This document shows positions 1 to 64,000 of a stretch of 64,000 bases of DNA, piece by piece (positions within the stretch are counted from its first letter, which is position 1; the number at the start of each line of letters is the position of its first letter). This DNA is from Spirochaetota bacterium. GTDB taxonomy: Bacteria > Spirochaetota > Spirochaetia > Treponematales > UBA12059. Position numbers and translations under genes: made by a program. The notes under the pieces are model-generated. The model ran no database searches. It was not told the origin of the DNA and worked only from the letters and a program-made list of their open reading frames with translations. The stretch covers positions 15,191 to 79,190 of the forward strand of contig JAKQKE010000021.1 of NCBI GenBank assembly GCA_029560805.1, in the 5' to 3' direction.

Positions 1-25
1 GGTCCGATTCAGCAGGAGTCGTCGC

Positions 26-367
26 ATGGCTAGAAAAGTCACGAAAGCCGAACTGATAGACGCTCTCCACGAGCGCTCGAACCTCGGCCGTAAAGACATA
101 CACATCCTCATCGACGGCCTGTTCGAAGAGATCAAGAAGGCTATCTTAGAAGAGAAGGCCGTGGAGTTGCGCGGGTTCGGTACCTTCGAGGTGCGCATCC
201 GTAAGGGCCGTAAGCGGGCTCGTAATCCCAAGACCGGCGAACCCGTATCGGTATCGGATCATGGCGTGGCCGTTTTCAGGCCCGGTCGCGAGCTCAAGCA
301 GGAGGCCTGGAAAATCAGCGCCATAGCCTCCCCACCGCCCGATGCAGCCGAAGCGTCGGGCGAATAG
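26..367 (+). CDS. hup: HU/IHF-family nucleoid DNA-binding protein
   Basis: KVTKAELID start, VELRGFGTFEVR and ARNPKTGE signature; RBS AGGAG upstream. Confidence 0.9.
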   Translation: MARKVTKAELIDALHERSNLGRKDIHILIDGLFEEIKKAILEEKAVELRGFGTFEVRIRKGRKRARNPKTGEPVSVSDHGVAVFRPGRELKQEAWKISAIASPPPDAAEASGE

Positions 368-1964
368 TACCGCCGCGGTCGCCCCTCCCCCACATCTAAC
401 CAGTAACCTCGCGCTCCTTGCCCTGACTATACTTCTCTATACCGCCTCGTTCTACAGCGGCTCGTCGCTCGCGCCGTTCGCGGCATTCTTCGCCCTCGTA
501 CCAGCTATGGCCGCGGCAGAAGGACTTGGCCCGCTACGGTCGGCCATAGCCGGAGCCCTGTCGGGCGCCGTCGCGCTATCGATACCCTGCTCCTGGCTCG
601 CCTCGTACCACCCCGTAGCGATAACACTCGTCGCCTTCGTCGGTGCGTGGTCGTTCTCGGCCGCCTTCGCCGCCGTCTCCGCCATCCTGCGTACCGGCCA
701 CCCTGCGGCGCCGCTCGCTGTCGCGCTCGTCTGGGCGAGCGCCGACATAGCCAGATCGGTCGGCTTCCTGGCCTTCCCCTACGGTAGCCTGCCCTACGCA
801 CTTGCCGGCAACCGAGTGGCCCTGGGCCTCGCCTCGATAGGCGGAGCGCCGCTGGTAGCTCTGGCGATCGCCGGCGCTAACGCCAGCTGCTACGCCGCCG
901 CTCGGGCCATCGCGCACCATGGTCCGGGGGGCCGCCTACGGGCCGCGCTTGCGGCTCTACCAGCCGCAGCCATCGTCGGAGCCGCCGTGTTCGGCGCGGC
1001 CCCTCCGTTCTTCTCGAGGCCAGACGATAGTCTCGTCGTCGCGAGCCCCAATCCGGCAGGCGAGCCGGTGGCCGGATCGTTTCGGGTCGCTCTCGTACAG
1101 CCCTGCGTCTACGAGCAGCGATCCGCGCCGGCCTACGCCGCCGCCTTCAGGAAGCTAGCAGCCTTAAGCGTCGAAGCGGCCGAACGAGGCGCGGACCTGG
1201 TCGCCTGGCACGAAACGGCCGTCGTCCCCCCCATAGCCTGGCACCTCAAGCAGAGGCCAGATCGCCTAACCTACGAGTTCGTTTCGGACGTCGATCGATT
1301 CCTGTCTGCCTACCCCGTACCGCTACTGGTCGGGAATGGCTACGCCGATCCCGACGACCGCGCCAGGCGCGTCGAGCATAACTCGGCCCTGCTCTTCGTC
1401 TCCGGGGCGGCCATAGCCAGGTACGACAAGGCCAAGCTCGTACCGTTCTCGGAGTACATGCCGGCATGGTTCGGTCGAGCCTTGCCGTCGCTCGACCGAC
1501 GCGTCATAGCGACCTTCGGCCCATATTGGACGCCCGGCTCCGAAGCCGGGCTCATCGAACTGGGCGACGCCCGCTTCGCCGCCCCCATCTGCTTCGAGGA
1601 CTCATTCGCCAGGTACTTCGCCTCATTCGAAGAACCGGACTTCTTCATCGTACTCACGAAAGACTCCTGGGCTGGTTCGGCTTCGATGCAGGCGCAACAC
1701 CTCGCCATGTCGAGGTACAGGGCGGCCGAGACCGGCTCGATCGTGCTACGAGTAGCCGATACCGGCTCCACCGCGGCCATCGCGCCGGACGGCGCCGTCG
1801 TGGGTGAGCTGGCGCCGTTCGAGCCCGGAGTGCTGTACGCCGACGTGACGCTTGCGGCCGGGACCCGGACCGCTTACGAGGCCGGCGGCATGTATTTCGA
1901 CCTTGCCATACCCCTCCTCGCCGCGCTCCTATCCACACTCTGCGCACGTCGACGACCCCGATAG
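342..1964 (+). CDS. lnt: Apolipoprotein N-acyltransferase
   Basis: Hydrophobic N-terminal TM region; nitrilase-fold catalytic E-K-C motifs (WHET, YDKAKLVPFSEY, PICFED); FPYG motif. Start uncertain (overlaps hup). Confidence 0.85.
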   Translation: MQPKRRANSTAAVAPPPHLTSNLALLALTILLYTASFYSGSSLAPFAAFFALVPAMAAAEGLGPLRSAIAGALSGAVALSIPCSWLASYHPVAITLVAFVGAWSFSAAFAAVSAILRTGHPAAPLAVALVWASADIARSVGFLAFPYGSLPYALAGNRVALGLASIGGAPLVALAIAGANASCYAAARAIAHHGPGGRLRAALAALPAAAIVGAAVFGAAPPFFSRPDDSLVVASPNPAGEPVAGSFRVALVQPCVYEQRSAPAYAAAFRKLAALSVEAAERGADLVAWHETAVVPPIAWHLKQRPDRLTYEFVSDVDRFLSAYPVPLLVGNGYADPDDRARRVEHNSALLFVSGAAIARYDKAKLVPFSEYMPAWFGRALPSLDRRVIATFGPYWTPGSEAGLIELGDARFAAPICFEDSFARYFASFEEPDFFIVLTKDSWAGSASMQAQHLAMSRYRAAETGSIVLRVADTGSTAAIAPDGAVVGELAPFEPGVLYADVTLAAGTRTAYEAGGMYFDLAIPLLAALLSTLCARRRPR

Positions 1965-1974
1965 GGCTTGCGCA

Positions 1975-2003
1975 TTGACAAGAAGCGATCCGTATAGGAA
2001 AAT
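1975..2003 (+). promoter_or_regulatory. Putative sigma70 promoter for the response regulator operon
   Basis: TTGACA (1975-1980), 17 nt, GAAAAT (1998-2003); weak -10. Confidence 0.4.
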
Positions 2004-2077
2004 GGCCGTATCATGGCGCCGGCTTATATGGCCTCGCGCGCTCGGCGATCGATCCAGAACGGCGAACGGGGTTCCAC

Positions 2078-2743
2078 GTGAGCAATAAAAAACGCATACT
2101 CGTCGTCGACGACGAGCAGATAAACCTCGAGTTCTTCGATGTAATGCTGTCAAAGCTCGGGTTCGCGGTCCATAAGGCGGAGAACGGGCAGGAAGCCCTC
2201 GAGGCCGTCAGGCGCCTGCGCCCCGACCTGATCATCCTCGATAACATCATGCCCAAGTTGTCGGGCTGGGAAGTGACCAAGATCATCAAGTCGTCGCCGG
2301 AGTACGCAGAATTCTCGGAAATCCCCATCATCATGTTCTCGGCCCTCGACGACGTCAAGGACAAGGTAGAAGGGCTCGAGCTCGGAGCAGACGACTACAT
2401 TACAAAGCCGTTCAACTTCGCCGAGGTCCTGGCCAGAATCCGGGCCATCCTGCGCTCGTACGAACTCGTAAAACAAATAGAGAACCGGGAACAGAGCATC
2501 ATCGTCGGCGAGAGGGCCGTAGCCGAGATGCAGAAGGCGATAGCCTCGACGAAACGATCGCTCGAGCAGATAGGGTCCGCGTCAGACCTGGTTACAGCTA
2601 AGGAGCTGGCGGCCAAGACGAGGGCCGCACTAGTGGAGCTCGACTCCAGGTTCGGCTCGTTCTCCTCCGAGTACGCAGAGCTCCGCAACAAGGCGAGCGA
2701 TATCAAGACGCTACGAGGCAAGCCCCATCGCGCCGAGTCGTAG
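2078..2743 (+). CDS. Response regulator: receiver domain plus C-terminal coiled coil, no recognisable DNA-binding domain
   Basis: ILVVDDE, DLIILDNIMP (phospho-Asp), GADDYITKPF; helical heptad-rich tail; GTG start. Confidence 0.85.
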   Translation: MSNKKRILVVDDEQINLEFFDVMLSKLGFAVHKAENGQEALEAVRRLRPDLIILDNIMPKLSGWEVTKIIKSSPEYAEFSEIPIIMFSALDDVKDKVEGLELGADDYITKPFNFAEVLARIRAILRSYELVKQIENREQSIIVGERAVAEMQKAIASTKRSLEQIGSASDLVTAKELAAKTRAALVELDSRFGSFSSEYAELRNKASDIKTLRGKPHRAES

Positions 2744-2768
2744 CGACGGCGGGGCGGAAGGAGCCGGT

Positions 2769-2990
2769 ATGATCAGCGAAGACAAGAGACGCGTCCTCGA
2801 CCTGTTCGCCGAGGGCAGGAAGTTGTATAAGCTGATGCGCTTCTCCGACGCGGCAGATAAATTCGACGAAGCGCTCAAGATCGACCCGACCGACGGTCCG
2901 TCGAAGGTGTATCTCGACCGATGCGACCATTACGTGATCGATCCGCCCGACGAGGATTGGGACGGCGTCTTCGTCATGAAGCACAAATAG
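2769..2990 (+). CDS. Small TPR-like protein resembling the C-terminal tail of spirochaetal/deltaproteobacterial class III nucleotide cyclases
   Basis: F..A...F.EAL.IDP.DGPS.VY..RC......PP..WDGV pattern; RBS GGAG. Confidence 0.65.
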   Translation: MISEDKRRVLDLFAEGRKLYKLMRFSDAADKFDEALKIDPTDGPSKVYLDRCDHYVIDPPDEDWDGVFVMKHK

Positions 2991-3005
2991 GGAGCCGAGG
3001 CCTGG

Positions 3006-3404
3006 ATGCCAAAACAATCATCGATCCGCAACGCGGCGGACGTAGTGACCGTACTCGGAGGCTCGACGAGCTTCTCCGGAACGCTAAAATTCGACACGAG
3101 CCTCATGATCCGCGGTAGCTTCGACGGCGACATCGACGCGAAGGGCGCCCTCTATATCGACGAGGGCGCGACGGTGAACGTAGGGAGGATACGGGCGATG
3201 AGCATCGTCGTCGCAGGCTCCGTCCGCGGCGACATAGAAGCCGTCGACAAGGTGGAACTACGCTCGAGCGCCCAGGTACGCGGCAACGTCAAGACGGCTA
3301 GGCTCAGGATAGCCGATGGCGTGCTGTTCGAGGGCCGTTGCGAGATGGTCCGTGACCCCGAGGCGTTCGACCCGTTCGCGGCCAAGGCCCCGGCCGAGTC
3401 CTGA
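3006..3404 (+). CDS. Bactofilin (polymer-forming cytoskeletal protein)
   Basis: TVLGGSTSFSGTL, IRGSFDGDI, VAGSVRGDI, V.GNV, IADGVLFEGRCEM beta-helix repeats. Confidence 0.9.
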   Translation: MPKQSSIRNAADVVTVLGGSTSFSGTLKFDTSLMIRGSFDGDIDAKGALYIDEGATVNVGRIRAMSIVVAGSVRGDIEAVDKVELRSSAQVRGNVKTARLRIADGVLFEGRCEMVRDPEAFDPFAAKAPAES

Positions 3405-3405
3405 G

Positions 3406-3909
3406 ATGGCGGAAGGCGCGCCGATCGAGAGCGCCTCGGGGGCTCTCGCCGCCGTCATGAACGCCGGCCGAGCCACCCTCGCCTGCGCCGAATCGTGTAC
3501 CGGGGGCCTAGCTTCCGCCGCAATTAGCGCTATTGCCGGAGCCTCGTCCTTCTTCCTCGGTTGCGTCGTATCATACTCGAACGAGGCGAAGCGCGGTCTC
3601 CTCGGCGTCGATGAAGGCATACTCGCGGCGTTCGGCGCCGTATCGGAGGAGACGGCCCTCGCCATGGCTAGAGGAGCGGCGGCGGCCTTCGGTTCGGACT
3701 TCGCGTTCTCGATAACGGGCGTAGCCGGGCCTGGCGGCGGTAGCGACGAGAAACCGGTCGGTACGGTCTGCTTCGGCTACGTCTCGCCTGCGGCGGCATC
3801 GGCGGAGCGGCTCTTCTTTCATGGAGACCGGTCGGAGATACGGACGGCCGCCGCGACCCATGCGCTACGGCGGATCGCCGAGATAGCCGACGCGTACGAT
3901 CGAGCTTGA
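3406..3909 (+). CDS. cinA: CinA C-terminal domain / NMN amidohydrolase (PncC family)
   Basis: AESCTGG, GASSFFLG.VVSYSNEAK, GAVSEETA.AMA, SITGVAGPGGG; start re-set to ATG 3406 after bactofilin stop. Confidence 0.88.
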   Translation: MAEGAPIESASGALAAVMNAGRATLACAESCTGGLASAAISAIAGASSFFLGCVVSYSNEAKRGLLGVDEGILAAFGAVSEETALAMARGAAAAFGSDFAFSITGVAGPGGGSDEKPVGTVCFGYVSPAAASAERLFFHGDRSEIRTAAATHALRRIAEIADAYDRA

Positions 3910-3935
3910 CAATCCGTGGAATGCGGGAGTATCGT
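3906..3935 (+). promoter_or_regulatory. Putative sigma70 promoter of rho
   Basis: TTGACA (3906-3911), 18 nt, TATCGT (3930-3935); a second TTGACA at 3950 has no -10. Confidence 0.5.
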
Positions 3936-4153
3936 TTAGGCAAGGTACATTGACAGCGCTATTCAGCGCGTCGGCGTTAGGCTCATGGCCGCCGCCGCTA
4001 TCTTCCGACCGGAAACGGAAAAAGCATAGACAGAATCAGGGACGCTCGGAAGCACGCCTCCCGAGCCAACCGAACCGCACGGAAACGCGCGGTCTCGGGC
4101 GTATGGCGCCCGCGACGATCCCGGTCGGCTCACACAACCTATTGGAGTAACTG

Positions 4154-5854
4154 ATGGCAATTCTACGCAAGAGCCAGTCGGACGAGACTTCGTCCGGAGC
4201 GCCCGAAGCGAAGCCCCAAGGAGAACTTGGTTTGGAGATCAGCACAGAAAGCCTAGAGCAGTCGGATCGCGACGACGGGACGGCCAAGCCGGCTCCGCGC
4301 AAGCGCATCGTACGCCGCCCCGTCGTCAAGCAAGACGAGCAGTCGCCCGCTCAACCCCAGGTCCAAGTTGCGACGGAGCCGGAAGCCGCGACCACGCAAG
4401 GCGGCTATCCGCCGTCCAATGGAGCCCACGCGGGCTTCTCGCACAGCCAGCGCCACGAGGCTGACGAAGGCCGCCGTTTCGAAGGCCGAGGCGGCTTAGT
4501 GCCCGGCTTCGTACGCAAGCAGGAGAGCTTCGAAAAAGCCAAGGAGGACGCGCCGAAGCAGGAGCAAGGCGAGGCCCGATCCAAGCTGTCCATCAACGAG
4601 CTAACGAGCATGGGCTTCAAGGAGCTACGCGAACTCGGTGGCGGTACTGGCTTGAACCACGAGGAGATGATGGTCCTGAAAAAACAGGAACTCATCTTCC
4701 AAATTCTGAAGGCCCATACCGAGCGCGGCGGCATCATCTACGCCTATGGCTCGCTCGAGATACTGCCGGACGGTTACGGCTTCCTGCGTTCTCCCCAGAA
4801 CAGCTACCTGCCCGCCTCGGACGATATCTACATCAGCCCGTCCCAGATCAGGCTCTTCAACCTGAAGACCGGCGATACCGTCTTCGGACAGATCCGTAGC
4901 CCCAAGGAAGGCGAGCGATTCTTCGCCATGCTCCGCGTCGAGCAGGTCAACTTCGACGAGCCGGCCGTCGCCCAGAATCGCATACCGTTCGAGAACCTGA
5001 CTCCGCTCTATCCAAACCAGCGTCTCAACCTCGAGACGACCACGGCCGAGACCTCCACGCGCATCATCAACCTGTTCTGTCCGATCGGCAAGGGACAGCG
5101 AGCGCTGATCGTCTCCCCGCCGAAGACCGGTAAGACGATACTTCTACAGAAGATAGCCAATGCCATCACGGCCAACCACCCCGAAGTCTACCTGATCGTG
5201 CTGCTCATCGACGAGCGGCCGGAGGAGGTGACCGACATGGAACGCACCGTCAAGGCGGAGGTCATATCGTCGACCTTCGACGAGCAGGCCACCCGCCACG
5301 TACAGGTCTCCGAGATGGTCTTGGACAAGGCCAAGCGCCTCGTCGAACACGGCAAGGACGTCGTGATCCTGCTCGACTCGATCACGAGGCTTGCGCGGGC
5401 CTATAACCAGACCGTGCCGACCTCCGGCAAGATACTGTCAGGCGGCGTCGACTCGAACGCCCTCCACAAGCCCAAGCGATTCTTCGGCGCCGCGCGCAAC
5501 ATAGAGGGCGGCGGCTCGTTGACCATCATCGCGACGGCCCTCGTCGACACGGGTTCCAGGATGGACGAGGTGATCTTCGAGGAATTTAAGGGCACCGGCA
5601 ATATGGAGATCAACCTGGACAGGCGGATGTCGGACCGTAGGCTCTTTCCAGCGATCAACGTCAAGAAGTCGAGCACCCGCAAGGAGGAGCTACTCCTCGC
5701 CTCGGACGAGCTCCAGAAGATATGGATACTACGCAAGGCCCTGAGCCCGATGGACGACCTCGAGGCTACCGAGCTGCTGATTGACAAGATGTCCAAAACT
5801 AAGAATAATGAGGCATTCCTACGATCCATGAATACGCCCTTAGGCGATTCCTGA
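4154..5854 (+). CDS. rho: Transcription termination factor Rho with about 140 aa N-terminal low-complexity extension
   Basis: [57 protein letters not shown]. Confidence 0.97.
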
Positions 5855-5929
5855 GTCGGCGGGACCTGACTTTTAGCCGTCATCAAGCCGGTATTCTGGC
5901 ATGTATGAGCGGCACGCGAGGAGATCACG

Positions 5930-6133
5930 ATGAAGAGCGGGATACATCCCAAGTACGAGTTCACCACGATCACGTGCGCGTGCGGCAATGTCATTGAGAC
6001 CCGTTCGACGGTAAAGAATATCCAGGTGGAAATTTGCTCCGCCTGCCACCCCTTCTTTACCGGAAAGCAGAAGCTCGTAGACACTGCAGGACGCATCGAC
6101 CGCTTCCGCAGGAAGTACGGTATCAAGGAGTAA
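5930..6133 (+). CDS. rpmE: 50S ribosomal protein L31 (zinc-binding type)
   Basis: [13 protein letters not shown] and [19 protein letters not shown]. Confidence 0.97.
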
Positions 6134-6169
6134 CGCCCCGGGGCTTGCGCCCGCGGGAGCGTAACGAAG

Positions 6170-6206
6170 AAGGCCGGCGCTCGGTAGAGCTGCCGGCCTT
6201 TTTTTT
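6170..6206 (+). terminator. Intrinsic terminator between convergent rpmE and rdgB, possibly bidirectional
   Basis: Stem AAGGCCGGC (6170-6178) / GCCGGCCTT (6192-6200) followed by a T run to 6206. Confidence 0.85.
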
Positions 6207-6229
6207 GGGGCCGCGAGTCGGTCGCCGGA

Positions 6230-6829
6230 TTATGGAGCCGCGACCAGGCTACCCAGTAGCGACGAGACCCGGACGAGGGCCCTTCCGCGATGCGACACTC
6301 GGTTCTTTTCCTCGACCGACAGCTCCGCGACGCTACGGCCGAGTTCGGGTAGCAGTACCAACGGGTCATAGCCGAAACCGCCGGATCCCCGTGGTTCTTC
6401 GAGCAGGACGCCCTCGCAGGCCTCCTGAATCACGAAGAACCTATCCCTAGACAGGACCAGCGTCATGCAGCATACGAAACGGCAGGAGCGGTCGCTCCGT
6501 CCGCGCATCTCTCCGAGTAACCGCGCGTTGCGCTCGGCGGCGCCGAGCGGCGTTACGCCGTCAGGGGAGCCGTAGCGCGCCGACAGCACTCCCGGCCTGC
6601 CGCCGAGCGCGTCGACGCAGAGGCCAGAATCGTCGGCGAGGACCGGGGCCCCGACCGCGTGCCAGAGGGCCAGGGCCTTGCCCACGGAATTGCCGATGAA
6701 ATCGTCGGCTGTCTCCTCGTAGTCGAAGTCGACGCCCGCGTCCGACGGTAGTCGTACGTCGACGCCCGGCAGGGCCGGGCGTATCTCGTCGAGCTTATGG
6801 GCGTTGCCGGTCGCTATGTAGATGGTCAT
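6230..6829 (-). CDS. rdgB: Non-canonical purine NTP pyrophosphatase (RdgB/HAM1)
   Basis: IYIATGNAHK, ADDSGLCVDALGGRPGVLSARY, GFGYDP, KNRVSHRGRAL; start at ATG 6829 behind GGAGG RBS. Confidence 0.93.
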   Translation of the reverse strand: MTIYIATGNAHKLDEIRPALPGVDVRLPSDAGVDFDYEETADDFIGNSVGKALALWHAVGAPVLADDSGLCVDALGGRPGVLSARYGSPDGVTPLGAAERNARLLGEMRGRSDRSCRFVCCMTLVLSRDRFFVIQEACEGVLLEEPRGSGGFGYDPLVLLPELGRSVAELSVEEKNRVSHRGRALVRVSSLLGSLVAAP

Positions 6830-6866
6830 CGTTCCTCCGTCCGGCATTCTAGCCCTTCGAACAGGT

Positions 6867-7730
6867 CTACGAATAGCCCGAGTACATCCTGAGCACGCGA
6901 CCGACGCCACAGTCGACGGTGCCCTTGGGTATGCCGAGCAGTTCCGCGACGGCCTTGTTAGGTATGAGCCTGTTCATATGGGCGATCCGCCGAGCGGCCC
7001 GGAGGTACAGTCCACGCTCCCGTTCCACGGTGCCGCGTAGATATCGCCTGGTGTCCTCGTCCGCCTCGCGCGAGAGCCTACGCGCCGCGGCTCCCATCCT
7101 GATCCACGCCACGTTCCTGCCCCGACGCTTCGAGGCGATGCGCGGGTTTATCACGGGGTAAGCGTTCCGCGCCCGTTCGAGGAGGCCGAGCAGCTCGGCA
7201 AGGTCGAAGCCCATCTCTTCGGCTATCGCGGCGACCTGGCCGTCGTCGAGGAGATGCGCGCACTTGACGCAAAGGAACACGATACGTCGCCTGAAAGAAG
7301 TGGCGACTACCCCTACATCGTCCCTGCAGGGGAACGCCGGTCCGGTACTGCCAGGGATATCGTCGTCGGGGGCTGAGTACTCGCAACGCCGTAGGTCTTC
7401 CCAGGCTTCGAAGACCTCGTCGTCGATGACGGCGCCGTCCCTATCATAGCGGCAGACGCGCTGCCTCTTGAGCGAAAGGGCCATGTACCGGAACGAGCTG
7501 ATCGCGAAGGCCTCGAAGCGATAGCCGGTATCCTCGTAGCGATTGGCCAGGTTGCCTATCCTGGTCCAGTAGCGTACGAACACCTCGCCGACCTCGTCTT
7601 CCGACTTGAGTCCGTAGACCCAAGGCCGCTTATAGACATCCGTAGCCATCAGCTCCAGGATGCGCCGTTCCAAGCCCAACTCGCCGTGCTTCTTCCGATC
7701 GACCAGGTCGTTCAGCTCCTCATTAGACAT
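6867..7730 (-). CDS. Atypical ECF/sigma70-like factor: region 2-like N-terminus, long insert, region 4.2 HTH at C-terminus
   Basis: DEVGEVFVRYW...RFEAFAISSFRYMALSLKRQR resembles sigma region 2; IPNKAVAELLGIPKGTVDCGVGR resembles region 4.2; RBS GAGGTG. Confidence 0.6.
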   Translation of the reverse strand: MSNEELNDLVDRKKHGELGLERRILELMATDVYKRPWVYGLKSEDEVGEVFVRYWTRIGNLANRYEDTGYRFEAFAISSFRYMALSLKRQRVCRYDRDGAVIDDEVFEAWEDLRRCEYSAPDDDIPGSTGPAFPCRDDVGVVATSFRRRIVFLCVKCAHLLDDGQVAAIAEEMGFDLAELLGLLERARNAYPVINPRIASKRRGRNVAWIRMGAAARRLSREADEDTRRYLRGTVERERGLYLRAARRIAHMNRLIPNKAVAELLGIPKGTVDCGVGRVLRMYSGYS

Positions 7731-7781
7731 AGACGCACCTCGTTTCTGTGAAGAACGCCGACAATAGCTGAAATCAGTTAT

Positions 7782-7797
7782 TGCAAGAAGCGTACCT
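7782..7797 (-). promoter_or_regulatory. Putative sigma54 (-24/-12) promoter of the sigma-like gene
   Basis: AGGTACGCTTCTTGCA versus consensus TGGCACG-N4-TTGCW; exact GG-N10-GC spacing; in an AT-rich intergenic region about 50 nt upstream of the ATG. Confidence 0.62.
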
Positions 7798-7929
7798 ACA
7801 TGGAGGTGGCTATCCCTTGATCGAGATCCAAGTAATGCCTCAGCATCGACTTACGAGCCAAAAGTAAAGGCCGCCGAGATGCTAAATCCCGACGGCATCG
7901 ATTCGGCTGTTACAAGTAGTTACATTCGC

Positions 7930-8913
7930 CTACGCCAGCAGCGGTTTGAAGGCTTCGATAACCCGCTCGACTATATCGGCGGCCTGGCCGGTTATGTGGA
8001 GCCCGGCGGCTAGGCGATGCCCGCCTCCGCCAAACGACGCTGCGACCGAAGCGACATCGACGGCCTCCCTCGACCTGAAACCGACGGTGCAATCTGTCGG
8101 GCTCTCCTGCCTGACGACTACGGCCACTTCCATACCGGCGACGGTGAGCAGCAACTGGTACAGCATGTCGGAGTCGCGGCCGACGAGACCGTAGCGTTCC
8201 TGGTCAGCCAGGCTCATGCTGGTAACGATCAGCTTACCGTCGTAGCGCGTCTCGGCCTTCGACAGGAGCTCGCCCATCAGCTTCCTGGAGGCGAAGGGCT
8301 TGCCGCCGTTCATCATGTCGAAGGCTCGCTTCGGCGAGGCGCCTGCCTCGACGAGGCGGCCGACGGATGCGAAGACGTCGCCGGAAGTCTCGTCCAGGTG
8401 CCTGAAGAACCCGGTATCGGTACATAGGCCAAAGAGTAGCAGCTCGGCTTCCTCCTTGGTCGGCCGCCCCGAATGGGCCTCGATGATGGACTGCACGAGA
8501 TAGGTAACGGCGGGAGCCCTCGGGTCGACGAGCACCGCATCGCCCGACGCGTTGCCGGAGGCATGATGGTCTATGAAGGCCAGAGGCAGTCCCTCGGGCA
8601 GGCTCAGCCGGATGTCGCCTATCCTGGATAAGGACGAGCAGTCGAGGACGATGATCGCGCTCCCCTCGCCCGCCATGGAGGGATCGGCCTTGTCCGAGAA
8701 GCGGGACGCGTAGCCCGATATCTCGGTCCTGGTGAACGGGCCGGACGATAGGAGATAGACGCGCTTGCCGATCCGCTCGAGGAACGAAGCGAGCGCCAGC
8801 TGGCTACCGACGCAGTCGCCGTCCGGTTCCTTGTGGCCGACCAGTATGAAGCGGCCGTGCGTATCGATGAACCGAAGAATACCTGATCCCTGAATGAGCT
8901 TTTCCTGCGTCAC
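7930..8913 (-). CDS. nrnA: DHH/DHHA1 phosphoesterase (NrnA / c-di-AMP PDE family)
   Basis: GHKEPDGDCVGS, IDHH, TDTGFFRH, GGGGHRLAAG; probable GTG start at 8913 (ORF open to 8967). Confidence 0.85.
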   Translation of the reverse strand: MTQEKLIQGSGILRFIDTHGRFILVGHKEPDGDCVGSQLALASFLERIGKRVYLLSSGPFTRTEISGYASRFSDKADPSMAGEGSAIIVLDCSSLSRIGDIRLSLPEGLPLAFIDHHASGNASGDAVLVDPRAPAVTYLVQSIIEAHSGRPTKEEAELLLFGLCTDTGFFRHLDETSGDVFASVGRLVEAGASPKRAFDMMNGGKPFASRKLMGELLSKAETRYDGKLIVTSMSLADQERYGLVGRDSDMLYQLLLTVAGMEVAVVVRQESPTDCTVGFRSREAVDVASVAASFGGGGHRLAAGLHITGQAADIVERVIEAFKPLLA

Positions 8914-9020
8914 GATACATCCTGGATAGTTGAGTTGCCTGCCGCGCGAATGGGCGACCCCGGCCACCGGCTTGGGGTCGCCCTAGTATATCGAAGAGCT
9001 GATGGTCGGGCTAGGCCGCC

Positions 9021-9461
9021 TTAGAACTCGAGCTTGATCGAATCGACCTTGAACCGGTCTCCCGGGTCGCCTTCTATGACGCCCCAGCTCGCGTCGCGCA
9101 TGTTGGCCAGTACGAATAGCTTGACATGGCTGAAACCGCCGTCGGGGCGATAGTAGACGACCATATACGGATACTGGGGCCCGCGCCCACGCAGTAGCAT
9201 GCCCTTGCCACCTGCAACGAACCATTCGACCGGTATGTATACCTCGGCGAACGAGGTAGCCCCCTTCCTATAGACGACCCTATAGCCCTGAGCGTGGGAA
9301 TATACCCTCGAGACGTCGACGCGTACCGGATAGAGATCGGACTCCATCACGGCATTCCCTACTTTGTCGCGGCCCGAATCGCCGGAGGAGCCGGTAGCAC
9401 CCTGCGCGAAGGCTCCAGCCGCTATGGATACAGCGATGAGGATAATCAAGAATCGTTTCAT
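9021..9461 (-). CDS. Hypothetical exported protein with signal peptide
   Basis: MKRFLIILIAVSIAAGAFAQ signal peptide, GGAGG RBS, aromatic-rich beta-type mature domain. Confidence 0.75.
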   Translation of the reverse strand: MKRFLIILIAVSIAAGAFAQGATGSSGDSGRDKVGNAVMESDLYPVRVDVSRVYSHAQGYRVVYRKGATSFAEVYIPVEWFVAGGKGMLLRGRGPQYPYMVVYYRPDGGFSHVKLFVLANMRDASWGVIEGDPGDRFKVDSIKLEF

Positions 9462-9510
9462 GCTTCCTCCATACCGGGCGAACCACGATAGCGGCCAGCC
9501 CAGTATGGAT

Positions 9511-9539
9511 AGTATAAAACGGCCGAGGCTAATTCGCAA
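9511..9539 (-). promoter_or_regulatory. Putative sigma70 promoter for 9021-9461
   Basis: TTGCGA, 17 nt, TATACT. Confidence 0.6.
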
Positions 9540-9618
9540 TGTGTTTACTCCAAGCCCGGTACGGCCTGGGTAGCGGCCGCGGCTTGCCAAGGGAAAGCCC
9601 CGATGCGATATTCCATGC

Positions 9619-10266
9619 ATGGACTACTCGACGCGACCCGACGCCCGTATACTCTATGACACGCTCGTTCCTATCTGGCCCGACCGCGGTTCAGCCCTAA
9701 GCTACCGCAACTGCTTCGAGCTGCTGATCGCGGTGATACTTTCGGCACAATGCACCGACGAGCAGGTGAATAAGGTGACGCCCGCCCTGTTCGAGGCGTA
9801 TCCGACGCCCGGAGACTTGGCCGAAGCAAGCCTGGCGGACGTGGAGTCGCTCGTACGTACCACCGGCTTCTTCCGCGCCAAGGCCGCGAATATAGTCGGA
9901 GCCGCAACCATCATCGCCCGGGATCTCGGCGGAACCGTGCCCGATACCATCGAGGAGTTGGTCAAGCTGCCCGGCGTCGGCCGCAAGACGGCGAACCTGA
10001 TCGTCAGCGTCTGCTTCGGCAAACCAGGCATAGTCGTCGACACGCACGTGCTCAGGACGGCGAGGCGGCTAGGGCTGGCCCCTACCGACGACCCGGGCAA
10101 GAGCGAACGGATGCTCGGCGCGGCCCTGCCCGAGTCGATGTGGACCGCGTTTTCCTACGCTCTCAACCGCCACGGCAAGTACGTCTGCCGTGCCAGGAGA
10201 CCTCTGTGCGCCGAGTGCCCGCTGGCTGGGATATGCCCCTCCGCCGCCGATTTCATGGCTAGCTGA
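9619..10266 (+). CDS. nth: Endonuclease III
   Basis: LLIAVILSAQCTD, HhH LPGVGRKTAN, VVDTHV, C-X6-C-X2-C-X5-C FeS motif. Confidence 0.95.
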   Translation: MDYSTRPDARILYDTLVPIWPDRGSALSYRNCFELLIAVILSAQCTDEQVNKVTPALFEAYPTPGDLAEASLADVESLVRTTGFFRAKAANIVGAATIIARDLGGTVPDTIEELVKLPGVGRKTANLIVSVCFGKPGIVVDTHVLRTARRLGLAPTDDPGKSERMLGAALPESMWTAFSYALNRHGKYVCRARRPLCAECPLAGICPSAADFMAS

Positions 10267-10322
10267 GGCGGCCGCGGGTCGACGCGGACAATCACCGTTG
10301 CTCCGAGCGGCGTATAGTCCGC

Positions 10323-11843
10323 ATGAAGACCGATGATCCCATTGGGACGTACGCGGCGGAACATTTCGGAGTGGCCTACCTCTATCCGTATCAGCGCCTC
10401 GTCATAGCGAACGTGCTCGACTCAGCGGGAACGGCGACAGACGATGATGGCCCTACCAGGCAGATAGTCATCCTGCCCACGGGTTCCGGAAAGAGCCTCT
10501 GCTTTCAGCTACCGGCGACCCTCTGCCCCGGGCCGACGCTCGTCGTCTATCCCCTGCTCGGCCTCATGGCCGATCAGGCCAGGAGGCTCAAGAGCTCCGG
10601 CATGGTCGCGGCGACGCTGCGAGGTGGCATGTCGGCGAACGAGAAGCGCGCCGCCCTCGAATCGGTACGATCGGGCACAGCCCGTTTCATCATAACCAAT
10701 CCAGAGACGCTACGGACGCCCAGCGTGGCGAAGGCGCTAGCGGAAGCCAAGCCGTCGCACTTCGTGATAGACGAGGCCCATTGCGTCGCCGAATGGGGCG
10801 ACAGTTTCAGGCCAGCCTATCTATCGCTCGGAGAAGCGATCAGGTCCATAAAGCCGCGCGTCGTCACGGCCTTCACCGCGACGGCCTCTCCTCCCATACT
10901 CACGCGCATCGCGGAGGCGCTTTTCGGCGGCGAGCCATACAGGCTCGTCGCGGGCGCTCCTGACAGGCCGAACATACGCTACAGCGTCAAGCCGGCCCTG
11001 TCGATGCGCCGGGAACTACGGGCGGCCGTGGCTACCATGCCGAAGCCGCTGATCGTGTTCGCCCGATCCCGCCATGGCGTCCAAATCATAGCGGAGGACT
11101 TGATAGGCTCGCGCTCAGGCCTCGACTGCCGCTTCTACCACGCCGGGCTCGAGAAGGCCGAGCGCGCGGCCGTCGAGGCATGGTTCATGGGCTCCGACGA
11201 CGGCGTCCTCGTAAGCACGTGCGCCTACGGTATGGGCATGGACAAGCCGAACGTCCGCTCGGTCGTGCATTATGGGCGGCCGGCTTCGGTAGAGGCCTAT
11301 CTCCAGGAATCGGGGCGAGCCGGCAGGGACGGCGAGCAGAGCGAGGCTCTGCTCATCCATAAGCTCGAGCCCGGGAGCCGCACACGAGGCGACTATGAAC
11401 CGAGGCTAGGCCCGGAGCCGGTATCGGCCGAGGCCAGGTCCGAGGCGATGCGGCGCTACGCAACCGGGCGCTACGGCTGCAGGAGGTCGTTCCTGCTGGG
11501 AGTCCTAGGCTATCCCGAGGCGGCAGAGACGGCCTGTTCGTCCTGCGACCGCTGCGACGGGACGGCTATCGAAGACGCTCCCGGCGCCGCCGAGCTAGCC
11601 GCGATCGCGGCGCGTCACCCACGGCGCTTCGACGCGACGGGCCTGGCCGCGTTCGCCGTCGGCGCACAGGGAACCGCGGTCGCGCCGCGCCACGGAACGA
11701 TGGCCGGTTGGACGACCGAAGAGGCCGGAGAAGCGATCGCGGCCGCCCTCGGGGCGGGTCTGCTACGCCGCCGAAGCCGCTGGCCATGGAAAGGGGCTAT
11801 CAGTCCGGGAACCCGTCGTCGTCCGACTCGTCGGCCTCGATAG
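10323..11843 (+). CDS. recQ: RecQ-family ATP-dependent DNA helicase, short form with no HRDC seen
   Basis: PTGSGKSLCFQLP, IDEAHCVAEWGDSFRP, TATA, YLQESGRAGRDG, CRR...CSSCDRC Zn domain. Confidence 0.9.
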   Translation: MKTDDPIGTYAAEHFGVAYLYPYQRLVIANVLDSAGTATDDDGPTRQIVILPTGSGKSLCFQLPATLCPGPTLVVYPLLGLMADQARRLKSSGMVAATLRGGMSANEKRAALESVRSGTARFIITNPETLRTPSVAKALAEAKPSHFVIDEAHCVAEWGDSFRPAYLSLGEAIRSIKPRVVTAFTATASPPILTRIAEALFGGEPYRLVAGAPDRPNIRYSVKPALSMRRELRAAVATMPKPLIVFARSRHGVQIIAEDLIGSRSGLDCRFYHAGLEKAERAAVEAWFMGSDDGVLVSTCAYGMGMDKPNVRSVVHYGRPASVEAYLQESGRAGRDGEQSEALLIHKLEPGSRTRGDYEPRLGPEPVSAEARSEAMRRYATGRYGCRRSFLLGVLGYPEAAETACSSCDRCDGTAIEDAPGAAELAAIAARHPRRFDATGLAAFAVGAQGTAVAPRHGTMAGWTTEEAGEAIAAALGAGLLRRRSRWPWKGAISPGTRRRPTRRPR

Positions 11844-12045
11844 CCTGTTCGACCGGAGTCGGAGACGGCTTCTTGGCTTTTTTTACGCCCCGGGGCTTGC
11901 GATCGTCCCGCCTCCAAGGATCTGCTATATAGCGCAGGAGTAGCCAGAACGCGACGAAGGCGCCAAGCGTGACGAGGGTCTCCCATCGGGAGGCCACGGC
12001 CATGGCTAGCCGTAGCCGTCCCATGACGGAGAAATCTGCATCCAT
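11800..12045 (-). CDS. Small hypothetical membrane protein
   Basis: One TM segment, basic then acidic tail; GGAGG RBS just after the PilZ gene stop. Confidence 0.6.
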   Translation of the reverse strand: MDADFSVMGRLRLAMAVASRWETLVTLGAFVAFWLLLRYIADPWRRDDRKPRGVKKAKKPSPTPVEQAIEADESDDDGFPD

Positions 12046-12057
12046 CCGAACCTCCGA

Positions 12058-13302
12058 TCACAGCTCCAGAGAAGCCTCGTCGCAGGCGAACCTGTTCGAC
12101 TCATCGGCGTAGAGCGACCTGCGTAGCTCGCTGTAGGCGTCCTGCTCGGCGTTGATGAAGGCGACGCCGTAATACTCGTTATCCCGGTCGTCGAATCGTC
12201 TCGCGACTCGGCCTTTCATGGCGACGCTCGAGCCTCCGCCATCCTTGCCGATCAGGATGTCGAGTACCGCGCCGCTCTTGAGCTTGACCTTGAAGCTCGA
12301 CTTCGGCATCGACAGAAGGCAACCTCCGGCCGATAGGTCGACGACCTGAGGCGTATAGGGATCCGGCTTCGAGTCCTCGGACAGCTTGAAGTAGTCGTTG
12401 GACTTCAGGCTATAGGCGAGGATGCGCGAGAACTCCCACGCGAAATCGACGGCCCGATAGTCGAGGCAGGTCTTCTTGGACGAGTCATTCATCAGGTAAA
12501 TGTAGCCGACGACGTACTGATAATAGAGTATGGGGCAGTACAGCTCCGAGACGATGCCGACGGCGGCCTTCTCGGCGCGGCTCCGTTCGAAGGCGGAGCC
12601 CTCGACGAAGATCGACGGCCCCTCGAACGCGTCGGCCATGGCCTGCGTCACGATCCGACCCTCGGGGTAGGGGTCGACGGCCGGGAGCGGGCTCGAGGTG
12701 CTGGTCATGAGCAGCGTCCGGCCCGTCTCGGCTATCAGCCGTTCCTCGATGCTCTCGGGCTTGCGCCCCTTGTTGAACATGAGGATGCCGCTCTTGGAGA
12801 ACATCGGCTGCGCCTTATCGCGGAAGCTGGCGAGTAGCCCGTTGATGGACTCGGTGTCGAACCCGACGCTCAGAGCGGGCATCTCGAGCTCTGAGTATTC
12901 CTCAGACTCGGGGCAATCGATGCGGATACGTTCGTTCTGGAGGTAGAATTCGAGCCTGAGGTCTTTGGGAGGAGGCACCCTGACCGCCTTGCGCTGCGGG
13001 GCCTTGACGAGGTTCTCGGGCAGGCCGATGACGATCTCGCCGCCGGCGACGCGCTTGACCTTGCCGGGGAAGGTGACTCGCTGGCTCTGGTACGATAGGA
13101 AGACGGAGACTGGGTCCCAGGATTTGAACGCCTCGGCTGCGGACGCTGTGGCGCTCAGGCTGAGCGTCTCCTTATCGAAGGCCTTGAGCCGGCCGTCGAC
13201 GCTCTTGCCCGAGCCTATGACCACCACCCTGCTACCGGACTTCTGCACCTGGTTGAGTATGAATTCTTTTTCTATGAACGTCGCTAGCTTCGGCATCGGC
13301 AT
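12058..13302 (-). CDS. PilZ-domain c-di-GMP receptor-like protein with internal GAF-like segment
   Basis: RxxxR (QRKAVR), C-terminal DLSAGG and YYGVAF PilZ motifs; SELYCPIL..VVGYIYL GAF-like strand pair. Confidence 0.75.
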   Translation of the reverse strand: MPMPKLATFIEKEFILNQVQKSGSRVVVIGSGKSVDGRLKAFDKETLSLSATASAAEAFKSWDPVSVFLSYQSQRVTFPGKVKRVAGGEIVIGLPENLVKAPQRKAVRVPPPKDLRLEFYLQNERIRIDCPESEEYSELEMPALSVGFDTESINGLLASFRDKAQPMFSKSGILMFNKGRKPESIEERLIAETGRTLLMTSTSSPLPAVDPYPEGRIVTQAMADAFEGPSIFVEGSAFERSRAEKAAVGIVSELYCPILYYQYVVGYIYLMNDSSKKTCLDYRAVDFAWEFSRILAYSLKSNDYFKLSEDSKPDPYTPQVVDLSAGGCLLSMPKSSFKVKLKSGAVLDILIGKDGGGSSVAMKGRVARRFDDRDNEYYGVAFINAEQDAYSELRRSLYADESNRFACDEASLEL

Positions 13303-13395
13303 CCCCTGCGATTAGGTCGTTCGATTGCGTGTCGACGACGCCAGTATACCAGAAACTCCGGCAACCGTATACGAATCCCCGGCTCGCTTTCTATA

Positions 13396-13424
13396 TTGAA
13401 AAAAGGTGCCGCTAAGCATAGTAT
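13396..13424 (+). promoter_or_regulatory. Putative sigma70 promoter of pgi-murG-cvpA-holB-HK-RR operon
   Basis: TTGAAA, 17 nt, TAGTAT in AT-rich divergent intergenic region. Confidence 0.5.
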
Positions 13425-13474
13425 AAGCGTATCGAAATGAAACACTCGTATCCGGCCAGAAGCCAAGGTCCCGG

Positions 13475-15070
13475 ATGAAAGGATACCCGATGGAACGTTG
13501 GAAGCGTATCGACGAGCTCGCCGGCTGGCGGGAGCTGGTGAGGCGACGGCCAGAGATCCTGCGCGGAGCCCTAACCCCGGGGCGCCTCGCGTCCAGGACG
13601 CTGCCAGCCGGCGGGGGCCTCAGCTACTCCTACGCGGCGATGGACGCCGACGACGGGACGATAGCCTCGCTGGCGGCGGCGGCGACCGAGCTCGGCCTGG
13701 TCGACCAGTACCGGGCCCTGGCCTCCGGCGAGGTGATGAACGTCGGCGAAGGCCGCATGGTGCTGCACCACCTGGCCCGCGGGACTCCCTGCGGCCCCGT
13801 CGTCAAGGGCGGCCGCGACTATCGGGCCTTCTACGAGGGAGAGCGCTCTCGCGCCGCGGCCTTCTCCGCGATGGTCCGTTCCGGGGAGCTACGCGGCTCG
13901 ACCGGCAAGCGCTTCGAGCGCGTCGTGCAGATAGGCATAGGCGGCTCCGACCTGGGGCCGCGAGCGCTGTACCTGGCCCTCGAACGCTGGGCCGCCGAGC
14001 GCGGCGAATTGGCGCTCGAGGCGTCCTTCATCAGCAACGTCGACCCCGACGACGCGAACGGCGTGCTGTCCGGCTGCGACCAGGAGACGAGCCTGTTCGT
14101 ACTCGTGTCGAAAAGCGGCACCACCCAGGAGACTCTCGCGAACGAGGCTCTCGTCCGGTCCTGGCTCGGCAGGAGGCCCGGCGTCGACGCGTCGCGGCAT
14201 ATCGTCGCCGTAACCAGCGAGACGAGCCCTCTGGCGCGCAACGCCGGCTACCTCGATTCGTTCTACATCGACGACTACATAGGCGGCCGCTACAGCGCCA
14301 CGAGCGCGGTAGGCGCCGTCGTCCTATCGCTGGCCCTCGGCCCCGACGCCTTCAAGGCCCTGCTCGACGGCGCCGCCGACGCCGACCGACTGGCGCTCGA
14401 GCCGGATCCTACCAAGAACGCGGCCCTGCTCGACGCCATGCTCGGCATCTACGAACGGAACGTCCTCGGCCGCCCGAGCGTAGCGGTCTTGCCCTACTCC
14501 CAGGCGCTGGCGCGTTTCCCGGCCCACCTCCAGCAGCTCGACATGGAATCCAACGGCAAACGGGTCGACCGCTACGGTAAGCCCGTGACGATCCCGAGCG
14601 GCCCGGCGGTATTCGGCGAGCCGGGCACGAACGGCCAGCACTCGTTCTACCAACTCCTCCATCAGGGCACCGATATCGTACCGCTACAGTTCATCGGCTT
14701 CCGCAAGAACCAGAGCGGCTTCGATCCGGAGTTCCAGGGTTCGACCGCGCGGCGCAAGCTGAACGCGAACCTCGCCGCCCAGATCGTCGCCTTCGCCTGC
14801 GGCAAGGACGACGACGACCCCAACAAGGCCTTCCCCGGCGGCCGGCCTTCTTCGTTGATAGTCGGCGATGAGCTCGACCCGGGCGCTCTCGGCGCCCTGC
14901 TCGCCCATTACGAGAACAAGGTAATGTTCCAGGGCTTCGCATGGAACCTGAACTCGTTCGACCAGGAGGGCGTTCAGCTCGGCAAGAAACTGACCGGCTC
15001 GGTACTGGCGGACGGAGGCCCCTCGGATCCGGCCCTGGCGGCCTACGCCCGCCTCCTAGGCGCGCTATGA
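13475..15070 (+). CDS. pgi: Glucose-6-phosphate isomerase
   Basis: IGIGGSDLGP, SKSGTTQET, LDMESNGK, GTNGQHSFYQLLHQG, FDQEGVQLGK; start may be 13490. Confidence 0.95.
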   Translation: MKGYPMERWKRIDELAGWRELVRRRPEILRGALTPGRLASRTLPAGGGLSYSYAAMDADDGTIASLAAAATELGLVDQYRALASGEVMNVGEGRMVLHHLARGTPCGPVVKGGRDYRAFYEGERSRAAAFSAMVRSGELRGSTGKRFERVVQIGIGGSDLGPRALYLALERWAAERGELALEASFISNVDPDDANGVLSGCDQETSLFVLVSKSGTTQETLANEALVRSWLGRRPGVDASRHIVAVTSETSPLARNAGYLDSFYIDDYIGGRYSATSAVGAVVLSLALGPDAFKALLDGAADADRLALEPDPTKNAALLDAMLGIYERNVLGRPSVAVLPYSQALARFPAHLQQLDMESNGKRVDRYGKPVTIPSGPAVFGEPGTNGQHSFYQLLHQGTDIVPLQFIGFRKNQSGFDPEFQGSTARRKLNANLAAQIVAFACGKDDDDPNKAFPGGRPSSLIVGDELDPGALGALLAHYENKVMFQGFAWNLNSFDQEGVQLGKKLTGSVLADGGPSDPALAAYARLLGAL

Positions 15071-16215
15071 GCCGAGACGACGAAATGACGGCCGGCTCCG
15101 CCAGCCCCCGCGGTGGCGACAGCGCCTGCATCGCCTTCACGGGGGGCGGCACCGGCGGCCACGTATTCCCCGGCCTGGCCGTCATCGAGGCCCTGCGCGT
15201 GCGGTGGCCGGGCAGGATAGTCTGGATAGGCTCCGGGAAGGAGGTAGAGCGACAGGCGGTCGAGGCGGCTGGGGTCGAGTTCGTCGCCATCCCATCCGGC
15301 AAGCTCCGCCGATCGGCGTCGCTCGAGAACGTCGGCGATGCCTTCAAGGTGGTCGCTGGCTACCTGGCCGCGAGGCGCGTTCTACGCGGGCTACGGCCGG
15401 CCCTGCTGTTCTCCAAGGGCGGCTATGTCAGCGTGCCGCCGTGCATGGCGGCGGCGGCGCTCGGCATACCGGTGTTCACGCACGAGTCAGACCTGTCGAC
15501 CGGCCTGGCGACGCGGCTCAACGCCAGGCGGGCCGAGCGCATCCTGGTCAGCTGGGAACGCACCCTCGACGATCTACCCGAGTCCCAGCGCGCTCGCGCC
15601 ATCGCCGTCGGCAACCCCGTGCGGCGCGCTATCCGCGCCGGGAATGCGGCCGCAGGCCGCAGGTGGCTCGGCTTCGCGGACGACCTGCCGATCGTGCTCG
15701 CGCTCGGCGGTAGCCAGGGCGCGCGGCAGGTGAACGACCTGATCGGCGCTATCCTTCCGGCGCTGGCCGGCAAGGCTCGCGTCGCCCACCAGTGCGGCCC
15801 GGGCAACCCCGTATGCAGGCCGGCGGACGGCGACTACAAGGGCTTCGAGTTCGTCTCCGGTGAGCTACCCGACCTCTATGCCGCGGCCGACGTGATAGTC
15901 GGCAGGGCCGGCGCCGGTACGCTCTGGGAAGGCGCGGCCTCGGGCAAGCCGATGGTCTTCATACCGCTCGGTTCGGGTAGCCGCGGCGACCAGGTCGAGA
16001 ACGCGCGCCTGCTCGCGTCGCGCGGCGGGGCCGTCTGCCTGGCGGGCGACGAGGCGACGCCCGAGGCCCTGCTCGCCGCGCTGACGCCACTCCTGTCCAA
16101 TCCGGAGGCCAGGTCGACGATGGCCGCCGCCGCCGGCGAGACCGCCAGGCCGGATGCCGCGGCCGCCATAGCCGGGATGATACTCGATCGAGTACTGAAA
16201 GGAAGCACGAGATGA
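15067..16215 (+). CDS. murG: UDP-GlcNAc:lipid I GlcNAc transferase
   Basis: GGGTGGHVFP, KGGYVS, VGNPVR, GGSQGA, GRAGAGT, DQVENA; start overlaps pgi stop. Confidence 0.95.
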   Translation: MSRDDEMTAGSASPRGGDSACIAFTGGGTGGHVFPGLAVIEALRVRWPGRIVWIGSGKEVERQAVEAAGVEFVAIPSGKLRRSASLENVGDAFKVVAGYLAARRVLRGLRPALLFSKGGYVSVPPCMAAAALGIPVFTHESDLSTGLATRLNARRAERILVSWERTLDDLPESQRARAIAVGNPVRRAIRAGNAAAGRRWLGFADDLPIVLALGGSQGARQVNDLIGAILPALAGKARVAHQCGPGNPVCRPADGDYKGFEFVSGELPDLYAAADVIVGRAGAGTLWEGAASGKPMVFIPLGSGSRGDQVENARLLASRGGAVCLAGDEATPEALLAALTPLLSNPEARSTMAAAAGETARPDAAAAIAGMILDRVLKGSTR

Positions 16216-16691
16216 ACGTTCTAGACTACGTATTGCTGGCCGTCATCGCCATCGCCGCGCTTCGTTGCTGGTTCAGGGGCATCGTCGGAGAGGTACTGTC
16301 GATGGCGGCTGTCGTGGGCGGCCTCCTAGCCGGTATTTTCTTCTTCCGACCAGTCGGCGCCTGGATATCGAACCTGAAGCCGCTCGGCGGGTTCGAGGTC
16401 GTCGTCGGCTTCGTGGCCAGCTTCGCCGTCGTATTCATCGTCGTCAAGATCGTCGAGAAATCGCTCCGTAGCGTACTCGAGAACCTGAACCTCGACATAC
16501 TCGACAGCGTGCTCGGCCTTATCTTCGGCGTCGTCGAAGGCGTGATCATCTCGGCCATCGTCGTTATGATTCTCCATTACCAACCGGTCTTCGACGTCGA
16601 AGCCCTGCTCGACGGAAGCTGGATCGCCAGGCTCCTCCTCCCGCTCGTCGTCGAGGCGCTACCCGCCGCCCGCTCGTCGATCTCCGGCTGA
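16212..16691 (+). CDS. cvpA: CvpA / colicin V production family membrane protein
   Basis: MNVLDY, RG...E, LD..LG..FG..EG pattern; four TM segments. Confidence 0.88.
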   Translation: MNVLDYVLLAVIAIAALRCWFRGIVGEVLSMAAVVGGLLAGIFFFRPVGAWISNLKPLGGFEVVVGFVASFAVVFIVVKIVEKSLRSVLENLNLDILDSVLGLIFGVVEGVIISAIVVMILHYQPVFDVEALLDGSWIARLLLPLVVEALPAARSSISG

Positions 16692-16696
16692 GCCCT

Positions 16697-17995
16697 ATGT
16701 TCGAGAACATCCTGTGGCAGCCTAACGCGACCGAGGCCCTCAAGGCCGAGCTGGACCGGGGAGCCCTACCAGGCTCGCTCCTGTTCGAGGGCCCGCCCCT
16801 GTCGGCGAAGCTCAGCTCCGCCCTCGAGCTGTCCAGGGCTCTGTCCTGCGAGCGCGATGCCGCCTGGAACTGCCCCTGCCAGCAGTGCTCACGGCACAGG
16901 ACGCTATCGCACCAGGATACGCTGTTGCTCGGCCCCAAGTCCTTCAGGGAGGAACTCGCCATAGGCGCGGCCATGATGGAGCGCGCCCCCGGCTCGGGCT
17001 CGAGGTTCTTCTTTACCCGTGCGGTCAAGAAGCTGACGAGGCGATTCGACCAGGAGCTATACGCCGGCGAGGAAGCGAGGCTCTCCAAGGCCCTACCGCT
17101 GGTGCGTTCCGCTCTCGAGGGCGTCGACGCCTGCGCGCCGGCTTCCCCGACGTGCCGCTCGAGCGCCCTATCCGATGACGAGGCCGTCAAGGAAGCGGGT
17201 AAGCTGCTCGGCGTCTGCGCCAAGCTCGAGGACCTGCTCCCGGCAGCCACGCCGGTTTTTCAGGTTCGAGCCATGGAATTCTGGGCCAGGCTCGCGCCCT
17301 ACGGCAGGCGCAAGACCATCATAATCGAGCACGCGGACCGCATGCTCGACGCCTCAAGGAACGCGCTGCTCAAAATACTCGAGGAGCCGCCCGAGCACGC
17401 CGTGTTCGTCCTGACCTCGAGCCGTAAGGCGGCGCTGATACCGACCGTACTCTCGAGGGTCAGACCATATCGCTTCGCCCAGCGGACGGGCGACGAGGCC
17501 CGAGCCGTGATCGAGCGCATCTTCAAGGACGACGCGGCCGGCGCCCCGACGCTTGGCGAGTACGTCTCCCGCTACAGGCCGTCGTCGACCGGCGCAGTGG
17601 ACGGCCTGGCCAGGGACTTGGCGGCGGCCATAGTTGCGGCCGCCGAGCGGAGGCGCGGCCCCTTCACCGAGGAAGCGCTATCGTCGCTCGCCTCGTCTGG
17701 CGGGCCGGTCCAGGCGGCGATCGCCGCGGCCCAGTCAGCCACCGCCAACTTCGGGTCGGCCGACGAGGCTTTCGCGTGGGCCTTCCCCGCCCTGATGGAC
17801 TCGGTCGGCTCGATCTTCGCGGCTATGCTCCGGCTACCAGGCGCCGGGCTCGAGACCCAGCGCGCCGCCGAGCTGTACGCGTCCTTGGCGCGAGACGCGA
17901 TGATCCGCTACTCGTCATACAACCTCCAGCCGACGGCCCTCGTCGAGCGCCTGGCCGACGCCTTCGCCGACGGTTGCCAGGACGGCCGCCCATGA
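16697..17995 (+). CDS. holB: DNA polymerase III delta-prime-like clamp loader subunit
   Basis: LLFEGPPLSAK, C..C..C zinc module, IIEHADRM, NALLKILEEPP, LIPTVLSR. Confidence 0.7.
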   Translation: MFENILWQPNATEALKAELDRGALPGSLLFEGPPLSAKLSSALELSRALSCERDAAWNCPCQQCSRHRTLSHQDTLLLGPKSFREELAIGAAMMERAPGSGSRFFFTRAVKKLTRRFDQELYAGEEARLSKALPLVRSALEGVDACAPASPTCRSSALSDDEAVKEAGKLLGVCAKLEDLLPAATPVFQVRAMEFWARLAPYGRRKTIIIEHADRMLDASRNALLKILEEPPEHAVFVLTSSRKAALIPTVLSRVRPYRFAQRTGDEARAVIERIFKDDAAGAPTLGEYVSRYRPSSTGAVDGLARDLAAAIVAAAERRRGPFTEEALSSLASSGGPVQAAIAAAQSATANFGSADEAFAWAFPALMDSVGSIFAAMLRLPGAGLETQRAAELYASLARDAMIRYSSYNLQPTALVERLADAFADGCQDGRP

Positions 17996-19197
17996 GGAAA
18001 TTCCTCGAGCGGGCGATGGAGAAGGTCTCCCGCATGAACGAGGAGTCCATCCGCGGGCTCCTGCGCGTGCTGGCCGACGAGAACGAGCGGCTCGACGCGG
18101 TGCTCGACTCGATGCTCGACGGCATCGTCGTCTGCGACGAGGACCACGCGCCCATCCTGGTCAACAAGGCCGCCGAGCGACTCCTGCCGATGGCGCAGGC
18201 CGAGCTGTTCGACCTGCCGCTCTGGGAGAGCGTGCGGGACGATGAGCTCGCCGGTTTCTTCGACGCCGCGCTGAACGGCGAGGAGTCGGTCATCGACAGG
18301 GAATTCGCGCTCGACGCCAAGGCCGGCACGCGCATCATATCCGTGTCGGTTACCCCGCTCGTCCGGGACAAGCGTATCCGCGGCACCTTGATCCACGTCG
18401 AGGAGACGACCGACAAGCGGCGCAGGGAGGCCAGGCTACGCAGGGCCGAGAACCTGGCGTCGCTGACGACCCTGGCCGCCGGCGTCGCGCACGAGATCAA
18501 GAACCCGCTCGGCTCCATCAGCATCCACGTCCAGCTCATGCGCAAGGCTCTCAAGGGCCTGGCCGACGAGCCGCCGATAGGCCGCTACCTCGACGTCGTC
18601 ACCGAGGAGATCGACCGCCTCAACAAGATAGTCGTCGACTTCCTGTTCGCCGTCCGGCCCATGGACATAGCCCCCATCAACGACGACCTGAACGCGCTCC
18701 TGCGGGAGCTTGCCGAGTTCATGCGCGTCGAAGTTGAAAGCGCCGGCATCGAGCTGTCGGTCGACTACGGGAAGGACGTACCGCCCTTCCCGTTCGACCG
18801 GCGCTACCTCAAGCAGGCCCTGCTCAACCTGGTCAAAAACGCGGCCGCAGCCATGCCCGACGGCGGATCGCTCCGGCTGACGAGCGAAGCCTCGGCCGAG
18901 GAAGCCAGGATAACCGTCTCAGATACGGGCGTCGGCATCACCGAGGATCGCCTCGGAAAGATCTTCGAACCGTACTATACGACCAAAGAGAACGGGACCG
19001 GCCTCGGCCTGACCCTGACCTATAAGATAGTCAAGGAGCACGGCGGCGACATCACCGTCACCTCGAAGGCGGGCCAGGGCTCGACCTTCGTCCTTGCGCT
19101 ACCGATACCGCAGCGAGACCGCCGCATGATCACCGGGGCCTGCCCCGACGGCGAGGCTTGCGAGCACGAGCCGCTACCCGATACGGAGGAAGGATGA
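17992..19197 (+). CDS. PAS-domain sensor histidine kinase (NtrB/Hk2-like), cytoplasmic
   Basis: PAS (DSMLDGIVVCD...NKAAE), AHEIKNPL H-box, NLVKNA, DTGVGI, GTGLGL; no TM segment. Confidence 0.92.
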   Translation: MRKFLERAMEKVSRMNEESIRGLLRVLADENERLDAVLDSMLDGIVVCDEDHAPILVNKAAERLLPMAQAELFDLPLWESVRDDELAGFFDAALNGEESVIDREFALDAKAGTRIISVSVTPLVRDKRIRGTLIHVEETTDKRRREARLRRAENLASLTTLAAGVAHEIKNPLGSISIHVQLMRKALKGLADEPPIGRYLDVVTEEIDRLNKIVVDFLFAVRPMDIAPINDDLNALLRELAEFMRVEVESAGIELSVDYGKDVPPFPFDRRYLKQALLNLVKNAAAAMPDGGSLRLTSEASAEEARITVSDTGVGITEDRLGKIFEPYYTTKENGTGLGLTLTYKIVKEHGGDITVTSKAGQGSTFVLALPIPQRDRRMITGACPDGEACEHEPLPDTEEG

Positions 19198-20549
19198 GGT
19201 TTACCGTACTCGTCGTAGACGACGAGAAGAACATACGCGAGGGTCTCGGCGAGTACCTGCGCCTGGACGGCTACGACGTCGAGCTTGCCGCCGACGGCAG
19301 GGAGGGCGTGGCGCTGGCGGACCGCGGCGGCGTCGACCTCGTCATCACCGACCTGCGCATGCCCGCCCTCTCCGGGGGCGAACTGCTGAGGCACGTCGTA
19401 TCGCGCTACCCCTCGGTCCCGGTCATCGTGTTGACCGGCCACGGCACCGTCGAGGACGCCGTCGACGCGATGCGCTCCGGCGCCTACGACTTCATCACGA
19501 AGCCGGTCAACCTCGATCACCTGTCGATCCTGGTCAAGCGAGCCCTTGAGCGGCGTGAGCTGTCCAGGCGGAACGAGGAGCTGCTCGAGGAGATAGAGAC
19601 GCAGCGGCGCACCTCGAGCATCATCGGCAGGAGCCCCGCGATCAGCCGCATCATGGAGCTGGTGCGCCGGGTGGCTCCTACCAAGGCGAGCGTGCTGATA
19701 ACCGGCGAGTCCGGCGTCGGCAAGGAGCTGGTCGCCGACGCGATCCACAACCTGTCGCCGCGAGCCGACGGGCCGTTCATCAAGGTGCACTGCGCGGCTC
19801 TCGCCGAGTCCCTGCTGGAGAGCGAGCTGTTCGGGCACGAGAAGGGTTCGTTCACCGGCGCCCAGGCCAGGAAGAAGGGCCGCTTCGAGCTCGCCAACGA
19901 AGGCACGCTCTTCCTCGATGAGATTGGCGAGATCAACCAGAACGTGCAGATCAAGATACTGCGGGTGCTGCAGGACAAGCGCTTCGAGCGCGTCGGCGGC
20001 GAGGAGACGATCGAGACCGACGTAAGGGTCGTCGCCGCGACGAACCGCGACCTGAAGGACGAGATCGCGGCCGGGAAGTTCCGTGAAGATCTATACTATA
20101 GGCTCAACGTCGTCAATATCCACGTACCGCCGCTCAGGGAGCGCAAGGACGATATTCCCCTCCTGGCTGGTGCCTTCCTCAGGGAATTCGCCGAGGACAA
20201 CGGCAAGGGAGTCGAGGGTTTCGACCCCAAGGCGCGGGCCGCCCTCTACGCCTATGCCTGGCCGGGCAACGTTCGCGAGCTGCGCAACTGCATCGAGAGC
20301 GCGGTCGTGATGGCCTCGGGCGGACTCGTCACGCTCGACGATCTGCCGCCCGGGGTGAGTACCAGCGCCTCCGATAGCGACATCCGCGTGCCGCCCGGCT
20401 CGAGCCTGGCCGACGCGGAGCGCATCCTGATACGGGAGACGCTCGCCGCCCAGGGCGGGAATAAGAGCCGCACGGCCGAGATCCTCGGGATAGGCAGGAA
20501 GACCCTGTACCAGAAGATCCAGGACTACGGCCTCGAGACGAGCGCCTAG
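19194..20549 (+). CDS. Sigma54-dependent response regulator / enhancer-binding protein (NtrC/Rrp2-like)
   Basis: REC domain, GESGVGKE Walker A, GSFTGA loop, LFLDEIGE, WPGNVREL, Fis-type HTH. Confidence 0.95.
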   Translation: MRFTVLVVDDEKNIREGLGEYLRLDGYDVELAADGREGVALADRGGVDLVITDLRMPALSGGELLRHVVSRYPSVPVIVLTGHGTVEDAVDAMRSGAYDFITKPVNLDHLSILVKRALERRELSRRNEELLEEIETQRRTSSIIGRSPAISRIMELVRRVAPTKASVLITGESGVGKELVADAIHNLSPRADGPFIKVHCAALAESLLESELFGHEKGSFTGAQARKKGRFELANEGTLFLDEIGEINQNVQIKILRVLQDKRFERVGGEETIETDVRVVAATNRDLKDEIAAGKFREDLYYRLNVVNIHVPPLRERKDDIPLLAGAFLREFAEDNGKGVEGFDPKARAALYAYAWPGNVRELRNCIESAVVMASGGLVTLDDLPPGVSTSASDSDIRVPPGSSLADAERILIRETLAAQGGNKSRTAEILGIGRKTLYQKIQDYGLETSA

Positions 20550-21181
20550 GAGACTTCCTCGCCCCGGGCCGGCGCGACGGCCGACTGGCTGGACTCCATG
20601 GCGAGCCTGTAGGCGATCGAGCGTCGGCGGGGATCCTCGTCGGTCCTGGCGACCTCGATGGCGGCAGAGAAGAGCGGGTCGCGCGTCGCCCTCGCCGCGT
20701 CGAGCATGGCGTCGCGTAAGCCCGGCCCCCCGCGCTGGTAGGCGTCGGCTACCTCGCCTGAGCCCTGGGCCAGCCCAAGCACGGCGGCGGCCCTGACGCA
20801 GGCGGCCGCCACCTCTTCGTCGCGGTCGTATAGCCCCTTGCGCAGGAAAACCCAGGCGCTGCGCTTTCCGGTCAGCCCGAGCCTCCTGGCCGCGGCCCGA
20901 CGTCGCGCGGGGTCGGGATGCGTGGACAGCTCGACGCCGAGGGCGAACAGGTCGGTTCGTCCGGGCTCCTCGAGTGGCCGCAACGTCGCCGGACGCTCGC
21001 GCTCCGCGACCCTGAGCGTCTGGTAGGCCTTGGCGACCATCGAGAAGCGTCGGGCCGTCGACGGATCGCCGGACGCGTCCGGGTGCAGCCGCAGGCTCAG
21101 GTTGCGATACGCCCGCTTGATCTCCTCCGACGGCGCCCCAGGCTCCAGGCCGAGCGCCAGGTACATCGCGCGCTCGCTCAT
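20546..21181 (-). CDS. J-domain co-chaperone with C-terminal HEAT-like repeats
   Basis: Y..LGL......EIKRAYR.L...HPD J-domain; Ala/Arg-rich HEAT-like helices. Confidence 0.82.
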   Translation of the reverse strand: MSERAMYLALGLEPGAPSEEIKRAYRNLSLRLHPDASGDPSTARRFSMVAKAYQTLRVAERERPATLRPLEEPGRTDLFALGVELSTHPDPARRRAAARRLGLTGKRSAWVFLRKGLYDRDEEVAAACVRAAAVLGLAQGSGEVADAYQRGGPGLRDAMLDAARATRDPLFSAAIEVARTDEDPRRRSIAYRLAMESSQSAVAPARGEEVS

Positions 21182-22893
21182 GCGCCACCCGCGGCCGCGC
21201 GGCCCCGGAACGGTAGCTCCGACGGTCGCCGAGCGTCGGCTTCAGAACGCCCCGTCCTAGCGGACAGCTCGGATAGGAGCCCCTCGAGCAGGGTCGCGAC
21301 CATGGCGGCCTTCTCATCGTCATCGCCGCATGACTCGGCCATCGCCAGCACGTCCCCGATCTCGGCGCCCAGGGCCGCGTCGACGATGGCCTCCGCCGAT
21401 TCCCGCCTGACTATCTGCGCCAGGGCGAGCACCCTGTCGCGCGGCGAGCGCGAGTCACGCTCCCCGTCGAACACCGCGATGGACTGCTCCGCGCCCGTAT
21501 CCAGGTCGCGGGCCCTGACTATCATCATGTCGCCCTCGTCTATGGCGAATTCGACGGCGATGCGGGGCTCGCCCCTGGTCGCCTTGCGGATGCCCGGCAA
21601 GAGGAAACGCCCTACCGAGGCGTTATCCGAGGCCCGTTCCGACTCGCCCTGGAGCACGTGCAGCTCGACCGAGCGCTGGTAGTCCTCGACCGTGGTAAAG
21701 ACGCGGCGGCCGACGGCGGGCAGCGGCTCGTCCTTCACGATCAGCGGGACGAAGGATCCGCCGTCTATCTCGAGGCCGAAGGTGCGCGAGCAGACGTCGG
21801 TGAAGGACAGTCCCTTGAGCCGGCCCTCTATCCTAGCGGCCTCGACGGCCGCCCCGAGCGCGACTATCTCCTCGGGGTTGATCCTGGGGTCGGCGTCGCG
21901 CCCCAGGAGCTCGGCGAGACGGCGCTTGGCCAGGGGGATGCGGCTCGAGCCGCCGGATAGTACGAGCGCGTCGACGTCGCGGACTCCCGCCTTGGCGGTG
22001 CGGAGCACCCGCTCGACGAGGGCCAGACTACGATCTATGAACGGCGAGGCTATCGCCTCGAAGGCGGCTCGCTCCAGTCGGACGCTCGGGTGGACGACGC
22101 CGCCGGCGCCGCGCAGGAAGGGCACGGCTATCGTCGCCTCGTCGCGGCTCGACAGCTCGATCTTGGCCCGTTCGCACAGGTCGACGAGGGTCCTGGCCAG
22201 GTAGGGATCGGCCGACGGATCGATGCCGAACTCGAGCCTGAAGCGCTCGGCCACCGTCTCGTAGATCGCCGCGTCGATATCCATGCCGCCGAGCGCGTCG
22301 TCGCCCTCGCTCGACAGGACCGAGCACGAGCCGCCCCTGGCCCGCAGCGCGGTGGCGTCGAAGGTGCCGCCGCCGAAGTCGTACACCAGGACGAGCCGCT
22401 CCGATTCGTCGCGGGCCGACAGCCAGGCCTTGGCCAGGGCGGCGGCGCTCGGCTCGTTCATCACGCGGGCGGCCTTGAGGCCGGCCATCGCGGCGGCGTC
22501 GCGGACGGCCCTGCGCTGGCGGTCGCCGTACCTGGCCGGCACCGTTATCACGGCTCGGTCCGCCTCGAAGCCTAGATACGACTCGGCGTCGCGCTTGACC
22601 TTACCGATGATGGCCGCTGCGGCTTCCTCCGGCGCACGCTCCCTCCCGCCGAACACGAGCGCCTGGGACTTTCCGAGCAGACGCTTGACGCCGAACAGGG
22701 CCGAGGCGGGATCGGCCAGGGCCTGGTTACGGGCGGACGAGCCGACGAGCGCTTCTCCGGATCCCGACACGGCGACGACGGACGGCGTCGCCCGTTCTCC
22801 CCGGTCGTTCGGTACGATGATGGGCGTATCGCCGTCCATCCAGGCGCAGAGGGTATTGGTGGTTCCGAAATCCAGGCCTATCACGCCGCGCAC
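21178..22893 (-). CDS. Divergent Hsp70-family protein (DnaK paralogue, short lid)
   Basis: GLDFGTTN, TPSVV, AVITVPA, NEPSAAA, YDFGGGTFD, LSGGSSRIP, TTVEDYQ..V..HVLQGE. Confidence 0.9.
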   Translation of the reverse strand: MRGVIGLDFGTTNTLCAWMDGDTPIIVPNDRGERATPSVVAVSGSGEALVGSSARNQALADPASALFGVKRLLGKSQALVFGGRERAPEEAAAAIIGKVKRDAESYLGFEADRAVITVPARYGDRQRRAVRDAAAMAGLKAARVMNEPSAAALAKAWLSARDESERLVLVYDFGGGTFDATALRARGGSCSVLSSEGDDALGGMDIDAAIYETVAERFRLEFGIDPSADPYLARTLVDLCERAKIELSSRDEATIAVPFLRGAGGVVHPSVRLERAAFEAIASPFIDRSLALVERVLRTAKAGVRDVDALVLSGGSSRIPLAKRRLAELLGRDADPRINPEEIVALGAAVEAARIEGRLKGLSFTDVCSRTFGLEIDGGSFVPLIVKDEPLPAVGRRVFTTVEDYQRSVELHVLQGESERASDNASVGRFLLPGIRKATRGEPRIAVEFAIDEGDMMIVRARDLDTGAEQSIAVFDGERDSRSPRDRVLALAQIVRRESAEAIVDAALGAEIGDVLAMAESCGDDDEKAAMVATLLEGLLSELSARTGRSEADARRPSELPFRGRAAAGGA

Positions 22894-22897
22894 GCCG

Positions 22898-23557
22898 CTA
22901 TTCCTTCGTTCGAGCCTCTCGCTCCCGTTCGATCGCGAGCGCCAGGTCCACCTCGGCGATGGTCGCGCCGAGCCTGGCCGCGATGATATCGCTCGAGAAG
23001 CCCCTCCGGGCGAGCGATACTACCTTATCGGCGAACGGCTCGTCGGTCGCGAGGGGCTTATCGGAGAACCGGATGAAGGGAACCGAGGGGGCGCCCGATA
23101 TCGGCGACGGAGCCGCCTGCCCGACCGACAGCGGCCCTGTCTCCTTCTCGGACGATCGAAGGACCTGTGGCTCATCGGCGTCGAGGACCTGACGGGGCTG
23201 CGCCGACTCAGACGCGGCCTGCGGCGCCTGAACCGGCCGACGCGGCTCTCCGGCACGACCGAGCCTATCGTAGACGACCGCCTCGGCCTGCCGCCTGGAC
23301 CGTTCCTGGCCGAGGAGGGCGATACGTTTGTCGGCCTCGGCGAGCGAATCCTTGAGGGCCCGGAGCCGGTCCTCGAGCACCGTGACGTTCCGGTCGGCGG
23401 TCGCGTCAAGCTCGACGATCAGGGAACCGATCTCGCGCCGTATGCGCTCCAGCTCCTCGTCTGCGCCGAGGAAACGGCGGACCTTGACCCTGGTCCACGC
23501 GATGAGGGCGACGGAGACGACAGCCTGGACCGCCAGGGCTATGATCAGGGGCGTCAT
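22898..23557 (-). CDS. Membrane-anchored coiled-coil protein with C-terminal HTH-like motif (SwrB/DUF6115-like)
   Basis: N-terminal TM, coiled coil, low-complexity linker, KVVSLARRGFSSDIIAARLG...EVDL. Confidence 0.65.
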   Translation of the reverse strand: MTPLIIALAVQAVVSVALIAWTRVKVRRFLGADEELERIRREIGSLIVELDATADRNVTVLEDRLRALKDSLAEADKRIALLGQERSRRQAEAVVYDRLGRAGEPRRPVQAPQAASESAQPRQVLDADEPQVLRSSEKETGPLSVGQAAPSPISGAPSVPFIRFSDKPLATDEPFADKVVSLARRGFSSDIIAARLGATIAEVDLALAIEREREARTKE

Positions 23558-23560
23558 CGA

Positions 23561-23884
23561 TTATCCCGATATGTCGACGTGGCCGCCGAGAGATGGGTCG
23601 CTGATCGTCTCGGCCTCGTCGTCCCCGGCCGGCGTCTCCTCGCGGCGTCGCTCGCCGCCCTGGCTGCCGACGCCCGAACCTCCGTCGCCATTGACCGACT
23701 TGGCGGCGGCCTGGTCGTCCTTTGGCCGTTGTACGGCCTTGGCGGCCTCGTCCTCGAGCCGCTTCACCACGGTGCCGTGAAGGTTGGCGTGGAGCAGTGC
23801 CCCGTCCTTGGCCGCCGCCTGCTCCTTGCCGACCTGGGACAACTGCAAGAACAGGGTCTGCAGGTCAATCGGCTTTATGGGCAT
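23561..23884 (-). CDS. Hypothetical protein of the type seen downstream of fapA
   Basis: MPIKPIDLQ start and G..VDI end; in operon. Confidence 0.7.
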   Translation of the reverse strand: MPIKPIDLQTLFLQLSQVGKEQAAAKDGALLHANLHGTVVKRLEDEAAKAVQRPKDDQAAAKSVNGDGGSGVGSQGGERRREETPAGDDEAETISDPSLGGHVDISG

Positions 23885-25853
23885 CCGGCGGTCCTTTCCG
23901 GAGGATCTCGTCGTCGAACTCCTCGTAGCGCGTGGTCTTGATCATCATGTTCTCGAGATAGAAGGTCAGGCCCTTGTACTCGTTCTTGATCTTCTCGCGG
24001 ATGTCGCGGATCACGATCTCCGAGCCGGGGTAGATCCTGCCCGAGACGCTGACCTTGCCGCGAACCTTCAGGTTGTTCAGGTAGGCCTGCAGGGCGTCGT
24101 ACTCGTCCTTGAGCGACGAGGACTCCTGCTTGAGCTCGTCACGGCGGTGGGTCAGCTCGTCCAGGACAGCCTGCTTATCGTCCGAAAGCGTCTTGCGCTG
24201 GCGTTTGGTCTCGTTCAGGGTATAGATGTTCTTGTCCAGCTCGTCGATCTGGCGCTGGAGCAGCTTCATCTTGCCGTCAAGCTCGTCCATCTTGAGCTTG
24301 CTCTTCGGGTCGCTGCCGACCTCGAGTATCGTCTCGGCACCGCCCGACGGCGAGCCGATCGACTTGGCGTTGATTTCCTCGCAGGCGCGGTAGCGGCCTC
24401 CGATGATGGCGGCGTGCTTCTGGCCGGAGCACAGGATGCGCTTCTCGGCGGTGATCTCCGAGTTGATGATGCTGGTCTGGACGATGACGTTCTCGCCGGC
24501 GTAGAGCTGCGCGTTCTCGATGAACTTGGCCCAGACGTTCTTGCCGGCCGTGATCACGCCCGCGCCCTTCCCGGTGATGCCCTGGTGGACGATGACGTCG
24601 CCCTCGGCGCTGATCTCGGCCTTGCCGACGTTGCCGCGCACTTCGATATTGCCGGTGGCCTTGACGGAGAAGCCGTCCTCGACGTTGCCGACGACGACTA
24701 TGGTGCCGAGGAAGAACTGGTTTCCGGTCTTGAGGTCGACGTCCCCGTTGATGGTATAGACGGTCTCGACGTTGATCTTGCTGTTGATGTAGGTGGCCTC
24801 GCCGTTGACATCCGCTATGACGGTGAGGCCGTCGTCGCTCTCGTGGACGTTCTTGCCGAGCGGAAGCGGCAGGTCCTTGCCGTTTTTGGCCGGTAAGAGC
24901 TTGCCGGTCACGGTACGGCCCGGCACGCCCTGCTTGGCCTGGACCTTCTTGGCCAGGGCCTGCCCCTCGACCACGTTCTGGACGAGGTGCAACTCCTTGT
25001 AGTCCACCTTGCCGTTCTTCTCCTCGAGGTTCAGCTTGGTGCGGTCGGTCTCGAACAGGAATTGGATGCGGGCATCGTCGCCGTTGACGGCGCGCTGTCC
25101 CTGGGCAACGAGGACAGGCTCCTTGTAGCGAGGAGCATCCTCGAGGCCCTGGAGCGCCTCCTCGATCACGCCGAAGACGACCTTGTTGTTGCGCAGGTAG
25201 GCGAGTATAACGTCCTTGGACAGGTCGCATCCGCCGGGCTGCGGCGGCGTGATTATGACGCGGGCCTCCATCTCCTGGGAGCCGATGTCGACGGTCAGGA
25301 GCGCGTCGGCGGCGGGATTGGCGATGAAGTCGCCGACGACCACCCATTCCCCGGCCGCCCGCTTGACCGTCTCGCGCACGAGCGCCTCGTCGAAGTCGTG
25401 GATCGCGCGCGCGTGGAGCTTCTCGACGGCTTGCTTGTCGGTGGCGCGGCGGCCCCTGCCCTGGGGCTCGGCTACCTTGAGCAGGGCGCCTTCGGTGGCG
25501 AGCCGCACGTAGACCTGGCCGTCGACGTCCTGCTGGATGGGCTTGAGCTCGATCGGCAGGTCGAGGCCGCCGTCGAAGGACTCGATCGACGACTCCTCGA
25601 CCTTCTGCTTGACCGCGGCCTCGTAGACGCTCAGCTTCCATTTCTTTCGGCCCAGGCCGACGAAGCCCTGCGCCCCACGCTCGAGAATGTCGTACTCGAG
25701 CCTGGCCACCGGGCAGTCGAGCTGGACGGAAGCGCTCCGGAGCGCTTCCTCGAGCGTGGCGCCCTCGGCTACTATCGCGCGCTTGTCGCCGTCCTCGTCC
25801 AGGTAACGGCGCATCAGCTCGCGGACCGCGTCGAAGCCTATGCGCGCCTCCAT
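23865..25853 (-). CDS. fapA: Flagellar assembly protein A (DUF342) with N-terminal Jag_N-like domain
   Basis: EGATLEEAL....L......YDILERG..GFVGLG Jag_N-like start; GDVDLKTGN, G.VEDGF.V.A beta-helix repeats; C-terminal coiled coil. Confidence 0.82.
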   Translation of the reverse strand: MEARIGFDAVRELMRRYLDEDGDKRAIVAEGATLEEALRSASVQLDCPVARLEYDILERGAQGFVGLGRKKWKLSVYEAAVKQKVEESSIESFDGGLDLPIELKPIQQDVDGQVYVRLATEGALLKVAEPQGRGRRATDKQAVEKLHARAIHDFDEALVRETVKRAAGEWVVVGDFIANPAADALLTVDIGSQEMEARVIITPPQPGGCDLSKDVILAYLRNNKVVFGVIEEALQGLEDAPRYKEPVLVAQGQRAVNGDDARIQFLFETDRTKLNLEEKNGKVDYKELHLVQNVVEGQALAKKVQAKQGVPGRTVTGKLLPAKNGKDLPLPLGKNVHESDDGLTVIADVNGEATYINSKINVETVYTINGDVDLKTGNQFFLGTIVVVGNVEDGFSVKATGNIEVRGNVGKAEISAEGDVIVHQGITGKGAGVITAGKNVWAKFIENAQLYAGENVIVQTSIINSEITAEKRILCSGQKHAAIIGGRYRACEEINAKSIGSPSGGAETILEVGSDPKSKLKMDELDGKMKLLQRQIDELDKNIYTLNETKRQRKTLSDDKQAVLDELTHRRDELKQESSSLKDEYDALQAYLNNLKVRGKVSVSGRIYPGSEIVIRDIREKIKNEYKGLTFYLENMMIKTTRYEEFDDEILRKGPPDAHKAD

Positions 25854-25854
25854 A

Positions 25855-26643
25855 CTAAACGATGCCCTTCCGGTAGTGCGTCAGTCGCGCGCGTAGGCGC
25901 AGGATGGCCTTCGTATGGAGTTGGCTGATCCTCGATTCGGTTACCTCGAGCACCTTACCGATCTCCTTGAGCGTCAACTCCTCGTAATAGTAGAGAACGA
26001 GGACCTTCTTCTCCTTATCCGGTAGCTCCTGGATGGCCTCGACGATCACGCGTCGTATCTCCTCGCGCTCGGTGATCGAGTCGGGGCTCATGCTGCCGGG
26101 GCTCTCGACGCTGTCGCCTATCGTCATGTGCTCGGACTCGTCCGCGGTATACCAGACGTCATTGAGCGACAGGATCGAGGTGCTCGATATCTTGAGCATC
26201 GTCTTGGAGAATTCATCGTCGGACAGGCCGAGCGACTCGGCGATCTCCTGATCCGTAGCGGGGCGGCCGAGCTTGGCCTCGGTCTGTACGATGGCTTCTT
26301 CGATCTCCCTGGTCTTCTGACGCACCGAGCGTGGGACCCAATCGATACTGCGCAGCTCGTCGTAGATGGCGCCCCTGATACGGGTGACGGCGTAGGTCTT
26401 GAATTTAACGTTCTTATCGGGGTCGTACTTGTCTATGGCGTCGATAAGGCCGAACACGCCGAACCCGACCAGATCGTCGAACTCGACCGATGACGGCATG
26501 TTCGCGACGACCTTGCCCGCCACATACTTGACCAGCGGCGCGTACTGCTTGATGAAGGCTTCGCGGATAAGGGGATCCTTGCGCTGCCGGTAGGCGGCCC
26601 AGAGCTCCTCTTCGCTGTGATGCTCCAGCAGGGAATGATTCAT
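25855..26643 (-). CDS. fliA: RNA polymerase sigma28 (FliA/WhiG/SigD)
   Basis: DDLVGFGVFGLIDAIDKYD, TYAVTRIRGAIYDELRSIDWVPRS, LKEIGKVLEVTESRISQLH. Confidence 0.96.
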   Translation of the reverse strand: MNHSLLEHHSEEELWAAYRQRKDPLIREAFIKQYAPLVKYVAGKVVANMPSSVEFDDLVGFGVFGLIDAIDKYDPDKNVKFKTYAVTRIRGAIYDELRSIDWVPRSVRQKTREIEEAIVQTEAKLGRPATDQEIAESLGLSDDEFSKTMLKISSTSILSLNDVWYTADESEHMTIGDSVESPGSMSPDSITEREEIRRVIVEAIQELPDKEKKVLVLYYYEELTLKEIGKVLEVTESRISQLHTKAILRLRARLTHYRKGIV

Positions 26644-27336
26644 TTATAATTGCCCTTTCTGGTCTCTGCGCAGTAATGTCTGTACGGCCTTGGCGAGTAC
26701 CGCCGGATCCCTTCCGGCGTCCGGCGCCCCGGCGCTAGGCATGCTGTCCGACGGCCCCGCCAGGTACGAGGCGTCGGGAGCCGGCGCCTCTCCTTCGCCG
26801 GCCAGGGTCGTCGTGAAGGCGTCGCTAAACCCGTCCAAGTCGGGCAACGTGTCCAGTTCGTCGAGAGAGACCGACGGCCGCGGCGCCCCATTCGGCGAGG
26901 GCGCCTCGCCGGGGTCGCTCGAGACGAAGCTATCGCTCCGCAGATCGGCTACCTCCCGCTCTAGTTCCCCGGCGGCGACAGCCGTGGCGGCGGGCTCTCT
27001 CCGAGGCTCGGCGGCCACGGCCGGGGCCGATTCGCCCGCCTCGGCGGCCTGTACATCGCGTTCGGCCTCCCCGCCGGGCAGGACGATGTCGACGATGGAG
27101 CCGACAGACTCGTCTTGCCCCGTGTAGGCCGTCGCCGCGACGTCTCCGAACAGCTCGGGGAGGAATCGTCTCAGTACCATGATGGCGCCGTAGCATAGCC
27201 CCGCGAAGGCTAGGCCCGACAGCAGGGCGCGGAGGACCAACGCGCCGAAAGGGACGCGCGAGAAAGCGGCGACGATGATCGATAACGCGAACGCGCCAAG
27301 CCCCGCGAAGGCGGACGCGCGAAGACTCGAGTCCAC
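26644..27336 (-). CDS. Hypothetical protein: two TM helices, acidic disordered linker, C-terminal amphipathic helix
   Basis: ORF 230 aa with GTG start and GGGAGG RBS; abuts the fliA start (TAAATG). Confidence 0.75.
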   Translation of the reverse strand: MDSSLRASAFAGLGAFALSIIVAAFSRVPFGALVLRALLSGLAFAGLCYGAIMVLRRFLPELFGDVAATAYTGQDESVGSIVDIVLPGGEAERDVQAAEAGESAPAVAAEPRREPAATAVAAGELEREVADLRSDSFVSSDPGEAPSPNGAPRPSVSLDELDTLPDLDGFSDAFTTTLAGEGEAPAPDASYLAGPSDSMPSAGAPDAGRDPAVLAKAVQTLLRRDQKGQL

Positions 27337-27363
27337 CGTTTCAGTACCCTCCCATAGCCGACA

Positions 27364-27393
27364 ACATTAAGGCATAATACCTTGTCTCGTCAA
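27364..27393 (-). promoter_or_regulatory. Internal sigma70 promoter upstream of hyp-fliA-fapA-hsp70 sub-operon
   Basis: TTGACG, 18 nt, TAATGT in an AT-rich 85 bp gap. Confidence 0.55.
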
Positions 27394-27421
27394 GCTTTGG
27401 CTCTCGGTACGCTCCGCGGCG

Positions 27422-28288
27422 CTATTCTTTCGAGAACAGCTTCTTGATGAGGCGGCTAATGCCGCGGTCGTCGACGAATTCGGTCTTCTCGATACGGTTC
27501 ACCAGGTGCTGCACCGAGATTGCGGCCTTGGACTTGGGATCCTGGACGATGAAGGGCCGCTGCCTGAGCACCGACTGCTGGACGATGGGGTCTTCATAGA
27601 TGCAGCCGAGGTATTCGACCTTCAGGTTGAGGAACTGCCCCGAGATGTTGATGATACGTTCGGCCACCTTGCGGCCTTCGGTCACGGTCTTCACGCGGTT
27701 GACGACCAGCTTGAGGCCTATGTTCAGGTTCTCGACCTCGGTGGCTATGATCTTGATGATGCCGTAGGCGTCGGTAATGGCGGTCGGCTCCGGGGTGGTG
27801 ATAATGATAGCGTCGTCGGCCGCGGCGACGAAGGACAGCACGTTGTTCGAGACGCCGGCGCTCGTATCGATGATGATGATGTCGACATTGGTCAGAGCGT
27901 ACAGCTCGGATATAAAATTCTGCCGTTCTTCCTCGTTCAGGTTGGCGATCTTGGAGAAGCCCGACGCCCCAGCCAGGATCTGGATCCCGTACTCCGTATC
28001 CAGGATGATGTCGCGCATAGATTTCTGCTTACGTATCACATGGTACAGGTTGTACTTGGGAATCATGTTGAGCATGATGTTGACGTTGGCCAGGCCGAGG
28101 TCCGCGTCCATTACCATCACGCGCTTGCCGGTCCGGGCGTAGGCTATGGCTAGGTTGACGGACAGGTTCGTCTTACCGACGCCGCCCTTGCCGCTGGCGA
28201 CGGTGATGACGCGGGTCTTCTTGGCCGCCTGCTGGGGCTGCGGCTTAGCGCTCATCAGCTCCCGCAGCTTCTGCGCCTGGTCTTCCAT
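27422..28288 (-). CDS. flhG: MinD/ParA-family flagellar number regulator
   Basis: SGKGGVGKTNLSVNLA, DADLGLANV, IIDTSAG, TPEPTAITDAY. Confidence 0.93.
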   Translation of the reverse strand: MEDQAQKLRELMSAKPQPQQAAKKTRVITVASGKGGVGKTNLSVNLAIAYARTGKRVMVMDADLGLANVNIMLNMIPKYNLYHVIRKQKSMRDIILDTEYGIQILAGASGFSKIANLNEEERQNFISELYALTNVDIIIIDTSAGVSNNVLSFVAAADDAIIITTPEPTAITDAYGIIKIIATEVENLNIGLKLVVNRVKTVTEGRKVAERIINISGQFLNLKVEYLGCIYEDPIVQQSVLRQRPFIVQDPKSKAAISVQHLVNRIEKTEFVDDRGISRLIKKLFSKE

Positions 28289-28313
28289 ACGAGCACTCCA
28301 TCGATACGGCGGG

Positions 28314-29492
28314 TTACGTAGTCGTTGATCCGTATCTCTCTTCTAGTTTCGGTCGATTCGGCCTAAAACCTTCGAGATTCATGAGGAATCTGAGAGGATT
28401 TGCCCGCGCGATGTCCTGGGGCACCTTCTGGCCGTCGGTAATCCAGGCCACGGCCTTGTCGGTCTCAGCGAGCACCGAAAGCACGTTTCCGACGCGGCTC
28501 GTCTCGTCCATCTTCGTAACGACCACACCCCGATACCGGAACGGCTCGAACTGCCTGAAGATATCGAGCATGTCCTGAGTCTTGGTCGTAGCGGCCACCG
28601 CGAGGTAGACCTCGGCGGCCGGCCCGCAGGCATCGAGCACCTGCTGCATCTCGGCCAGCCGTATCGCGTCCCGGGGGCTCTTGCCTATCGTATCGACCAG
28701 AATAAGGTCATTGTCACGGTACATCGCTATGGTCTCGCGCAGGTCCTGGGCCGTCTCGACCACGGAGACCGGCACGCGCATGATCCCGGCGTACTTCTCG
28801 ATCTGCTCCACCGCCCCAATGCGGTAGCTGTCTATGGTGATCATGCGCACGGCGCCGGCCGGCAGGCCGCCAATGCCGAGGCTGTGCAGGGCCGCCAGCT
28901 TGGCGATGGTCGTCGTCTTGCCGACGCCGGTCGGGCCTACGAGCACGAGCACCCGCGGCTTGACCGGCCTCGCGGGCGCGGGGATACGTACGGTATCGCC
29001 TATCCATTCGAGGAAGGCCTCTTCGACCGCCGCGTAGTCCTCGAGTTCGCCGAGGCTGAATTCGTCCCGGGCCCTGGCCAGGAGCTCGGCGCGGTACCAG
29101 GGCGAGAAATCATTGTCGACGAGCAGGGCGTCGAGGGCGGCGAGCGTCGGATGCTCGCCGTCCTGGGCCGCGGGCCTCGCGACGCTCTCGGCGAGCGTAT
29201 CCTTGAGCGAGCGCACCTCGGAGAGTACCTCCTGGATGGCCCGCTCCTGATTGACGCGCTCGAGCAGCCTGCGCTTCTCCTCCTCGATGTCGGCCTTCTT
29301 CTTTTCGCCCTCGCGCACCGCGTCGTCCTTCAGGTAGAAGGTTATCTCGACGCCCTCGCGGGCGAACAGGCCGAGGAAGCCGCCGGATCGTACGGTACGA
29401 TGGCTCAGGACCTGGGCCGCGTCGCCGTAGCGGGCGCGGACCTTCTCCAGGACCTCCCGATGACTGGAGCCCTGCTCTACCAGGTATTGCAT
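28314..29492 (-). CDS. flhF: Flagellar SRP-type GTPase
   Basis: [42 protein letters not shown]. Confidence 0.95.
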   Translation of the reverse strand: MQYLVEQGSSHREVLEKVRARYGDAAQVLSHRTVRSGGFLGLFAREGVEITFYLKDDAVREGEKKKADIEEEKRRLLERVNQERAIQEVLSEVRSLKDTLAESVARPAAQDGEHPTLAALDALLVDNDFSPWYRAELLARARDEFSLGELEDYAAVEEAFLEWIGDTVRIPAPARPVKPRVLVLVGPTGVGKTTTIAKLAALHSLGIGGLPAGAVRMITIDSYRIGAVEQIEKYAGIMRVPVSVVETAQDLRETIAMYRDNDLILVDTIGKSPRDAIRLAEMQQVLDACGPAAEVYLAVAATTKTQDMLDIFRQFEPFRYRGVVVTKMDETSRVGNVLSVLAETDKAVAWITDGQKVPQDIARANPLRFLMNLEGFRPNRPKLEERYGSTTT

Positions 29493-29495
29493 AAT

Positions 29496-31589
29496 TTATC
29501 CTTCAACGCGTATCTCTCCGATGGCCTCTACCTGGATGTCGGCCACGATCTCCGGCACCGATAGCACGACGAGGTCGGGTATCTCCCGCTCCGTGCTCGA
29601 CTTGACGAGGGCCCTGGCCGCCTCGGAGCAGAGGATCACGGGGAAATGCCCCTGTTTCTGCACCGCGGTGACGGCGAGCGTCAAGGCCTTGATCCATTGG
29701 CGCTGGGTCGCCGGCTCCAGGGCCGACATCGCGCCGGCGGGCGTGTCCACCCGCGCGTCGATGATACGCTGCTCGAGTGAGGGCTCTATGGTCAGCACGC
29801 GCATCGTCTTGTCCTGGTCGGCGTACTGGAGGCAAATCTGGCGGCCCAGGGACTGCCTGGACTTTTCGACGAGGAAGCCCGGGTCCTTCGTGATACCTGC
29901 GTAGTCGGCGAGGGTCTCGAGTATGGCGACGAGGTTGCGTATCGATACCTGCTCGCGCAGGAGGCCCTGAAGCACCTTCTGGATCTCGCCGAGCGACAGG
30001 TGCTTCTGCGCGTCCTCAACGACCGCCGGATAGTCTTTTTTGAGGGCGTCGAGCATGCCCTGGATCTCCTGCCGCCCGAGGATATCGGCGGCGTGGCGCT
30101 TGATGATCTCGGTCAGGTGAGTCGCGACGATGCTCGGCGCGTCGACGACCGTGTAGCCCGCCCGCTCGGCCCGATCGCGCGCGTCTTCAGATATCCAGAC
30201 CGCGGGCAGCCCGAAGGCGGGGTCCTTGGTGCGCTCGCCCTGAACCTCCTCGGACACGCCGCCGGGGTTGATCGCCAGGTAGTAGCCGAGGCGTATGACG
30301 CCGCGCCCCATCTCGACGCCGCGTATCTTGAAGCAGTACTCCGACGGCTCGAGCCGCATGTTGTCGATGATGCGGATACGAGGGACGACGAGGCCCATGT
30401 CTATGGCGCTCTCCTTGCGTATCCTTGTGACGCGCTCGAGCAGCTCCGCGCCCTTGTCCTTGTCGACGAGCGGTATGAGGCCGTAGCCGAGCTCGAGGCT
30501 GATCGGGTCGAGCGGCACGACCGGCGACAGCTCCTGGGACGACTCGGGCTTCTTGGCGCCGCCCTCGGCGGCCCTCAGCTTGGCCTTGTCGGACTCGAGG
30601 ACAGCCTTCTTCGAGAGGTTCCAGGCCAGGTACGCCATAGCGGCCGCCATCGGCAGGAGTACGTACCACGGGAAGCCGGGCAGGAGCGCGAGGGCGCTCA
30701 GCACCGCCGCGCCCACCCAGTAGATCCTGGCGTTCTGCGTGAACTGAGCGGTGACCTCGGAGCCGAAGGTGCCTTGGCTATTGGCCCGCGTGACGATGAT
30801 GCCGGTGGAGACGGAGATGAGCAGCGCAGGCAGCTGGGAGACGAGCCCGTCGCCTATCGTCAGCGAGGTATAGGTGTTCAGTGCCGAGGCGAACGGCTCG
30901 CCATGGAGCACCATGCCGACGATGAAGCCGCCTATCAGGTTGATCACGCTGATGAAGATGCCGACGGTCACGTTGCCCGAGACGAACTTGCTGGCACCGT
31001 CCATCTGGCCGTAGAAGTCGACCTCGCGCTGGACGTCGTCCTTGCGGCGCCTGGCCTCTTCCTCGCTGATGGCGCCCGAGTTGTATTCTGCCTCGATGGC
31101 CATCTGCTTGACGGGCATGCCGTCCAGGGTGAAGCGGGCCGCCACCTCGGCGATACGCGTCGCGCCCTTGGTGATGACGATGGCCTGTACGGCAATGATC
31201 ACGATGAAGATGATGAAACCGACGACGAGGCCCTCGGTACCGCCGGCGCCGACGACGAAGGTGCTGAACGCCCGTACGATGCGGCCGTCGAAATCCTGGC
31301 CCTTCGTCAGGATCAGCCTGGTCGACGATATGTTGAGAGCCAAGCCGAAGATGGTCGAGACGAGCAACATGGTCGGGAAGACCGAGAAGTCGACGGCCCG
31401 GCGAGTCGACAACACGAGCAGCAGGATCATCAGCGACAGCGCCACGTTGAAGGCCATCAGCACGTCGAGGAGGACCGTCGGTACCGGGATGATGATCATC
31501 AGCACGACGGCTACCGCGGCTATCGCCACGGTATAGTCCGAGAGGTTGGTGGTGAAGGTTTCCTTGAGTACTCGCCTGTTATCCGACAT
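29496..31589 (-). CDS. flhA: Flagellar export gate protein FlhA
   Basis: EVAARFTLDGMPVKQMAI, FYGQMDGASKFVSG, FHIPEP C-terminal domain. Confidence 0.97.
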   Translation of the reverse strand: MSDNRRVLKETFTTNLSDYTVAIAAVAVVLMIIIPVPTVLLDVLMAFNVALSLMILLLVLSTRRAVDFSVFPTMLLVSTIFGLALNISSTRLILTKGQDFDGRIVRAFSTFVVGAGGTEGLVVGFIIFIVIIAVQAIVITKGATRIAEVAARFTLDGMPVKQMAIEAEYNSGAISEEEARRRKDDVQREVDFYGQMDGASKFVSGNVTVGIFISVINLIGGFIVGMVLHGEPFASALNTYTSLTIGDGLVSQLPALLISVSTGIIVTRANSQGTFGSEVTAQFTQNARIYWVGAAVLSALALLPGFPWYVLLPMAAAMAYLAWNLSKKAVLESDKAKLRAAEGGAKKPESSQELSPVVPLDPISLELGYGLIPLVDKDKGAELLERVTRIRKESAIDMGLVVPRIRIIDNMRLEPSEYCFKIRGVEMGRGVIRLGYYLAINPGGVSEEVQGERTKDPAFGLPAVWISEDARDRAERAGYTVVDAPSIVATHLTEIIKRHAADILGRQEIQGMLDALKKDYPAVVEDAQKHLSLGEIQKVLQGLLREQVSIRNLVAILETLADYAGITKDPGFLVEKSRQSLGRQICLQYADQDKTMRVLTIEPSLEQRIIDARVDTPAGAMSALEPATQRQWIKALTLAVTAVQKQGHFPVILCSEAARALVKSSTEREIPDLVVLSVPEIVADIQVEAIGEIRVEG

Positions 31590-31600
31590 GTCGCCTTCCC

Positions 31601-31629
31601 ATGCTATCCTAAAAAGCGCGTTTCAACAA
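31601..31629 (-). promoter_or_regulatory. Putative internal sigma70 promoter of flhA
   Basis: TTGTTG, 17 nt, TAGCAT, followed by GGAAGG RBS. Confidence 0.45.
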
Positions 31630-31632
31630 TGA

Positions 31633-32784
31633 TCACCTGCCCATCGCGGCGTACTTGGCGGCGACCCTCCGGTCGATCTTGGCAACGTGGGCGAGTATCT
31701 TCGAGATGGCCTCGTAGTAGGCCTCGGGGATCGCGTCCCCGACGTCGGCCTCGGCGTAGAGCGCCCGCGCGAGCGGTCTATTCTCCACGATCGGTACGCC
31801 GGCGTCCTTGGCCAGCGAGCGTATGCGGAAGGCCATCTCGTCGGCGCCCTTGGCCGTAACCGTAGGCACAGCCATCGTCATCGGGTCGAACTCGACGGCT
31901 ATGGCGAAGTGAGTCGGGTTGGTCACGACCACGTCGGCCTTCGGCACGTTGACCGCCATGTTCCTGGACATGATATCGCGCATCCTGTCCTTGAGCCTGC
32001 CCTTCACCATCGGGTCGCCCTCGAACATCTTGCGCTCCTCCTTGACCTCCTGCTTGGTCATCCTGAGGCGCTTCTTGAACTGGGCGCGCTGGAAGATGTA
32101 GTCTGGAATCGCCAGGGCCAGCATCAGGATCGCGGCCTCGATGACGATGCGTATGACGATGCCCGCCAGGTAGACGCTCGAATTCCATACCGTCGAGGAG
32201 AACAACCTCGTCAGGCGCGGTAGCTCGCCGCGTATGTTGAGGAACGCGACGACGCCTATCACGACGATCTTGAAGATCGACTTGGCCAGATTGAACAGCG
32301 CCTCGCCGGACAACAGCGTCCGCTTGAAGTACTGACCGAACTTGGGCACGACCTTCTTGAAGTCAGGTTTGAGCGGCTTGGTCGTGAACAGGAAGCCCGA
32401 CTGCAGCACGTTGCCGAACACGCCGGCGATCATCGACACGGACGCTATCGGCAGGATGAGCTTGGCGAAGTACGAGAAGAACCGGGCCGCGATGGGACCG
32501 GCCTCGGTCGTGGGGTCGATCTCTATGGACGCTTCGAGGAACCAGCGGAGCATCTCCCTGAGGTTATAGAAGATCCACGGGCCGATGATGGCGAGGGCGA
32601 CCGAGGCCAGGAGAAGCCCTATCGCGGCCACGAGGTCGGGGCTCTTCGGTACCCGGCCCTCCTCTCGCTCCTTCTTAAGGCGATACTCGGTCGGCTCCTC
32701 GGTCTTGCCCTCGTCCTCGGGAGCGAACCACTGGAGGTGTATCGCGAGGATCTCGTCGTCGGGAGCCCGGCGGCCGTCGCTCAC
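31633..32784 (-). CDS. flhB: Flagellar export switch protein FlhB
   Basis: KTEEPT, MTKQEVKEERK..EGDP, NPTH autocleavage motif. Confidence 0.96.
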   Translation of the reverse strand: MSDGRRAPDDEILAIHLQWFAPEDEGKTEEPTEYRLKKEREEGRVPKSPDLVAAIGLLLASVALAIIGPWIFYNLREMLRWFLEASIEIDPTTEAGPIAARFFSYFAKLILPIASVSMIAGVFGNVLQSGFLFTTKPLKPDFKKVVPKFGQYFKRTLLSGEALFNLAKSIFKIVVIGVVAFLNIRGELPRLTRLFSSTVWNSSVYLAGIVIRIVIEAAILMLALAIPDYIFQRAQFKKRLRMTKQEVKEERKMFEGDPMVKGRLKDRMRDIMSRNMAVNVPKADVVVTNPTHFAIAVEFDPMTMAVPTVTAKGADEMAFRIRSLAKDAGVPIVENRPLARALYAEADVGDAIPEAYYEAISKILAHVAKIDRRVAAKYAAMGR

Positions 32785-33593
32785 AGGCCGCCTCCCGGCG
32801 ATACGACGCGGCCAGCCGCGACGCCTTGCAGGATGGCAGCCACGTTCTCGAAGCCGATGTCGACGAGCGACGAGAAGGCTTCGATCATGTACGGCATCGC
32901 CACCACCATCAGGAAGAACCCGACGAGTATCGATATGGGGAAGCCCTCGGTCAGGAGGTTGATCTGGGGCGCAGCCTTGGACAGGAGACCGGTCGTCACC
33001 GAGATGAGCATCAGCGTACCGAAGATCGGGAAGGCCAGGATCAGCGCGTTCTGGAACAGCGCGCCGAGAGAGCCGACGACGTAGGCCATGAAGTCGTCGC
33101 GGCGAGCCAACAGATCGGCGGCCCGGATGGCCTGGAAGCTGCCCCTGACGCCGACGAGGAACAGTCGCTGGAAGCCGTTCGACGAGACGAATACGAACAT
33201 GGCTATCAGGTTGAGGAACTGGCCGACCACGGGTATCTCGATCTGAGCCAGGGGATCGTAGGTCTCGGAGGCGCCGAAGCCCATCTGCAGGGAGAAGAAC
33301 TGGCCGGCGGTCGTAAACGCGTTGAAGACCATAGTCAGGAAGAAGCCGATGATCACGCCTATCATCGCCTCGCCCGCGACGACGGCGACGTACGAGCCGG
33401 CGCCGACGGGCATGGCGTAGCCCGCTTCCTTGACCCAGGGGAAGACGGCCGCGGCGGCGAAGCCGGCCAGGCCGACCTTGGCTACCTGCGGTATGCCCTC
33501 GCCGGACAGCAGGGGCGCCGTCTCGACCATGGCCAGCACTCGTACGGCCACGATGAAGAACAAGTCGGCGTCGGCGACGATCGCGTTCAGCAC
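32781..33593 (-). CDS. fliR: Flagellar export protein FliR
   Basis: AGQFFSLQMGFG, GLLSKAAPQINL; hydrophobic; position in operon. Confidence 0.93.
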   Translation of the reverse strand: MLNAIVADADLFFIVAVRVLAMVETAPLLSGEGIPQVAKVGLAGFAAAAVFPWVKEAGYAMPVGAGSYVAVVAGEAMIGVIIGFFLTMVFNAFTTAGQFFSLQMGFGASETYDPLAQIEIPVVGQFLNLIAMFVFVSSNGFQRLFLVGVRGSFQAIRAADLLARRDDFMAYVVGSLGALFQNALILAFPIFGTLMLISVTTGLLSKAAPQINLLTEGFPISILVGFFLMVVAMPYMIEAFSSLVDIGFENVAAILQGVAAGRVVSPGGGL

Positions 33594-33597
33594 GCGG

Positions 33598-33867
33598 CTA
33601 GCCCGCCAGCGTCGGTATGAGGTCGAAGAGCCGCTTCGTGTACTCGGCCAGGTGCGTAAACATCCAGCCGCCGAGCAGGGCGAGCACCAGCATGATCGAC
33701 GCGATCTTGGGCACGAAGGTGAGCGTCTGCTCCTGGATGCTCGTCGTCGCCTGTAGGATGCTGACGATGAGACCGACGACGAGAGCCGTCAAGAGCACCG
33801 GCGCCGCCAACGTGACGATCTCGAGTACCGCCCCGCTCATCAGGGCCGCGGCCTGGGCGGTGTTCAT
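33598..33867 (-). CDS. fliQ: Flagellar export protein FliQ
   Basis: GLIVSILQATTSIQEQTLTFVPK. Confidence 0.96.
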   Translation of the reverse strand: MNTAQAAALMSGAVLEIVTLAAPVLLTALVVGLIVSILQATTSIQEQTLTFVPKIASIMLVLALLGGWMFTHLAEYTKRLFDLIPTLAG

Positions 33868-34775
33868 AGGGCATTCCTCATGAACGACTCGATGAGCTGC
33901 CTGGCCATCAGATTCCAGCCGTCGACGAGCACGAACAGGATCAGCTTGAACGGCGTCGATATCATGACCGGCGGTAGCATGATCATGCCCATCGACATGA
34001 GCACGGAGGCTACCACCATGTCGATGATGATGAACGGAATATAGAGGAGGATGCCTATCTTAAAGGCGATGGTCAGCTCGCTGAGGATGAAGGCCGGCAC
34101 GAGCACGTAGGTCGGCACATCGGCGAGCGACTCCGGCTTGGGCAGGCCGCGCATGCTCATGAACAGCCTGATGTTCTCTGCGTCGCCCCTCATCTGGGAG
34201 TACATGAACAGCCTGAACGGCTTCTCCGCGGCTCGGTAGGCCTCCTCGACGCCGATCTGACCATCGGCGAGGGGTTTCAGCGACTGGGTATAGACCTCGT
34301 CGAAGGTCGGCCACATGATGAACAGGGTGAGGAACAAGGCGATGCCCATCAGCACCTGCCCCGGCGGCACCTGCTGTAGCGCCAGGGCCCGCTTCACGAA
34401 GTCGAGCACGATGGACACGCGGAGGAAACTCGTCACGAGGATGATAAGGCTCGGCGCCAGGGATAGCACCGTCAGGAGCAGGAGCAGCTGCAGGCTGAAG
34501 GCGACTTCGCCGCCGGTCTCGGGTGAGCGTACGGACAGGTCGACGAAGGGCACGACCGGCAGGTTCCGCGGTATGGCCGTGGTGGCGCTAGCGGCTCCCG
34601 ACGGGAACGAGGAGGTTCCCGAGCCTGCACCCGTCGTGGCCCGCGTCGTTCCGGCGCTCGGTATGGGCACGCTCCTGGCGGTGTCGGCCGGCACGGCCGG
34701 ATAGGCCGCCGCGTCCTGGGCCCAGGCCCCGGCGGCCGATAGCAGCAGTATGAGTACGGCGATGGCTCTTCGCAC
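33864..34775 (-). CDS. fliP: Flagellar export protein FliP
   Basis: TSFLRVSIV, FILSELTIAFKIG, PFKLILFVLVDGW; signal peptide. Confidence 0.96.
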   Translation of the reverse strand: MRRAIAVLILLLSAAGAWAQDAAAYPAVPADTARSVPIPSAGTTRATTGAGSGTSSFPSGAASATTAIPRNLPVVPFVDLSVRSPETGGEVAFSLQLLLLLTVLSLAPSLIILVTSFLRVSIVLDFVKRALALQQVPPGQVLMGIALFLTLFIMWPTFDEVYTQSLKPLADGQIGVEEAYRAAEKPFRLFMYSQMRGDAENIRLFMSMRGLPKPESLADVPTYVLVPAFILSELTIAFKIGILLYIPFIIIDMVVASVLMSMGMIMLPPVMISTPFKLILFVLVDGWNLMARQLIESFMRNAL

Positions 34776-34798
34776 GCGTTCCTCCCGCCCGTCCCAGG

Positions 34799-35395
34799 CT
34801 AGAATTTCCTGAGCCGGTCGCGCTGACCGCTCAGGAAGTCGCCGGAACGCGGCGCGAACCCGGCCTTGGCGTTCTTGCGGCCGAGCATCTCCATGAGCAT
34901 CGCGCCGAAATCCTTACGAGGCGCCTGAGGCGCCTCTGCCGCCCTCAACGCCAGCGCGTCTATCAGCTCCTTATCCGCTACCTCCGCGATCAGCGATACC
35001 GAGGCATCGGTCGAGCCGACGAGCCAGGCCCGTTCGCCGAGCGCGACGACGTGGAGATTCCTTCCTACAGCGAGCGGAGTCGAGGCGAGCACGCGGAGGT
35101 ACGAGTCGGTGGCGACGCCGGGCTTGCCTGAACGCTTGATCAGTGCGTACAGTCCGTAGATGCATCCGAGGATCAGCGCCAGTACGAGGATCATGCGTAT
35201 GACGTACGGGAAGATTGGCGAGTCGGCGGGCGTTTCGGCGCCGGGTACTGCGGTGGCGTCGAAGACCAGGCTCGTCTCGTCGACGGCGGCTGCCTGGTCG
35301 GGAGACGCTCGATCGGGCGCCCCTTGCGCGAACGCGGCGACGGCCGTCAGGGCGAGCGCGAGCGATATGCACGCGATGCGGATACACCTGTCCAT
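34799..35395 (-). CDS. fliO: Flagellar export chaperone FliO/FliZ
   Basis: Signal peptide plus TM, then RVLASTPLAVGRNLHVV...WLVG pattern; directly upstream of fliP. Confidence 0.85.
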   Translation of the reverse strand: MDRCIRIACISLALALTAVAAFAQGAPDRASPDQAAAVDETSLVFDATAVPGAETPADSPIFPYVIRMILVLALILGCIYGLYALIKRSGKPGVATDSYLRVLASTPLAVGRNLHVVALGERAWLVGSTDASVSLIAEVADKELIDALALRAAEAPQAPRKDFGAMLMEMLGRKNAKAGFAPRSGDFLSGQRDRLRKF

Positions 35396-35410
35396 GTCCC
35401 CTCCGCTGGC

Positions 35411-35439
35411 ATTGTACAGCTAAGCGGGGAGAATGGCAA
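35411..35439 (-). promoter_or_regulatory. Internal sigma70 promoter of fliO-fliPQR-flhB
   Basis: TTGCCA, 17 nt, TACAAT, near-consensus. Confidence 0.65.
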
Positions 35440-35504
35440 CAAGTCTTTGAGCAATAAGGAATACCTTAGCCAGCCTAAAGGAGGGGCGAAGGCCCGGCCG
35501 GGGC

Positions 35505-36602
35505 CTAGAAACCTCGTATCACCGCTTCGTCGAGGCGCGATACCACAGCCAGGGCCAGGCGTACCGAGTTCTCGAAATCGGCGTACGAGGCGATGCCGTA
35601 GTGCGTATGGATGTAGCGGACCGGTAGCCCAATGACGATGACCGGGACGCCCGGGCCGGACAGGTGAATCGGCCCGCCGTTGGTCGCGCCGCCTGAACGG
35701 ACCGACGCCTGTACCGGAATGCCGAGCTCGGCCCCTAGGTCGAGGGCGAAGCGCTGGAAACGGGGGTTGGTGATCATCATACGGTCTATGAAACGCAACA
35801 TCGGACCGCGTTTCAGCGCCGTCTGGACCATGTAGTCGTCGGCGAAGGTATCGTCAGCGGGGCAGCCTTCGAACACGATGGCAGCCGCAGGGTTCACCGC
35901 CCGCGCGGTCACTCCGGCGCCGCGCATGCCGACCTCCTCCTGCGAGGCCAGCGCGCCGACCACCTCGACGCGTAGCGGCAGCCCGCTCGCCCGCCTCATC
36001 GTCTCGATGACGGCGGCGCAGCCGAGCCGGCAGTCGAAGGCCTTGCCCGTCATCAGGTCGCGAGCGGCGTCATACCGGAAGTCAACGTCGGGCACCACCG
36101 GCTCGCCGATCCTGACGCGGAAGACGTCCTCGGCCTCCGCCTTGCTCGTCGCCCCTATGTCGATCGCCAGGTCCTCAATGTCGAGCGGCTTGGCTTTCTC
36201 GGCCTCGGTCATGAAGTGAGGCGGCTTGGAGGCGATGACGCCGGGTATGTAGCGGCCGTCGGCGTCGCGCACGAGCACGCGGTGGGCGGGGACAGTGTTC
36301 GGTACCCAAGCGCCGAGCGGCACGAAGCGCAGCGTACCGTTCGGCTTGATGGCCTGGACCATGAAGGCCACCTCGTCGGTGTGCGCGTCGAGCATCACGA
36401 CCGGGCCGTTCTTGCCGAACCCGTCGCGGCGAAGATAGAGGTTGCGTACGCTGTCCTCGGTTACGGCGCTCGCGGGGCCAGCGGCGTCCCGGAGTACGGC
36501 CAGGACGTCGTCCTCGAAGCCCGGAGCGCCGGCCGCGTTCGACAGGCGCTCTATGAGGTTGAGCGCCGGGCGGTCGGGCGAGTCGAGCCGTCCGTCGGTC
36601 AT
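35505..36602 (-). CDS. M42-family (TET-like) metallo-aminopeptidase
   Basis: DAHTDEV, GKAFDCRLG, SQEEVG.RGA, RYIHT metal-ligand motifs. Confidence 0.9.
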   Translation of the reverse strand: MTDGRLDSPDRPALNLIERLSNAAGAPGFEDDVLAVLRDAAGPASAVTEDSVRNLYLRRDGFGKNGPVVMLDAHTDEVAFMVQAIKPNGTLRFVPLGAWVPNTVPAHRVLVRDADGRYIPGVIASKPPHFMTEAEKAKPLDIEDLAIDIGATSKAEAEDVFRVRIGEPVVPDVDFRYDAARDLMTGKAFDCRLGCAAVIETMRRASGLPLRVEVVGALASQEEVGMRGAGVTARAVNPAAAIVFEGCPADDTFADDYMVQTALKRGPMLRFIDRMMITNPRFQRFALDLGAELGIPVQASVRSGGATNGGPIHLSGPGVPVIVIGLPVRYIHTHYGIASYADFENSVRLALAVVSRLDEAVIRGF

Positions 36603-36621
36603 GGAGGTCGGGTCCCCGGGT

Positions 36622-37815
36622 TTACGACAGGTCCGCCATGCGCTCCATCGGAGAAACGATCTCCGTGACGCGCACGCCGAAGTTCTCGTCGATGACGACG
36701 ACCTCGCCCTTGGCTATCAGCTTGTGGTTGACGAGTATGTCGACCGGCTCGCCGGCCAGCTTATCGAGCTCGATGATCGTGCCCTCGCCTATGCCCAGGA
36801 TGTCCTTGATCAGCTTCTTGGTGCGCCCGAGCTCCACGGTCAGCTCCATGAAGACGTCCATGATCAGGCCGATATTGCCGGATTCCTGCCCGGGATTGCC
36901 GAGACCCAGGTTGGCGAACTGTACGGGCTGCACGTTCGGCTGGCCCATGATAGGCGATTGGTACATACCCTGTGGCGCCATCATCGGCTGCTGGTACATA
37001 GGCTGCTGGTATCCCATCTGTCCGCCCATCTGCATGCCGCCCATCGGCATCTGTCCGCCCATCTGCAGGCCGCCCATCTGCATCTGTCCGCCCATAGGCA
37101 CGCCGCCCTGACCGCCGGCCATGCCGCCCGGGGCGCTCATCTGCTGCGTGGCCTGAGGCGCCTGCATGCCCGAGGCCGCGACGATGTCCTTGACGAAGCC
37201 CATGGAGTATATCTCCCACATCCTATACGGGGATCCGTCGACGGTGAACTCGTACGAAACCCTGACGAAGTCCCCCGCAGGAAAGCGCGCAATGGCTTTC
37301 GGCCCGAAGGCGCCGTCGGCCACATCGGACTGGATGGATCGGTTGCCGGATTTCTCGGTAAAGGCGTTGATCGCGGAGCCGGTCAGGCTCGATATGCACT
37401 CGGACACGACCGAGATGGCCATGTCGTCGAGCTCGGACAGCGTCTCGTCCTGATTGGCGAGCGAGGCTATCTTGATGGACGCGTCCTTCGGGACGAGGAA
37501 GAGGTGGTCTCCGGGTATGCCGCCGACCATGTCTACCTTGATCGCGAGCACCTCGTCGGGCAACGAAGGCAGCATGCCATCCCGCGTGGTGCCGTCGACC
37601 TTAGGCGACGAGAACGAGGCGTCCTTGCCGGTCATCATCGATACGGTCTGGGCGTGGGTGTCGGCCAGGGCCGCCATGATGGCGCCGAACGCCTTCAGGT
37701 CGTTGGCCGACGCCCCGGAAGCCGCGGCCTTCGAGGACGGTGAGCCGCCCGCGCTAGGATCGAGCCCCGCCAATAGGGAATCTATCTCGTCCTGGGAGAG
37801 AGCGCCGTCACTCAT
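36622..37815 (-). CDS. fliY: C-ring switch protein FliY/FliN (CheC-like N-terminus plus SpoA domain)
   Basis: MSDGALSQDEID, QPVQFANL, DVFMELTVELGRT, KGEVVVIDENFGVR. Confidence 0.92.
   Translation of the reverse strand: MSDGALSQDEIDSLLAGLDPSAGGSPSSKAAASGASANDLKAFGAIMAALADTHAQTVSMMTGKDASFSSPKVDGTTRDGMLPSLPDEVLAIKVDMVGGIPGDHLFLVPKDASIKIASLANQDETLSELDDMAISVVSECISSLTGSAINAFTEKSGNRSIQSDVADGAFGPKAIARFPAGDFVRVSYEFTVDGSPYRMWEIYSMGFVKDIVAASGMQAPQATQQMSAPGGMAGGQGGVPMGGQMQMGGLQMGGQMPMGGMQMGGQMGYQQPMYQQPMMAPQGMYQSPIMGQPNVQPVQFANLGLGNPGQESGNIGLIMDVFMELTVELGRTKKLIKDILGIGEGTIIELDKLAGEPVDILVNHKLIAKGEVVVIDENFGVRVTEIVSPMERMADLS
36950..37145 (-). repeat. Low-complexity coding repeats in the fliY linker: (Q/P)MGG and YQQPM units
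   Basis: Repeated CCGCCCATC(TG) and CTGCTGGTA units on the plus strand. Confidence 0.8.
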
Positions 37816-38842
37816 ACGAATCCTCACCTTCCGCGGCCAGCTCTTCGTACTCTTCCTGGCCGAGCTCCTCGAGCTTCTTGGTTATCTGTACAGCCATCTT
37901 CTTGCCGATGACGCCTGGGCGGCACAGGAATTTCTTCTTGTTGCCGACGTTGAGCACCATCGGGTCGTCGACCTTGACGTTATGCAGCCTGACGATGTCG
38001 CCCAGGTTCAGGTTGAGCACGTCGCCTACCGTTACCTGGATGCGGCCAATTTCCGCTATCACCGGCACGTCTATCGTCGACAACTTCTCCTTGAGAATAT
38101 TCAGGTTCTCGGTCGTGGCGCCGCGTCGTACCGACGAGTACCAGTACTGGGCCGACAGCTTGGAGATGATCGGCTCTATCGTCAGGTAGGGTATGCAGAG
38201 GTTCATCATGCCCTCGACGTCGCCGATCTTCGTCTCCAGGGTCACGAGCACGACCATCTCCGTCGGGGGTACGATCTGCGCGAACTGCGGGTTGACCTCG
38301 ATTTGGGACAGCCTCGGGCGCAGGTCGATGACCTGGGTCCAGGCCTCGCGCAGGTTGCCGAGTATCTTGACGATGATGCCTTCCATGACGGAATGCTCGA
38401 TATCTGTCAGCTCACGGGTCAGCTTGGAGCCCTCGCCCGCGCCGCCGAACAGGCGATCGATGATGGTGAACGTGACCGCCGGGTCTATTTCCAGGATGAT
38501 CTGGCCCTTGAGCGGATCCATACTGACGACCGCGAGGGTCGTGGTCGTCGGGATCGACCTGATGAATTCCTCGTAGGTCAGCTGGTCCACCGACGCGACG
38601 TGTACGTTGACCAGGATACGTAACGACGCGGACAGGCTCGTGGTCGTCAGGCGCGCGAAGGTCTCGTGCATGTTCTGCACGGTGCGCATCTGCTCCTTCG
38701 AGAACTTATCCGGGCGCCTGAAGTCGTAGATCTTGATCTTGCGCGAGTCGGTCGCCGACTGTACCGTCTCGAGCGACGTATCGCCGGCGTTGATGGCGGT
38801 GAGGAGCTGGTCTATCTCGTCCTGGGACAGGACTTCGGTCAT
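37808..38842 (-). CDS. fliM: Flagellar motor switch protein FliM
   Basis: MTEVLSQDEIDQLL, YDFRRPDKFSKEQ, NPQFAQIVPP. Confidence 0.97.
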   Translation of the reverse strand: MTEVLSQDEIDQLLTAINAGDTSLETVQSATDSRKIKIYDFRRPDKFSKEQMRTVQNMHETFARLTTTSLSASLRILVNVHVASVDQLTYEEFIRSIPTTTTLAVVSMDPLKGQIILEIDPAVTFTIIDRLFGGAGEGSKLTRELTDIEHSVMEGIIVKILGNLREAWTQVIDLRPRLSQIEVNPQFAQIVPPTEMVVLVTLETKIGDVEGMMNLCIPYLTIEPIISKLSAQYWYSSVRRGATTENLNILKEKLSTIDVPVIAEIGRIQVTVGDVLNLNLGDIVRLHNVKVDDPMVLNVGNKKKFLCRPGVIGKKMAVQITKKLEELGQEEYEELAAEGEDSYE

Positions 38843-38888
38843 CTGTTCACTCCGCCTGCTATCATTGCATAGAAAAACGCTTTTAGCA

Positions 38889-38912
38889 ACGTCGCGGGCC
38901 CATCCGCGACGT
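38889..38912. other. 9-bp GC-rich hairpin between fliL and fliM
   Basis: ACGTCGCGG / CCGCGACGT with 6 nt loop; followed on the minus strand by an AT-rich promoter-like stretch. Confidence 0.6.
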
Positions 38913-38919
38913 CGAACGC

Positions 38920-39474
38920 CTACATCTGATTACGAGAGAAGGTCTGGAAATACACGTCCTTGATCGCTGGCTTCGAAAGCATGCGGTTGAGCATCTCCCG
39001 TAGCTCCTCCTTGAGCTCCTGCTCGCGGTTGGGCATTAGCTCCTTGATGCTCTTCATACTGAAGAAATTGCGCAGCGCATCCTGGATCTGGTACTTGCGC
39101 GAGGTCAGCTCGGTCTGGATTTCCTTGTCGGCCTGGTCGTAGGCCAAGTTCAGCTTGATCATGACCGACCAGGGCTCCTTGTCGATCGTGCTCGTCGTGA
39201 TCTGGTCGATCGACGTGAAGGTGGCCCAGATCGGGGTGGCGCGCTGGTATTCCTCCGAGGTCGGCACGGTCGTCATAGGCTTGGCCTGCCGATTGAGGAG
39301 ACTCACGGTGACGACGACTATGACGATGATGAAGATGACCGCGCCGAGGCCTATACCGATCCACTTGAGCAGGCCGAGTATAGCCTTGCCGCCGCCCTTG
39401 CCCTTCGGCTTGTCCGCGACCTCGGGGGAGTCGCTGAAATCCGGTCCGGCCTTGTCGAAATCTTCGTCGCTCAT
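38920..39474 (-). CDS. fliL: Flagellar basal body protein FliL
   Basis: Single TM; IQDALRNFFS.K, IKDVYF; position after motB. Confidence 0.9.
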   Translation of the reverse strand: MSDEDFDKAGPDFSDSPEVADKPKGKGGGKAILGLLKWIGIGLGAVIFIIVIVVVTVSLLNRQAKPMTTVPTSEEYQRATPIWATFTSIDQITTSTIDKEPWSVMIKLNLAYDQADKEIQTELTSRKYQIQDALRNFFSMKSIKELMPNREQELKEELREMLNRMLSKPAIKDVYFQTFSRNQM

Positions 39475-39493
39475 ATGGCGCTACCTCCGGTCA

Positions 39494-40225
39494 TCATAGA
39501 TGGCCCTCGTCCAGTATTATAATGTCAACGCGCCGGTTGTACGCCCGGCCCTCCGCTGTAGAATCGTCGGCTATCGGCATCGTCGCCGCGAGGCCCGACA
39601 CCTGGAAACGCGCCTCCGGCACCCCGAAGTCGCTCAGGTAGTGTAGCACGCCGAGGGCCCTCGCCGTCGATAATTCCCAGTTCGACTGCCAGGGACCAGC
39701 CGGGTCCGTCGGCGAGGAGTCCGTATGGCCCTCGATCCTGAATTTCCGCCCCTCGAGCTCGCCGGACTTGAGCAGCTCCGACAGCCTGACGAGCATAGAA
39801 CGGGTCTCGTCGATGTTTATATCGGCGCTCGCCGGCCTGAAGAACGCGTCCGAGGCCAGCGATATGACGAGGCCGCGCTCGTCCGAGCTTACCCTGACCT
39901 TGTTCGACTTGATCTCCGGCTGGAACAGCGACACCGCCTTCTTCTTGGCGGTCGCCAGCATCTTGCCCTTCTCCATCGAAGGCAGGCTGTTGATCGAGTT
40001 GCCGAGCTCGGCCATGCGCCCGACCGACAGGGTATTGCCCCCGGTGCTCGCGCCCATGCCTATGTTGTTCAGGCTGGATATCATCTGGTTGAGCTGGACC
40101 ACGTCCACCTCGGTCGTATCGAAGAGGGCCACGAAGAAGCACAGGAGCAGCGTGACCATGTCGCTGTAGGTGACGATCCATTCTCCAGTGCCGCCGAGGG
40201 CGGTCTCTTTCTTCTTGCGAGCCAT
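39494..40225 (-). CDS. motB: Stator protein MotB
   Basis: WIVTYSDMVTLLLCFFV; OmpA-like IEGHTD, NWELSTARA, NRRVDI. Confidence 0.96.
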   Translation of the reverse strand: MARKKKETALGGTGEWIVTYSDMVTLLLCFFVALFDTTEVDVVQLNQMISSLNNIGMGASTGGNTLSVGRMAELGNSINSLPSMEKGKMLATAKKKAVSLFQPEIKSNKVRVSSDERGLVISLASDAFFRPASADINIDETRSMLVRLSELLKSGELEGRKFRIEGHTDSSPTDPAGPWQSNWELSTARALGVLHYLSDFGVPEARFQVSGLAATMPIADDSTAEGRAYNRRVDIIILDEGHL

Positions 40226-40237
40226 GCCTACGCCGCC

Positions 40238-41020
40238 TTATGACTGCGGATGCAGCTCTTCGAGCTTCTTCTGGCTCTCGGGAGACAGATAGGAGGAGAG
40301 CTTCATCTGAAGGATATGCGGGTTATCGCCCTGCTGGATGGACAGGACGCCTTCTATGACCATCTCGCGGACCTTCGTCTCGGCCGCGTCCTGATTGGCG
40401 AGCTTGCCCATCATAGGGGTAAACAGGAAGTTGGCCATGATGGCGCCGTAGTACGTCGTGATCAGGGCCACGGCCATGTTGGGGCCGATGCGGCTCTTGT
40501 CCTCGAGGTTCTTCATCATCGCGATGAGGCCCTGGACCGTACCGAGCATGCCCATGCCCGGGGCCAGCTTGGCCCACTGGTCGATCATCTTGAGCCAGCG
40601 GCCGTGGCGCTCGTTCATCTGGGACAGCTCCGTCTCCAGGATGTTCTTGATCACTTCCGGATCGGTCGAGTCTACTACCATGCGCAGGCCGCGCTTCATG
40701 AAGGCGCTGTCGACGCTCTCGATCTCCTCCTCGAGGGACAGGATGCCCTCGCGGCGGGCACGCTCGGACAGGGAGAGCAACGACTCGGCTATCTTCATCT
40801 CGCCAAAGTCCGGTACCTTGAAGGCCTTGCCCATGATCTTGAAGATGCCGAGCGTCTCCTTGATGCTGTAGTTGAGCATCAGCGCGAAGAACGAGCCGCC
40901 TATCGTCATCAGTACAGACGCCGCGTCCATATAGGTCGTGACGACGCCGCCCGACGCGTACATGGAGGCGATGATACAGAAGGTACCGGCGCCGAGGCCG
41001 ATGATAGTAGCGAGATCCAT
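40238..41020 (-). CDS. motA: Stator protein MotA
   Basis: ARREGILSLE, APGMGMLGTVQGLI, VALITTYYG. Confidence 0.96.
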   Translation of the reverse strand: MDLATIIGLGAGTFCIIASMYASGGVVTTYMDAASVLMTIGGSFFALMLNYSIKETLGIFKIMGKAFKVPDFGEMKIAESLLSLSERARREGILSLEEEIESVDSAFMKRGLRMVVDSTDPEVIKNILETELSQMNERHGRWLKMIDQWAKLAPGMGMLGTVQGLIAMMKNLEDKSRIGPNMAVALITTYYGAIMANFLFTPMMGKLANQDAAETKVREMVIEGVLSIQQGDNPHILQMKLSSYLSPESQKKLEELHPQS

Positions 41021-41023
41021 CCC

Positions 41024-41227
41024 CTACTCCTCGTTCTTGAACGCGCCGATCAGGCGGCGGTATTCCACTATCTTGCTCAGTACGTCCTGAACGCCCTCGC
41101 GGACGATGACGCGCTTGCCGGACAGCATCGCGATCGATGTATCGGGCGTGCGCTCAATGTACTCGATCTGATGCGGGTTCAGCCAGAACCCGTCCCCGGA
41201 AAGCCTAGTCAGCTCGATCATCGCCAC
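41024..41227 (-). CDS. flbD: Flagellar protein FlbD
   Basis: MIELTRL.G..FWLNPHQIEYIE.TPDT; start may be 41221. Confidence 0.92.
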   Translation of the reverse strand: MAMIELTRLSGDGFWLNPHQIEYIERTPDTSIAMLSGKRVIVREGVQDVLSKIVEYRRLIGAFKNEE

Positions 41228-41250
41228 CTCCGCAGGCCGTCACGCCTGGA

Positions 41251-42642
41251 TTACCGCTTCAGGGTCATCAGCTCCTGGAGCATCTGATCCGAGGTCTGTA
41301 TGGTCTTCGAGTTGGCCTGGAAGCCGCGCTGCGTCACGATCATGTCGGTGAACTGCTCGGCCAGGTCGACGTTGGACATCTCGAGAGCGCCGGCTATCAG
41401 CTTGCCCTTGCCCGCTATGCCGGAGGGCCCGATGTTGGCCATGCCGGAATTGTTCGACTCGACGAAGTTGGTCTCGCCGGTCTTCTCGAGGCCGTTCGGG
41501 TTGGTGAAGGTCGCGAGCGCGACCTGGCCGAGGGTCCTCGTCGAGCCGTTCGAGTACACGGCCGTGATCATACCGGACTGGTCGATCTTGAAATTCTCGA
41601 GGTAGCCCATGCCGTAGCCGTCCTGCTCGAACACCTTGGTGCTCGATGCCTCGGCGAACTGGGTGACGGTGTTCCTGACGCTGCCGGCCACGCCGAGGTT
41701 GAGCGAGAAGGTCTGTCTGACCTGCTCGCCGCCCTCGCCCGCGGTGGTGTCGGCCACGTCGAAGGCCACGTTCATGGCCAGGAGGCCTTCCTCGGCGGAG
41801 GGGTTGCCCTGACCGTCGGTCAGCCTGCGTAGTGTGCCCAGGTTGTCGAATTCGACGATGAAGACGTTCCCCTCGAGAGCGGCCGGGTCCAGGCCGACCG
41901 CCGGGTTCGTGGCTACCGCGGCCTGGGGGTCGATGGACACGGCCGCCTGCCACTGGTTCGGCTGGCCTGTGACCCGCGTGAACTCGACGCGAAGCGTATG
42001 CTCGGTACCGAAGGAGTCGTAGACCTTCTCCTCGACGCGCCAGGTACCCTGGCGTACGGTCTCGGCGGCCGCTCCCTCGGGGATCTCCTGGAGGCGCTTA
42101 TCGAGGTTACAGGCCAGGAAGACCTGCTCGGTGGCGCGGGCCGGGTCCTTGGAGCCGACCGGGATGACCAGGTCCTCGAGGGCGCCGGAGGTGTTGAGCA
42201 CCTCGACGCCGTTGATCACCTCGGCGTTCCAGCCCTGCACCCGTAGGCCGTTACCCGGGTTGACCAGCCGCCCCTCGGCGTCGAGGCCGAAGGCGCCAGC
42301 CCTGGTGTACAGAGTGGCGTCGCCCTTGGCCAACACGAAGAAACCCGAACCCTGGATGGCCAGGTCGGTCATCACGCCGGTGGTCTGGAGAGAGCCCTGG
42401 GTATGGATCGTGTCGATCGACGCGATGGACATACCAAGGCCGATCTCCTTCGGGTTGATACCGCCGACCTCCTCGGTGGGCTTCGCGGCTCCAGACATCT
42501 GTTGGTACAAGAGGTCCTGGAAGTTGGCGCGGCCCTTCTTAAAGCCGGTGGTGTTGACATTGGCGATGTTATTGCCGAGCACGTCCATGCGGACCTGGTG
42601 GTTCTGGAGGCCGGCGACGCCTGAATACAACGAGCGCATCAT
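41251..42642 (-). CDS. flgE: Flagellar hook protein
   Basis: [49 protein letters not shown]. Confidence 0.97.
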
Positions 42643-42654
42643 AACGGCGCCTCC

Positions 42655-43089
42655 TTACTCTTCGACTTTACTGACCTGGTCGAGGTCGTAGAACGAACCA
42701 TTGACCATGACGAGCGGGAATTCGCCGCGTACAACCTGGGATACCTTGCCGTAGATCGCCTTATCGCCGTCGAGCACCTCGACGGTACGGCCGAGCAACG
42801 ACTGGGCTTCGCTCGAGTTGAGCACAGTCGACAGCTTGCCGAAGCTCGTCGCCATGTTGGTCATCTGCTCGAGCGAGGAGAACTGGGCCATCTGCGCGAT
42901 GAACTCCTTGTCCTGCATCGGGTTGGTTGGATCCTGGTGCTGGAGCTGGGTAATCAGGATCTTCAGGAAGTCGTCCTTGTCCAGCTCGGTCTTGAAAGCC
43001 TTCCCGCCGGACAGTTCCTTGTTCAGGGCGTCCACCTGGTAGCTGGTCCTGGCCGCGTCCGCCTGGCTCATCCGTAGGTCTATATCCAT
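42655..43089 (-). CDS. flgD: Hook capping protein
   Basis: LDKDDFLKILITQLQHQDP.NPM, AQMAQFSSLEQ. Confidence 0.95.
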   Translation of the reverse strand: MDIDLRMSQADAARTSYQVDALNKELSGGKAFKTELDKDDFLKILITQLQHQDPTNPMQDKEFIAQMAQFSSLEQMTNMATSFGKLSTVLNSSEAQSLLGRTVEVLDGDKAIYGKVSQVVRGEFPLVMVNGSFYDLDQVSKVEE

Positions 43090-43104
43090 CGATCGCTCCT
43101 TACT

Positions 43105-44367
43105 TTACACCACTACGTCGAGGAGGCCGTCCCGGCCCGACCCGACCAATTGCGGCACCGCCGCGTCAAGTTCGCGCAGCGAGCGGCTCCAATAGGGACC
43201 GTCGTCGCGCTCGCTCCCGGCACGCCCATCGCCGCCGGAGGCCATGCCGTTCCGGACCTCTACCTCCAGCGCGCTCGTCTCGAAGCCGCATTCGGCGAAC
43301 GCGTCCTTGAGCGAATCGAGCGACGACCTGAAGGCCTCGGCCGCTATATCCGATTCTACGACTATCTTGCCGCTGATTTGTTTTTCGGCCATTTTGAGCT
43401 CTATCTTGACGCCTCCGAGCGATTCAGGCTCCAGCCGGAGCCGAATGACCCCCGAATCGCCTCCGCGCAGGACTATCTGAGCCGAGCGGACGATATCAGC
43501 GGCTCCCTCGCGCAACCTGGACGCCAGGCCCTCGGCCGTGGGAGGAGTCGGAGCCACAACGGCTTCAATCGGCTGCTTGGCGCTTCCAGCGGTTTCAGCG
43601 ACCGGCTCGCCCAACGCGAGGCCCGGGTTCGCGGCATCGGCTACGCCCGCCGGTTTGGCGGTCGAGGCGAGCCCGCCGCGATCGTCGGCCTCGTTGCCGG
43701 CCTCTCGCCTCGAGACGGCTCCTCGGGTAGCCTTGAGCCGCAGGTCCACCACGGTTACTTTGGCCCCGTCAGCTCTTCGCTCGGCGCCGACGCCGACGGT
43801 CTCGATTCCCGAGGAACCGTTCTCGCCGCCCGAGCGCCGCTGGTCGGAGCCATCCCGCCCCGGAACCAGGGTGGGCTTCGCGGCTTGGGCGCCGGAAGCG
43901 TCCCGCGCGGCGATAGCCGCCAGCGCGGAGGCTCCGTCGCGCGCCGACGCCTCGTCACCCGCGACGGAGCGGCGCTGAAAGGCGGCGACGTTCGAGACGG
44001 GGGCCTCGTCGGGATGCTTCCCGGCTATTCCGCGCGCATCGCCGGCGCTCCGTTTCGTAGCGGTGGCCTTGGCTCGCGCGGCTTCGGCTCCGGCGCTCGC
44101 CTCGGCGGGCGCTGGAGCTCTCAGGGCGGCATTCGACCCGCCGGCTCCGGAGGGGGCGGAAACGGCCCGCCGGGCAACGCCGCGGGACGCGCCTGCCCCG
44201 TCGGCTTTGGCCGCGTTGGTCCCTGCCCTGGCGACGCCGCGCTCGGCCGCGACCAGCAGCCTAGTGAATGGATTGCCTTGTACGCTCGCCGCCTTAGCGG
44301 AGTCGGCCTTCGGGGGCGAGGCCCCCAGGCCGCTCTGGGCGGTTACGGTACGTGTTAGCGCCAGCAT
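43105..44367 (-). CDS. fliK: Hook-length control protein
   Basis: Ala-rich disordered N-terminus; C-terminal RLRLEPESLG.V, F..SL..LK..F..GF. Confidence 0.85.
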   Translation of the reverse strand: MLALTRTVTAQSGLGASPPKADSAKAASVQGNPFTRLLVAAERGVARAGTNAAKADGAGASRGVARRAVSAPSGAGGSNAALRAPAPAEASAGAEAARAKATATKRSAGDARGIAGKHPDEAPVSNVAAFQRRSVAGDEASARDGASALAAIAARDASGAQAAKPTLVPGRDGSDQRRSGGENGSSGIETVGVGAERRADGAKVTVVDLRLKATRGAVSRREAGNEADDRGGLASTAKPAGVADAANPGLALGEPVAETAGSAKQPIEAVVAPTPPTAEGLASRLREGAADIVRSAQIVLRGGDSGVIRLRLEPESLGGVKIELKMAEKQISGKIVVESDIAAEAFRSSLDSLKDAFAECGFETSALEVEVRNGMASGGDGRAGSERDDGPYWSRSLRELDAAVPQLVGSGRDGLLDVVV

Positions 44368-44428
44368 GTATGCGGGCTCCTTCCGCGTCCGGCTAGGCCG
44401 AACCGCTCGGGAGGAGTCGGCTCGGGCG

Positions 44429-45061
44429 CTAGTCCAGCGACGCTGGTTTCTCGTTCATCTTGCGCTGCAGCGTCGCGGAACGCTCCGCGGGCAACAGCGA
44501 CAGCCAATACGCCACGACGGAGGCTTCTCCCGACTTGGCGGCCAACTCCTCCACCGCTCTCAGCACGTCGATGACCGTCTGATCGTCCGAGGCCGCGAGT
44601 ATCCTCACAGCGTCGGCCGGCGGCATGCCGGTCAGATACCTGGCGTTCTGCTCGACGTTCGCTCTTCTATTCTCGTACCGTTCGGCCATTTGTTTGAATG
44701 AAATCTCGCGCTCGTCGAGTTCCCTGGCCCTATCGTCGATTTCCTGAGCCATAGCCTCGACCGCGGCCTGCCTCTCCTCGGCCTGACGCTCGCGCTCGGA
44801 TAGCTCCTGACGCATCGCTTCGACGGCGCCGAGCTGCTTCGCGAAGCGCTCGTCGTCGAGCAGCGTCGGGGAATCGGATGGTAGCGCCTCGCCGGTACGC
44901 GTCCTGAGGCCGGCCAGCCTCAGGGCCGGGGCGAAGAAAGCCTTGGCGTCCACGATCCCGAGGTAATCGAACCAGAATAAGCCACCTATGGCGAGGGCGA
45001 GGATCATGATGAGCATGACGACTACCCTACCGAAAACGCGCCTCTTACCGAACGATGCCAT
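44429..45061 (-). CDS. flbB: Periplasmic flagellar collar protein FlbB-like (YlxF/MotE family)
   Basis: TM near N-terminus, coiled coil, ARYLTGMPPADAV.IL MgtE_N-like motif; position between fliJ and fliK. Confidence 0.72.
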   Translation of the reverse strand: MASFGKRRVFGRVVVMLIMILALAIGGLFWFDYLGIVDAKAFFAPALRLAGLRTRTGEALPSDSPTLLDDERFAKQLGAVEAMRQELSERERQAEERQAAVEAMAQEIDDRARELDEREISFKQMAERYENRRANVEQNARYLTGMPPADAVRILAASDDQTVIDVLRAVEELAAKSGEASVVAYWLSLLPAERSATLQRKMNEKPASLD

Positions 45062-45085
45062 ACTGCCCCTCTACGTTCCAGATGC

Positions 45086-45526
45086 CTAGCGTGCGTCGGC
45101 ACGGGCGTGCGCCCCGGCGGCCAGGTCGTCCATCGCCTTCGTCTCTTCGCGGGCGACCGCCTTATAGTACACGGCTTCTTCTCGCTCCCTCAACTTGGTG
45201 ACGAGGCGGCGGGCCTTGGTAGCCTCGACGTAGTCGACGCGCGCCGCCTCGCGCTCGAGCTCGGCGGCCGCCAACGACTTGAACAGCCGCTCGCGCTCCT
45301 GCGACAGCCTGACCGCGTACAGCTCGCCGGCCCGGTGGTCCGACGCGTCGCTACCCGGCCTGAAGCGCTCCCTGGCGGCCTCCACCGCGGCGCGGGCGTT
45401 AGCCTCGAGCGCCAGGGTCAGGCGGGAGCAGACGGCCGTCTTTTCGCCCAGGACGGCCTCCGCGACCTTCTCGTCATATTCTCGCAGCTCAAGCACGCGC
45501 TCGAGCTTGAACGCGAAACTCCTCAC
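45086..45526 (-). CDS. fliJ: Flagellar export protein FliJ
   Basis: F.FKLERVL.LR start, coiled coil, E.K.MDD end; after fliI. Confidence 0.88.
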   Translation of the reverse strand: MRSFAFKLERVLELREYDEKVAEAVLGEKTAVCSRLTLALEANARAAVEAARERFRPGSDASDHRAGELYAVRLSQERERLFKSLAAAELEREAARVDYVEATKARRLVTKLREREEAVYYKAVAREETKAMDDLAAGAHARADAR

Positions 45527-46959
45527 GGCTCGGCTCCGGCCTCGGGACCGGCCGCCGAGACGCCTTCTGAGCCGTCATCGCGGCCGGCCCTCGGTGGCGC
45601 GGCCGACCGCGCCGGCTCCGCGAAGTCGGTCAGCTCGCTCGCCGGTACCGAAAGCCCGGCGATATCGCCGAGCCGCTTGATCGTGTCCGCTATCGGCGCC
45701 TTCTCGGCGACGCCCTGGATCAGGAACTCCTCTATAGCGGCGCGCTTGGCTATGGCCTCGTCTATCGCCGGGTTGGTACCCTTGACGTACGCGCCGATAT
45801 TGATCATGTCCTCGGCCTCGTCGTAGGTGGCCATCAGCCGCCTGACCACGCCCATCGCCTTCTGGGTGATCGGCCCGGTGACGGCCTGGGACAGCCTCGA
45901 GATGGACTTGAGTACGTCGACGGCAGGGTAATGGTATCGCTCGGCCAGCTTGCGCGACAGCACGACGTGTCCGTCGAGGATGCCGCGGACCGTATCGGCT
46001 ATCGGCTCGTCCATATCGTCACCGTCGACGAGTATCGTATAGACGCCCGTGATCGAGCCCTTGTCCGAGGTGCCCGAGCGCTCGAGTAGCTTGGGCATCG
46101 AGTCGAAGACGCTCGGAGTATAGCCTCGCGTCGTCGGGGGCTCTCCGATCGCCAGCCCTATCTCGCGCTGGGCCCTGGCGAAGCGGGTGACCGAGTCGAA
46201 CAGGAGGAGCACGTCGAGGCCGCGGTCGCGGAAGTACTCGGCGACCGCGGTAGCCACGTAGGCGCCGCGGAGCCTGGCCAGAGGCGGGGTATCCGAGGTG
46301 GAGACTATGAGCACCGAGCGCGCCAGGCCCTCGGGGCCGAGGTCGTTCTCGATGAATTCGCGGACCTCGCGGCCGCGCTCCCCTATGAGCGCTATGACGT
46401 TGACGTCGGCGTTCGTGTTGCGCGCCATCATGCCGAGCAGCGTCGACTTGCCGACTCCGGAGCCGGCGAAAATGCCGATGCGCTGGCCACGGCCGAGCGG
46501 CAGGAGGCCGTCGATCGAGCGCACGCCCGAGCCGATGCGCGTCTTGATGCGCTTACGGGTCATCGCGTCGGGCGGGATGGCCACCGCCGGGTAGAAATCG
46601 GGCGAGGCGATGTCGCCCTTGCCGTCCGACGGTCGGCCCATCGAGTCGAGCACGCGCCCGAGCAACTTGTCCGACACCGGCACGCGTAGCATTTCGCCGG
46701 TCGCTATCACGCTGCAGCCCACCTCGATGCCGTCGAGGCCGGAATACGACATCAGCTGTACGGTCTCGCCTCGCAGGCCGGCCACCTCGGCCCAGGCCAC
46801 CTTGCCGAGCCTCGGTATCAGAATCTGGCATAGCTCGCCGACGACGGCCTGCGGGCCTCGGCTCTCGACGAGGAGGCCCTGTACCTTGACGACGCGACCG
46901 GTGTACTTGATCGGATCCGAGCGCTCGACCGCGTCGAGGTACTTGGCTATGAGTTCCAC
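45523..46959 (-). CDS. fliI: Flagellum-specific ATPase
   Basis: GQRIGIFAGSGVGKST, LIGERGREV, DSVTRFARAQRE, DGHVVLSR. Confidence 0.97.
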   Translation of the reverse strand: MELIAKYLDAVERSDPIKYTGRVVKVQGLLVESRGPQAVVGELCQILIPRLGKVAWAEVAGLRGETVQLMSYSGLDGIEVGCSVIATGEMLRVPVSDKLLGRVLDSMGRPSDGKGDIASPDFYPAVAIPPDAMTRKRIKTRIGSGVRSIDGLLPLGRGQRIGIFAGSGVGKSTLLGMMARNTNADVNVIALIGERGREVREFIENDLGPEGLARSVLIVSTSDTPPLARLRGAYVATAVAEYFRDRGLDVLLLFDSVTRFARAQREIGLAIGEPPTTRGYTPSVFDSMPKLLERSGTSDKGSITGVYTILVDGDDMDEPIADTVRGILDGHVVLSRKLAERYHYPAVDVLKSISRLSQAVTGPITQKAMGVVRRLMATYDEAEDMINIGAYVKGTNPAIDEAIAKRAAIEEFLIQGVAEKAPIADTIKRLGDIAGLSVPASELTDFAEPARSAAPPRAGRDDGSEGVSAAGPEAGAEP

Positions 46960-46962
46960 GGC

Positions 46963-47880
46963 CTACTGCGCCTTCCCGCGCGCCTTGATCGGCGATATGT
47001 CGAGGATTTTCTCCTCGAGCTCGTGGAGCTGGCTCTGGATCCTCGCGTCAATCTCGCCGAAATCAGTCTCTATGACGCAACCGCCGCGGTCGACCGATGA
47101 ATCCTCGACGATTGAAAGCTTCTTGGCGTTCTCGGCCGCCTCGATGAAGTCCTTGGCGTGCTCGGTAGTCAACTGGAGATCGGCTATATTGACGCGCACT
47201 ATCACGTCGCTGCGGGTCTTGAGCTTGCGCAGGGCCTGAGTGATGTTCGAGAGTACGACGTTCTTCTGGTTCTCGGAAATGGTCTTGACGACCTTGCGGG
47301 CTATGAGCAGCACCAGCTCGACGACCTGGGCCTCGGTCTGCTCGAGTATCTCGGCGCGCTTGTCCATCGCCCGGTCGAGTATCACGTGGAGCCGGTCGAC
47401 GAGGCGTTCGACCTCGAGCTTGCCCTCCTTGAACCCTTCCTCTCGGCCCTGGTCGAAGCCCTCCTTGCGAGCCCCCTTGGTCACCTCGTCGACCCTGGCC
47501 TTGGCCTGGGCCTCGAAGGCCTGGATCTTGGCCTCAGCCTCGGCGATCGCCTTCTCGGCGGCCGACTCGGCCTCGCGGCGTATCTTCAGGGCCTGGTCGT
47601 TCTTGCGCCGAACCTCCTCGAAGGCGGCCGCCTCGGCCTTGGCCACGATGTCCTGCGCCTCCGCCCGGGCGGCGGCCATCATGGCCTCCTTCTCGCGTTC
47701 CCAGTTCTGGCTGAACAGCTCGGCCTCGGCCCGGAGATCGTCTGCGGTCGGCCCCTCGTACTCGAGCGCGGGCGCGACGGCCTCCACGTCCTCGACGACG
47801 ATGTCGCCGCCTGGGGCGTGGAGCACGTAGGCGCTCGAGAGGGGCACGGTCTCCTGCGGCCTGAACACGGTTTTAGCCAT
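46963..47880 (-). CDS. fliH: Flagellar assembly protein FliH
   Basis: GxxxG repeats (GFDQGREEGFKEG), GGCVIETDFGEIDARI. Confidence 0.93.
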   Translation of the reverse strand: MAKTVFRPQETVPLSSAYVLHAPGGDIVVEDVEAVAPALEYEGPTADDLRAEAELFSQNWEREKEAMMAAARAEAQDIVAKAEAAAFEEVRRKNDQALKIRREAESAAEKAIAEAEAKIQAFEAQAKARVDEVTKGARKEGFDQGREEGFKEGKLEVERLVDRLHVILDRAMDKRAEILEQTEAQVVELVLLIARKVVKTISENQKNVVLSNITQALRKLKTRSDVIVRVNIADLQLTTEHAKDFIEAAENAKKLSIVEDSSVDRGGCVIETDFGEIDARIQSQLHELEEKILDISPIKARGKAQ

Positions 47881-47893
47881 ACGCTACCTTTTC

Positions 47894-48973
47894 CTACTGG
47901 ATCAGCTGATCGTCCTCGCCGCGGGCGATGATGATCTCGCCCGTGTCCTCGAGGTGGCGGATTACCGCGACTATCTTCTGCTGGGCTTCCTCGACGTCCT
48001 TGATGCGTACCGGGCCCATGTACTCCATGTCCTCCTTGAGTGCCTGGGCGGCGCGCTTGGACACGTTCTGGAACACCTTCTCCTGGACCTCGGTGTCGAC
48101 ACCCTTGAGGGCCCGCGTGAGGTCCTGGGTATCGACCTCGCGGATGACCTTCTGGATCGAGCGGTTGTCCAGCATGACGATGTCCTCGAAGACGAACATC
48201 TTCTTCTTGATCTCCTCGGCCAGCTCGGGGTTCTCCTCCTCGAGCGCCTCGAGGATGCTCTTCTCCGTGGTGCGGTCGGCGAGGTTGAGTATCTCGACGA
48301 TGGCGTCGACGCCGCCCGCGGCGGTATAGTCCTCGCTCGACAGCGTTGACAGCTTCTTCTCGAGCACGCGTTCCACCTCGCGCAGGGTCTCCGGCGAGGT
48401 ACGATCCATCGTCGCGATGCGCTTGGCCACGTCTGACTGGTGCTCCTTGGGCAACTTGGTCAGGATGTAGCTGGCCTTGTTCGGCTCGAGGTAGGCCAGG
48501 ATCAGGGCGATGGTCTGCGGGTGCTCAGTCTGGATGAAGTTGAGCAGGTTGGCCGGGTCGGTACGGCGGATGAAGTCGAACGGCCTGACCTGGAGGGAGC
48601 TGGTCAGGCGGTTGATGACGTCTATCGCCTTCTGGGAGCCGAGGGCTTTCTCGAGCAGCTCGCGGGCATAGTCGATGCCGCCTGAGCTGATGAACTCGCT
48701 GGCCATCATCAGCTCCTGGAACTCCATCAGGATGGCGTCCTTGAGCTCCGGCTCGACGTTCTCCAGGCGCGCTATCTCGAAGGTCAGCGTCTCGATTTCA
48801 TCCTCGCGCAGGTGCTTGAAGATCTCGGCGGATATCTCGCTACCGAGGGTGATGAGGAAGATGGCGGCCTTCTGGCGACCGTTCAGGTCCTTGGCGCTTT
48901 TAGGCTTCTTGCCGGTCGATCCGCTCGCTCCCGGTCCCGTCGACTTGCCCTTGGCTGGGGCGGCTTGGGGCAT
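47894..48973 (-). CDS. fliG: Rotor protein FliG
   Basis: KAAIFLITLG, EHPQTIALIL, GGVDAIVEIL, MFVFEDI, EAQQKIV. Confidence 0.97.
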   Translation of the reverse strand: MPQAAPAKGKSTGPGASGSTGKKPKSAKDLNGRQKAAIFLITLGSEISAEIFKHLREDEIETLTFEIARLENVEPELKDAILMEFQELMMASEFISSGGIDYARELLEKALGSQKAIDVINRLTSSLQVRPFDFIRRTDPANLLNFIQTEHPQTIALILAYLEPNKASYILTKLPKEHQSDVAKRIATMDRTSPETLREVERVLEKKLSTLSSEDYTAAGGVDAIVEILNLADRTTEKSILEALEEENPELAEEIKKKMFVFEDIVMLDNRSIQKVIREVDTQDLTRALKGVDTEVQEKVFQNVSKRAAQALKEDMEYMGPVRIKDVEEAQQKIVAVIRHLEDTGEIIIARGEDDQLIQ

Positions 48974-48976
48974 CTG

Positions 48977-50683
48977 TCACTCCTCCCTGAGCCAGGTCCG
49001 GATGAGCTGAGCCACGTCCTCGGGATGCTCCTTGGCCATGTTGATGGCGTGCTCCTGGAGATCCAGTCGCTTGCGCTCCTCCACGGACATGGACACCTCG
49101 ATGTTCTGCTCCTCCGCCTGCCGTATCGCGTTCTCCCTGAGCATCTGCTGCTCGAGGGCCCGCTTCTCCTCCGCTATCCTGCGCCTGCGCTCGACCTCCC
49201 TCGAGGCCAGCCTGAAGACGATGAACGCGACGAGCAGGAAGGCCAGGCCGATCAGCGAGTATAACACTATCCGGTTCGTCTGTTGGCGCCGGAGGAAGGC
49301 CGCGTCCTCGGCCTTGAACTGGGCGCTACGGTCGAACTGGATATTCCTCACGGTGACCGAGTCGCCGCGCATCCTATCGTAGCCTATCGCGTCACGGACG
49401 AGGGCCGCCGCGGCGTCCAAGTCGGCCTGCGGCACCGGCACGTACTCCCGCTCGATGCCACCGTCGGCCTTGAGGGCCGGCTCGCCCTTGTCATTATACT
49501 TCCAGTTCCAGACTCCGTCGATATTTACCGACACGGTCACTCTATCGACGGTCGGAGAGCTCTCCTCGAAGCTCTCGCGCTTGTTCAAAGCCTCGTTCTG
49601 GATCTCGTGGGTCTGGGTAGCCTTGCCGACCATGTTCTGGAGGTCCTTGTAGGCCGGAGCGGTCTGTCCCTCCATGCCCGCCGGGCCCTCGGGATTGAAG
49701 CCCGTACCCTGGTACTCGTAACTCGTCCGCTCCGTCGACAGCGTGACCGACGGCTGCACGACCGAGTCGTCGTAGGGCGTGGTCGGGTTGTCCTCCTTGA
49801 GGACGAACGGGAAGTGCTCGGCGGTGGACACGCTCTTCTTGCTCATGTCCATGTCGATCTTGATATTCAGGTCGCGAACCCGGTCGGCGGTATAGATCTG
49901 CTGCAGGGCCTTGAGCACGGCGGCCCGGTAGTAGGCCTCCTGCTTCTGGATCAGCTGTTGCTCCCGCTTGGTCCGCTCGATGCGGTCGAAGTCAGCGAGC
50001 CCTGCGAAGTCGTTCAGCTGCAGGCCGTTCTGATCGGTGATGACGATGTTGTCGTCGGTCAGGCCGGAGACCGCGAAGCGCACGATCTTCTGGATGCCCT
50101 CGAGCTTCTTTCGGTTGGTCACGATGTCCGAGCCGGGCTTCGGGAAGATGATGATGCTGGCCGTCACGCTCTTCTGGTCGGCGGCGAACAGCTTATCCTC
50201 GGGTATCTCGATGACGACATTCGCCTTGTCGACGTCGGCTATCGACTCGATATGCCTGGTCACCTCGGCCGTGATGGCCTTGCGGAGGTTGACGTTGCGC
50301 TCGAAGTCGGTGACCGTGAACTTATCGATGGAGAATACTGCCCAGGGATCGGTGCCCCTCGGGATGAGATCCTCCCGGAGCAGTATCGCGTTGGCCCGCG
50401 AGCGCGTCGCCTCGTCCTTGACGTAGAGCACGTTGCCCTCGCCCAGCGAGAAGCCGATGCCCTCCTCGTCGAGGCGACTCGTGATGAGCCTGAGTTCCTC
50501 GTCGCTCTTGATGGGCGTGTTGATCAGCCGCACCTGCGTAGGCGCGCCGGACACCGAGACGAGCAGCACGATCCCCACGACGACGGCCAGGCCGACTCCG
50601 ATCAGGATCAGTTTCTGGACGAGCCCCCAGGAGCCCCAAAGGGTCTTCAGGCGCTCCGCGGTCTTCTTTAGCCATTCGTTCAT
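48977..50683 (-). CDS. fliF: MS-ring protein FliF
   Basis: Two TM helices, V..ANV.I.IPE, AIGYD..RGDSVTV, C-terminal PEDVAQLIRTWL. Confidence 0.95.
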   Translation of the reverse strand: MNEWLKKTAERLKTLWGSWGLVQKLILIGVGLAVVVGIVLLVSVSGAPTQVRLINTPIKSDEELRLITSRLDEEGIGFSLGEGNVLYVKDEATRSRANAILLREDLIPRGTDPWAVFSIDKFTVTDFERNVNLRKAITAEVTRHIESIADVDKANVVIEIPEDKLFAADQKSVTASIIIFPKPGSDIVTNRKKLEGIQKIVRFAVSGLTDDNIVITDQNGLQLNDFAGLADFDRIERTKREQQLIQKQEAYYRAAVLKALQQIYTADRVRDLNIKIDMDMSKKSVSTAEHFPFVLKEDNPTTPYDDSVVQPSVTLSTERTSYEYQGTGFNPEGPAGMEGQTAPAYKDLQNMVGKATQTHEIQNEALNKRESFEESSPTVDRVTVSVNIDGVWNWKYNDKGEPALKADGGIEREYVPVPQADLDAAAALVRDAIGYDRMRGDSVTVRNIQFDRSAQFKAEDAAFLRRQQTNRIVLYSLIGLAFLLVAFIVFRLASREVERRRRIAEEKRALEQQMLRENAIRQAEEQNIEVSMSVEERKRLDLQEHAINMAKEHPEDVAQLIRTWLREE

Positions 50684-50733
50684 GTTCCCCCTCCCAGAAG
50701 AACGAACGACGCCGAGCCATCAAGGCCCTGCCG

Positions 50734-51132
50734 TCATCTCGTATTGATAATATCCTTCCACGCCCGGACCACGCGGTCCATGATGGTTCTGGTGATGTTC
50801 AGAGACATATTGGCCTTGGCCATCGCCATGGTCACGTCGTGCGCGTCTATGGAATCGGGATCGATCAGCATCGTCTCCATGGCGGCGGAGCTGTCCATCT
50901 GCATGGCGTTGACGCCGTCCATGGCCTTGAGCATCGCATCCTCGAAGCTGGCCTTACCCTCGTCACCGAGGGCGGGCGTGCCGCCGCCGGTCGCGAAGTG
51001 CCTCGGGTCGAGCCTCGACAACTTCAGCCGATCCCCGCCGATCGGGGTCGCTCCGGTCATCGCTCCGCCGGCCACGGATTGGATGCCTATCTGGTTCGAG
51101 ACGCCCGGGACGCCGAACAGGGTCGACATCAC
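50734..51132 (-). CDS. fliE: Hook-basal body protein FliE
   Basis: DAHDVTMAMAKANMSL, R.V.AW..I. Confidence 0.9.
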   Translation of the reverse strand: MMSTLFGVPGVSNQIGIQSVAGGAMTGATPIGGDRLKLSRLDPRHFATGGGTPALGDEGKASFEDAMLKAMDGVNAMQMDSSAAMETMLIDPDSIDAHDVTMAMAKANMSLNITRTIMDRVVRAWKDIINTR

Positions 51133-51591
51133 TTACCTTCCTATCTCCAAGGCCTTCATGAACATGGCCTTGGCGCCGTTGGCTATCGCCGCGTTCGCCT
51201 CGTAGGCTCGCGACGCGGATATCAAGTCGACCATTTCGGTAACCACGTTGACGTTCGGGTACTCGACGTAGCCGGTCCGGGGGCCGGTCTTGATCGCGTC
51301 CGGGTGGGTCGGGTCGTAGACGAGCCTGGTCTCGGCGGCGTAGTCCTTCTGGATCTCCGACACTCGCACGCCCTCGCCGGCGCCGCCATCCCACTGATCC
51401 GGTAGGAACGGTAGCCGGAAATACGGGGTATCCGTCTTGGGCCGTAATACCACGCGGCTACGCCTGAACGCTCCGCCCTCGGGAGTGCGGGTCGTCGACT
51501 GGTTGGCGATGTTGTCGGCGATGACATCCTGGCGGAGCCGCTCCGCCGTCATCCCGCTCGCCGCGATATTGATGCTCGTGAACATGCCCAT
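51133..51591 (-). CDS. flgC: Basal body rod protein FlgC
   Basis: SGMTAERLR.DVIA.NIAN, YDPTHPDA, PNVNVV.EMVD.ISASRAYEAN. Confidence 0.96.
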   Translation of the reverse strand: MGMFTSINIAASGMTAERLRQDVIADNIANQSTTRTPEGGAFRRSRVVLRPKTDTPYFRLPFLPDQWDGGAGEGVRVSEIQKDYAAETRLVYDPTHPDAIKTGPRTGYVEYPNVNVVTEMVDLISASRAYEANAAIANGAKAMFMKALEIGR

Positions 51592-51600
51592 ATGTACCTC

Positions 51601-52020
51601 TTATTTCAGGACCTGGTTGACCTGGTTGAACTCGAAGGCGGCGGCCTGGGTCATCAGGGTATACCGCAGCTGGTTCGTCATCGCATCCATGAACTCCTGC
51701 TCGGCGTCGACATTGTTACCATTGTTCTTGGTCGTCGACAGGTAGTCGAGCACCCTGCGCGGGCTGACGTCCCTCCAGTCGGCCCGTTTCCACGACGCGA
51801 TATGGCCCGGCTCCGTGGTCGCCAGCTGTAGTCTGGGCTCGCGTCTCTCGGAGTCTATGGCGCGCTTCAGGGACGATTCGAAGTTGATCTCCGAGCGCTT
51901 GAAATTCGGCACCTCGGCGTTGGCGATGTTGTTGCCAATGACCTCGTGGCGCAGGGACGCCACGTCCATGCTACGCTGGAGCAGTTCCACTGTCCTACCG
52001 AACGTCGTATTCTCGAGCAT
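51601..52020 (-). CDS. flgB: Basal body rod protein FlgB
   Basis: R.EVI.NNIANAEVPNFKR, NGNNVDAEQE. Confidence 0.96.
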   Translation of the reverse strand: MLENTTFGRTVELLQRSMDVASLRHEVIGNNIANAEVPNFKRSEINFESSLKRAIDSERREPRLQLATTEPGHIASWKRADWRDVSPRRVLDYLSTTKNNGNNVDAEQEFMDAMTNQLRYTLMTQAAAFEFNQVNQVLK

Positions 52021-52067
52021 CGATCCGCCTCCACTGGCCTCCGTTCTCCGGAGGCCCTCACCTTCTC

Positions 52068-52095
52068 TTATCGGCCCATTACCGCCGGCTTGTTA
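52068..52095 (-). promoter_or_regulatory. Putative sigma28 promoter of flgB operon
   Basis: Perfect -10 GCCGATAA (52075-52068) with TAAC -35-like element 16 nt upstream (consensus TAAA-N15-GCCGATAA). Confidence 0.65.
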
Positions 52096-52114
52096 CTCCA
52101 ATTGAACGAAGAGG

Positions 52115-52195
52115 AAGCTCAAGGATCCATCCCCTTCATAGCCCTCATTCTCCCTCTTCTCTTTCTTCCCTCTCCTCCTCGTATCCTCTTCGCTG
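52115..52195. other. Polypurine/polypyrimidine tract between hslU and flgB
   Basis: 52130-52191 is mostly C/T on the plus strand, with 52146-52180 carrying a single purine; flanked by a 9-bp inverted repeat. Confidence 0.8.
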
Positions 52196-52207
52196 GCTTA
52201 CCTACAC

Positions 52208-53623
52208 CTACAATATGAACTTCGCGAGGTCCTCGCTCTCGAAGACGCCCTTGAAGCGCTCCTCGACGAAGGCTTCACCTATCTCCACTGAGTCGCCGCC
52301 GCGCTCCGGCGCGTCGAAGGACAGCTCCTCGAGCAGGCGCTCCATGATCGTATGCAGGCGCCTGGCACCGATGTTCTCGGTGCGCGCGTTCGCCTTCTCC
52401 GCTATCGACGCCAGGCGACTGATCGCCTCGGCGGAGAACGTCAGGGTCACGCCCTCGGTACCGAGTAACTGCGTATACTGCGTGACGAGCGCGTTCTCCG
52501 GCTCGGTCAGGATGCGCACGAAATCCGACGCCGACAGCGCCTCGAGCTCTACGCGTATCGGGAAGCGCCCCTGGAGCTCGGGGATCAGGTCGGACGGCTT
52601 GGACACGTTGAACGCGCCGGCCGCAATGAACAGGATATGAGTCGTATCGACGACGCCGTACTTGGTGGTGACCTTCGAGCCCTCGACGATGGGCAGGATG
52701 TCCCGTTGCACGCCCTCGCGCGAGACGTCCATGCCGCCACCGGAGCGCCCCTCGCGGGTTGCTATCTTGTCTATCTCGTCGATGAACACGATGCCCGACT
52801 GCTCGACCCGCTCGCGCGCCTCGGCCGAGGCCCGGTCCTTGTCGACGAGACGGTCCGACTCCTCCTCGAGGATAACGCGCCTGGCCTCTTTGACGGTCAC
52901 CGTCTTCTTCTTCTTCTTGCCGCCGAAGATGTTCGCGATGCCGGAGAAGGCCGACTCGAGCTCCTCCATCTGCTGCCCGGCGAACAGCTCGATCGACGGC
53001 GCGGACTGGGCGGAGACCTGAACCTCGACCTCCTTGCCGTCGAGGAGGCCTTCGCGCAGCATGGCGCGGAATTTCTCCCGCGTGTCGGAGCCCTTCGAGG
53101 CCGCGACCTGGGCGACCGGCGGCTCGACGACCGAAGTCGCCCAAGTCTCCGGCTTGGCGCTGGCCGATGCGGTCGGCGCCGCCGGCTTCTGGCCAAGCCC
53201 TGGCAGGAGCAGGTCGAGCAGGCGCTCCTCGGTGTGGCGCTCGGCATCCTCCTTGACCTTGGCCGCCATCTCCTCGACGACCATGCGATAACCGGCGGCC
53301 ATCAGGTCGCGTATCATCGACTCGACGTCACGGCCGACGTAGCCGACCTCGGTGTACTTGGTCGCCTCGACCTTGACGAAGGGCGCGCCGCAGAGCCTGG
53401 CCAGCCGCCTGGCTATCTCGGTCTTGCCGACGCCGGTGGGGCCTATCATCAGGATGTTCTTGGGGGCTATCTCCTCGCGGGCCGCCTCGGGCAGCAGCTT
53501 GCGCCGGAGGCGGTTACGCAGGGCGATCGCGACAGCCCGCTTGGCCTTGTCCTGGCCGATGATGTAGCGGTCCAGCTCCTCGACGACGCGCCTGGGCGTG
53601 AAGGTCTTGAAGTCCTCGGTCAC
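52208..53623 (-). CDS. hslU: ATP-dependent protease ATPase subunit HslU
   Basis: [54 protein letters not shown]; GTG start overlaps hslV stop. Confidence 0.97.
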
Positions 53624-54156
53624 GGCAGTTCCTCCACGAGGATATGGTCGTTCGTGTAGATGCAGATGCCCCCGGCGATGCCGAGGCTGCGCCTGGCTAT
53701 CTCGGCGGCCGACAGCTCGCTCGTGTCGAGGTACGCGAGGGCAGCGGCGTAGGCGTAGTTGCCGCCCGAGCCTATAGCGATGGCGTCCCCGGCCGGTTCT
53801 ATCACGTCGCCGGTACCCGAGAGGAGCAGGGTCTTCTCCCGATCGGCTACCAGGAGCAGCGCCTCGAGCTTGCGTAGCATCTTGTCCGTGCGCCAGTCCT
53901 TGGCCAATTCGACGGCGGCCCTCGTCAGGTCGCCCTGGTACTCCTTGACCTTGACCTCGAAGTGTTCGAGCAAGGTAAAGGCATCGGCGGTGGCTCCGGC
54001 GAAACCGGTCAGTATCCTGCCGTCGTAGATGGTACGGACCTTCCTGGCATTGCTCTTCATCACGGTCTCGCCCATCGTCACCTGGCCGTCGCCGGCCATC
54101 GCGACCTTGCCGCCGCGTCTGACGGCTATGATCGTCGTGCTTCGTATCCTGTTCAT
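53620..54156 (-). CDS. hslV: ATP-dependent protease peptidase subunit HslV
   Basis: [32 protein letters not shown]. Confidence 0.97.
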
Positions 54157-55106
54157 CTCGTCGTTCCCCTAATCGTGTCGCTCGCTTCGCCCGAAGCCCC
54201 GCGCGGCTTTCCGGCGTGCGGATGGGCCCCGTCGTAAACCTCGCGTAGGCGCGCCATGTCCACGTGCGTATACACCTGCGTGGTCGATATGTTCCGATGT
54301 CCGAGCATCGCCTGTACCACCCTGATGTCGGCCCCGCGGCCGACGAGGTGGGTGGCGAAGCTATGCCTGAAGCCGTGAGGCGACAGCCGCCGGCTGCGCC
54401 CCGACGCAACCATCCGCCACTCGACGATGTACGCTATGCCACGGGTCGAAAGAGGCCCGGACTTGGCGTTCAGGAAGAAGCCGAAGTGCCTGGCCTCGTC
54501 CTCGCCCATGCCGGCTAGCCTGGCCGACCGGTACGGGAGCCAAGCCTCGATAGCCGCCCTCGCCGTATCGGACAGGAATACCACACGCTCCTTCGAGCCC
54601 TTGCCGGTCACCCTGGCCCGACCGGCCCGTAAGTCGACGTCGGCCGGGGTCAGGCCCGCAAGCTCCGACACGCGGCAGCCGGTGCTGTACAGCGTCTCGA
54701 AGATGGCCCGGTCTCGGGCGCCCGCGAAGCCGTCATCGGGCGAGCCGTCGATAAACTCGGCCATCTCGTCCTCGAACATGAAGGCGGGCAACGTCCTGGC
54801 CATCGGCAGGGACTCGACGTCCTTGGCCGGGTTCGTCGAGGCGTGGCCGTAGCGGAGGAGGTAGCGGTAGAAGCCCTTGACCGCCGACAGGGCGCGATTC
54901 ACGGAGCTGCTCATGTAGCCGTCGCGGACGAGCGAGGCGACGAAGTCTCGGACGTCGGCGGGCTCGGCGGCCTCGACGGAGCGGCCGGCGCCCTCGACCA
55001 ACGCCGAGAACAGGCGCAGGTCGTTGCCGTAGGCCGCGACGGTACGAGGCGACAGGGAGCGTATCGCGCCGAGGTAGGCCAGGTAGCCGTCAATCAGGGA
55101 CGGCAT
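54153..55106 (-). CDS. xerC: Tyrosine recombinase XerC
   Basis: [47 protein letters not shown]; topA-xerC-hslVU synteny. Confidence 0.88.
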
Positions 55107-57306
55107 GGTCTTCGTCCTGGCTGTGCAGGTAGTCGCAGGCCGGGTTGATGCAGGCCTTATACGATCCGCGCTTCTTGTCGAAGCGCTCCACGAGGAACCA
55201 CCCGCACTTGGGGCAGTAGCTGTTGGTCGGCTTGTAGTATGTGATGAAGTCGCACTCCGGGTAACGCGAGCAGCCGTAAAATTCGCGGCCGCGCCCCTTG
55301 GATTTACGCCTGGCCACGATCTCGCCGGTGCAGCCGGGCCTGGGGCAGCGCGCGAGCGGGATGCTCTTCGTGTTCTTGCAATCCGGGAAGCCCGTGCAGG
55401 CCAGGAAGAAGCCGAAGCGGCCGAGCTTCTTGACCATCGGCCGCCCGCATTTCTCGCAGACCTGGTCCGTTGGCTCGTCGAGGCTACCCTTGAACGACTG
55501 GAGCGTGGCCATGATGTCGTCGATGCGCTTCTTGAACGGGCCGTAGAACTCGCCCATCGCGGAGACCCAGTCGCGCTTCGACTCCTCGACCTGGTCGAGC
55601 ATGTTCTCCATGTCGGCCGTGAAGCCGGCGTCGACCACGTCTCCGAACGAGCCGACGAGTATCTCGTTTATCTTACGGCCCAGAGTGGTCGGCACCAGCT
55701 GCTTGTTCTCCCGGGTCACATAGTACCGTTCGAGCAGCACCGATATGATCGGCGCATAGGTCGACGGGCGGCCGATGCCCTTCTCCTCGAGCAACTTGAT
55801 GATCGAAGCATCGGTAAAGCGGGCCGGCCCCTGCGTGAAGTGCTGCTCCGGCCGATAGCCCTCGAGCTTGAGCTCCTCGCCGATACGCATCTCCGGCAGG
55901 GTCGACTCCTTGTCGTCCTTCGTCGCGAGCAGCTTTATGACCTTGTAGAAGCCCTTCTCCACTAGCCGCGAGGCGCCGACGCGGAACCTGGCCAGGCCGA
56001 CGGAGACTTCCATCGAGGTCGAGCGCTGCTTGGCCTGGGTCATCTGGCTGGCGACGAAGCGCTCCCAGATTATGCCGTACAGCTTCTGCTGGTCCTTGTT
56101 CAGGTACTCCTTGATCGCATCCGGCGTATAGGCGACCATCGTCGGCCGGATCGCCTCGTGCGCGTCCTGGGCCTTCTTATCGGTGGCGTAGACGACGGGC
56201 TCGGCGGGCAGCTCGGCGGGGAAACGCTCGCCGAGCCAATCGCGCACCTCCTTGAGCGCCACGTCCGAGACGCGCACCGAGTCGGTACGCATATAGGTAA
56301 TGAGGCCGATGCGGGTCGAGCCGATGTTGATGCCTTCGTACAGCTGCTGGGCTATCTGCATCGTCTTCTTGCTGGTGAAGCCGAGCCTATTGGCCGCGGT
56401 CTGCTGCAGCTTGGAGGTCGTGAAGGGCGGCTTCGGCTTGACCTGGCGCTCGCTTTCCTTTACGTCGGAGACCAGGCAGGGCAGCCCTTCGATGGCGCGA
56501 GTGATGGCCTCGACGTCGGACTCGCCCTTGAGCTCGGCCTTCGCTCCGTCGTATGAGACGAGCTCGCCCGAGAACGCGTAGCGCCCCTTCTTGAAGTCCG
56601 CCTCGAGCGACCAGTACTCCTCGGGGATGAACGACTCCACCTCGACCTCGCGCTCGCAGATCAGGCGCAGGGCGACCGACTGGACGCGGCCGGCCGAGAG
56701 GCCGTTCTTGACCTTCTTCCAGAGTAGCGGGGACAGGTTGTAGCCGACGAGACGGTCGAGCACGCGCCTGGCCTTCTGGGCGTTCACCTTGTCCTCGTCG
56801 AGGGCCGACGGCTTCTTGACCGCGTCACGTATGGCCTGCGGGGTTATCTCATTGAAGACAATGCGCTTTATGTCGAGGCCCTCGTTCTTCTGGGCGAGGG
56901 CGGCTCGGATATGGAAGGAGATGGCCTCTCCCTCGCGATCGTTATCGGAGGCGAGCAGCACCGCCTTCGATTTCTTGGCCGCCTTCTGGAGTTCCTTTAG
57001 GAGCTTCGCCTTGCCTCGTATCGTCAGGTACTCGGGCGCGAAACCGCTCTCCACATCGACGCCGAGGCGAGACTTGGGCAGGTCAATCAGGTGCCCCATC
57101 GACGCGAGCACCATATAGGACGAACCGAGGTACTTCTCGATCGTCTTGGCCTTGGCGGGCGACTCGACGATGACCAGAGTCGGCTTTTCGGGCGTCTTCT
57201 TGGCCTTGGCCGGGGCCTTCGTGGCCTTGCGGACCGTCTTAGCTCCGGCCTTGGCTTCCTTCGCGCCGTTCATGCTGTCCATCCCAGCGCTCTCATCGCT
57301 CGCCAT
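55090..57306 (-). CDS. topA: DNA topoisomerase I
   Basis: LVIVESPAKAKTI, ASDNDREGE, SAGRVQ, ITYMRTDS, GIGRPSTY, C-terminal C4 zinc ribbons. Confidence 0.97.
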   Translation of the reverse strand: MASDESAGMDSMNGAKEAKAGAKTVRKATKAPAKAKKTPEKPTLVIVESPAKAKTIEKYLGSSYMVLASMGHLIDLPKSRLGVDVESGFAPEYLTIRGKAKLLKELQKAAKKSKAVLLASDNDREGEAISFHIRAALAQKNEGLDIKRIVFNEITPQAIRDAVKKPSALDEDKVNAQKARRVLDRLVGYNLSPLLWKKVKNGLSAGRVQSVALRLICEREVEVESFIPEEYWSLEADFKKGRYAFSGELVSYDGAKAELKGESDVEAITRAIEGLPCLVSDVKESERQVKPKPPFTTSKLQQTAANRLGFTSKKTMQIAQQLYEGINIGSTRIGLITYMRTDSVRVSDVALKEVRDWLGERFPAELPAEPVVYATDKKAQDAHEAIRPTMVAYTPDAIKEYLNKDQQKLYGIIWERFVASQMTQAKQRSTSMEVSVGLARFRVGASRLVEKGFYKVIKLLATKDDKESTLPEMRIGEELKLEGYRPEQHFTQGPARFTDASIIKLLEEKGIGRPSTYAPIISVLLERYYVTRENKQLVPTTLGRKINEILVGSFGDVVDAGFTADMENMLDQVEESKRDWVSAMGEFYGPFKKRIDDIMATLQSFKGSLDEPTDQVCEKCGRPMVKKLGRFGFFLACTGFPDCKNTKSIPLARCPRPGCTGEIVARRKSKGRGREFYGCSRYPECDFITYYKPTNSYCPKCGWFLVERFDKKRGSYKACINPACDYLHSQDEDHAVPD

Positions 57307-57308
57307 CG

Positions 57309-58301
57309 TTACGTTCTCCTACTCGTTCGCCCGTACGCCGGGCTCGTCAGCCTAGTCCTGCTCGGTCGCCGTAGCGGCGCCCTGCGTCGGCGATTGCCGG
57401 ATCGCCTCGAACGCGCATCGAAGCCGCCGGGCTCGAACGCGCCATGGCGCCCGACGCCGCAACGCCAGTCCTCGATGATATCGCCGAACGACGATAGCGT
57501 CACCGCCCCGTCGGCGGCCAAGGCGTCGGAACCGGCCGACCTCGGCCCGCCCGAACAGGCGGCCGCCACGTAGACGTCGCGGCCTTCCTCGAGGGCGAAG
57601 GCGGCGCTGATCAGCGCTCCCGAACCGCCGGGCGCCTCGACCACCACGGTCGACCGGCATAATCCGGCCAGTATCCGGTTCCGTTCCGGGAACGTCCAGC
57701 GCGAAGGCGGCGTGCCGGGCGGATATTCTGACGCGATCCCGCCCCCGGCCTCGACCATCCTCGCGGCCAGCTCCTTGTTCGACGCGGGATATACCGCGTC
57801 TATGCCGCGGCCAAGCACGGCGTAGGTCCGCCCGCCGACCGCGATAGCCCCGCGATGCGCCGCCGAGTCGATGCCCCGGGCCAGGCCCGATACCACCTGG
57901 ACGCCCTCGGCGGCGGCTTCCATCGCCAGCGCCAGGGCCGCGTCGAGGCCGCGGCCGGTCGGATAGCGCGTACCGACTATGGCGACCGACGGTCGGCGCC
58001 CGTCCGGCAGGCGACCGCGAACGTATAGCATGAACGGGGGCCTGGCCGTCTCCCGTAGGATCGCCGGATAGCCGGCATCGAAGTAGCCGTACGACGAACC
58101 CCCTACGGCTGAGAGGAAGCGCAGATCCCGCTCGGCCTCGCGCTCCCAGGCGTCCGGGTCCCAACGGGCTCCGTCGAGCCTATGGCCTACGGCCCGCTCG
58201 ACGTCCTCCAGGCACAGGTCGCATAGGGGAGCGCCCCCGACGCGCATGACGAGCTTAATGCGCTGCCTAGCCGACAGGAACGGCATCCTTGCCACGATCA
58301 T
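57309..58301 (-). CDS. dprA: DNA processing protein DprA/Smf
   Basis: AIVGTR, VVSGLARGIDSAAH, FPERNRILAGL, SGALISA; start uncertain (58301-58340). Confidence 0.9.
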   Translation of the reverse strand: MIVARMPFLSARQRIKLVMRVGGAPLCDLCLEDVERAVGHRLDGARWDPDAWEREAERDLRFLSAVGGSSYGYFDAGYPAILRETARPPFMLYVRGRLPDGRRPSVAIVGTRYPTGRGLDAALALAMEAAAEGVQVVSGLARGIDSAAHRGAIAVGGRTYAVLGRGIDAVYPASNKELAARMVEAGGGIASEYPPGTPPSRWTFPERNRILAGLCRSTVVVEAPGGSGALISAAFALEEGRDVYVAAACSGGPRSAGSDALAADGAVTLSSFGDIIEDWRCGVGRHGAFEPGGFDARSRRSGNRRRRAPLRRPSRTRLTSPAYGRTSRRT

Positions 58302-58320
58302 GTCCCGTAGCGAAGCCAGC

Positions 58321-59049
58321 TCAGCCGCCATAGAGCTCATCCAGAACGCGTTTCTTGTTGTCGGCGGCCTGCTTCCTCTTCTCGTCTACCCTGGTCGTCG
58401 AGATGATGCGGTCGTACACATCGGAGGCCTCCTGGAACCGGCCCGAGCCGTACAGGGCGCGCGCGTAGACGAACATCGCGTCGACATTCTTCGTCTCGAT
58501 GCCGAGCAGGGTCTCGAGCGGCCCGATGGCGGACTCGTGGTCTTCGAGCTCGAAGGTGTACAGCACCGCCAGGCCGTATAACGCCTTGGTATTGCGAGGC
58601 TCTATCTCGATCGAGCGCCGATACGCGCCGACAGCGGCCGCGAGCCACTCGGCGCGCGAGGCTGCCCCGCCGCCCGGCTGAGCCGCCGCGGTCTTGGAGA
58701 GGAAGGCCGCCGACATGCCAGCTACATAGTAGATGCCGGATGAATCCGGATAGTGCCTGAGCGCCTTCGTCGCAGCATCGTACGCGTCGCCGTACAGGCC
58801 CTTGTCAAGATAACGGACGGCGAGCATGCGCCAGTAGGTACCGACCTTCTCCATCGCGGCGGCGGTCTTCTCGACCTCGTCGCCGTACCGTCGGATGCCT
58901 TCCTTCAGCTCCTCGATGGTCGACGGAGGAGCGCCCTTGGATGACCTCGACTCCAGGTCGAACATGCGCTCGATAAAAGTCGCATCGTCGCCGCCGCACG
59001 ATGACAGCGTCGCTACCGCCGCCAGGGCCAGGATTATCGTTCGCCTCAT
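58321..59049 (-). CDS. TPR-containing lipoprotein
   Basis: Lipobox LSS-C after signal peptide; TPR helices (A...Y..AL...P, Y.RSIEIEPRN..A.Y.LA); ATG coupled to xerD stop. Confidence 0.8.
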   Translation of the reverse strand: MRRTIILALAAVATLSSCGGDDATFIERMFDLESRSSKGAPPSTIEELKEGIRRYGDEVEKTAAAMEKVGTYWRMLAVRYLDKGLYGDAYDAATKALRHYPDSSGIYYVAGMSAAFLSKTAAAQPGGGAASRAEWLAAAVGAYRRSIEIEPRNTKALYGLAVLYTFELEDHESAIGPLETLLGIETKNVDAMFVYARALYGSGRFQEASDVYDRIISTTRVDEKRKQAADNKKRVLDELYGG

Positions 59050-59999
59050 CAGCTTGCCCTCCCCGTATCGGAGACGCCATCCCGAGCCTCGGCGCTTGCC
59101 CCTTGGGCGCGGTCGCCGGATCGAGGGAAATACGCCGCGTGGGCGACCGCGAGGTCCTCCGCGTCGACGTGAGTATAGATCTGAGTCGTCGAGATATCCG
59201 CGTGCCCGAGTAGCTCCTGCACGGTTCGTAGGTCGGCACCGCCGGCTAGGAGGTGCGTGGCGAAGGAATGCCTGAGCGAGTGCACCTTGCCGTCGACGCC
59301 GCTCGCGTCGCGCAGCTCGGAGAAGCGCTTCCAGACGCCCTTCCTCGAGATACCGGCGCCGGATCGGTTGAGGAAGACGCGGTCGCTCCGCCTGCCCTTC
59401 TCGAGCGCCGGCCGGCCCTCCTCCAGGTAGCGGGTCAGCCACGAACGGGCCTCGTCCCCGAAGGGCAGGATACGCTCCTTGCGCCGCTTGCCGACGACGC
59501 GGATGAAGCGTTCCTTCAAGTACAGGGAATCGAAGGTCAGCGACGCTGCCTCCGAGATGCGCAGGCCGCAGGAGTAGATCAGCTCGAACAGCGCGCGGTC
59601 GCGCAGACCGCCCGGAGTCGCGACGTCTATCGAGCCGAGCATCAGATTGACGTCATCGGCGCGGATGACGTCCGGCAGACTGCGTTCCTGCCTGGGGCTC
59701 TCCAGGAGCTCGGTCGGGTCGTCGGAGCGCAGCCCCTCGAGGCGCAGGTACTTGAAGAAGCCGCGTATGCCCGACATGATCCTGGCCATCGTCCTGGCCG
59801 AGAGGCCGGATGAGCGGCGGTACGCGAGGTATTCGAGTATATCCGTCACGAGCGCCGTCTCGACGGCCAGGCCGCGCTCGCCCAGCCACGAGGCCAGCGA
59901 GCGCGCCTCGCGGACGTAGGCCTCGAGCGTTAGCGGCGAGCGCCTCCTGGCGGCGAGGAGCCAGGCGCCGTAGCGGTCTATCGAATCCCGGCCCGCCAC
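59049..59999 (-). CDS. xerD: Tyrosine recombinase XerD
   Basis: [56 protein letters not shown]. Confidence 0.88.
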   Translation of the reverse strand: MAGRDSIDRYGAWLLAARRRSPLTLEAYVREARSLASWLGERGLAVETALVTDILEYLAYRRSSGLSARTMARIMSGIRGFFKYLRLEGLRSDDPTELLESPRQERSLPDVIRADDVNLMLGSIDVATPGGLRDRALFELIYSCGLRISEAASLTFDSLYLKERFIRVVGKRRKERILPFGDEARSWLTRYLEEGRPALEKGRRSDRVFLNRSGAGISRKGVWKRFSELRDASGVDGKVHSLRHSFATHLLAGGADLRTVQELLGHADISTTQIYTHVDAEDLAVAHAAYFPRSGDRAQGASAEARDGVSDTGRAS

Positions 60000-60002
60000 C
60001 GT

Positions 60003-61232
60003 CTAGACCCCGCTCCGCTCCGAGGCCGGACGGCGCTCGCGTAGCACGGTGGGAATATCGAGTTCGTCGGCGTCGTTGCGGCCCATCAGGTAGCCTTTCT
60101 GCTTAGGCTCGACGATGGTGCGCCACTCGTCGGCGGACAGGAAGTCATCCAGCTCCTTGGTCACGTCCTTGCGCGCCGGCGCGCTCGGCGCCAGCGGCTT
60201 GATGCTGCGGTCGAAGCCGGTGGCGATGACCGTGACGCTGACCTCGTCATCCGACGCGTCGTCGCTGACGATACCGGAGATGACGAGAGCGTTGGGGTCG
60301 GCATTCCGCGTGATGATACTGACGATCTCCTCGTACTCGGTCAGCGTGAAGCTCTCGCCGCCGGTCACGTTGATGAGGATGTTCTTGGCGCCGTCGATAC
60401 GGGCGTCCTCGAGGAGCGGGTTGGATACGGCCTTCTCGGCCGCCTCGACGGCGCGGTTGTCGCCGCGGGCGTAGCCTATGCCCATGATCGCGTCGCCCTG
60501 CCCGCTCATCACGGTGCTGACGTCGGCGAAGTCTATATTGATGTCGCCGGCCACGGTGATCAGGTCGGAGATGCCCTGTACGCCCTGCCTGAGCACGTCG
60601 TCGGCGAGCTTGAACGCCTCGCGTATCGGCGTGCGCTTCTCGACCACCTTGAGCAGGTGCTGGTTCGGGATGACGATCAGCGTATCGACGGCCTGCCTGA
60701 GCCTCTCGATGCCCTCCTCGGCCAGGCGCATCTTCACCTTGCCCTCGAAGTCGAAGGGCTTGGTGACGACCGCGACCGTGAGCGCGCCCTGCTCCTTGGC
60801 CACCTCGGCGATGATCGGAGCGGAGCCGGTACCGGTGCCGCCGCCCATACCGGCGGTGATGAAGACCATGTCGGCTCCCTGGACGGCCTCGGCGATCATC
60901 GCCCGGTCCTCGATCGCGGCTTTCTCGCCGACCTCGGGCTTGCCGCCGGCGCCGAGTCCGTGGGTCACCTTGGCGCCGAGCCCCAGCTTCACGTCGGCTC
61001 GCGACTTGGCGAGCGCCTGCAGGTCCGTATTGGCGACGATGAACTCGACGTTGCGCAGCCCCGCCTCGATCATCCTATTGACCGCGTTCGAACCGCCGCC
61101 GCCAGCGCCGATCACCTTGATGACCGTGGCGTTGCACTGTTCCTGCCCGGCGTCCCCGCGCGGCGCGTTCGTCGTATCGGCGGCCTCTGCCCGCCTGAAC
61201 GCCCCGACCTCGTCCACGACCCGTAGCGTCAT
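60003..61232 (-). CDS. ftsZ: Cell division protein FtsZ
   Basis: [25 protein letters not shown]-terminal LDIPTVLR. Confidence 0.98.
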
Positions 61233-61309
61233 ATTCCCCTCCCGTATGCTCGTTTACAAATATCCGACCCCCGCCCGTGTCAGCGAGCCGGGGCCGGCCG
61301 TATCCTAAT

Positions 61310-62572
61310 TCAGAAGAACTCCTTGAGCCATTCGCCGAGGCGCTTGAACGGCGCGTCCGGCCGGGACTTCTGAGCCTTGGCCTTCTCGGCGCCGGAGGCC
61401 TTGCCCCTCGCGTCCGGCTCGGGCGCGCCGAGACGCTCGGAACCCAGCAGCACGAGGCCGACCGCGGTCGAGTACGCCGGGTTGCGGTACGCGTCGACGA
61501 GCCCGCCGAGCGACGCCGGCGCGCCGATCCTGACCGGCACCCCGAACACCTCGTACGCCAGCTCCGCCGCCCCGGGCATCAGCGCGCCGCCGCCGGTCAG
61601 CACGACGCCGCCCTTGACGTGTCGCCAGAAGCCGGGTTGCTCGACCTTCTCGCGAGCCAGCCTGAATATCTCCTCCATGCGCGGCTGGATCACGCTGGCA
61701 ACCTTGGCCTTCGCTATCTCCTGGGGCGGCCTGCCGCCGACTCCCGGCACGACGATGCTCTCGTCGAGCTCGACGTGCGGCAGGTAGCAACAGCCTGACT
61801 CGCGCTTGATACGCTCGGCGGCGTCCATCGGCACATTCAGGATGATCGACAGGTCGTTCGTGACCTGCGAGCCGCCGGCTCCCACCGACGCGCTGAAGTA
61901 CGGGGCGCCCTCCGAGTACATAAGTACGTCCGTGGTGCCGCCGCCGAGGTCGACGAGCAGGCAGCCCAGCTCCTTCTCGTCGGCCGTAAGCACGGCCCGC
62001 GACGCCGCGAGGCTCTGGAGTATCAGCCCATCGGCCTTGAAGCCGGCGCGGTTGACGCAACGGACCAGGTTCTGGGCCGTCGTCACCGAACCGGTGATGA
62101 TGTGCACCTCGGCCTCGAGCCTGACGCCTATCATGTCCAACGGATCGCGTATGCCCTTCTGGTCGTCGACGATGAAGGTCTGGGGGATCACGTGGAGGAT
62201 CTCCCTATCCATCGGAATGACGATCGCCCTGGCAGCCTCGATCACCCTGTCCACGTCGGACTGGCAGATCTCGCGCCCCTTGCCGGTCACCGCGACCACG
62301 CCGCGCGAATTGATGCCCTCGACATTCGCACCGGCGACGCCGACGAAGCAGTCGCGCGCCTCGCGCCCGGACATCAGCTCGGCCGCCTCGACGGCCTTCG
62401 TGACCGACTGCAGGGTCGCTTCGATATTGACGACGACGCCCTTGCGCAGGCCGGTGCTCGGGGCGACCCCGACGCCCGTGATCTCGAGAGTCCCGGATTC
62501 GTTATATTCGCCGATCACCGCGCAGGTCTTGGACGTGCCGATATCGAGCCCCACGATCAGATTGTCACCCAG
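61310..62572 (-). CDS. ftsA: Cell division protein FtsA, probable CTG start
   Basis: IVGLDIGTSK, LVDLGGGTTD, GGSQVTNDL, VLTGGGA, YSTAVGL. Confidence 0.95.
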   Translation of the reverse strand: MGDNLIVGLDIGTSKTCAVIGEYNESGTLEITGVGVAPSTGLRKGVVVNIEATLQSVTKAVEAAELMSGREARDCFVGVAGANVEGINSRGVVAVTGKGREICQSDVDRVIEAARAIVIPMDREILHVIPQTFIVDDQKGIRDPLDMIGVRLEAEVHIITGSVTTAQNLVRCVNRAGFKADGLILQSLAASRAVLTADEKELGCLLVDLGGGTTDVLMYSEGAPYFSASVGAGGSQVTNDLSIILNVPMDAAERIKRESGCCYLPHVELDESIVVPGVGGRPPQEIAKAKVASVIQPRMEEIFRLAREKVEQPGFWRHVKGGVVLTGGGALMPGAAELAYEVFGVPVRIGAPASLGGLVDAYRNPAYSTAVGLVLLGSERLGAPEPDARGKASGAEKAKAQKSRPDAPFKRLGEWLKEFF

Positions 62573-63506
62573 AGACAGCCTCCTTTGTCCGGTACACGAA
62601 CGTGTCGGTCCGCAGGTCCAGCTCGCGGATGCCGGGGGACAGTCCCTCCCCCTCGACGACGTCAAGGACGAGCATCATAGACTTCAGTAGCCCGGCGTTC
62701 AATACGGGCCGCATCCTGACCGGTACCCGGTAGTCCGTCGGGTACAGGAGTAGCTCGGCCGGGAGCCCGGGCTTCGAGACGACGCGCAGCTCGGAGATTG
62801 CCGATACCAGGGCGGGGCTCGCCTCGGCGACCTCGGCGAGCGACGACAGGAGCTCGGAGAACGGGAAACCGAGCTTGATCCCATAGCTCAGGCCCCGTAT
62901 CTCGACGCCGGACAGCACCGGCAGGGCCGACGAGCCCGGATACATCGAGGCCGGCGCGAACACGACGCCTTCGGAATCGACGCAGTGCGCCTCGGTGCGG
63001 CCGGAATCGCCGCGGGCGTACACCACCGCTATAGGCCTGCGCTCGACCACCGCGACGGCTACCGTATCGGGAAAACGCGTCTCGACCGAGACGCTGGCCA
63101 CGCGCGGGTGGGCCGACAGGCAGGCGGCCACGGCCCCGCGGTCGACCGAGAACCAATGCTGGCGCTCCGAAAGGCCGGACCACGCGTACAGCTCGCGCTC
63201 CCCTATCGTGACGGCCCCGGATACGGTGAGGCCCCTCACCTCGGTGCGTGGTAACGCGAAGGCCGCTACGCCGGCCACAGCGGCTATCGCCAGCAAGGTC
63301 GACGCGATGGCCACGGCCAGCCTCGGGCCCCCGGCCGCGCGGGCCGAGACGCCACCGGCGTTCCTGGCCATCGTGCGCGACGAGAGTCGGCTCGTGGAGT
63401 GGCCCGCGGAGCGACCGTCCCGAGCGCGCTCGCCCGGGTACTCGCCCGGGTAGCCTAGCGCCCTCGGAGGGGCGTAATCCCTGTCCGCCATCGCAAGCTC
63501 AGCCAT
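62565..63506 (-). CDS. ftsQ: Cell division protein FtsQ/DivIB
   Basis: TM followed by POTRA (V.V....PDTV.V.V.ER.P.A), ELDLR end; between ftsW and ftsA. Confidence 0.85.
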   Translation of the reverse strand: MAELAMADRDYAPPRALGYPGEYPGERARDGRSAGHSTSRLSSRTMARNAGGVSARAAGGPRLAVAIASTLLAIAAVAGVAAFALPRTEVRGLTVSGAVTIGERELYAWSGLSERQHWFSVDRGAVAACLSAHPRVASVSVETRFPDTVAVAVVERRPIAVVYARGDSGRTEAHCVDSEGVVFAPASMYPGSSALPVLSGVEIRGLSYGIKLGFPFSELLSSLAEVAEASPALVSAISELRVVSKPGLPAELLLYPTDYRVPVRMRPVLNAGLLKSMMLVLDVVEGEGLSPGIRELDLRTDTFVYRTKEAVSG

Positions 63507-64000
63507 GGTTTACGCTCCTCGAAACATTAAATAGAAGCCCGGCGCTAAGCGCGGCGGACACGAGCGAAGAGCCGCCCGACGAGAAGAACGGTAGCGGGAT
63601 ACCCGTAGCCGGAGCCGCGCCCGAGGCCACCATCACATTGAGGAGCGTCTGTATGCCTAAATAGCAAGCGATCCCGAAGGCCAGGTGGCTCCGGAACGTA
63701 TCCTCGGAACGGAATGCGACCCGGTACGCCCTCCAGAGGAATACCGCCCACAGGGCGGCGAAGGCCAGTACGCCCGCGAAGCCGGTCTCCTCGACCCAGG
63801 CCGCGAAGACGAAGTCCGACTGCACCTCGGGTATGCTCCTGAGCTTGAGCGAACCCTGGCCGATGCCCTTGCCCCAGAAGCCTCCCGAGCGGATGGCGCG
63901 AAGGGAGCCGTTCACCTGGTACGACAGGTCCGCCGGGTCGTAGCCCGGCGCCACGAAGCCGATCACGCGTTTGAGCCTGTAGTCGCTCGTCAGCACCGAC
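63499..64000 (-). CDS. ftsW: SEDS protein FtsW, 3' part only (runs off the window)
   Basis: YQ..SL.AI.SGG..GKGIG, PEVQSDFVFA..EE.GF, TGIPLPFFSSGGSS. Confidence 0.92.
   Translation of the reverse strand, partial: SVLTSDYRLKRVIGFVAPGYDPADLSYQVNGSLRAIRSGGFWGKGIGQGSLKLRSIPEVQSDFVFAAWVEETGFAGVLAFAALWAVFLWRAYRVAFRSEDTFRSHLAFGIACYLGIQTLLNVMVASGAAPATGIPLPFFSSGGSSLVSAALSAGLLFNVSRSVNHG

Follow-up and report, generated by a model that had tools for sequence, protein, structure and literature searches.

How is a sigma-like protein that escapes curated models brought under control in a spirochaete, and could one sigma factor there be switching on another? The stretch of Spirochaetota DNA analyzed here (64,000 nucleotides, hereafter the window) raises this question at an unannotated gene, which we name sigX, preceded by a -24/-12 element of the sigma-54 type. 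A preliminary description of this DNA had inferred an RpoN-to-sigma cascade whose output would be a different and uncharacterized sigma factor, and conservation of the promoter box together with a sigma-like fold of the product now supports that inference. We consider it probable that a sigma-54 (RpoN)-dependent promoter drives sigX, in a two-tier cascade leading from a sensor kinase to an activator plus RpoN, and from there to SigX. The features that bear on this proposal are collected in Table 1.

Table 1. Features of the 64-kb window discussed in the text (positions count from the first letter of the window).
Feature	Position	Strand	Remarks
HU/IHF-like DNA-bending protein gene	~20..367	plus	Six-frame motif search; Bac_DNA_binding
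rdgB/Ham1, non-canonical purine NTP pyrophosphatase	6229-6829	minus	Pfam Ham1p_like 4e-53
sigX, divergent sigma70-family protein, 287 aa	6867..7730	minus	Unannotated gene; name SigX given here
Intergenic region, 199 nt	7731-7929		Carries the box
Shine-Dalgarno GAGGTG	7736..7741	minus	Within predicted 41-nt leader
Sigma-54-type -24/-12 promoter element AGGTACGCTTCTTGCA	7782..7797	minus	GG 7796-7795, GC 7784-7783
Terminator-like hairpin GCCGTCGGGATTTAGCATCTCGGCGGC with T-rich tail	7860..7896	minus	Terminator scan; closes upstream DHH gene
Direct repeat TGTAAC-N4-TGTAAC, 10-bp period	7909..7924	minus	Candidate enhancer (UAS) or regulator-binding site; no binding data
DHH/DHHA1 phosphoesterase (NrnA/DhhP-like)	7930..8967	minus	Pfam DHH and DHHA1; conserved upstream neighbor
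PAS-HisKA-HATPase histidine kinase	17776..19197	plus	Pfam; just upstream of activator, overlapping; presumed cognate sensor
NtrC-type enhancer-binding protein (activator)	19158..20549	plus	Pfam Sigma54_activat 3.6e-73, Response_reg, HTH_8
fliA, canonical	25855-26643		Separate gene in flagellar cluster

Direct reading of the DNA confirmed the sequence and coordinates previously given for the promoter element, including its GG-N10-GC arrangement and its location some 50 nt before the ATG; the exact distance is 51 nt, counted to the ATG at 7730 of the 287-aa reading frame. A sigma-54 promoter was taken to require GG at -24 and GC at -12, a spacer of exactly 10 nt and a YTGGCACG-N4-TTGCW context. 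AGGTACGCTTCTTGCA meets this definition, agreeing with the consensus TGGCACG-N4-TTGCW at 10 of the 12 specified positions and departing from it only by A for T at -26 and T for C at -23. Judged within the window, this one box does not exceed chance expectation: there are 1202 occurrences of GG-N10-GC where 1233 are expected, and the full consensus with at most two mismatches occurs four times against an expectation of 6.6. Because neither count is enriched, the argument from exact spacing put forward in the preliminary description has no weight by itself.

Although chance-level in the window, the box is significant because it is conserved among relatives. Loci were chosen purely by protein similarity and comprise 80 metagenome loci, gathered with a 16-sequence subgroup alignment, and 17 genome or assembly loci, orthologs and paralogs included; upstream DNA was readable for 89 family loci. 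In 78 of these 89, a GG-N10-GC box matching at least nine of the 12 consensus positions lies 27-122 nt 5' of the start codon, with 27 loci showing a perfect 12/12 TGGCACG-N4-TTGCW, 17 scoring 11/12 and 21 scoring 10/12. The 65 loci whose upstream box reaches at least 10/12 all carry it on the sense strand, a score attained by 0.3% of random 200-nt windows. Only two other boxes at 11/12 or better occur in the 671 kb of sequence examined, both inside open reading frames. Within the window's own clade, whose SigX proteins are 42-82% identical, GG and GC are kept at the exact spacing in 12 of 12 loci, and the 16-nt box has an information content of 1.50 bits per position, compared with 0.26 and 0.35 for the 45-nt flanks; sequence around the box is not conserved. 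Persistence of GG and GC upstream of orthologs, which had been set as a test of the proposed cascade, extends even to distant family members at 15-30% protein identity, many of them with a perfect consensus. Both the presence and the position of the box are deeply conserved. The AT-rich termite-gut-like relatives have lost it altogether and carry a different conserved motif instead.

A direct repeat lies 126 nt upstream of the box in the window, beginning 6 nt past the stop codon of the DHH gene, and is the only exact copy of TGTAAC-N4-TGTAAC in the 64 kb. Orthologous loci contain one or two copies of the TGTAAC repeat, always at the same position. Its family-wide equivalent, TGTAAACGAATGTAAA, occurs in 58 of the 74 unique loci that bear a box, with a background of 1.6%, stands exactly 52 nt 5' of the box in 32 of those 58, and is absent from all 11 loci that lack a good box. 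The spacings between repeat and box are helically phased (-41/-42, -51 to -53 and -62), and in most loci the repeat is centered just ~70 nt 5' of the predicted start. The repeat of the window's clade has shifted to 100-216 nt from the box, yet is retained. The preliminary description mentioned neither this conserved repeat nor the HrpR/S-sigma54-HrpL precedent discussed below. A reading of the TGTAAC repeat as an ECF-type -35/-10 promoter was rejected, there being no conserved -10-like element 16-17 nt downstream, and it is further excluded in the window's clade by the terminator directly downstream.

The repeat is most likely the binding place of the activator or of a co-regulator, an inference made without binding data. 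NtrC-type HTH_8 domains usually bind inverted rather than direct repeats, which weakens its assignment to the activator, and OmpR/PhoB-family sites classically have the geometry GTAAA-N5-GTAAA, repeated every 10 bp; we take the half-site and 10-bp phasing of TGTAAACGAATGTAAA to be identical to the Escherichia coli CpxR box consensus, GTAAA-N5-GTAAA. It is thus possible, if no more than that, that the repeat belongs to a separate regulator, for instance of the OmpR/PhoB type, which would modulate the promoter in the manner of BosR, while the activator works without a specific site, as Rrp2 reportedly does. A site centered ~70 nt from the predicted start in most loci is close for DNA looping, and BosR does bind direct repeats at the sigma-54-dependent rpoS promoter (PMC3037356). 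A separate regulator is harder to reconcile with the loss of the repeat wherever a good box is also lacking, and with its displacement rather than loss in the window's clade, which amounts to an enhancer-like tolerance of distance. None of the neighborhoods examined links an OmpR-type regulator gene to the locus. The repeat also differs from OmpR/PhoB operators in accompanying a sigma-54 promoter, a kind of promoter that OmpR/PhoB regulators are unable to activate alone.

Sequence patterns and a predicted structure place the product of the gene in the sigma70 superfamily as a very divergent member, distinct from canonical ECF sigma factors. SigX consists of a sigma2-like region (residues ~1-95), a disordered segment (94-128), a middle helix-turn-helix (HTH; ~141-190), a helical hairpin (196-251) and a sigma4.2-like HTH (258-282). 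Residues 1-100 of the AlphaFold2 model have a pLDDT of 90.8, and sigma2 domains account for about 40 of the 50 best PDB matches that Foldseek returned for this N-terminal domain (TM 0.5-0.68, all E>0.1), among them ShbA (probability 0.97), SigI6 (TM 0.67) and the sigma2 domain of SigC (TM 0.68). Foldseek with the whole 287-aa model (pTM 0.44) gave no significant match (all E>0.1), probably because the relative placement of the domains is uncertain. The sequence carries the sigma2 pattern ED-x-x-x-E-x-F-x-x-x-W ... F-E-A-(F/Y)-L ... R, and the C-terminal HTH carries the ECF signature IA-x-x-LG-x-P-x-GTV. The demand for sigma2 and sigma4 folds, on which the earlier proposal was staked, is thus satisfied by the model at the N-terminus and by an ECF-type sigma4.2 signature at the C-terminus. 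In a PDB profile search with profile A3, the C-terminal HTH of the family aligned to region 4.2 of SigR/SigH, although only the last 30 residues matched ECF region 4.2 (E 0.2-0.6); profile A2 retrieved only a weak MarR-like match. Alignment of the family profile with hhalign to single sequences of E. coli RpoE and of the window's FliA brought out the C-terminal HTH alone or nothing credible; the alignment to RpoE region 4.2 gave E=1.5e-4, with an approximate RpoE sequence.

The label "ECF-like" previously attached to the protein holds for its sigma2 region and sigma4.2 HTH, but not for the whole. Between the two lies a structured insert of ~140 aa, made of a confident three-helix HTH (141-190) and the hairpin, so that SigX departs from the strict ECF (group 4) architecture, in which a short unstructured linker connects sigma2 to sigma4 and no other domain is present. 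SigX also stays below the threshold of every curated sigma model. The HMM search that had been proposed as a check was correspondingly divided: NCBIfam TIGR02937 (sigma70-ECF) yields one match over residues 41-272 that spans both ends (E=1.7e-5), but its 24.5 bits fall under the curated cut-off of 42.9, and Pfam finds no match in SigX alone. The window's FliA clears all three Pfam sigma models easily. TIGR02937 is matched by 76 of 115 diverse family members (E<=1e-3), the other NCBIfam matches of these 115 are all to sigma families except for CsgD in one member, and Pfam reports Sigma70_r4_2 in 21, r2 in six, r4 in four and r3 in one. The family forms 796 clusters at 50% identity. Look-ups of the SigX cluster led only to metagenome-assembled genomes named "Spirochaetales/Spirochaetia bacterium" and to no cultured organism, and a profile search of a word-indexed protein database returned almost exclusively the close clade.

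That SigX acts as a sigma factor is inferred, with no target promoter known. The promoter might be real and its product something else, either a sigma mimic that titrates away core polymerase or a free-standing DNA-binding regulator whose HTH modules are sigma-like, although we think this unlikely. SigX has two HTH units, the middle one aligning to the C-terminal one (hhalign probability 75%), and in its recognition helix PKGTVD(C/S)G takes the place of the GTVKSR found in ECF sigmas; with D(S/C)G instead of KSR, the usual basic -35 contacts are missing. The sub-threshold scores in all sigma models point the same way. As the upstream element consists of two direct half-sites 10 bp apart, the HTHs of a non-sigma SigX might bind the tandem TGTAAC/TGTAAA repeats and feed back on their own promoter; HrpL, for comparison, negatively autoregulates near its own sigma-54 promoter (PMC5263251). 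Such a role is difficult to square with a confident sigma2-type fold whose structural neighbors are nearly all sigma2 domains, or with 76 of 115 members matching a model of the whole sigma factor, SigX itself across both ends. Moreover, to our knowledge sigma2 has no role beyond RNA polymerase binding and -10 recognition.

The rdgB gene starts 37 nt past the end of the sigX reading frame, and as no terminator separates the two genes, co-transcription is probable; rdgB lies directly 3' of sigX in nearly all 97 loci. On the other side, the DHH gene (called at 327 aa in public assemblies) is closed by the hairpin GCCGTCGGGATTTAGCATCTCGGCGGC, which falls between the repeat and the promoter box; similar hairpins with T-runs occupy the same position in loci L001-L007. 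A search of the intergenic region for a sigma70-like promoter found none. The start of transcription is predicted near 7771, about 12 nt past the GC of the box, in the absence of transcription-start or expression data. A hairpin masking the Shine-Dalgarno sequence in the window's leader was considered and is unsupported, the fold being no better than that of shuffled sequence (z=0.32). That the window's box is merely a chance match or decayed relic, with sigX-rdgB served by read-through or an unrecognized sigma70 promoter, is very improbable: its chance-level score, its two mismatches and the box-less termite-gut-like relatives would permit it, but GG and GC hold exact spacing in 12 of 12 clade loci amid randomized flanks, no sigma70-like promoter was found, the terminator blocks read-through, and among known sigma-54 promoters are functional ones with a nifH-type GGTA -24 element.

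The further parts that had been reported for the window, an activator, its PAS kinase and an HU/IHF gene, are all present, as Pfam domains and a six-frame search attest. The activator has a REC domain, an AAA+ domain with intact GSFTGA loop and HTH_8, all three above their Pfam thresholds, and matches Aquifex NtrC-family structures over its full length (E=2e-115). What the analysis shows directly, besides the box and the repeat with their position and deep conservation, is that SigX is sigma-like in sequence and fold, that the genes are arranged as in an operon and that activator and kinase are intact. That this activator acts on the sigX promoter is inferred; its gene is 11 kb from sigX and not linked to sigX in the other neighborhoods examined. 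A motif search for the RpoN box, covering the window, all loci and 10 kb past each end of the window, located no rpoN; that the genome has one is an inference from the boxes of consensus grade and the intactness of the activator.

With a conserved sigma-54 box before a sigma-like gene, one sigma factor very probably switches on another. In the cascade we favor, RNA polymerase with sigma-54 would bind the box as a closed complex, whose opening would require an AAA+ enhancer-binding protein. The response regulator in the window is the obvious candidate for this step and would be controlled by the PAS kinase, while the HU-like protein could assist looping at the promoter. Transcription is predicted to run from ~7771 through sigX and probably also rdgB, after which SigX would most likely bind core RNA polymerase and redirect it to an unknown regulon. 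Sigma-54 dependence in vivo, the acting activator and the repeat-binding protein are all three inferred.

A broader reading is conceivable, although we offer it only tentatively: SigX may represent an unrecognized clade of sigma70-like proteins with three domains (signature (I/V)PKG(T/S)VDSG(L/I)(Y/F)Y; ~800 clusters at 50% identity), firmly wired to sigma-54 in free-living as well as host-associated spirochaetes as an ancestral design, with translation gated by promoter choice. The wiring would be a composite promoter of phased TGTAAACGAATGTAAA repeat and -24/-12 box, and the RpoN-RpoS pair of Borrelia would be one derived version of an ancestral spirochaete rule that RpoN activates a further sigma. 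Which promoter made the mRNA would determine translation of the sigma, by three interchangeable solutions. The first would be leaderless transcripts, as suggested by 14 loci with the box 27-28 nt before the ATG. The second would be an anti-Shine-Dalgarno present only in read-through RNA; one lies between -12 and +1 in 24 of the 44 loci with a box-to-start spacing of 37-60 nt (median fold z -2.55). The third would be a terminator upstream of the promoter, as in the window.

The role of sigma-54 in spirochaetes outside Borrelia, and slightly Leptospira, is essentially unknown. The present analysis provides one specific target that is conserved and probably primary, namely an orphan sigma-like protein unrecognized by curated models, and predicts its promoter, start site and candidate enhancer to the nucleotide. 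Four parts (RpoN, activator, promoter and SigX) make a test in a heterologous host possible. SigX would add to the sigma70 family a branch between ECF and group 3 architectures, and it suggests that the RpoN-RpoS switch of Lyme disease is a variant of an older spirochaete circuit. Promoter-dependent gating of translation, if true, would be a compact means of insulating a master regulator from transcriptional read-through.

Searches of the literature for a sigma-54-to-sigma link in Treponema or other spirochaetes, and for the Treponema pallidum TP0437-TP0440 neighborhood, turned up nothing relevant. In the flagellar cascades of Vibrio, Pseudomonas and Campylobacter, sigma-54 and an NtrC-type activator turn on FliA, a sigma70-family member. 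The window differs in that its canonical fliA is a separate gene with no sigma-54 box of at least 10/12 nearby. A middle HTH and coiled-coil between sigma2 and sigma4 bring SigX to ~290 aa, a length like that of group 3 sigma70 factors. As quoted from the 2021 reclassification, the Spirochaetes groups ECF208, ECF229 and ECF242 all have anti-sigma partners, and the SigX family matches none of the three. No anti-sigma-like gene was seen beside sigX across the neighborhoods examined, where DHH and rdgB are the neighbors in nearly all loci.

The Hk2-Rrp2-RpoN-RpoS cascade of Borrelia burgdorferi, in which BosR binds direct repeats near the rpoS promoter, offers the parallel from within the spirochaetes (PMC3037356, PMC12655853). 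Shared with it are an NtrC-type REC-AAA+-HTH_8 regulator paired with a cytoplasmic PAS kinase, sigma-54, a -24/-12 promoter, direct repeats nearby and a sigma product, whose gene is apparently the sole strong sigma-54 target in the DNA examined. The output, however, is not RpoS but an unclassified sigma70-like family unrecognized by curated models, the genetic context is DHH, sigX and rdgB, the repeat has another sequence, and nothing here has been shown experimentally. Among precedents for an ECF-type sigma under sigma-54 control, the closest is HrpR/HrpS-sigma54-HrpL (ECF32) of Pseudomonas syringae and Erwinia, where sigma-54 and enhancer-binding proteins transcribe the sigma gene and control is exerted at the level of that transcription (PMC5263251, PMC7826278). 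HrpL likewise has no adjacent anti-sigma factor. It has the canonical two-domain ECF architecture, is picked up by ECF models and is encoded within a type III secretion cluster, whereas SigX has its ~140-aa structured insert, is spirochaete-specific and is paired with rdgB. The evidence supports a cascade that follows a known logic, that of RpoN to RpoS and of RpoN to HrpL, with SigX as a new output.

The promoter proposed in the preliminary description can be read on the minus strand of the window, where the 16-mer AGGTACGCTTCTTGCA stands in the context ...CCATGT AGGTACGCTTCTTGCA ATAACTG.... Its motif, GG-N10-GC spacing (GG at 7796-7795, GC at 7784-7783, exactly ten bases between) and position before the sigX start were given accurately, and the 16-mer agrees with TGGCACG-N4-TTGCW at 10/12 specified positions. 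Exact spacing alone is no proof: in this G+C-rich DNA GG-N10-GC occurs 1202 times versus 1233 expected, and the full consensus with at most two mismatches 4 times versus 6.6 expected. Only one other match in the window keeps both GG and GC, the sigma-54-like TGGCGCGCTCGGTGCT (10/12); it sits inside the flagellar ATPase gene fliI, and we take it as chance rather than a second promoter. A search of 6700-8000 of the window for sigma70-like promoters detected none.

Conservation of the GG and GC upstream of orthologues, whose absence would have refuted the preliminary description, is borne out. A protein search returned 32 close SigX homologues, all from uncultured spirochaetes, and a scan restricted to a single genome per species yielded 13 sigX loci with a common gene order: recQ, nth, TP_0437-family gene, DHH, sigX, rdgB(Ham1), rpmE, rho. 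Neighbouring genes in these clade loci are 67-98% identical to those of the window, SigX only 42-82%. A box of the form nGGTACGsTTnnTGCA lies 67-108 nt 5' of the ATG in every clade locus with readable upstream DNA except one truncated by a contig end (L009), which carries GGCACGGTTCGTGAT. Anchored on the box, the alignment holds 1.50 bits per position over 16 positions versus 0.26 and 0.35 in the 45-nt flanks, a footprint rather than residual similarity.

The association reaches well past this clade. Searched by profile, 1.84 billion representative proteins contain 796 clusters of the family at E <=1e-3 (443 at <=1e-10), nearly all of 280-330 aa. All members with a name are from metagenome-assembled genomes of Spirochaetales or Spirochaetia. 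Perfect boxes precede three distant members at 15-29% identity (TGGCACGTTTTTTGCT, TGGCACGGTCCTTGCT and TGGCACGCGGCTTGCA) and a locus at 30% identity (L013). We chose 80 metagenome loci by the protein motif PKG[ST]VDSGL alone and scored boxes in these and all the earlier loci over 200 nt upstream of the start, sense strand only; among 89 scorable loci, 27 score 12/12, 17 score 11/12, 21 score 10/12 and 12 score 9/12, with 78 reaching at least 9 once two start-codon calls were corrected. Of random 200-nt windows of the same DNA, 0.3% reach at least 10 and 0.01% reach 12, and just two other boxes, both within ORFs, reach 11 in 671 kb of examined sequence. Given these scores and that rarity, the tie between the SigX family and a sigma-54-type promoter is beyond reasonable doubt. 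The box-less exceptions form a coherent group of AT-rich loci (33-35% G+C), several from termite-gut metagenomes; a few further loci without a box are truncated.

A direct repeat upstream of the box, TGTAACTACTTGTAAC, was missed by the preliminary description; it lies six bases past the stop codon of the DHH gene. TGTAAC-N4-TGTAAC has a single exact copy within 64 kb, orthologous loci carry two to four TGTAAC-type units in a 10-bp register at the same place, and the family-wide form is aaTTGTAAACGAATGTAAAga. Of 74 unique loci that bear a box, 58 have GTAA-N6-GTAA no more than 260 nt upstream of it, versus 1.6% of random windows; none of 11 loci without a good box has it. Four AT-rich, termite-gut-like members lacking box and repeat alike (L076, L082, L085, L088) have another motif in common, AAATTGAAGCAGTTTGCATATTTAATGAGTTTTA, ~150 nt 5' of the gene; in this lineage the gene may have been rewired to a different promoter.

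Measured from the T of TGGCAC, the repeat begins exactly 52 nt upstream in 32 loci, and elsewhere at -51 (5 loci), -53 (1), -41/-42 (5) or -62 (1), steps that differ by about one helical turn; in the window's clade repeat and box are 100-216 nt apart, with the DHH terminator between them. Such tolerance of distance, helical phasing and loss together with the box are all expected if the repeat is the enhancer at which a sigma-54 activator binds, a reading that we somewhat favor. The form of the repeat speaks against it: GTAAA-N5-GTAAA direct repeats, which match the E. coli CpxR box, are a hallmark of OmpR/PhoB-type regulators, whereas Fis-type HTH_8 domains mostly read inverted repeats. A site for a separate co-regulator, although less favored than an activator enhancer, therefore remains open, and has a precedent in Borrelia, where the sigma-54 promoter of rpoS has direct repeats that BosR binds (PMC3037356). 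Thirdly, the repeat might be bound by SigX, via its two HTH units.

Box-to-start distances across the family group into classes. In 14 loci (L017, L030, L033, L035, L042, L047, L048, L050, L052, L057, L063, L072, L078 and L083) the distance is 27-28 nt, such that the predicted sigma-54 start coincides with the ATG and a leaderless mRNA is predicted. In 44 others (an anti-Shine-Dalgarno class, L026-L075 and others) it is 37-60 nt, and the stretch of about ten bases from the -12 GC to the predicted +1 (typically CTTTCCTCC) can base-pair with the ribosome-binding site GGAGGAAAG. Their hairpins are far stabler than shuffled sequence (median z -2.55), and 24 of the 44 loci have three or more Shine-Dalgarno bases paired to bases that precede the predicted start; the hairpin would form in DHH read-through RNA and be absent from sigma-54-started RNA. 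The window's clade differs: DHH is followed by a terminator, and the leader is ordinary (z=0.32 for the window). Leaderless mRNA, hairpin and terminator may be three interchangeable ways to tie SigX synthesis strictly to the sigma-54 promoter, although gating of translation is inferred for relatives and is not the window's own anatomy. The pattern recalls Borrelia rpoS, whose long and short transcripts differ in translatability.

The protein itself is divergent. Pfam gives no match to the window's SigX, and the NCBIfam general sigma70-ECF model TIGR02937 aligns residues 41-272 with profile positions 26-150 (E=1.7e-5) at 24.5 bits, below the cut-off of 42.9. Across 115 diverse members TIGR02937 matches 76 at E <=1e-3 (best 4.5e-12), the remaining NCBIfam matches are all sigma families except CsgD in one member, and Pfam finds Sigma70_r4_2 in 21, r2 in 6, r4 in 4 and r3 in 1; on these profiles the sigma signal is clear at family level. 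The window's FliA, which passes Pfam r2 (1e-17), r3 (1e-8) and r4 (1e-20), serves as an internal control for this divergence. No sigma-54 box was found at fliA, and thus the flagellar genes here are not an RpoN output.

An AlphaFold2 model from a 32-sequence alignment (pLDDT 80; residues 94-128 disordered) retrieved nothing significant from the PDB as a whole. The N-terminal 100 residues modelled alone (pLDDT 90.8, pTM 0.79) retrieved almost exclusively sigma2 domains—ShbA (probability 0.97), M. tuberculosis SigC (TM 0.68, rmsd 2.8), SigI6 (TM 0.67, rmsd 3.3), sigma-S, sigma-32, sigma-E, SigW, AlgU and WhiG—with E-values that are weak singly (>=0.17), as is usual in small helical domains, in a consistent list. 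The C-terminal HTH, IA-x-x-LG-(I/V)-PKG(T/S)VD(S/C)G, aligns with region 4.2 of SigR and SigH, such that both sigma-like ends of the preliminary description stand. Between them lie a confident three-helix HTH (141-190), similar to the C-terminal HTH (hhalign probability 75%, E=2.5e-5), and a long helical hairpin (196-251), making SigX a sigma70-related protein of three modules. The label ECF-like survives in part: the sequence is nearest ECF models despite a length (~290 aa) like that of group 3 sigmas, but three modules fail the strict ECF definition, and SigX matches none of ECF208, 229 and 242, Spirochaetes groups quoted from the 2021 reclassification that all have anti-sigma partners. Cysteines C154 and C157 (a C-x-x-C in the middle HTH, FLCVKCA) and C274 (recognition helix, VDCG) are near-invariant in the window's clade (LKCA and VDSG stand in their place across the wider family) and might serve redox or metal sensing.

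Features of the window around sigX and its proposed regulators
Feature	Coordinates	Strand	Remarks
HU/IHF-like gene	~20-367
Receiver-only response regulator	2078-2743	+	coiled-coil tail; no link to sigX promoter finding
rdgB/Ham1	6230-6829		starts 37 nt past SigX stop codon
sigX	6867-7730	-	287 codons; ATG at 7730
GAGGTG	7741-7736	-	upstream of sigX ATG
Box AGGTACGCTTCTTGCA	7797-7782	-
DHH-gene terminator	7896-7870		between repeat and box
Repeat TGTAACTACTTGTAAC	7924-7909
DHH/DHHA1 phosphoesterase	7930-8967	-	stand-alone, NrnA/DhhP type
TP_0437-family gene	9021-9620	-	no Pfam match when scanned; public calls: shorter 146-aa product, precomputed PF27399
PilZ-domain protein, large	12058-13302	-	no link to sigX promoter finding
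PAS-HisKA-HATPase kinase			directly upstream of activator gene
NtrC-family activator	19158-20549		full-length; REC, AAA+ with GSFTGA loop, HTH_8
DnaJ-domain (HEAT repeats) and Hsp70-like proteins	20546-22893	-	convergent to activator gene, immediately after; non-canonical chaperone pair
FapA	23865-25853
fliA	25855-26643	-	canonical FliA/sigma-28; Pfam r2/r3/r4 well above threshold
Rest of flhA-flhF-flhG(ParA-like)-x-fliA cluster	27422-31589	-
fliI	45523-46959
TGGCGCGCTCGGTGCT	46310-46325	-	within fliI

With no terminator between them, and rdgB directly 3' of sigX in nearly all loci, the two genes probably form one operon. The DHH gene is a conserved upstream neighbour; Borrelia DhhP, a DHH-DHHA1 c-di-AMP phosphodiesterase, has been linked to RpoS production, and the position of DHH next to sigX may not be merely coincidental. 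Most family loci also keep the TP_0437-family gene on the 5' side of DHH, a useful synteny marker for spirochaete origin. Domain searches recover the intact activator (E=2e-115 against Aquifex NtrC-family structures), its PAS kinase and the HU/IHF gene that the preliminary description had placed in the window. No rpoN turned up in the window or 10 kb past each end, which is not the whole genome; its presence is inferred from the intact activator and from consensus-grade promoters, which would not be maintained without sigma-54.

In the proposed cascade, the kinase PAS domain would sense a cytoplasmic signal and the kinase would phosphorylate the activator, which would assemble, probably on the TGTAAC repeats. 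DNA bending would let it contact sigma-54 holoenzyme at the box and open the promoter, and transcription from ~7771 would yield SigX and RdgB, with SigX taking core polymerase to its own regulon. What the analysis shows is the sequence elements and how they are conserved, the folds, the gene order and the presence of the activator-kinase pair; every functional link from kinase through activator and sigma-54 to SigX is inferred without experimental data, as is still the sigma function of SigX, and the organisms are uncultured. The comparative case is nonetheless a strong one, and its predictions lend themselves to direct tests.

We found no paper on such a sigma-54 target in Treponema-like spirochaetes. 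New here are the output, an unnamed and unclassified sigma70-like family, spirochaete-only as far as seen; a composite promoter that includes a phased repeat; and how widely gene family and promoter are associated. The logic of a sigma-54-to-sigma cascade is already known: it operates in flagellar sigma-54-to-FliA cascades, in the Rrp2-RpoN-RpoS pathway of Borrelia (PMC3037356, PMC12655853) and in HrpR/S-sigma54-HrpL, in which a sigma-54 promoter drives the gene for an ECF sigma that lacks an anti-sigma partner (PMC5263251, PMC7826278). Rrp2 and Hk2 have a domain plan identical to that of the window's activator and kinase, and the cascade proposed here fits the suggestion that this spirochaete may run the two-tier logic of Borrelia toward a different output.

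Follow-up and report, generated by a model that had tools for sequence, protein, structure and literature searches.

An Hsp70 paralogue and a J-HEAT protein at the end of a spirochaete flagellar superoperon form a specialised pair with a possible role in motility

Bacterial Hsp70 proteins are usually counted as three types, DnaK, HscA and HscC, and to our knowledge a dedicated client is known for HscA only. HscA works with a J protein of its own, HscB, the non-J part of which recognises just one class of client, and both are encoded within the operon of the pathway that they serve. E. coli HscC is a short specialised Hsp70 (556 aa) without lobe-I residues 76–101 that is tied to Cd2+ and UV tolerance; a gene for a J protein of its own lies close by, and there is no grpE (PMC8215388). 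A J domain combined with a binding module of helical repeats (TPR/SLR) is found in Vibrio alginolyticus SflA, which acts on an FlhF/FlhG-type flagellar system and, in the absence of FlhF/FlhG, suppresses flagella at wrong positions (PMC7226244). In Borrelia burgdorferi, the final gene of the flgB superoperon is dnaK-1 (bb0264), and bb0272–bb0264, including bb0264 itself, are co-transcribed (PMC11607428). Transposon mutants in bb0264 are viable, and the single mutant tested was partly attenuated in mice, with 7 of 15 mouse sites positive (PMC3485029). Our literature searches on bb0264, on Borrelia dnaK-1, and on the flgB operon together with Hsp70 returned only the FlgV paper and an STM library.

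The window, that is, the whole 64,000-nucleotide stretch of Spirochaetota DNA analysed here, carries on its minus strand a co-oriented flagellar operon that runs from flgB at ~52020 (window gene map), through a part in which Pfam matched FliO, FliK and FliN, to flhA (29496-31589), flhF (28314-29492; both placed by tblastn synteny with relatives) and flhG (27422-28288; Pfam). The interval between flhG and fliA is occupied by a 230-aa membrane protein (26644..27336) with no family match in Pfam or NCBIfam; its position matches that of bb0268/FlgV as described in PMC11607428, making it a purely positional FlgV candidate. On the same strand follow fliA, encoding sigma-28 (FliA/WhiG; 25855..26643; NCBIfam PRK06288 401 bits and TIGR02479 294 bits, both above cut-off), fapA (23865..25853; Pfam Jag_N 51.6, FapA_N 166.8 and FapA beta-solenoid 246.5 bits), a conserved small protein of 107 aa with a PIDLQ motif (23561..23884; read directly off the sequence), a 219-aa single-pass membrane protein of the DUF6115/DUF2802 type with a coiled coil (22898..23557), the Hsp70 paralogue (21178..22893; 571 aa, GTG start) and, as the last gene, the J-HEAT co-chaperone (20546..21181; 211 aa). 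The stop codon of the J-HEAT gene overlaps that of a convergent plus-strand gene for a sigma-54 activator with response regulator, AAA+ and Fis HTH parts (19158..20549; Pfam Sigma54_activat 245 bits, Response_reg 103 bits), which marks the operon end and has the same position in close relatives (tblastn synteny). An earlier sequence-only reading had described the two chaperone genes as overlapping, here by 4 nt, and as co-oriented with fliA and fapA at the end of the flagellar operon; its account of genes, domains, residues and position was largely borne out, except for one residue claim discussed below and for the two conserved genes between fapA and Hsp70, which it had overlooked.

From fapA to the J-HEAT gene the genes are tightly packed, with spacings of -20, 3, 4 and -4 nt (negative values denote overlap): the 107-aa ORF shares its first 20 nt with the end of fapA, and the gene of the 219-aa protein begins 3 nt past that ORF and stops 4 nt short of Hsp70. 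A search of the coding strand from fliA to the start of Hsp70 revealed no sigma-70-like promoter, intrinsic terminator or sigma-28 consensus. Metatranscriptome contigs with 99–100% identity, all of which are unstranded and may include DNA carry-over, span the fliA/fapA junction, the junction between the 219-aa protein and Hsp70 (a 1616-nt contig, 21613-23228) and, in three runs, the Hsp70/J junction. In the 107-aa protein, MPIKPIDLQTLF stands at the N-terminal side and DPxLGxxIDISG at the C-terminal side, and 24 loci share its motif; its dN/dS is 0.10-0.11, and neither alone nor across 19 orthologues did it match a Pfam or NCBIfam family. In the 219-aa protein we recognised a ..ATDRNV.VLEDR.. 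motif and a C-terminal helix-turn-helix-like GFSSDIIAARLGATIAEVDLAL; among 11 orthologues, DUF6115 was matched in seven (best E 4e-7) and DUF2802 in six (best E 1.5e-6), and the gene persists 3' of fapA also in lineages from which the Hsp70 is absent.

The window Hsp70 has the features of the Hsp70 superfamily, i.e. an actin-like nucleotide-binding domain (NBD) with phosphate-1, phosphate-2 and adenosine motifs, the catalytic residues K70, E171, D8, D194 and D201 and a beta-sandwich substrate-binding domain (SBD), and matches Pfam HSP70 (PF00012) with 415 bits over residues 4-493. The alignment confirms the K70 and E171 equivalents from which a conserved ATPase core had been read, and adds D8, R151, R167, D194 and D201; catalytic and J-contact residues are retained. 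The AlphaFold model (pLDDT 88.5) comprises NBD, SBD-beta and lid, with the NBD at residues 1-355 and without the 24-residue lobe-I insert, SBD-beta at ~363-478, a short lid of three helices at 484-554 and a disordered tail at 555-571. A duplicate of canonical DnaK was rejected based on curated score cut-offs (TIGR02350: 433 bits, cut-off 822.55; PRK00290: 440 bits, cut-off 648), as was HscA (TIGR01991: 339 bits, cut-off 708.55), and the gene map shows no isc genes within the window. The protein is 38% identical to E. coli DnaK and 31% identical to HscC. The grpE-dnaK-dnaJ context, the VLLL linker and the full lid of ~130-150 residues that characterise canonical DnaK are all missing: as previously read, the interdomain linker is LSFT rather than VLLL, the lid is short and there is no grpE nearby. 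The lid has 92 residues past DnaK position 507 compared with 129-150 in DnaKs. The genome's true DnaK (916 bits on PF00012) lies on another contig (C179), flanked by grpE and dnaJ. Degeneration of the linker arose within one subclade and does not mark the paralogue family as a whole. The proposed replacement of Thr199 by Asp was a numbering error, because E. coli Thr199 sits in DLGGGT199FD, which is intact here as DFGGGTFD; the change from GDTHLGG to GDDALGG at residues 223-229 is real but lies in a different and variable motif, which reads GDSALGG in HscA, GDNFLGG in HscC and GDNHLGG in Geobacillus DnaK. With a dN/dS of 0.15, the gene is under purifying selection, and together with the intact catalytic residues this led us to reject a decaying gene. 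Our results support the view that this is a specialised, non-housekeeping Hsp70/J pair.

The J-HEAT protein consists of a J domain (residues 3-61; Pfam DnaJ, PF00226, 56.6 bits, cut-off 27.8), a linker (62-77) and eight helices (78-201) that form four HEAT-like pairs. The HPD motif (H33-P34-D35) is invariant across 57 orthologues, and the J-domain helices are visible in the AlphaFold model (pLDDT 90.1, pTM 0.85), in which the eight helices pair into a solenoid at a pLDDT above 90. The HEAT-like repeats had been proposed from sequence; HEAT_2 scores 23.1 bits on the window protein alone, under the Pfam cut-off of 27.7, and is matched in 56 of the 57 orthologues (best E 5e-9), and Foldseek ranked alphaRep/PBS-HEAT and CpcE/F first (rmsd ~3 A over ~120 columns). 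In agreement with the earlier description, Pfam detected neither a G/F region nor a zinc finger; DnaJ C-terminal domains were likewise absent, PF00684 and PF01556 of class A/B DnaJ gave no hit, and none of the DnaJ equivalog models, with cut-offs above 300 bits, reached 40 bits. The gene is under purifying selection (dN/dS = 0.12), and the combination of J domain and HEAT repeats is retained in distant families. The J partner in family f39 shows no HEAT repeat. A profile search with diverse J-HEAT proteins returned only Spirochaetota-labelled or unlabelled matches before ordinary DnaJ/CbpA.

We compared the locus across genome families (f-numbers), among which the identities of Borreliaceae, Treponemataceae, Leptospiraceae and Brachyspiraceae are inferred from kinship and coordinates. 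The sequence of fapA, PIDLQ ORF, membrane coiled-coil gene, Hsp70 and J-HEAT was found in 12 Spirochaetota families, apparent Borrelia included though there with no J gene, documenting that the flagellar-operon linkage is conserved, and a superoperon tail of the bb0267-bb0264 type at the 3' end of the flhA-flhF-flhG operon is present in the window and 12 families. The pair is old and widespread among spirochaetes. The Borrelia paralogue that the earlier reading had placed near the end of the flgB operon is real (PMC11607428), and the apparent Borreliaceae locus (L046/L047, assigned from coordinates and kinship) groups phylogenetically with the window Hsp70. In the Borrelia tail, the order of which we took from PMC11607428 and the supplement of PMC3485029, dnaK-1 likewise follows fapA (bb0267), a small ORF (bb0266) and the membrane coiled-coil protein bb0265 with an ..ATDRNI.. 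motif; it differs in having no J-HEAT gene behind the Hsp70 and no fliA, and the Hsp70 of the apparent Borrelia locus is 503 aa long with only ~31 lid residues. The pair is absent from apparent Treponemataceae, Leptospiraceae and Brachyspiraceae, which have one Hsp70 each (in apparent Treponemataceae, ~50 of 53 genomes) and yet are flagellated; all three retain fapA, and the first two also retain the two small genes. Where present, the Hsp70/J pair evolves 3-5x faster than FliA and FapA.

In two trees, all spirochaete Hsp70 paralogues form one clade separate from DnaK (support 97/99 and 100/100), within which the f1+f8+f7+f5 grouping (100/99) unites the apparent Borreliaceae locus with the window Hsp70. 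In both trees E. coli HscC groups with the spirochaete paralogues; it is nested in this clade with 100/100 support (LG+C20), although as the single HscC sampled and on a branch of 2.59, and the AU test against a spirochaete-only clade gave p = 0.03 with this one very long branch included. HscC and the window Hsp70 share their length class (550-580 aa; 571 aa here) and the 24-residue gap at DnaK 76-101, a deletion also present in many non-proteobacterial DnaKs (PMC8215388). They differ in their J partners, as DjlC and DjlB of the HscC system lack HEAT repeats and are tail-anchored in the membrane. We considered that the pair may be a general or stress-type spare HscC-like system, the place of which at the operon end is a historical accident kept by inertia. 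The nesting of HscC, itself a specialised Hsp70 of non-flagellar function, agrees with this idea, as do the paralogues unlinked to flagellar genes in f39, f52, f56, f57 and f46 (in these families and in one f3 genome the paralogue is located away from fapA). However, the placement depends on the very long branch, and the 4-8-residue L1,2 insertion in SBD-beta, which E. coli HscC shows in the same alignment, is absent from the window and from every spirochaete paralogue. Linkage to fapA or che genes in 14 families differing at class level, together with tight translational coupling, exceeds what inertia would keep. We therefore regard a spare system as unlikely.

The che linkage raises the question of whether the pair serves the chemotaxis array rather than the flagellum, by assembling or turning over complexes of CheA, CheW and receptors. 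A cheW gene lies directly 3' of the J gene in four families (f20, f32, f35 and f43), the order in f27 is membrane coiled-coil gene, Hsp70, J, cheW, cheR and cheA, and in f18 cheD, cheR, cheB and one further gene precede Hsp70 and J. Against this, the genes have no che gene next to them in the window, in apparent Borrelia or throughout f1 and f8, and the neighbours that stay the same are fapA and both small proteins, so that we consider an exclusive role in chemotaxis rather improbable. Finally, control of sigma-28, in which the pair would bind and sequester or release FliA and so replace or supplement an anti-sigma factor, has a precedent in the established control of sigma-32 by DnaK/DnaJ (PMC8215388) and is in line with the position of the pair three genes 3' of fliA in the same operon, but is very unlikely because the Hsp70 keeps its place in apparent Borrelia without fliA, the pair adjoins che genes and not fliA in f27 and f18, and it is absent from many families with fliA.

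From gene linkage, we infer that the pair is a motility-dedicated Hsp70/J machine in which the HEAT domain chooses a cytoplasmic client, and we assign this reading a probability of roughly 0.6. The sequence-only reading had proposed a specialised pair for assembly of the periplasmic flagellum; the specialised pair, the conserved linkage and the Borrelia paralogue are supported, while the argument from Thr199 falls away and the periplasmic specificity is supported neither by the distribution nor by the proteins themselves, which begin with cytoplasmic domains and have no signal peptide or membrane helix. Because the apparent Treponema, Leptospira and Brachyspira families have one Hsp70, possession of periplasmic flagella does not by itself go with the pair, which is an accessory to them rather than a core requirement; for the same reason, a knockout in T. 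denticola, the family of which appears to lack the pair, is probably infeasible.

Based on the general working of Hsp70/J systems, we suggest a cycle in which the soluble class-C J-domain protein, using its four HEAT-like repeats as the client-selecting module, would bind one particular motility-apparatus protein in the cytoplasm; its HPD loop would then dock on the ATP-bound form of the short-lid, HscC-like Hsp70, with its intact ATPase core, and trigger hydrolysis, upon which a client segment would be clamped in the normal beta-sandwich substrate pocket and held, unfolded or remodelled. Nucleotide exchange would probably be GrpE-independent, by analogy with HscA and HscC. The arrangement would also resemble HscA/HscB in its logic, with the differences that the isc context is absent here and that HscB is a helical bundle and not a HEAT-repeat protein. 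By linkage, candidate clients are FapA, the DUF6115/DUF2802-like protein, the PIDLQ protein, the FlhF/FlhG placement system and proteins of the chemotaxis array. A more specific version, which we put forward as tentative and on balance doubtful, is that the pair is an ATP-driven accessory of flagellar placement or of export-gate assembly, the HEAT domain of which docks on FapA, the DUF6115/DUF2802-like protein or FlhF/FlhG, so that remodelling by Hsp70 sets flagellar number or position. If so, the pair would correspond in spirochaetes to Vibrio SflA, with the addition of its own Hsp70, and would belong to a class of flagellar assembly factors other than the type-III export chaperones; SflA differs in that it sits in the membrane with its repeats in the periplasm and is encoded outside flagellar clusters, in having no dedicated Hsp70 and in being restricted to Vibrio.

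The motility reading is directly testable because transposon mutants of bb0264, bb0265 and bb0266 exist. A short-lid Hsp70 with a J-HEAT adaptor in flagellar and chemotaxis operons across much of Spirochaetota represents a fourth Hsp70 setting, and it includes dnaK-1 of the Lyme-disease agent, a gene annotated from the time of the genome sequence onwards. If the client is indeed a motility protein, the paralogues would offer Hsp70 research a graded set of naturally shortened lids (about 105, 92, 31 and 4 residues) together with linker changes, and an ATP-driven chaperone step would be added to flagellar biogenesis.

The flagellar genes of the window form a single long co-oriented operon on the minus strand, which runs from flgB (~52020) through fliF, fliG, fliH, fliI, fliJ, fliK, flgD, flgE, flbD, motA, motB, fliL, fliM, fliN, fliO, fliP, fliQ, fliR, flhB, flhA, flhF, flhG, a gene for a 230-aa membrane protein, fliA and fapA to two small genes, the Hsp70 gene and, finally, the J protein gene. 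The sequence-only reading had proposed an overlapping Hsp70/co-chaperone pair at this end, and both ORFs were recovered at the positions that it gave, the 571-aa Hsp70 at 21178-22893 (minus strand, GTG start) and the 211-aa J protein at 20546-21181 (minus strand), with a 4-nt overlap. What it took for a 307-nt gap after fapA is in reality a gene that it had missed, a 107-aa ORF (23561-23884, minus strand) overlapping the end of fapA by 20 nt; 3 nt further on follows a gene for a 219-aa membrane coiled-coil protein (22898-23557, minus strand), which ends 4 nt before the Hsp70. Because the ORFs abut or overlap after fapA, the stretch from fliA to the J gene is without intergenic space, and a search of the coding strand from fliA to the Hsp70 start revealed neither a sigma-70-like promoter nor an intrinsic terminator or a sigma-28 consensus. 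Because the J gene and a convergent sigma-54 activator gene (19158-20549, plus strand) overlap at their stop codons, we conclude that the operon does end at J. A PAS histidine kinase gene (17776-19197, plus strand) lies in the same plus-strand region (15067-20549) and converges on the operon end, an arrangement of kinase and activator that is the same in close relatives.

Three further genes were noted in and around the operon. The 230-aa protein (26644-27336, minus strand), with two predicted membrane helices, matches no family and is a FlgV candidate by position, since it lies between flhG and fliA as does FlgV (bb0268) in Borrelia. An M42 glutamyl aminopeptidase gene (35505-36602, minus strand; Pfam, 255 bits) in the fliN/fliO interval is an odd passenger amid the flagellar export block, and ~7 kb past the operon end a gene (12058-13302, minus strand) encodes a protein of 414 aa that has a PilZ domain at its C-terminus.

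To place the pair among relatives, 401 Spirochaetota genomes were searched with the Hsp70 and the J protein separately, and the genes of 58 fetched loci were mapped by tblastn and ORF reading. The 107-aa family, which has no Pfam or NCBIfam match and no known domain, follows fapA in 24 of the fetched loci, including those of Hsp70-less lineages, and in alignment has conserved ends (start MxIxPIDLQ, also written MPIxPIDLQ; finish DPxLGxxIDIxG). Among 11 members of the 219-aa family, seven match DUF6115 (best E 4e-7) and six match DUF2802 (best E 1.5e-6); the alignment has a ..TDRNI..LEDR.. motif and, at the C-terminus, a conserved helix-turn-helix-like motif. The membrane coiled-coil protein is always encoded directly upstream of the Hsp70 and, where the Hsp70 is absent, by the last gene of the operon.

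The Hsp70 matches Pfam HSP70 with 415 bits. DnaK proper was ruled out by the NCBIfam equivalogs (433 against a cut-off of 822, and 440 against 648), as was HscA (339 against 709); a normal grpE-dnaK-dnaJ operon is present on a separate contig of the same genome. As the sequence-only reading held, the ATPase core is intact, with D8, K70, R151, R167, E171, D194, T199 and D201 all kept in alignment to E. coli DnaK. The replacement of Thr199 by Asp in that reading is a numbering slip, as T199 belongs to the DLGGGTFD motif, which is intact. The change from GDTHLGG (223-229) to GDDALGG is real but no oddity, because this motif varies in other Hsp70s (GDSALGG in HscA, GDNFLGG in HscC, GDNHLGG in Geobacillus DnaK). 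The truly unusual features are three, namely the absence of a 24-residue lobe-I segment (DnaK 76-101), an LSFT interdomain linker in place of VLLL and a short lid with 92 residues after DnaK position 507, compared with 129-150 in 14 DnaKs. The AlphaFold model (pLDDT 88.5) has a complete nucleotide-binding domain and beta-sandwich, and a lid of three helices (484-501, 506-521 and 526-554) followed by a disordered tail.

In a quick tree of 59 sequences and a careful one of 32 (LG+C20), all non-DnaK second Hsp70s of spirochaetes (hereafter paralogues) group together in a single clade, separate from the DnaKs that these genomes also encode, with support of 97-100. With 100/99 support, the window Hsp70 is placed together with those of families f8, f7 and the Borrelia-like f5, which makes it an orthologue of dnaK-1 of Borrelia burgdorferi (bb0264). 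The paralogue that the sequence-only reading put near the end of the Borrelia flgB operon is real. We take f5 to be Borreliaceae, its paralogue lying near 280 kb and bb0264 of B31 at 277-278.5 kb. E. coli HscC nests among the paralogues, where its branch is very long, and monophyly of the spirochaete paralogues alone is disfavoured by an AU test (p = 0.03). The L1,2 insertion in the substrate-binding beta-domain, an HscC hallmark, is absent from all spirochaete paralogues. Because of the long branch and the missing insertion, we term the window Hsp70 HscC-like and do not assign it to HscC; Mayer's review recognises only DnaK, HscA and HscC as bacterial types and lists the HscC traits applied here (PMC8215388). 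That the protein is a general, HscC-like spare chaperone is the most probable alternative but an unlikely one. The pairing of the Hsp70 with a J protein is a dedicated one.

Within the clade, the degenerate linker is limited to the f1/f8/f7/f5 subclade, where allosteric coupling is probably altered, while most other paralogues keep [IV]VLVDV. Lid length falls stepwise across families, from ~105 residues in most to 74-92 in f1, 31 in f5 and f18 and four in f41 (the last two values being what remains after the beta-sandwich), and constitutes a natural truncation series. All catalytic residues are kept in the lid-truncated paralogues (loci L046/L047 of f5, L040/L048 of f18 and L049 of f41).

The J protein has a J domain with HPD at residues 33-35, and neither a G/F region nor zinc-finger or DnaJ C-terminal domains were detected in it, as the sequence-only reading had stated for the G/F and zinc regions. 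The HEAT-like repeats that this reading placed after the J domain are also borne out: the HEAT_2 match, which does not reach the Pfam threshold when the window protein is searched on its own, is present in 56 of 57 orthologues, the AlphaFold model (pLDDT 90, pTM 0.85) has a 16-residue linker followed by eight helices arranged as four pairs, and Foldseek ranks alphaRep/PBS-HEAT proteins and the CpcE/F lyase highest (rmsd ~3 Å). Because the Hsp70 and the J protein both start directly with cytoplasmic domains, neither is exported.

Linkage to the flagellar operon is conserved, as the order fapA/107-aa protein/membrane coiled-coil protein/Hsp70/J recurs in 12 families (f1, f5, f7, f8, f16, f20, f21, f30, f32, f35, f41 and f43; f5 without J), several of them from classes other than that of the window organism. 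In f8 the full pair is present in a complete genome of 3.3 Mb. A profile search with diverse J-HEAT proteins gave only Spirochaetota-labelled or unlabelled proteins ahead of ordinary DnaJ/CbpA, and so did not confirm the pair in other phyla. The linkage to fapA or to che genes is deep and recurrent: cheW comes next after J in f20, f32, f35 and f43; in f27, away from fapA, the order is membrane coiled-coil/Hsp70/J/cheW/cheR/cheA; and in f18 it is cheD/cheR/cheB/x/Hsp70/J. These neighbours would suit a chaperone of the chemotaxis array, which we consider slightly less probable still than a spare chaperone. The paralogue lies elsewhere in f39, f52, f56, f57, f46 and one f3 genome, usually still with a J gene at a 4-nt overlap; in f39, no HEAT repeat could be detected in the product of that J gene. 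That the pair regulates sigma-28, whose gene fliA precedes fapA, is the least probable alternative, weakened because apparent Borreliaceae (f5), which have the tail without fliA and without J, still keep a 503-aa Hsp70.

The sequence-only reading also had the pair serve the assembly of periplasmic flagella; a tie to periplasmic flagella as such is not supported, because apparent Leptospiraceae and Brachyspiraceae have at most one Hsp70 in every genome and apparent Treponemataceae a single one in ~50 of 53 genomes. Several of these lineages, as well as f3, f4, f9, f10 and f40, have fapA, the 107-aa ORF and the membrane coiled-coil gene and nothing further; because this three-gene tail is kept without the pair, we conclude that Hsp70/J is an optional addition to an older tail and that periplasmic flagella do not require it. 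Separately, in two families of the same class (f6, genome G145; f11, genome G371) FapA has no match and there is a single Hsp70, a pattern that would be in keeping with a non-motile spirochaete, for example Sphaerochaeta.

The locus is under purifying selection and expressed in the environment. Relative to the closest orthologue (locus L012; dS 0.35-0.40), the Hsp70 has a dN/dS of 0.15, J one of 0.12 and the 107-aa ORF one of 0.11, compared with 0.05 for FapA and 0.03 for FliA, and the pair is thus under selection yet evolving faster than core genes. The locus was found in four biofilm metatranscriptomes at 99-100% identity; a 1616-nt contig (21613-23228) spans the 219-aa gene/Hsp70 junction, contigs from three runs span the Hsp70/J junction and one contig spans fliA/fapA, which fits co-transcription, although the contigs are strandless and DNA carry-over is possible. 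In B. burgdorferi, the flgB superoperon comprises bb0294-bb0264, in which bb0268 is FlgV and bb0267 FapA, and bb0272-bb0264 are co-transcribed (PMC11607428). Transposon mutants of bb0264, bb0265 and bb0266 exist, T05TC397 among them; a bb0264 mutant was positive at 7 of 15 mouse sites, and DnaK-1 has been named a candidate virulence determinant (PMC3485029). In the literature we found neither functional work on bb0264 nor any account of a J-HEAT partner.

Our preferred reading, to which we give a probability of roughly 0.6, is that the Hsp70/J cycle would act on a specific cytoplasmic motility client picked by the HEAT domain, the pair probably working without GrpE. That a J-domain protein bearing a repeat module can act on an FlhF/FlhG-type flagellar system has a precedent in Vibrio SflA (PMC7226244).
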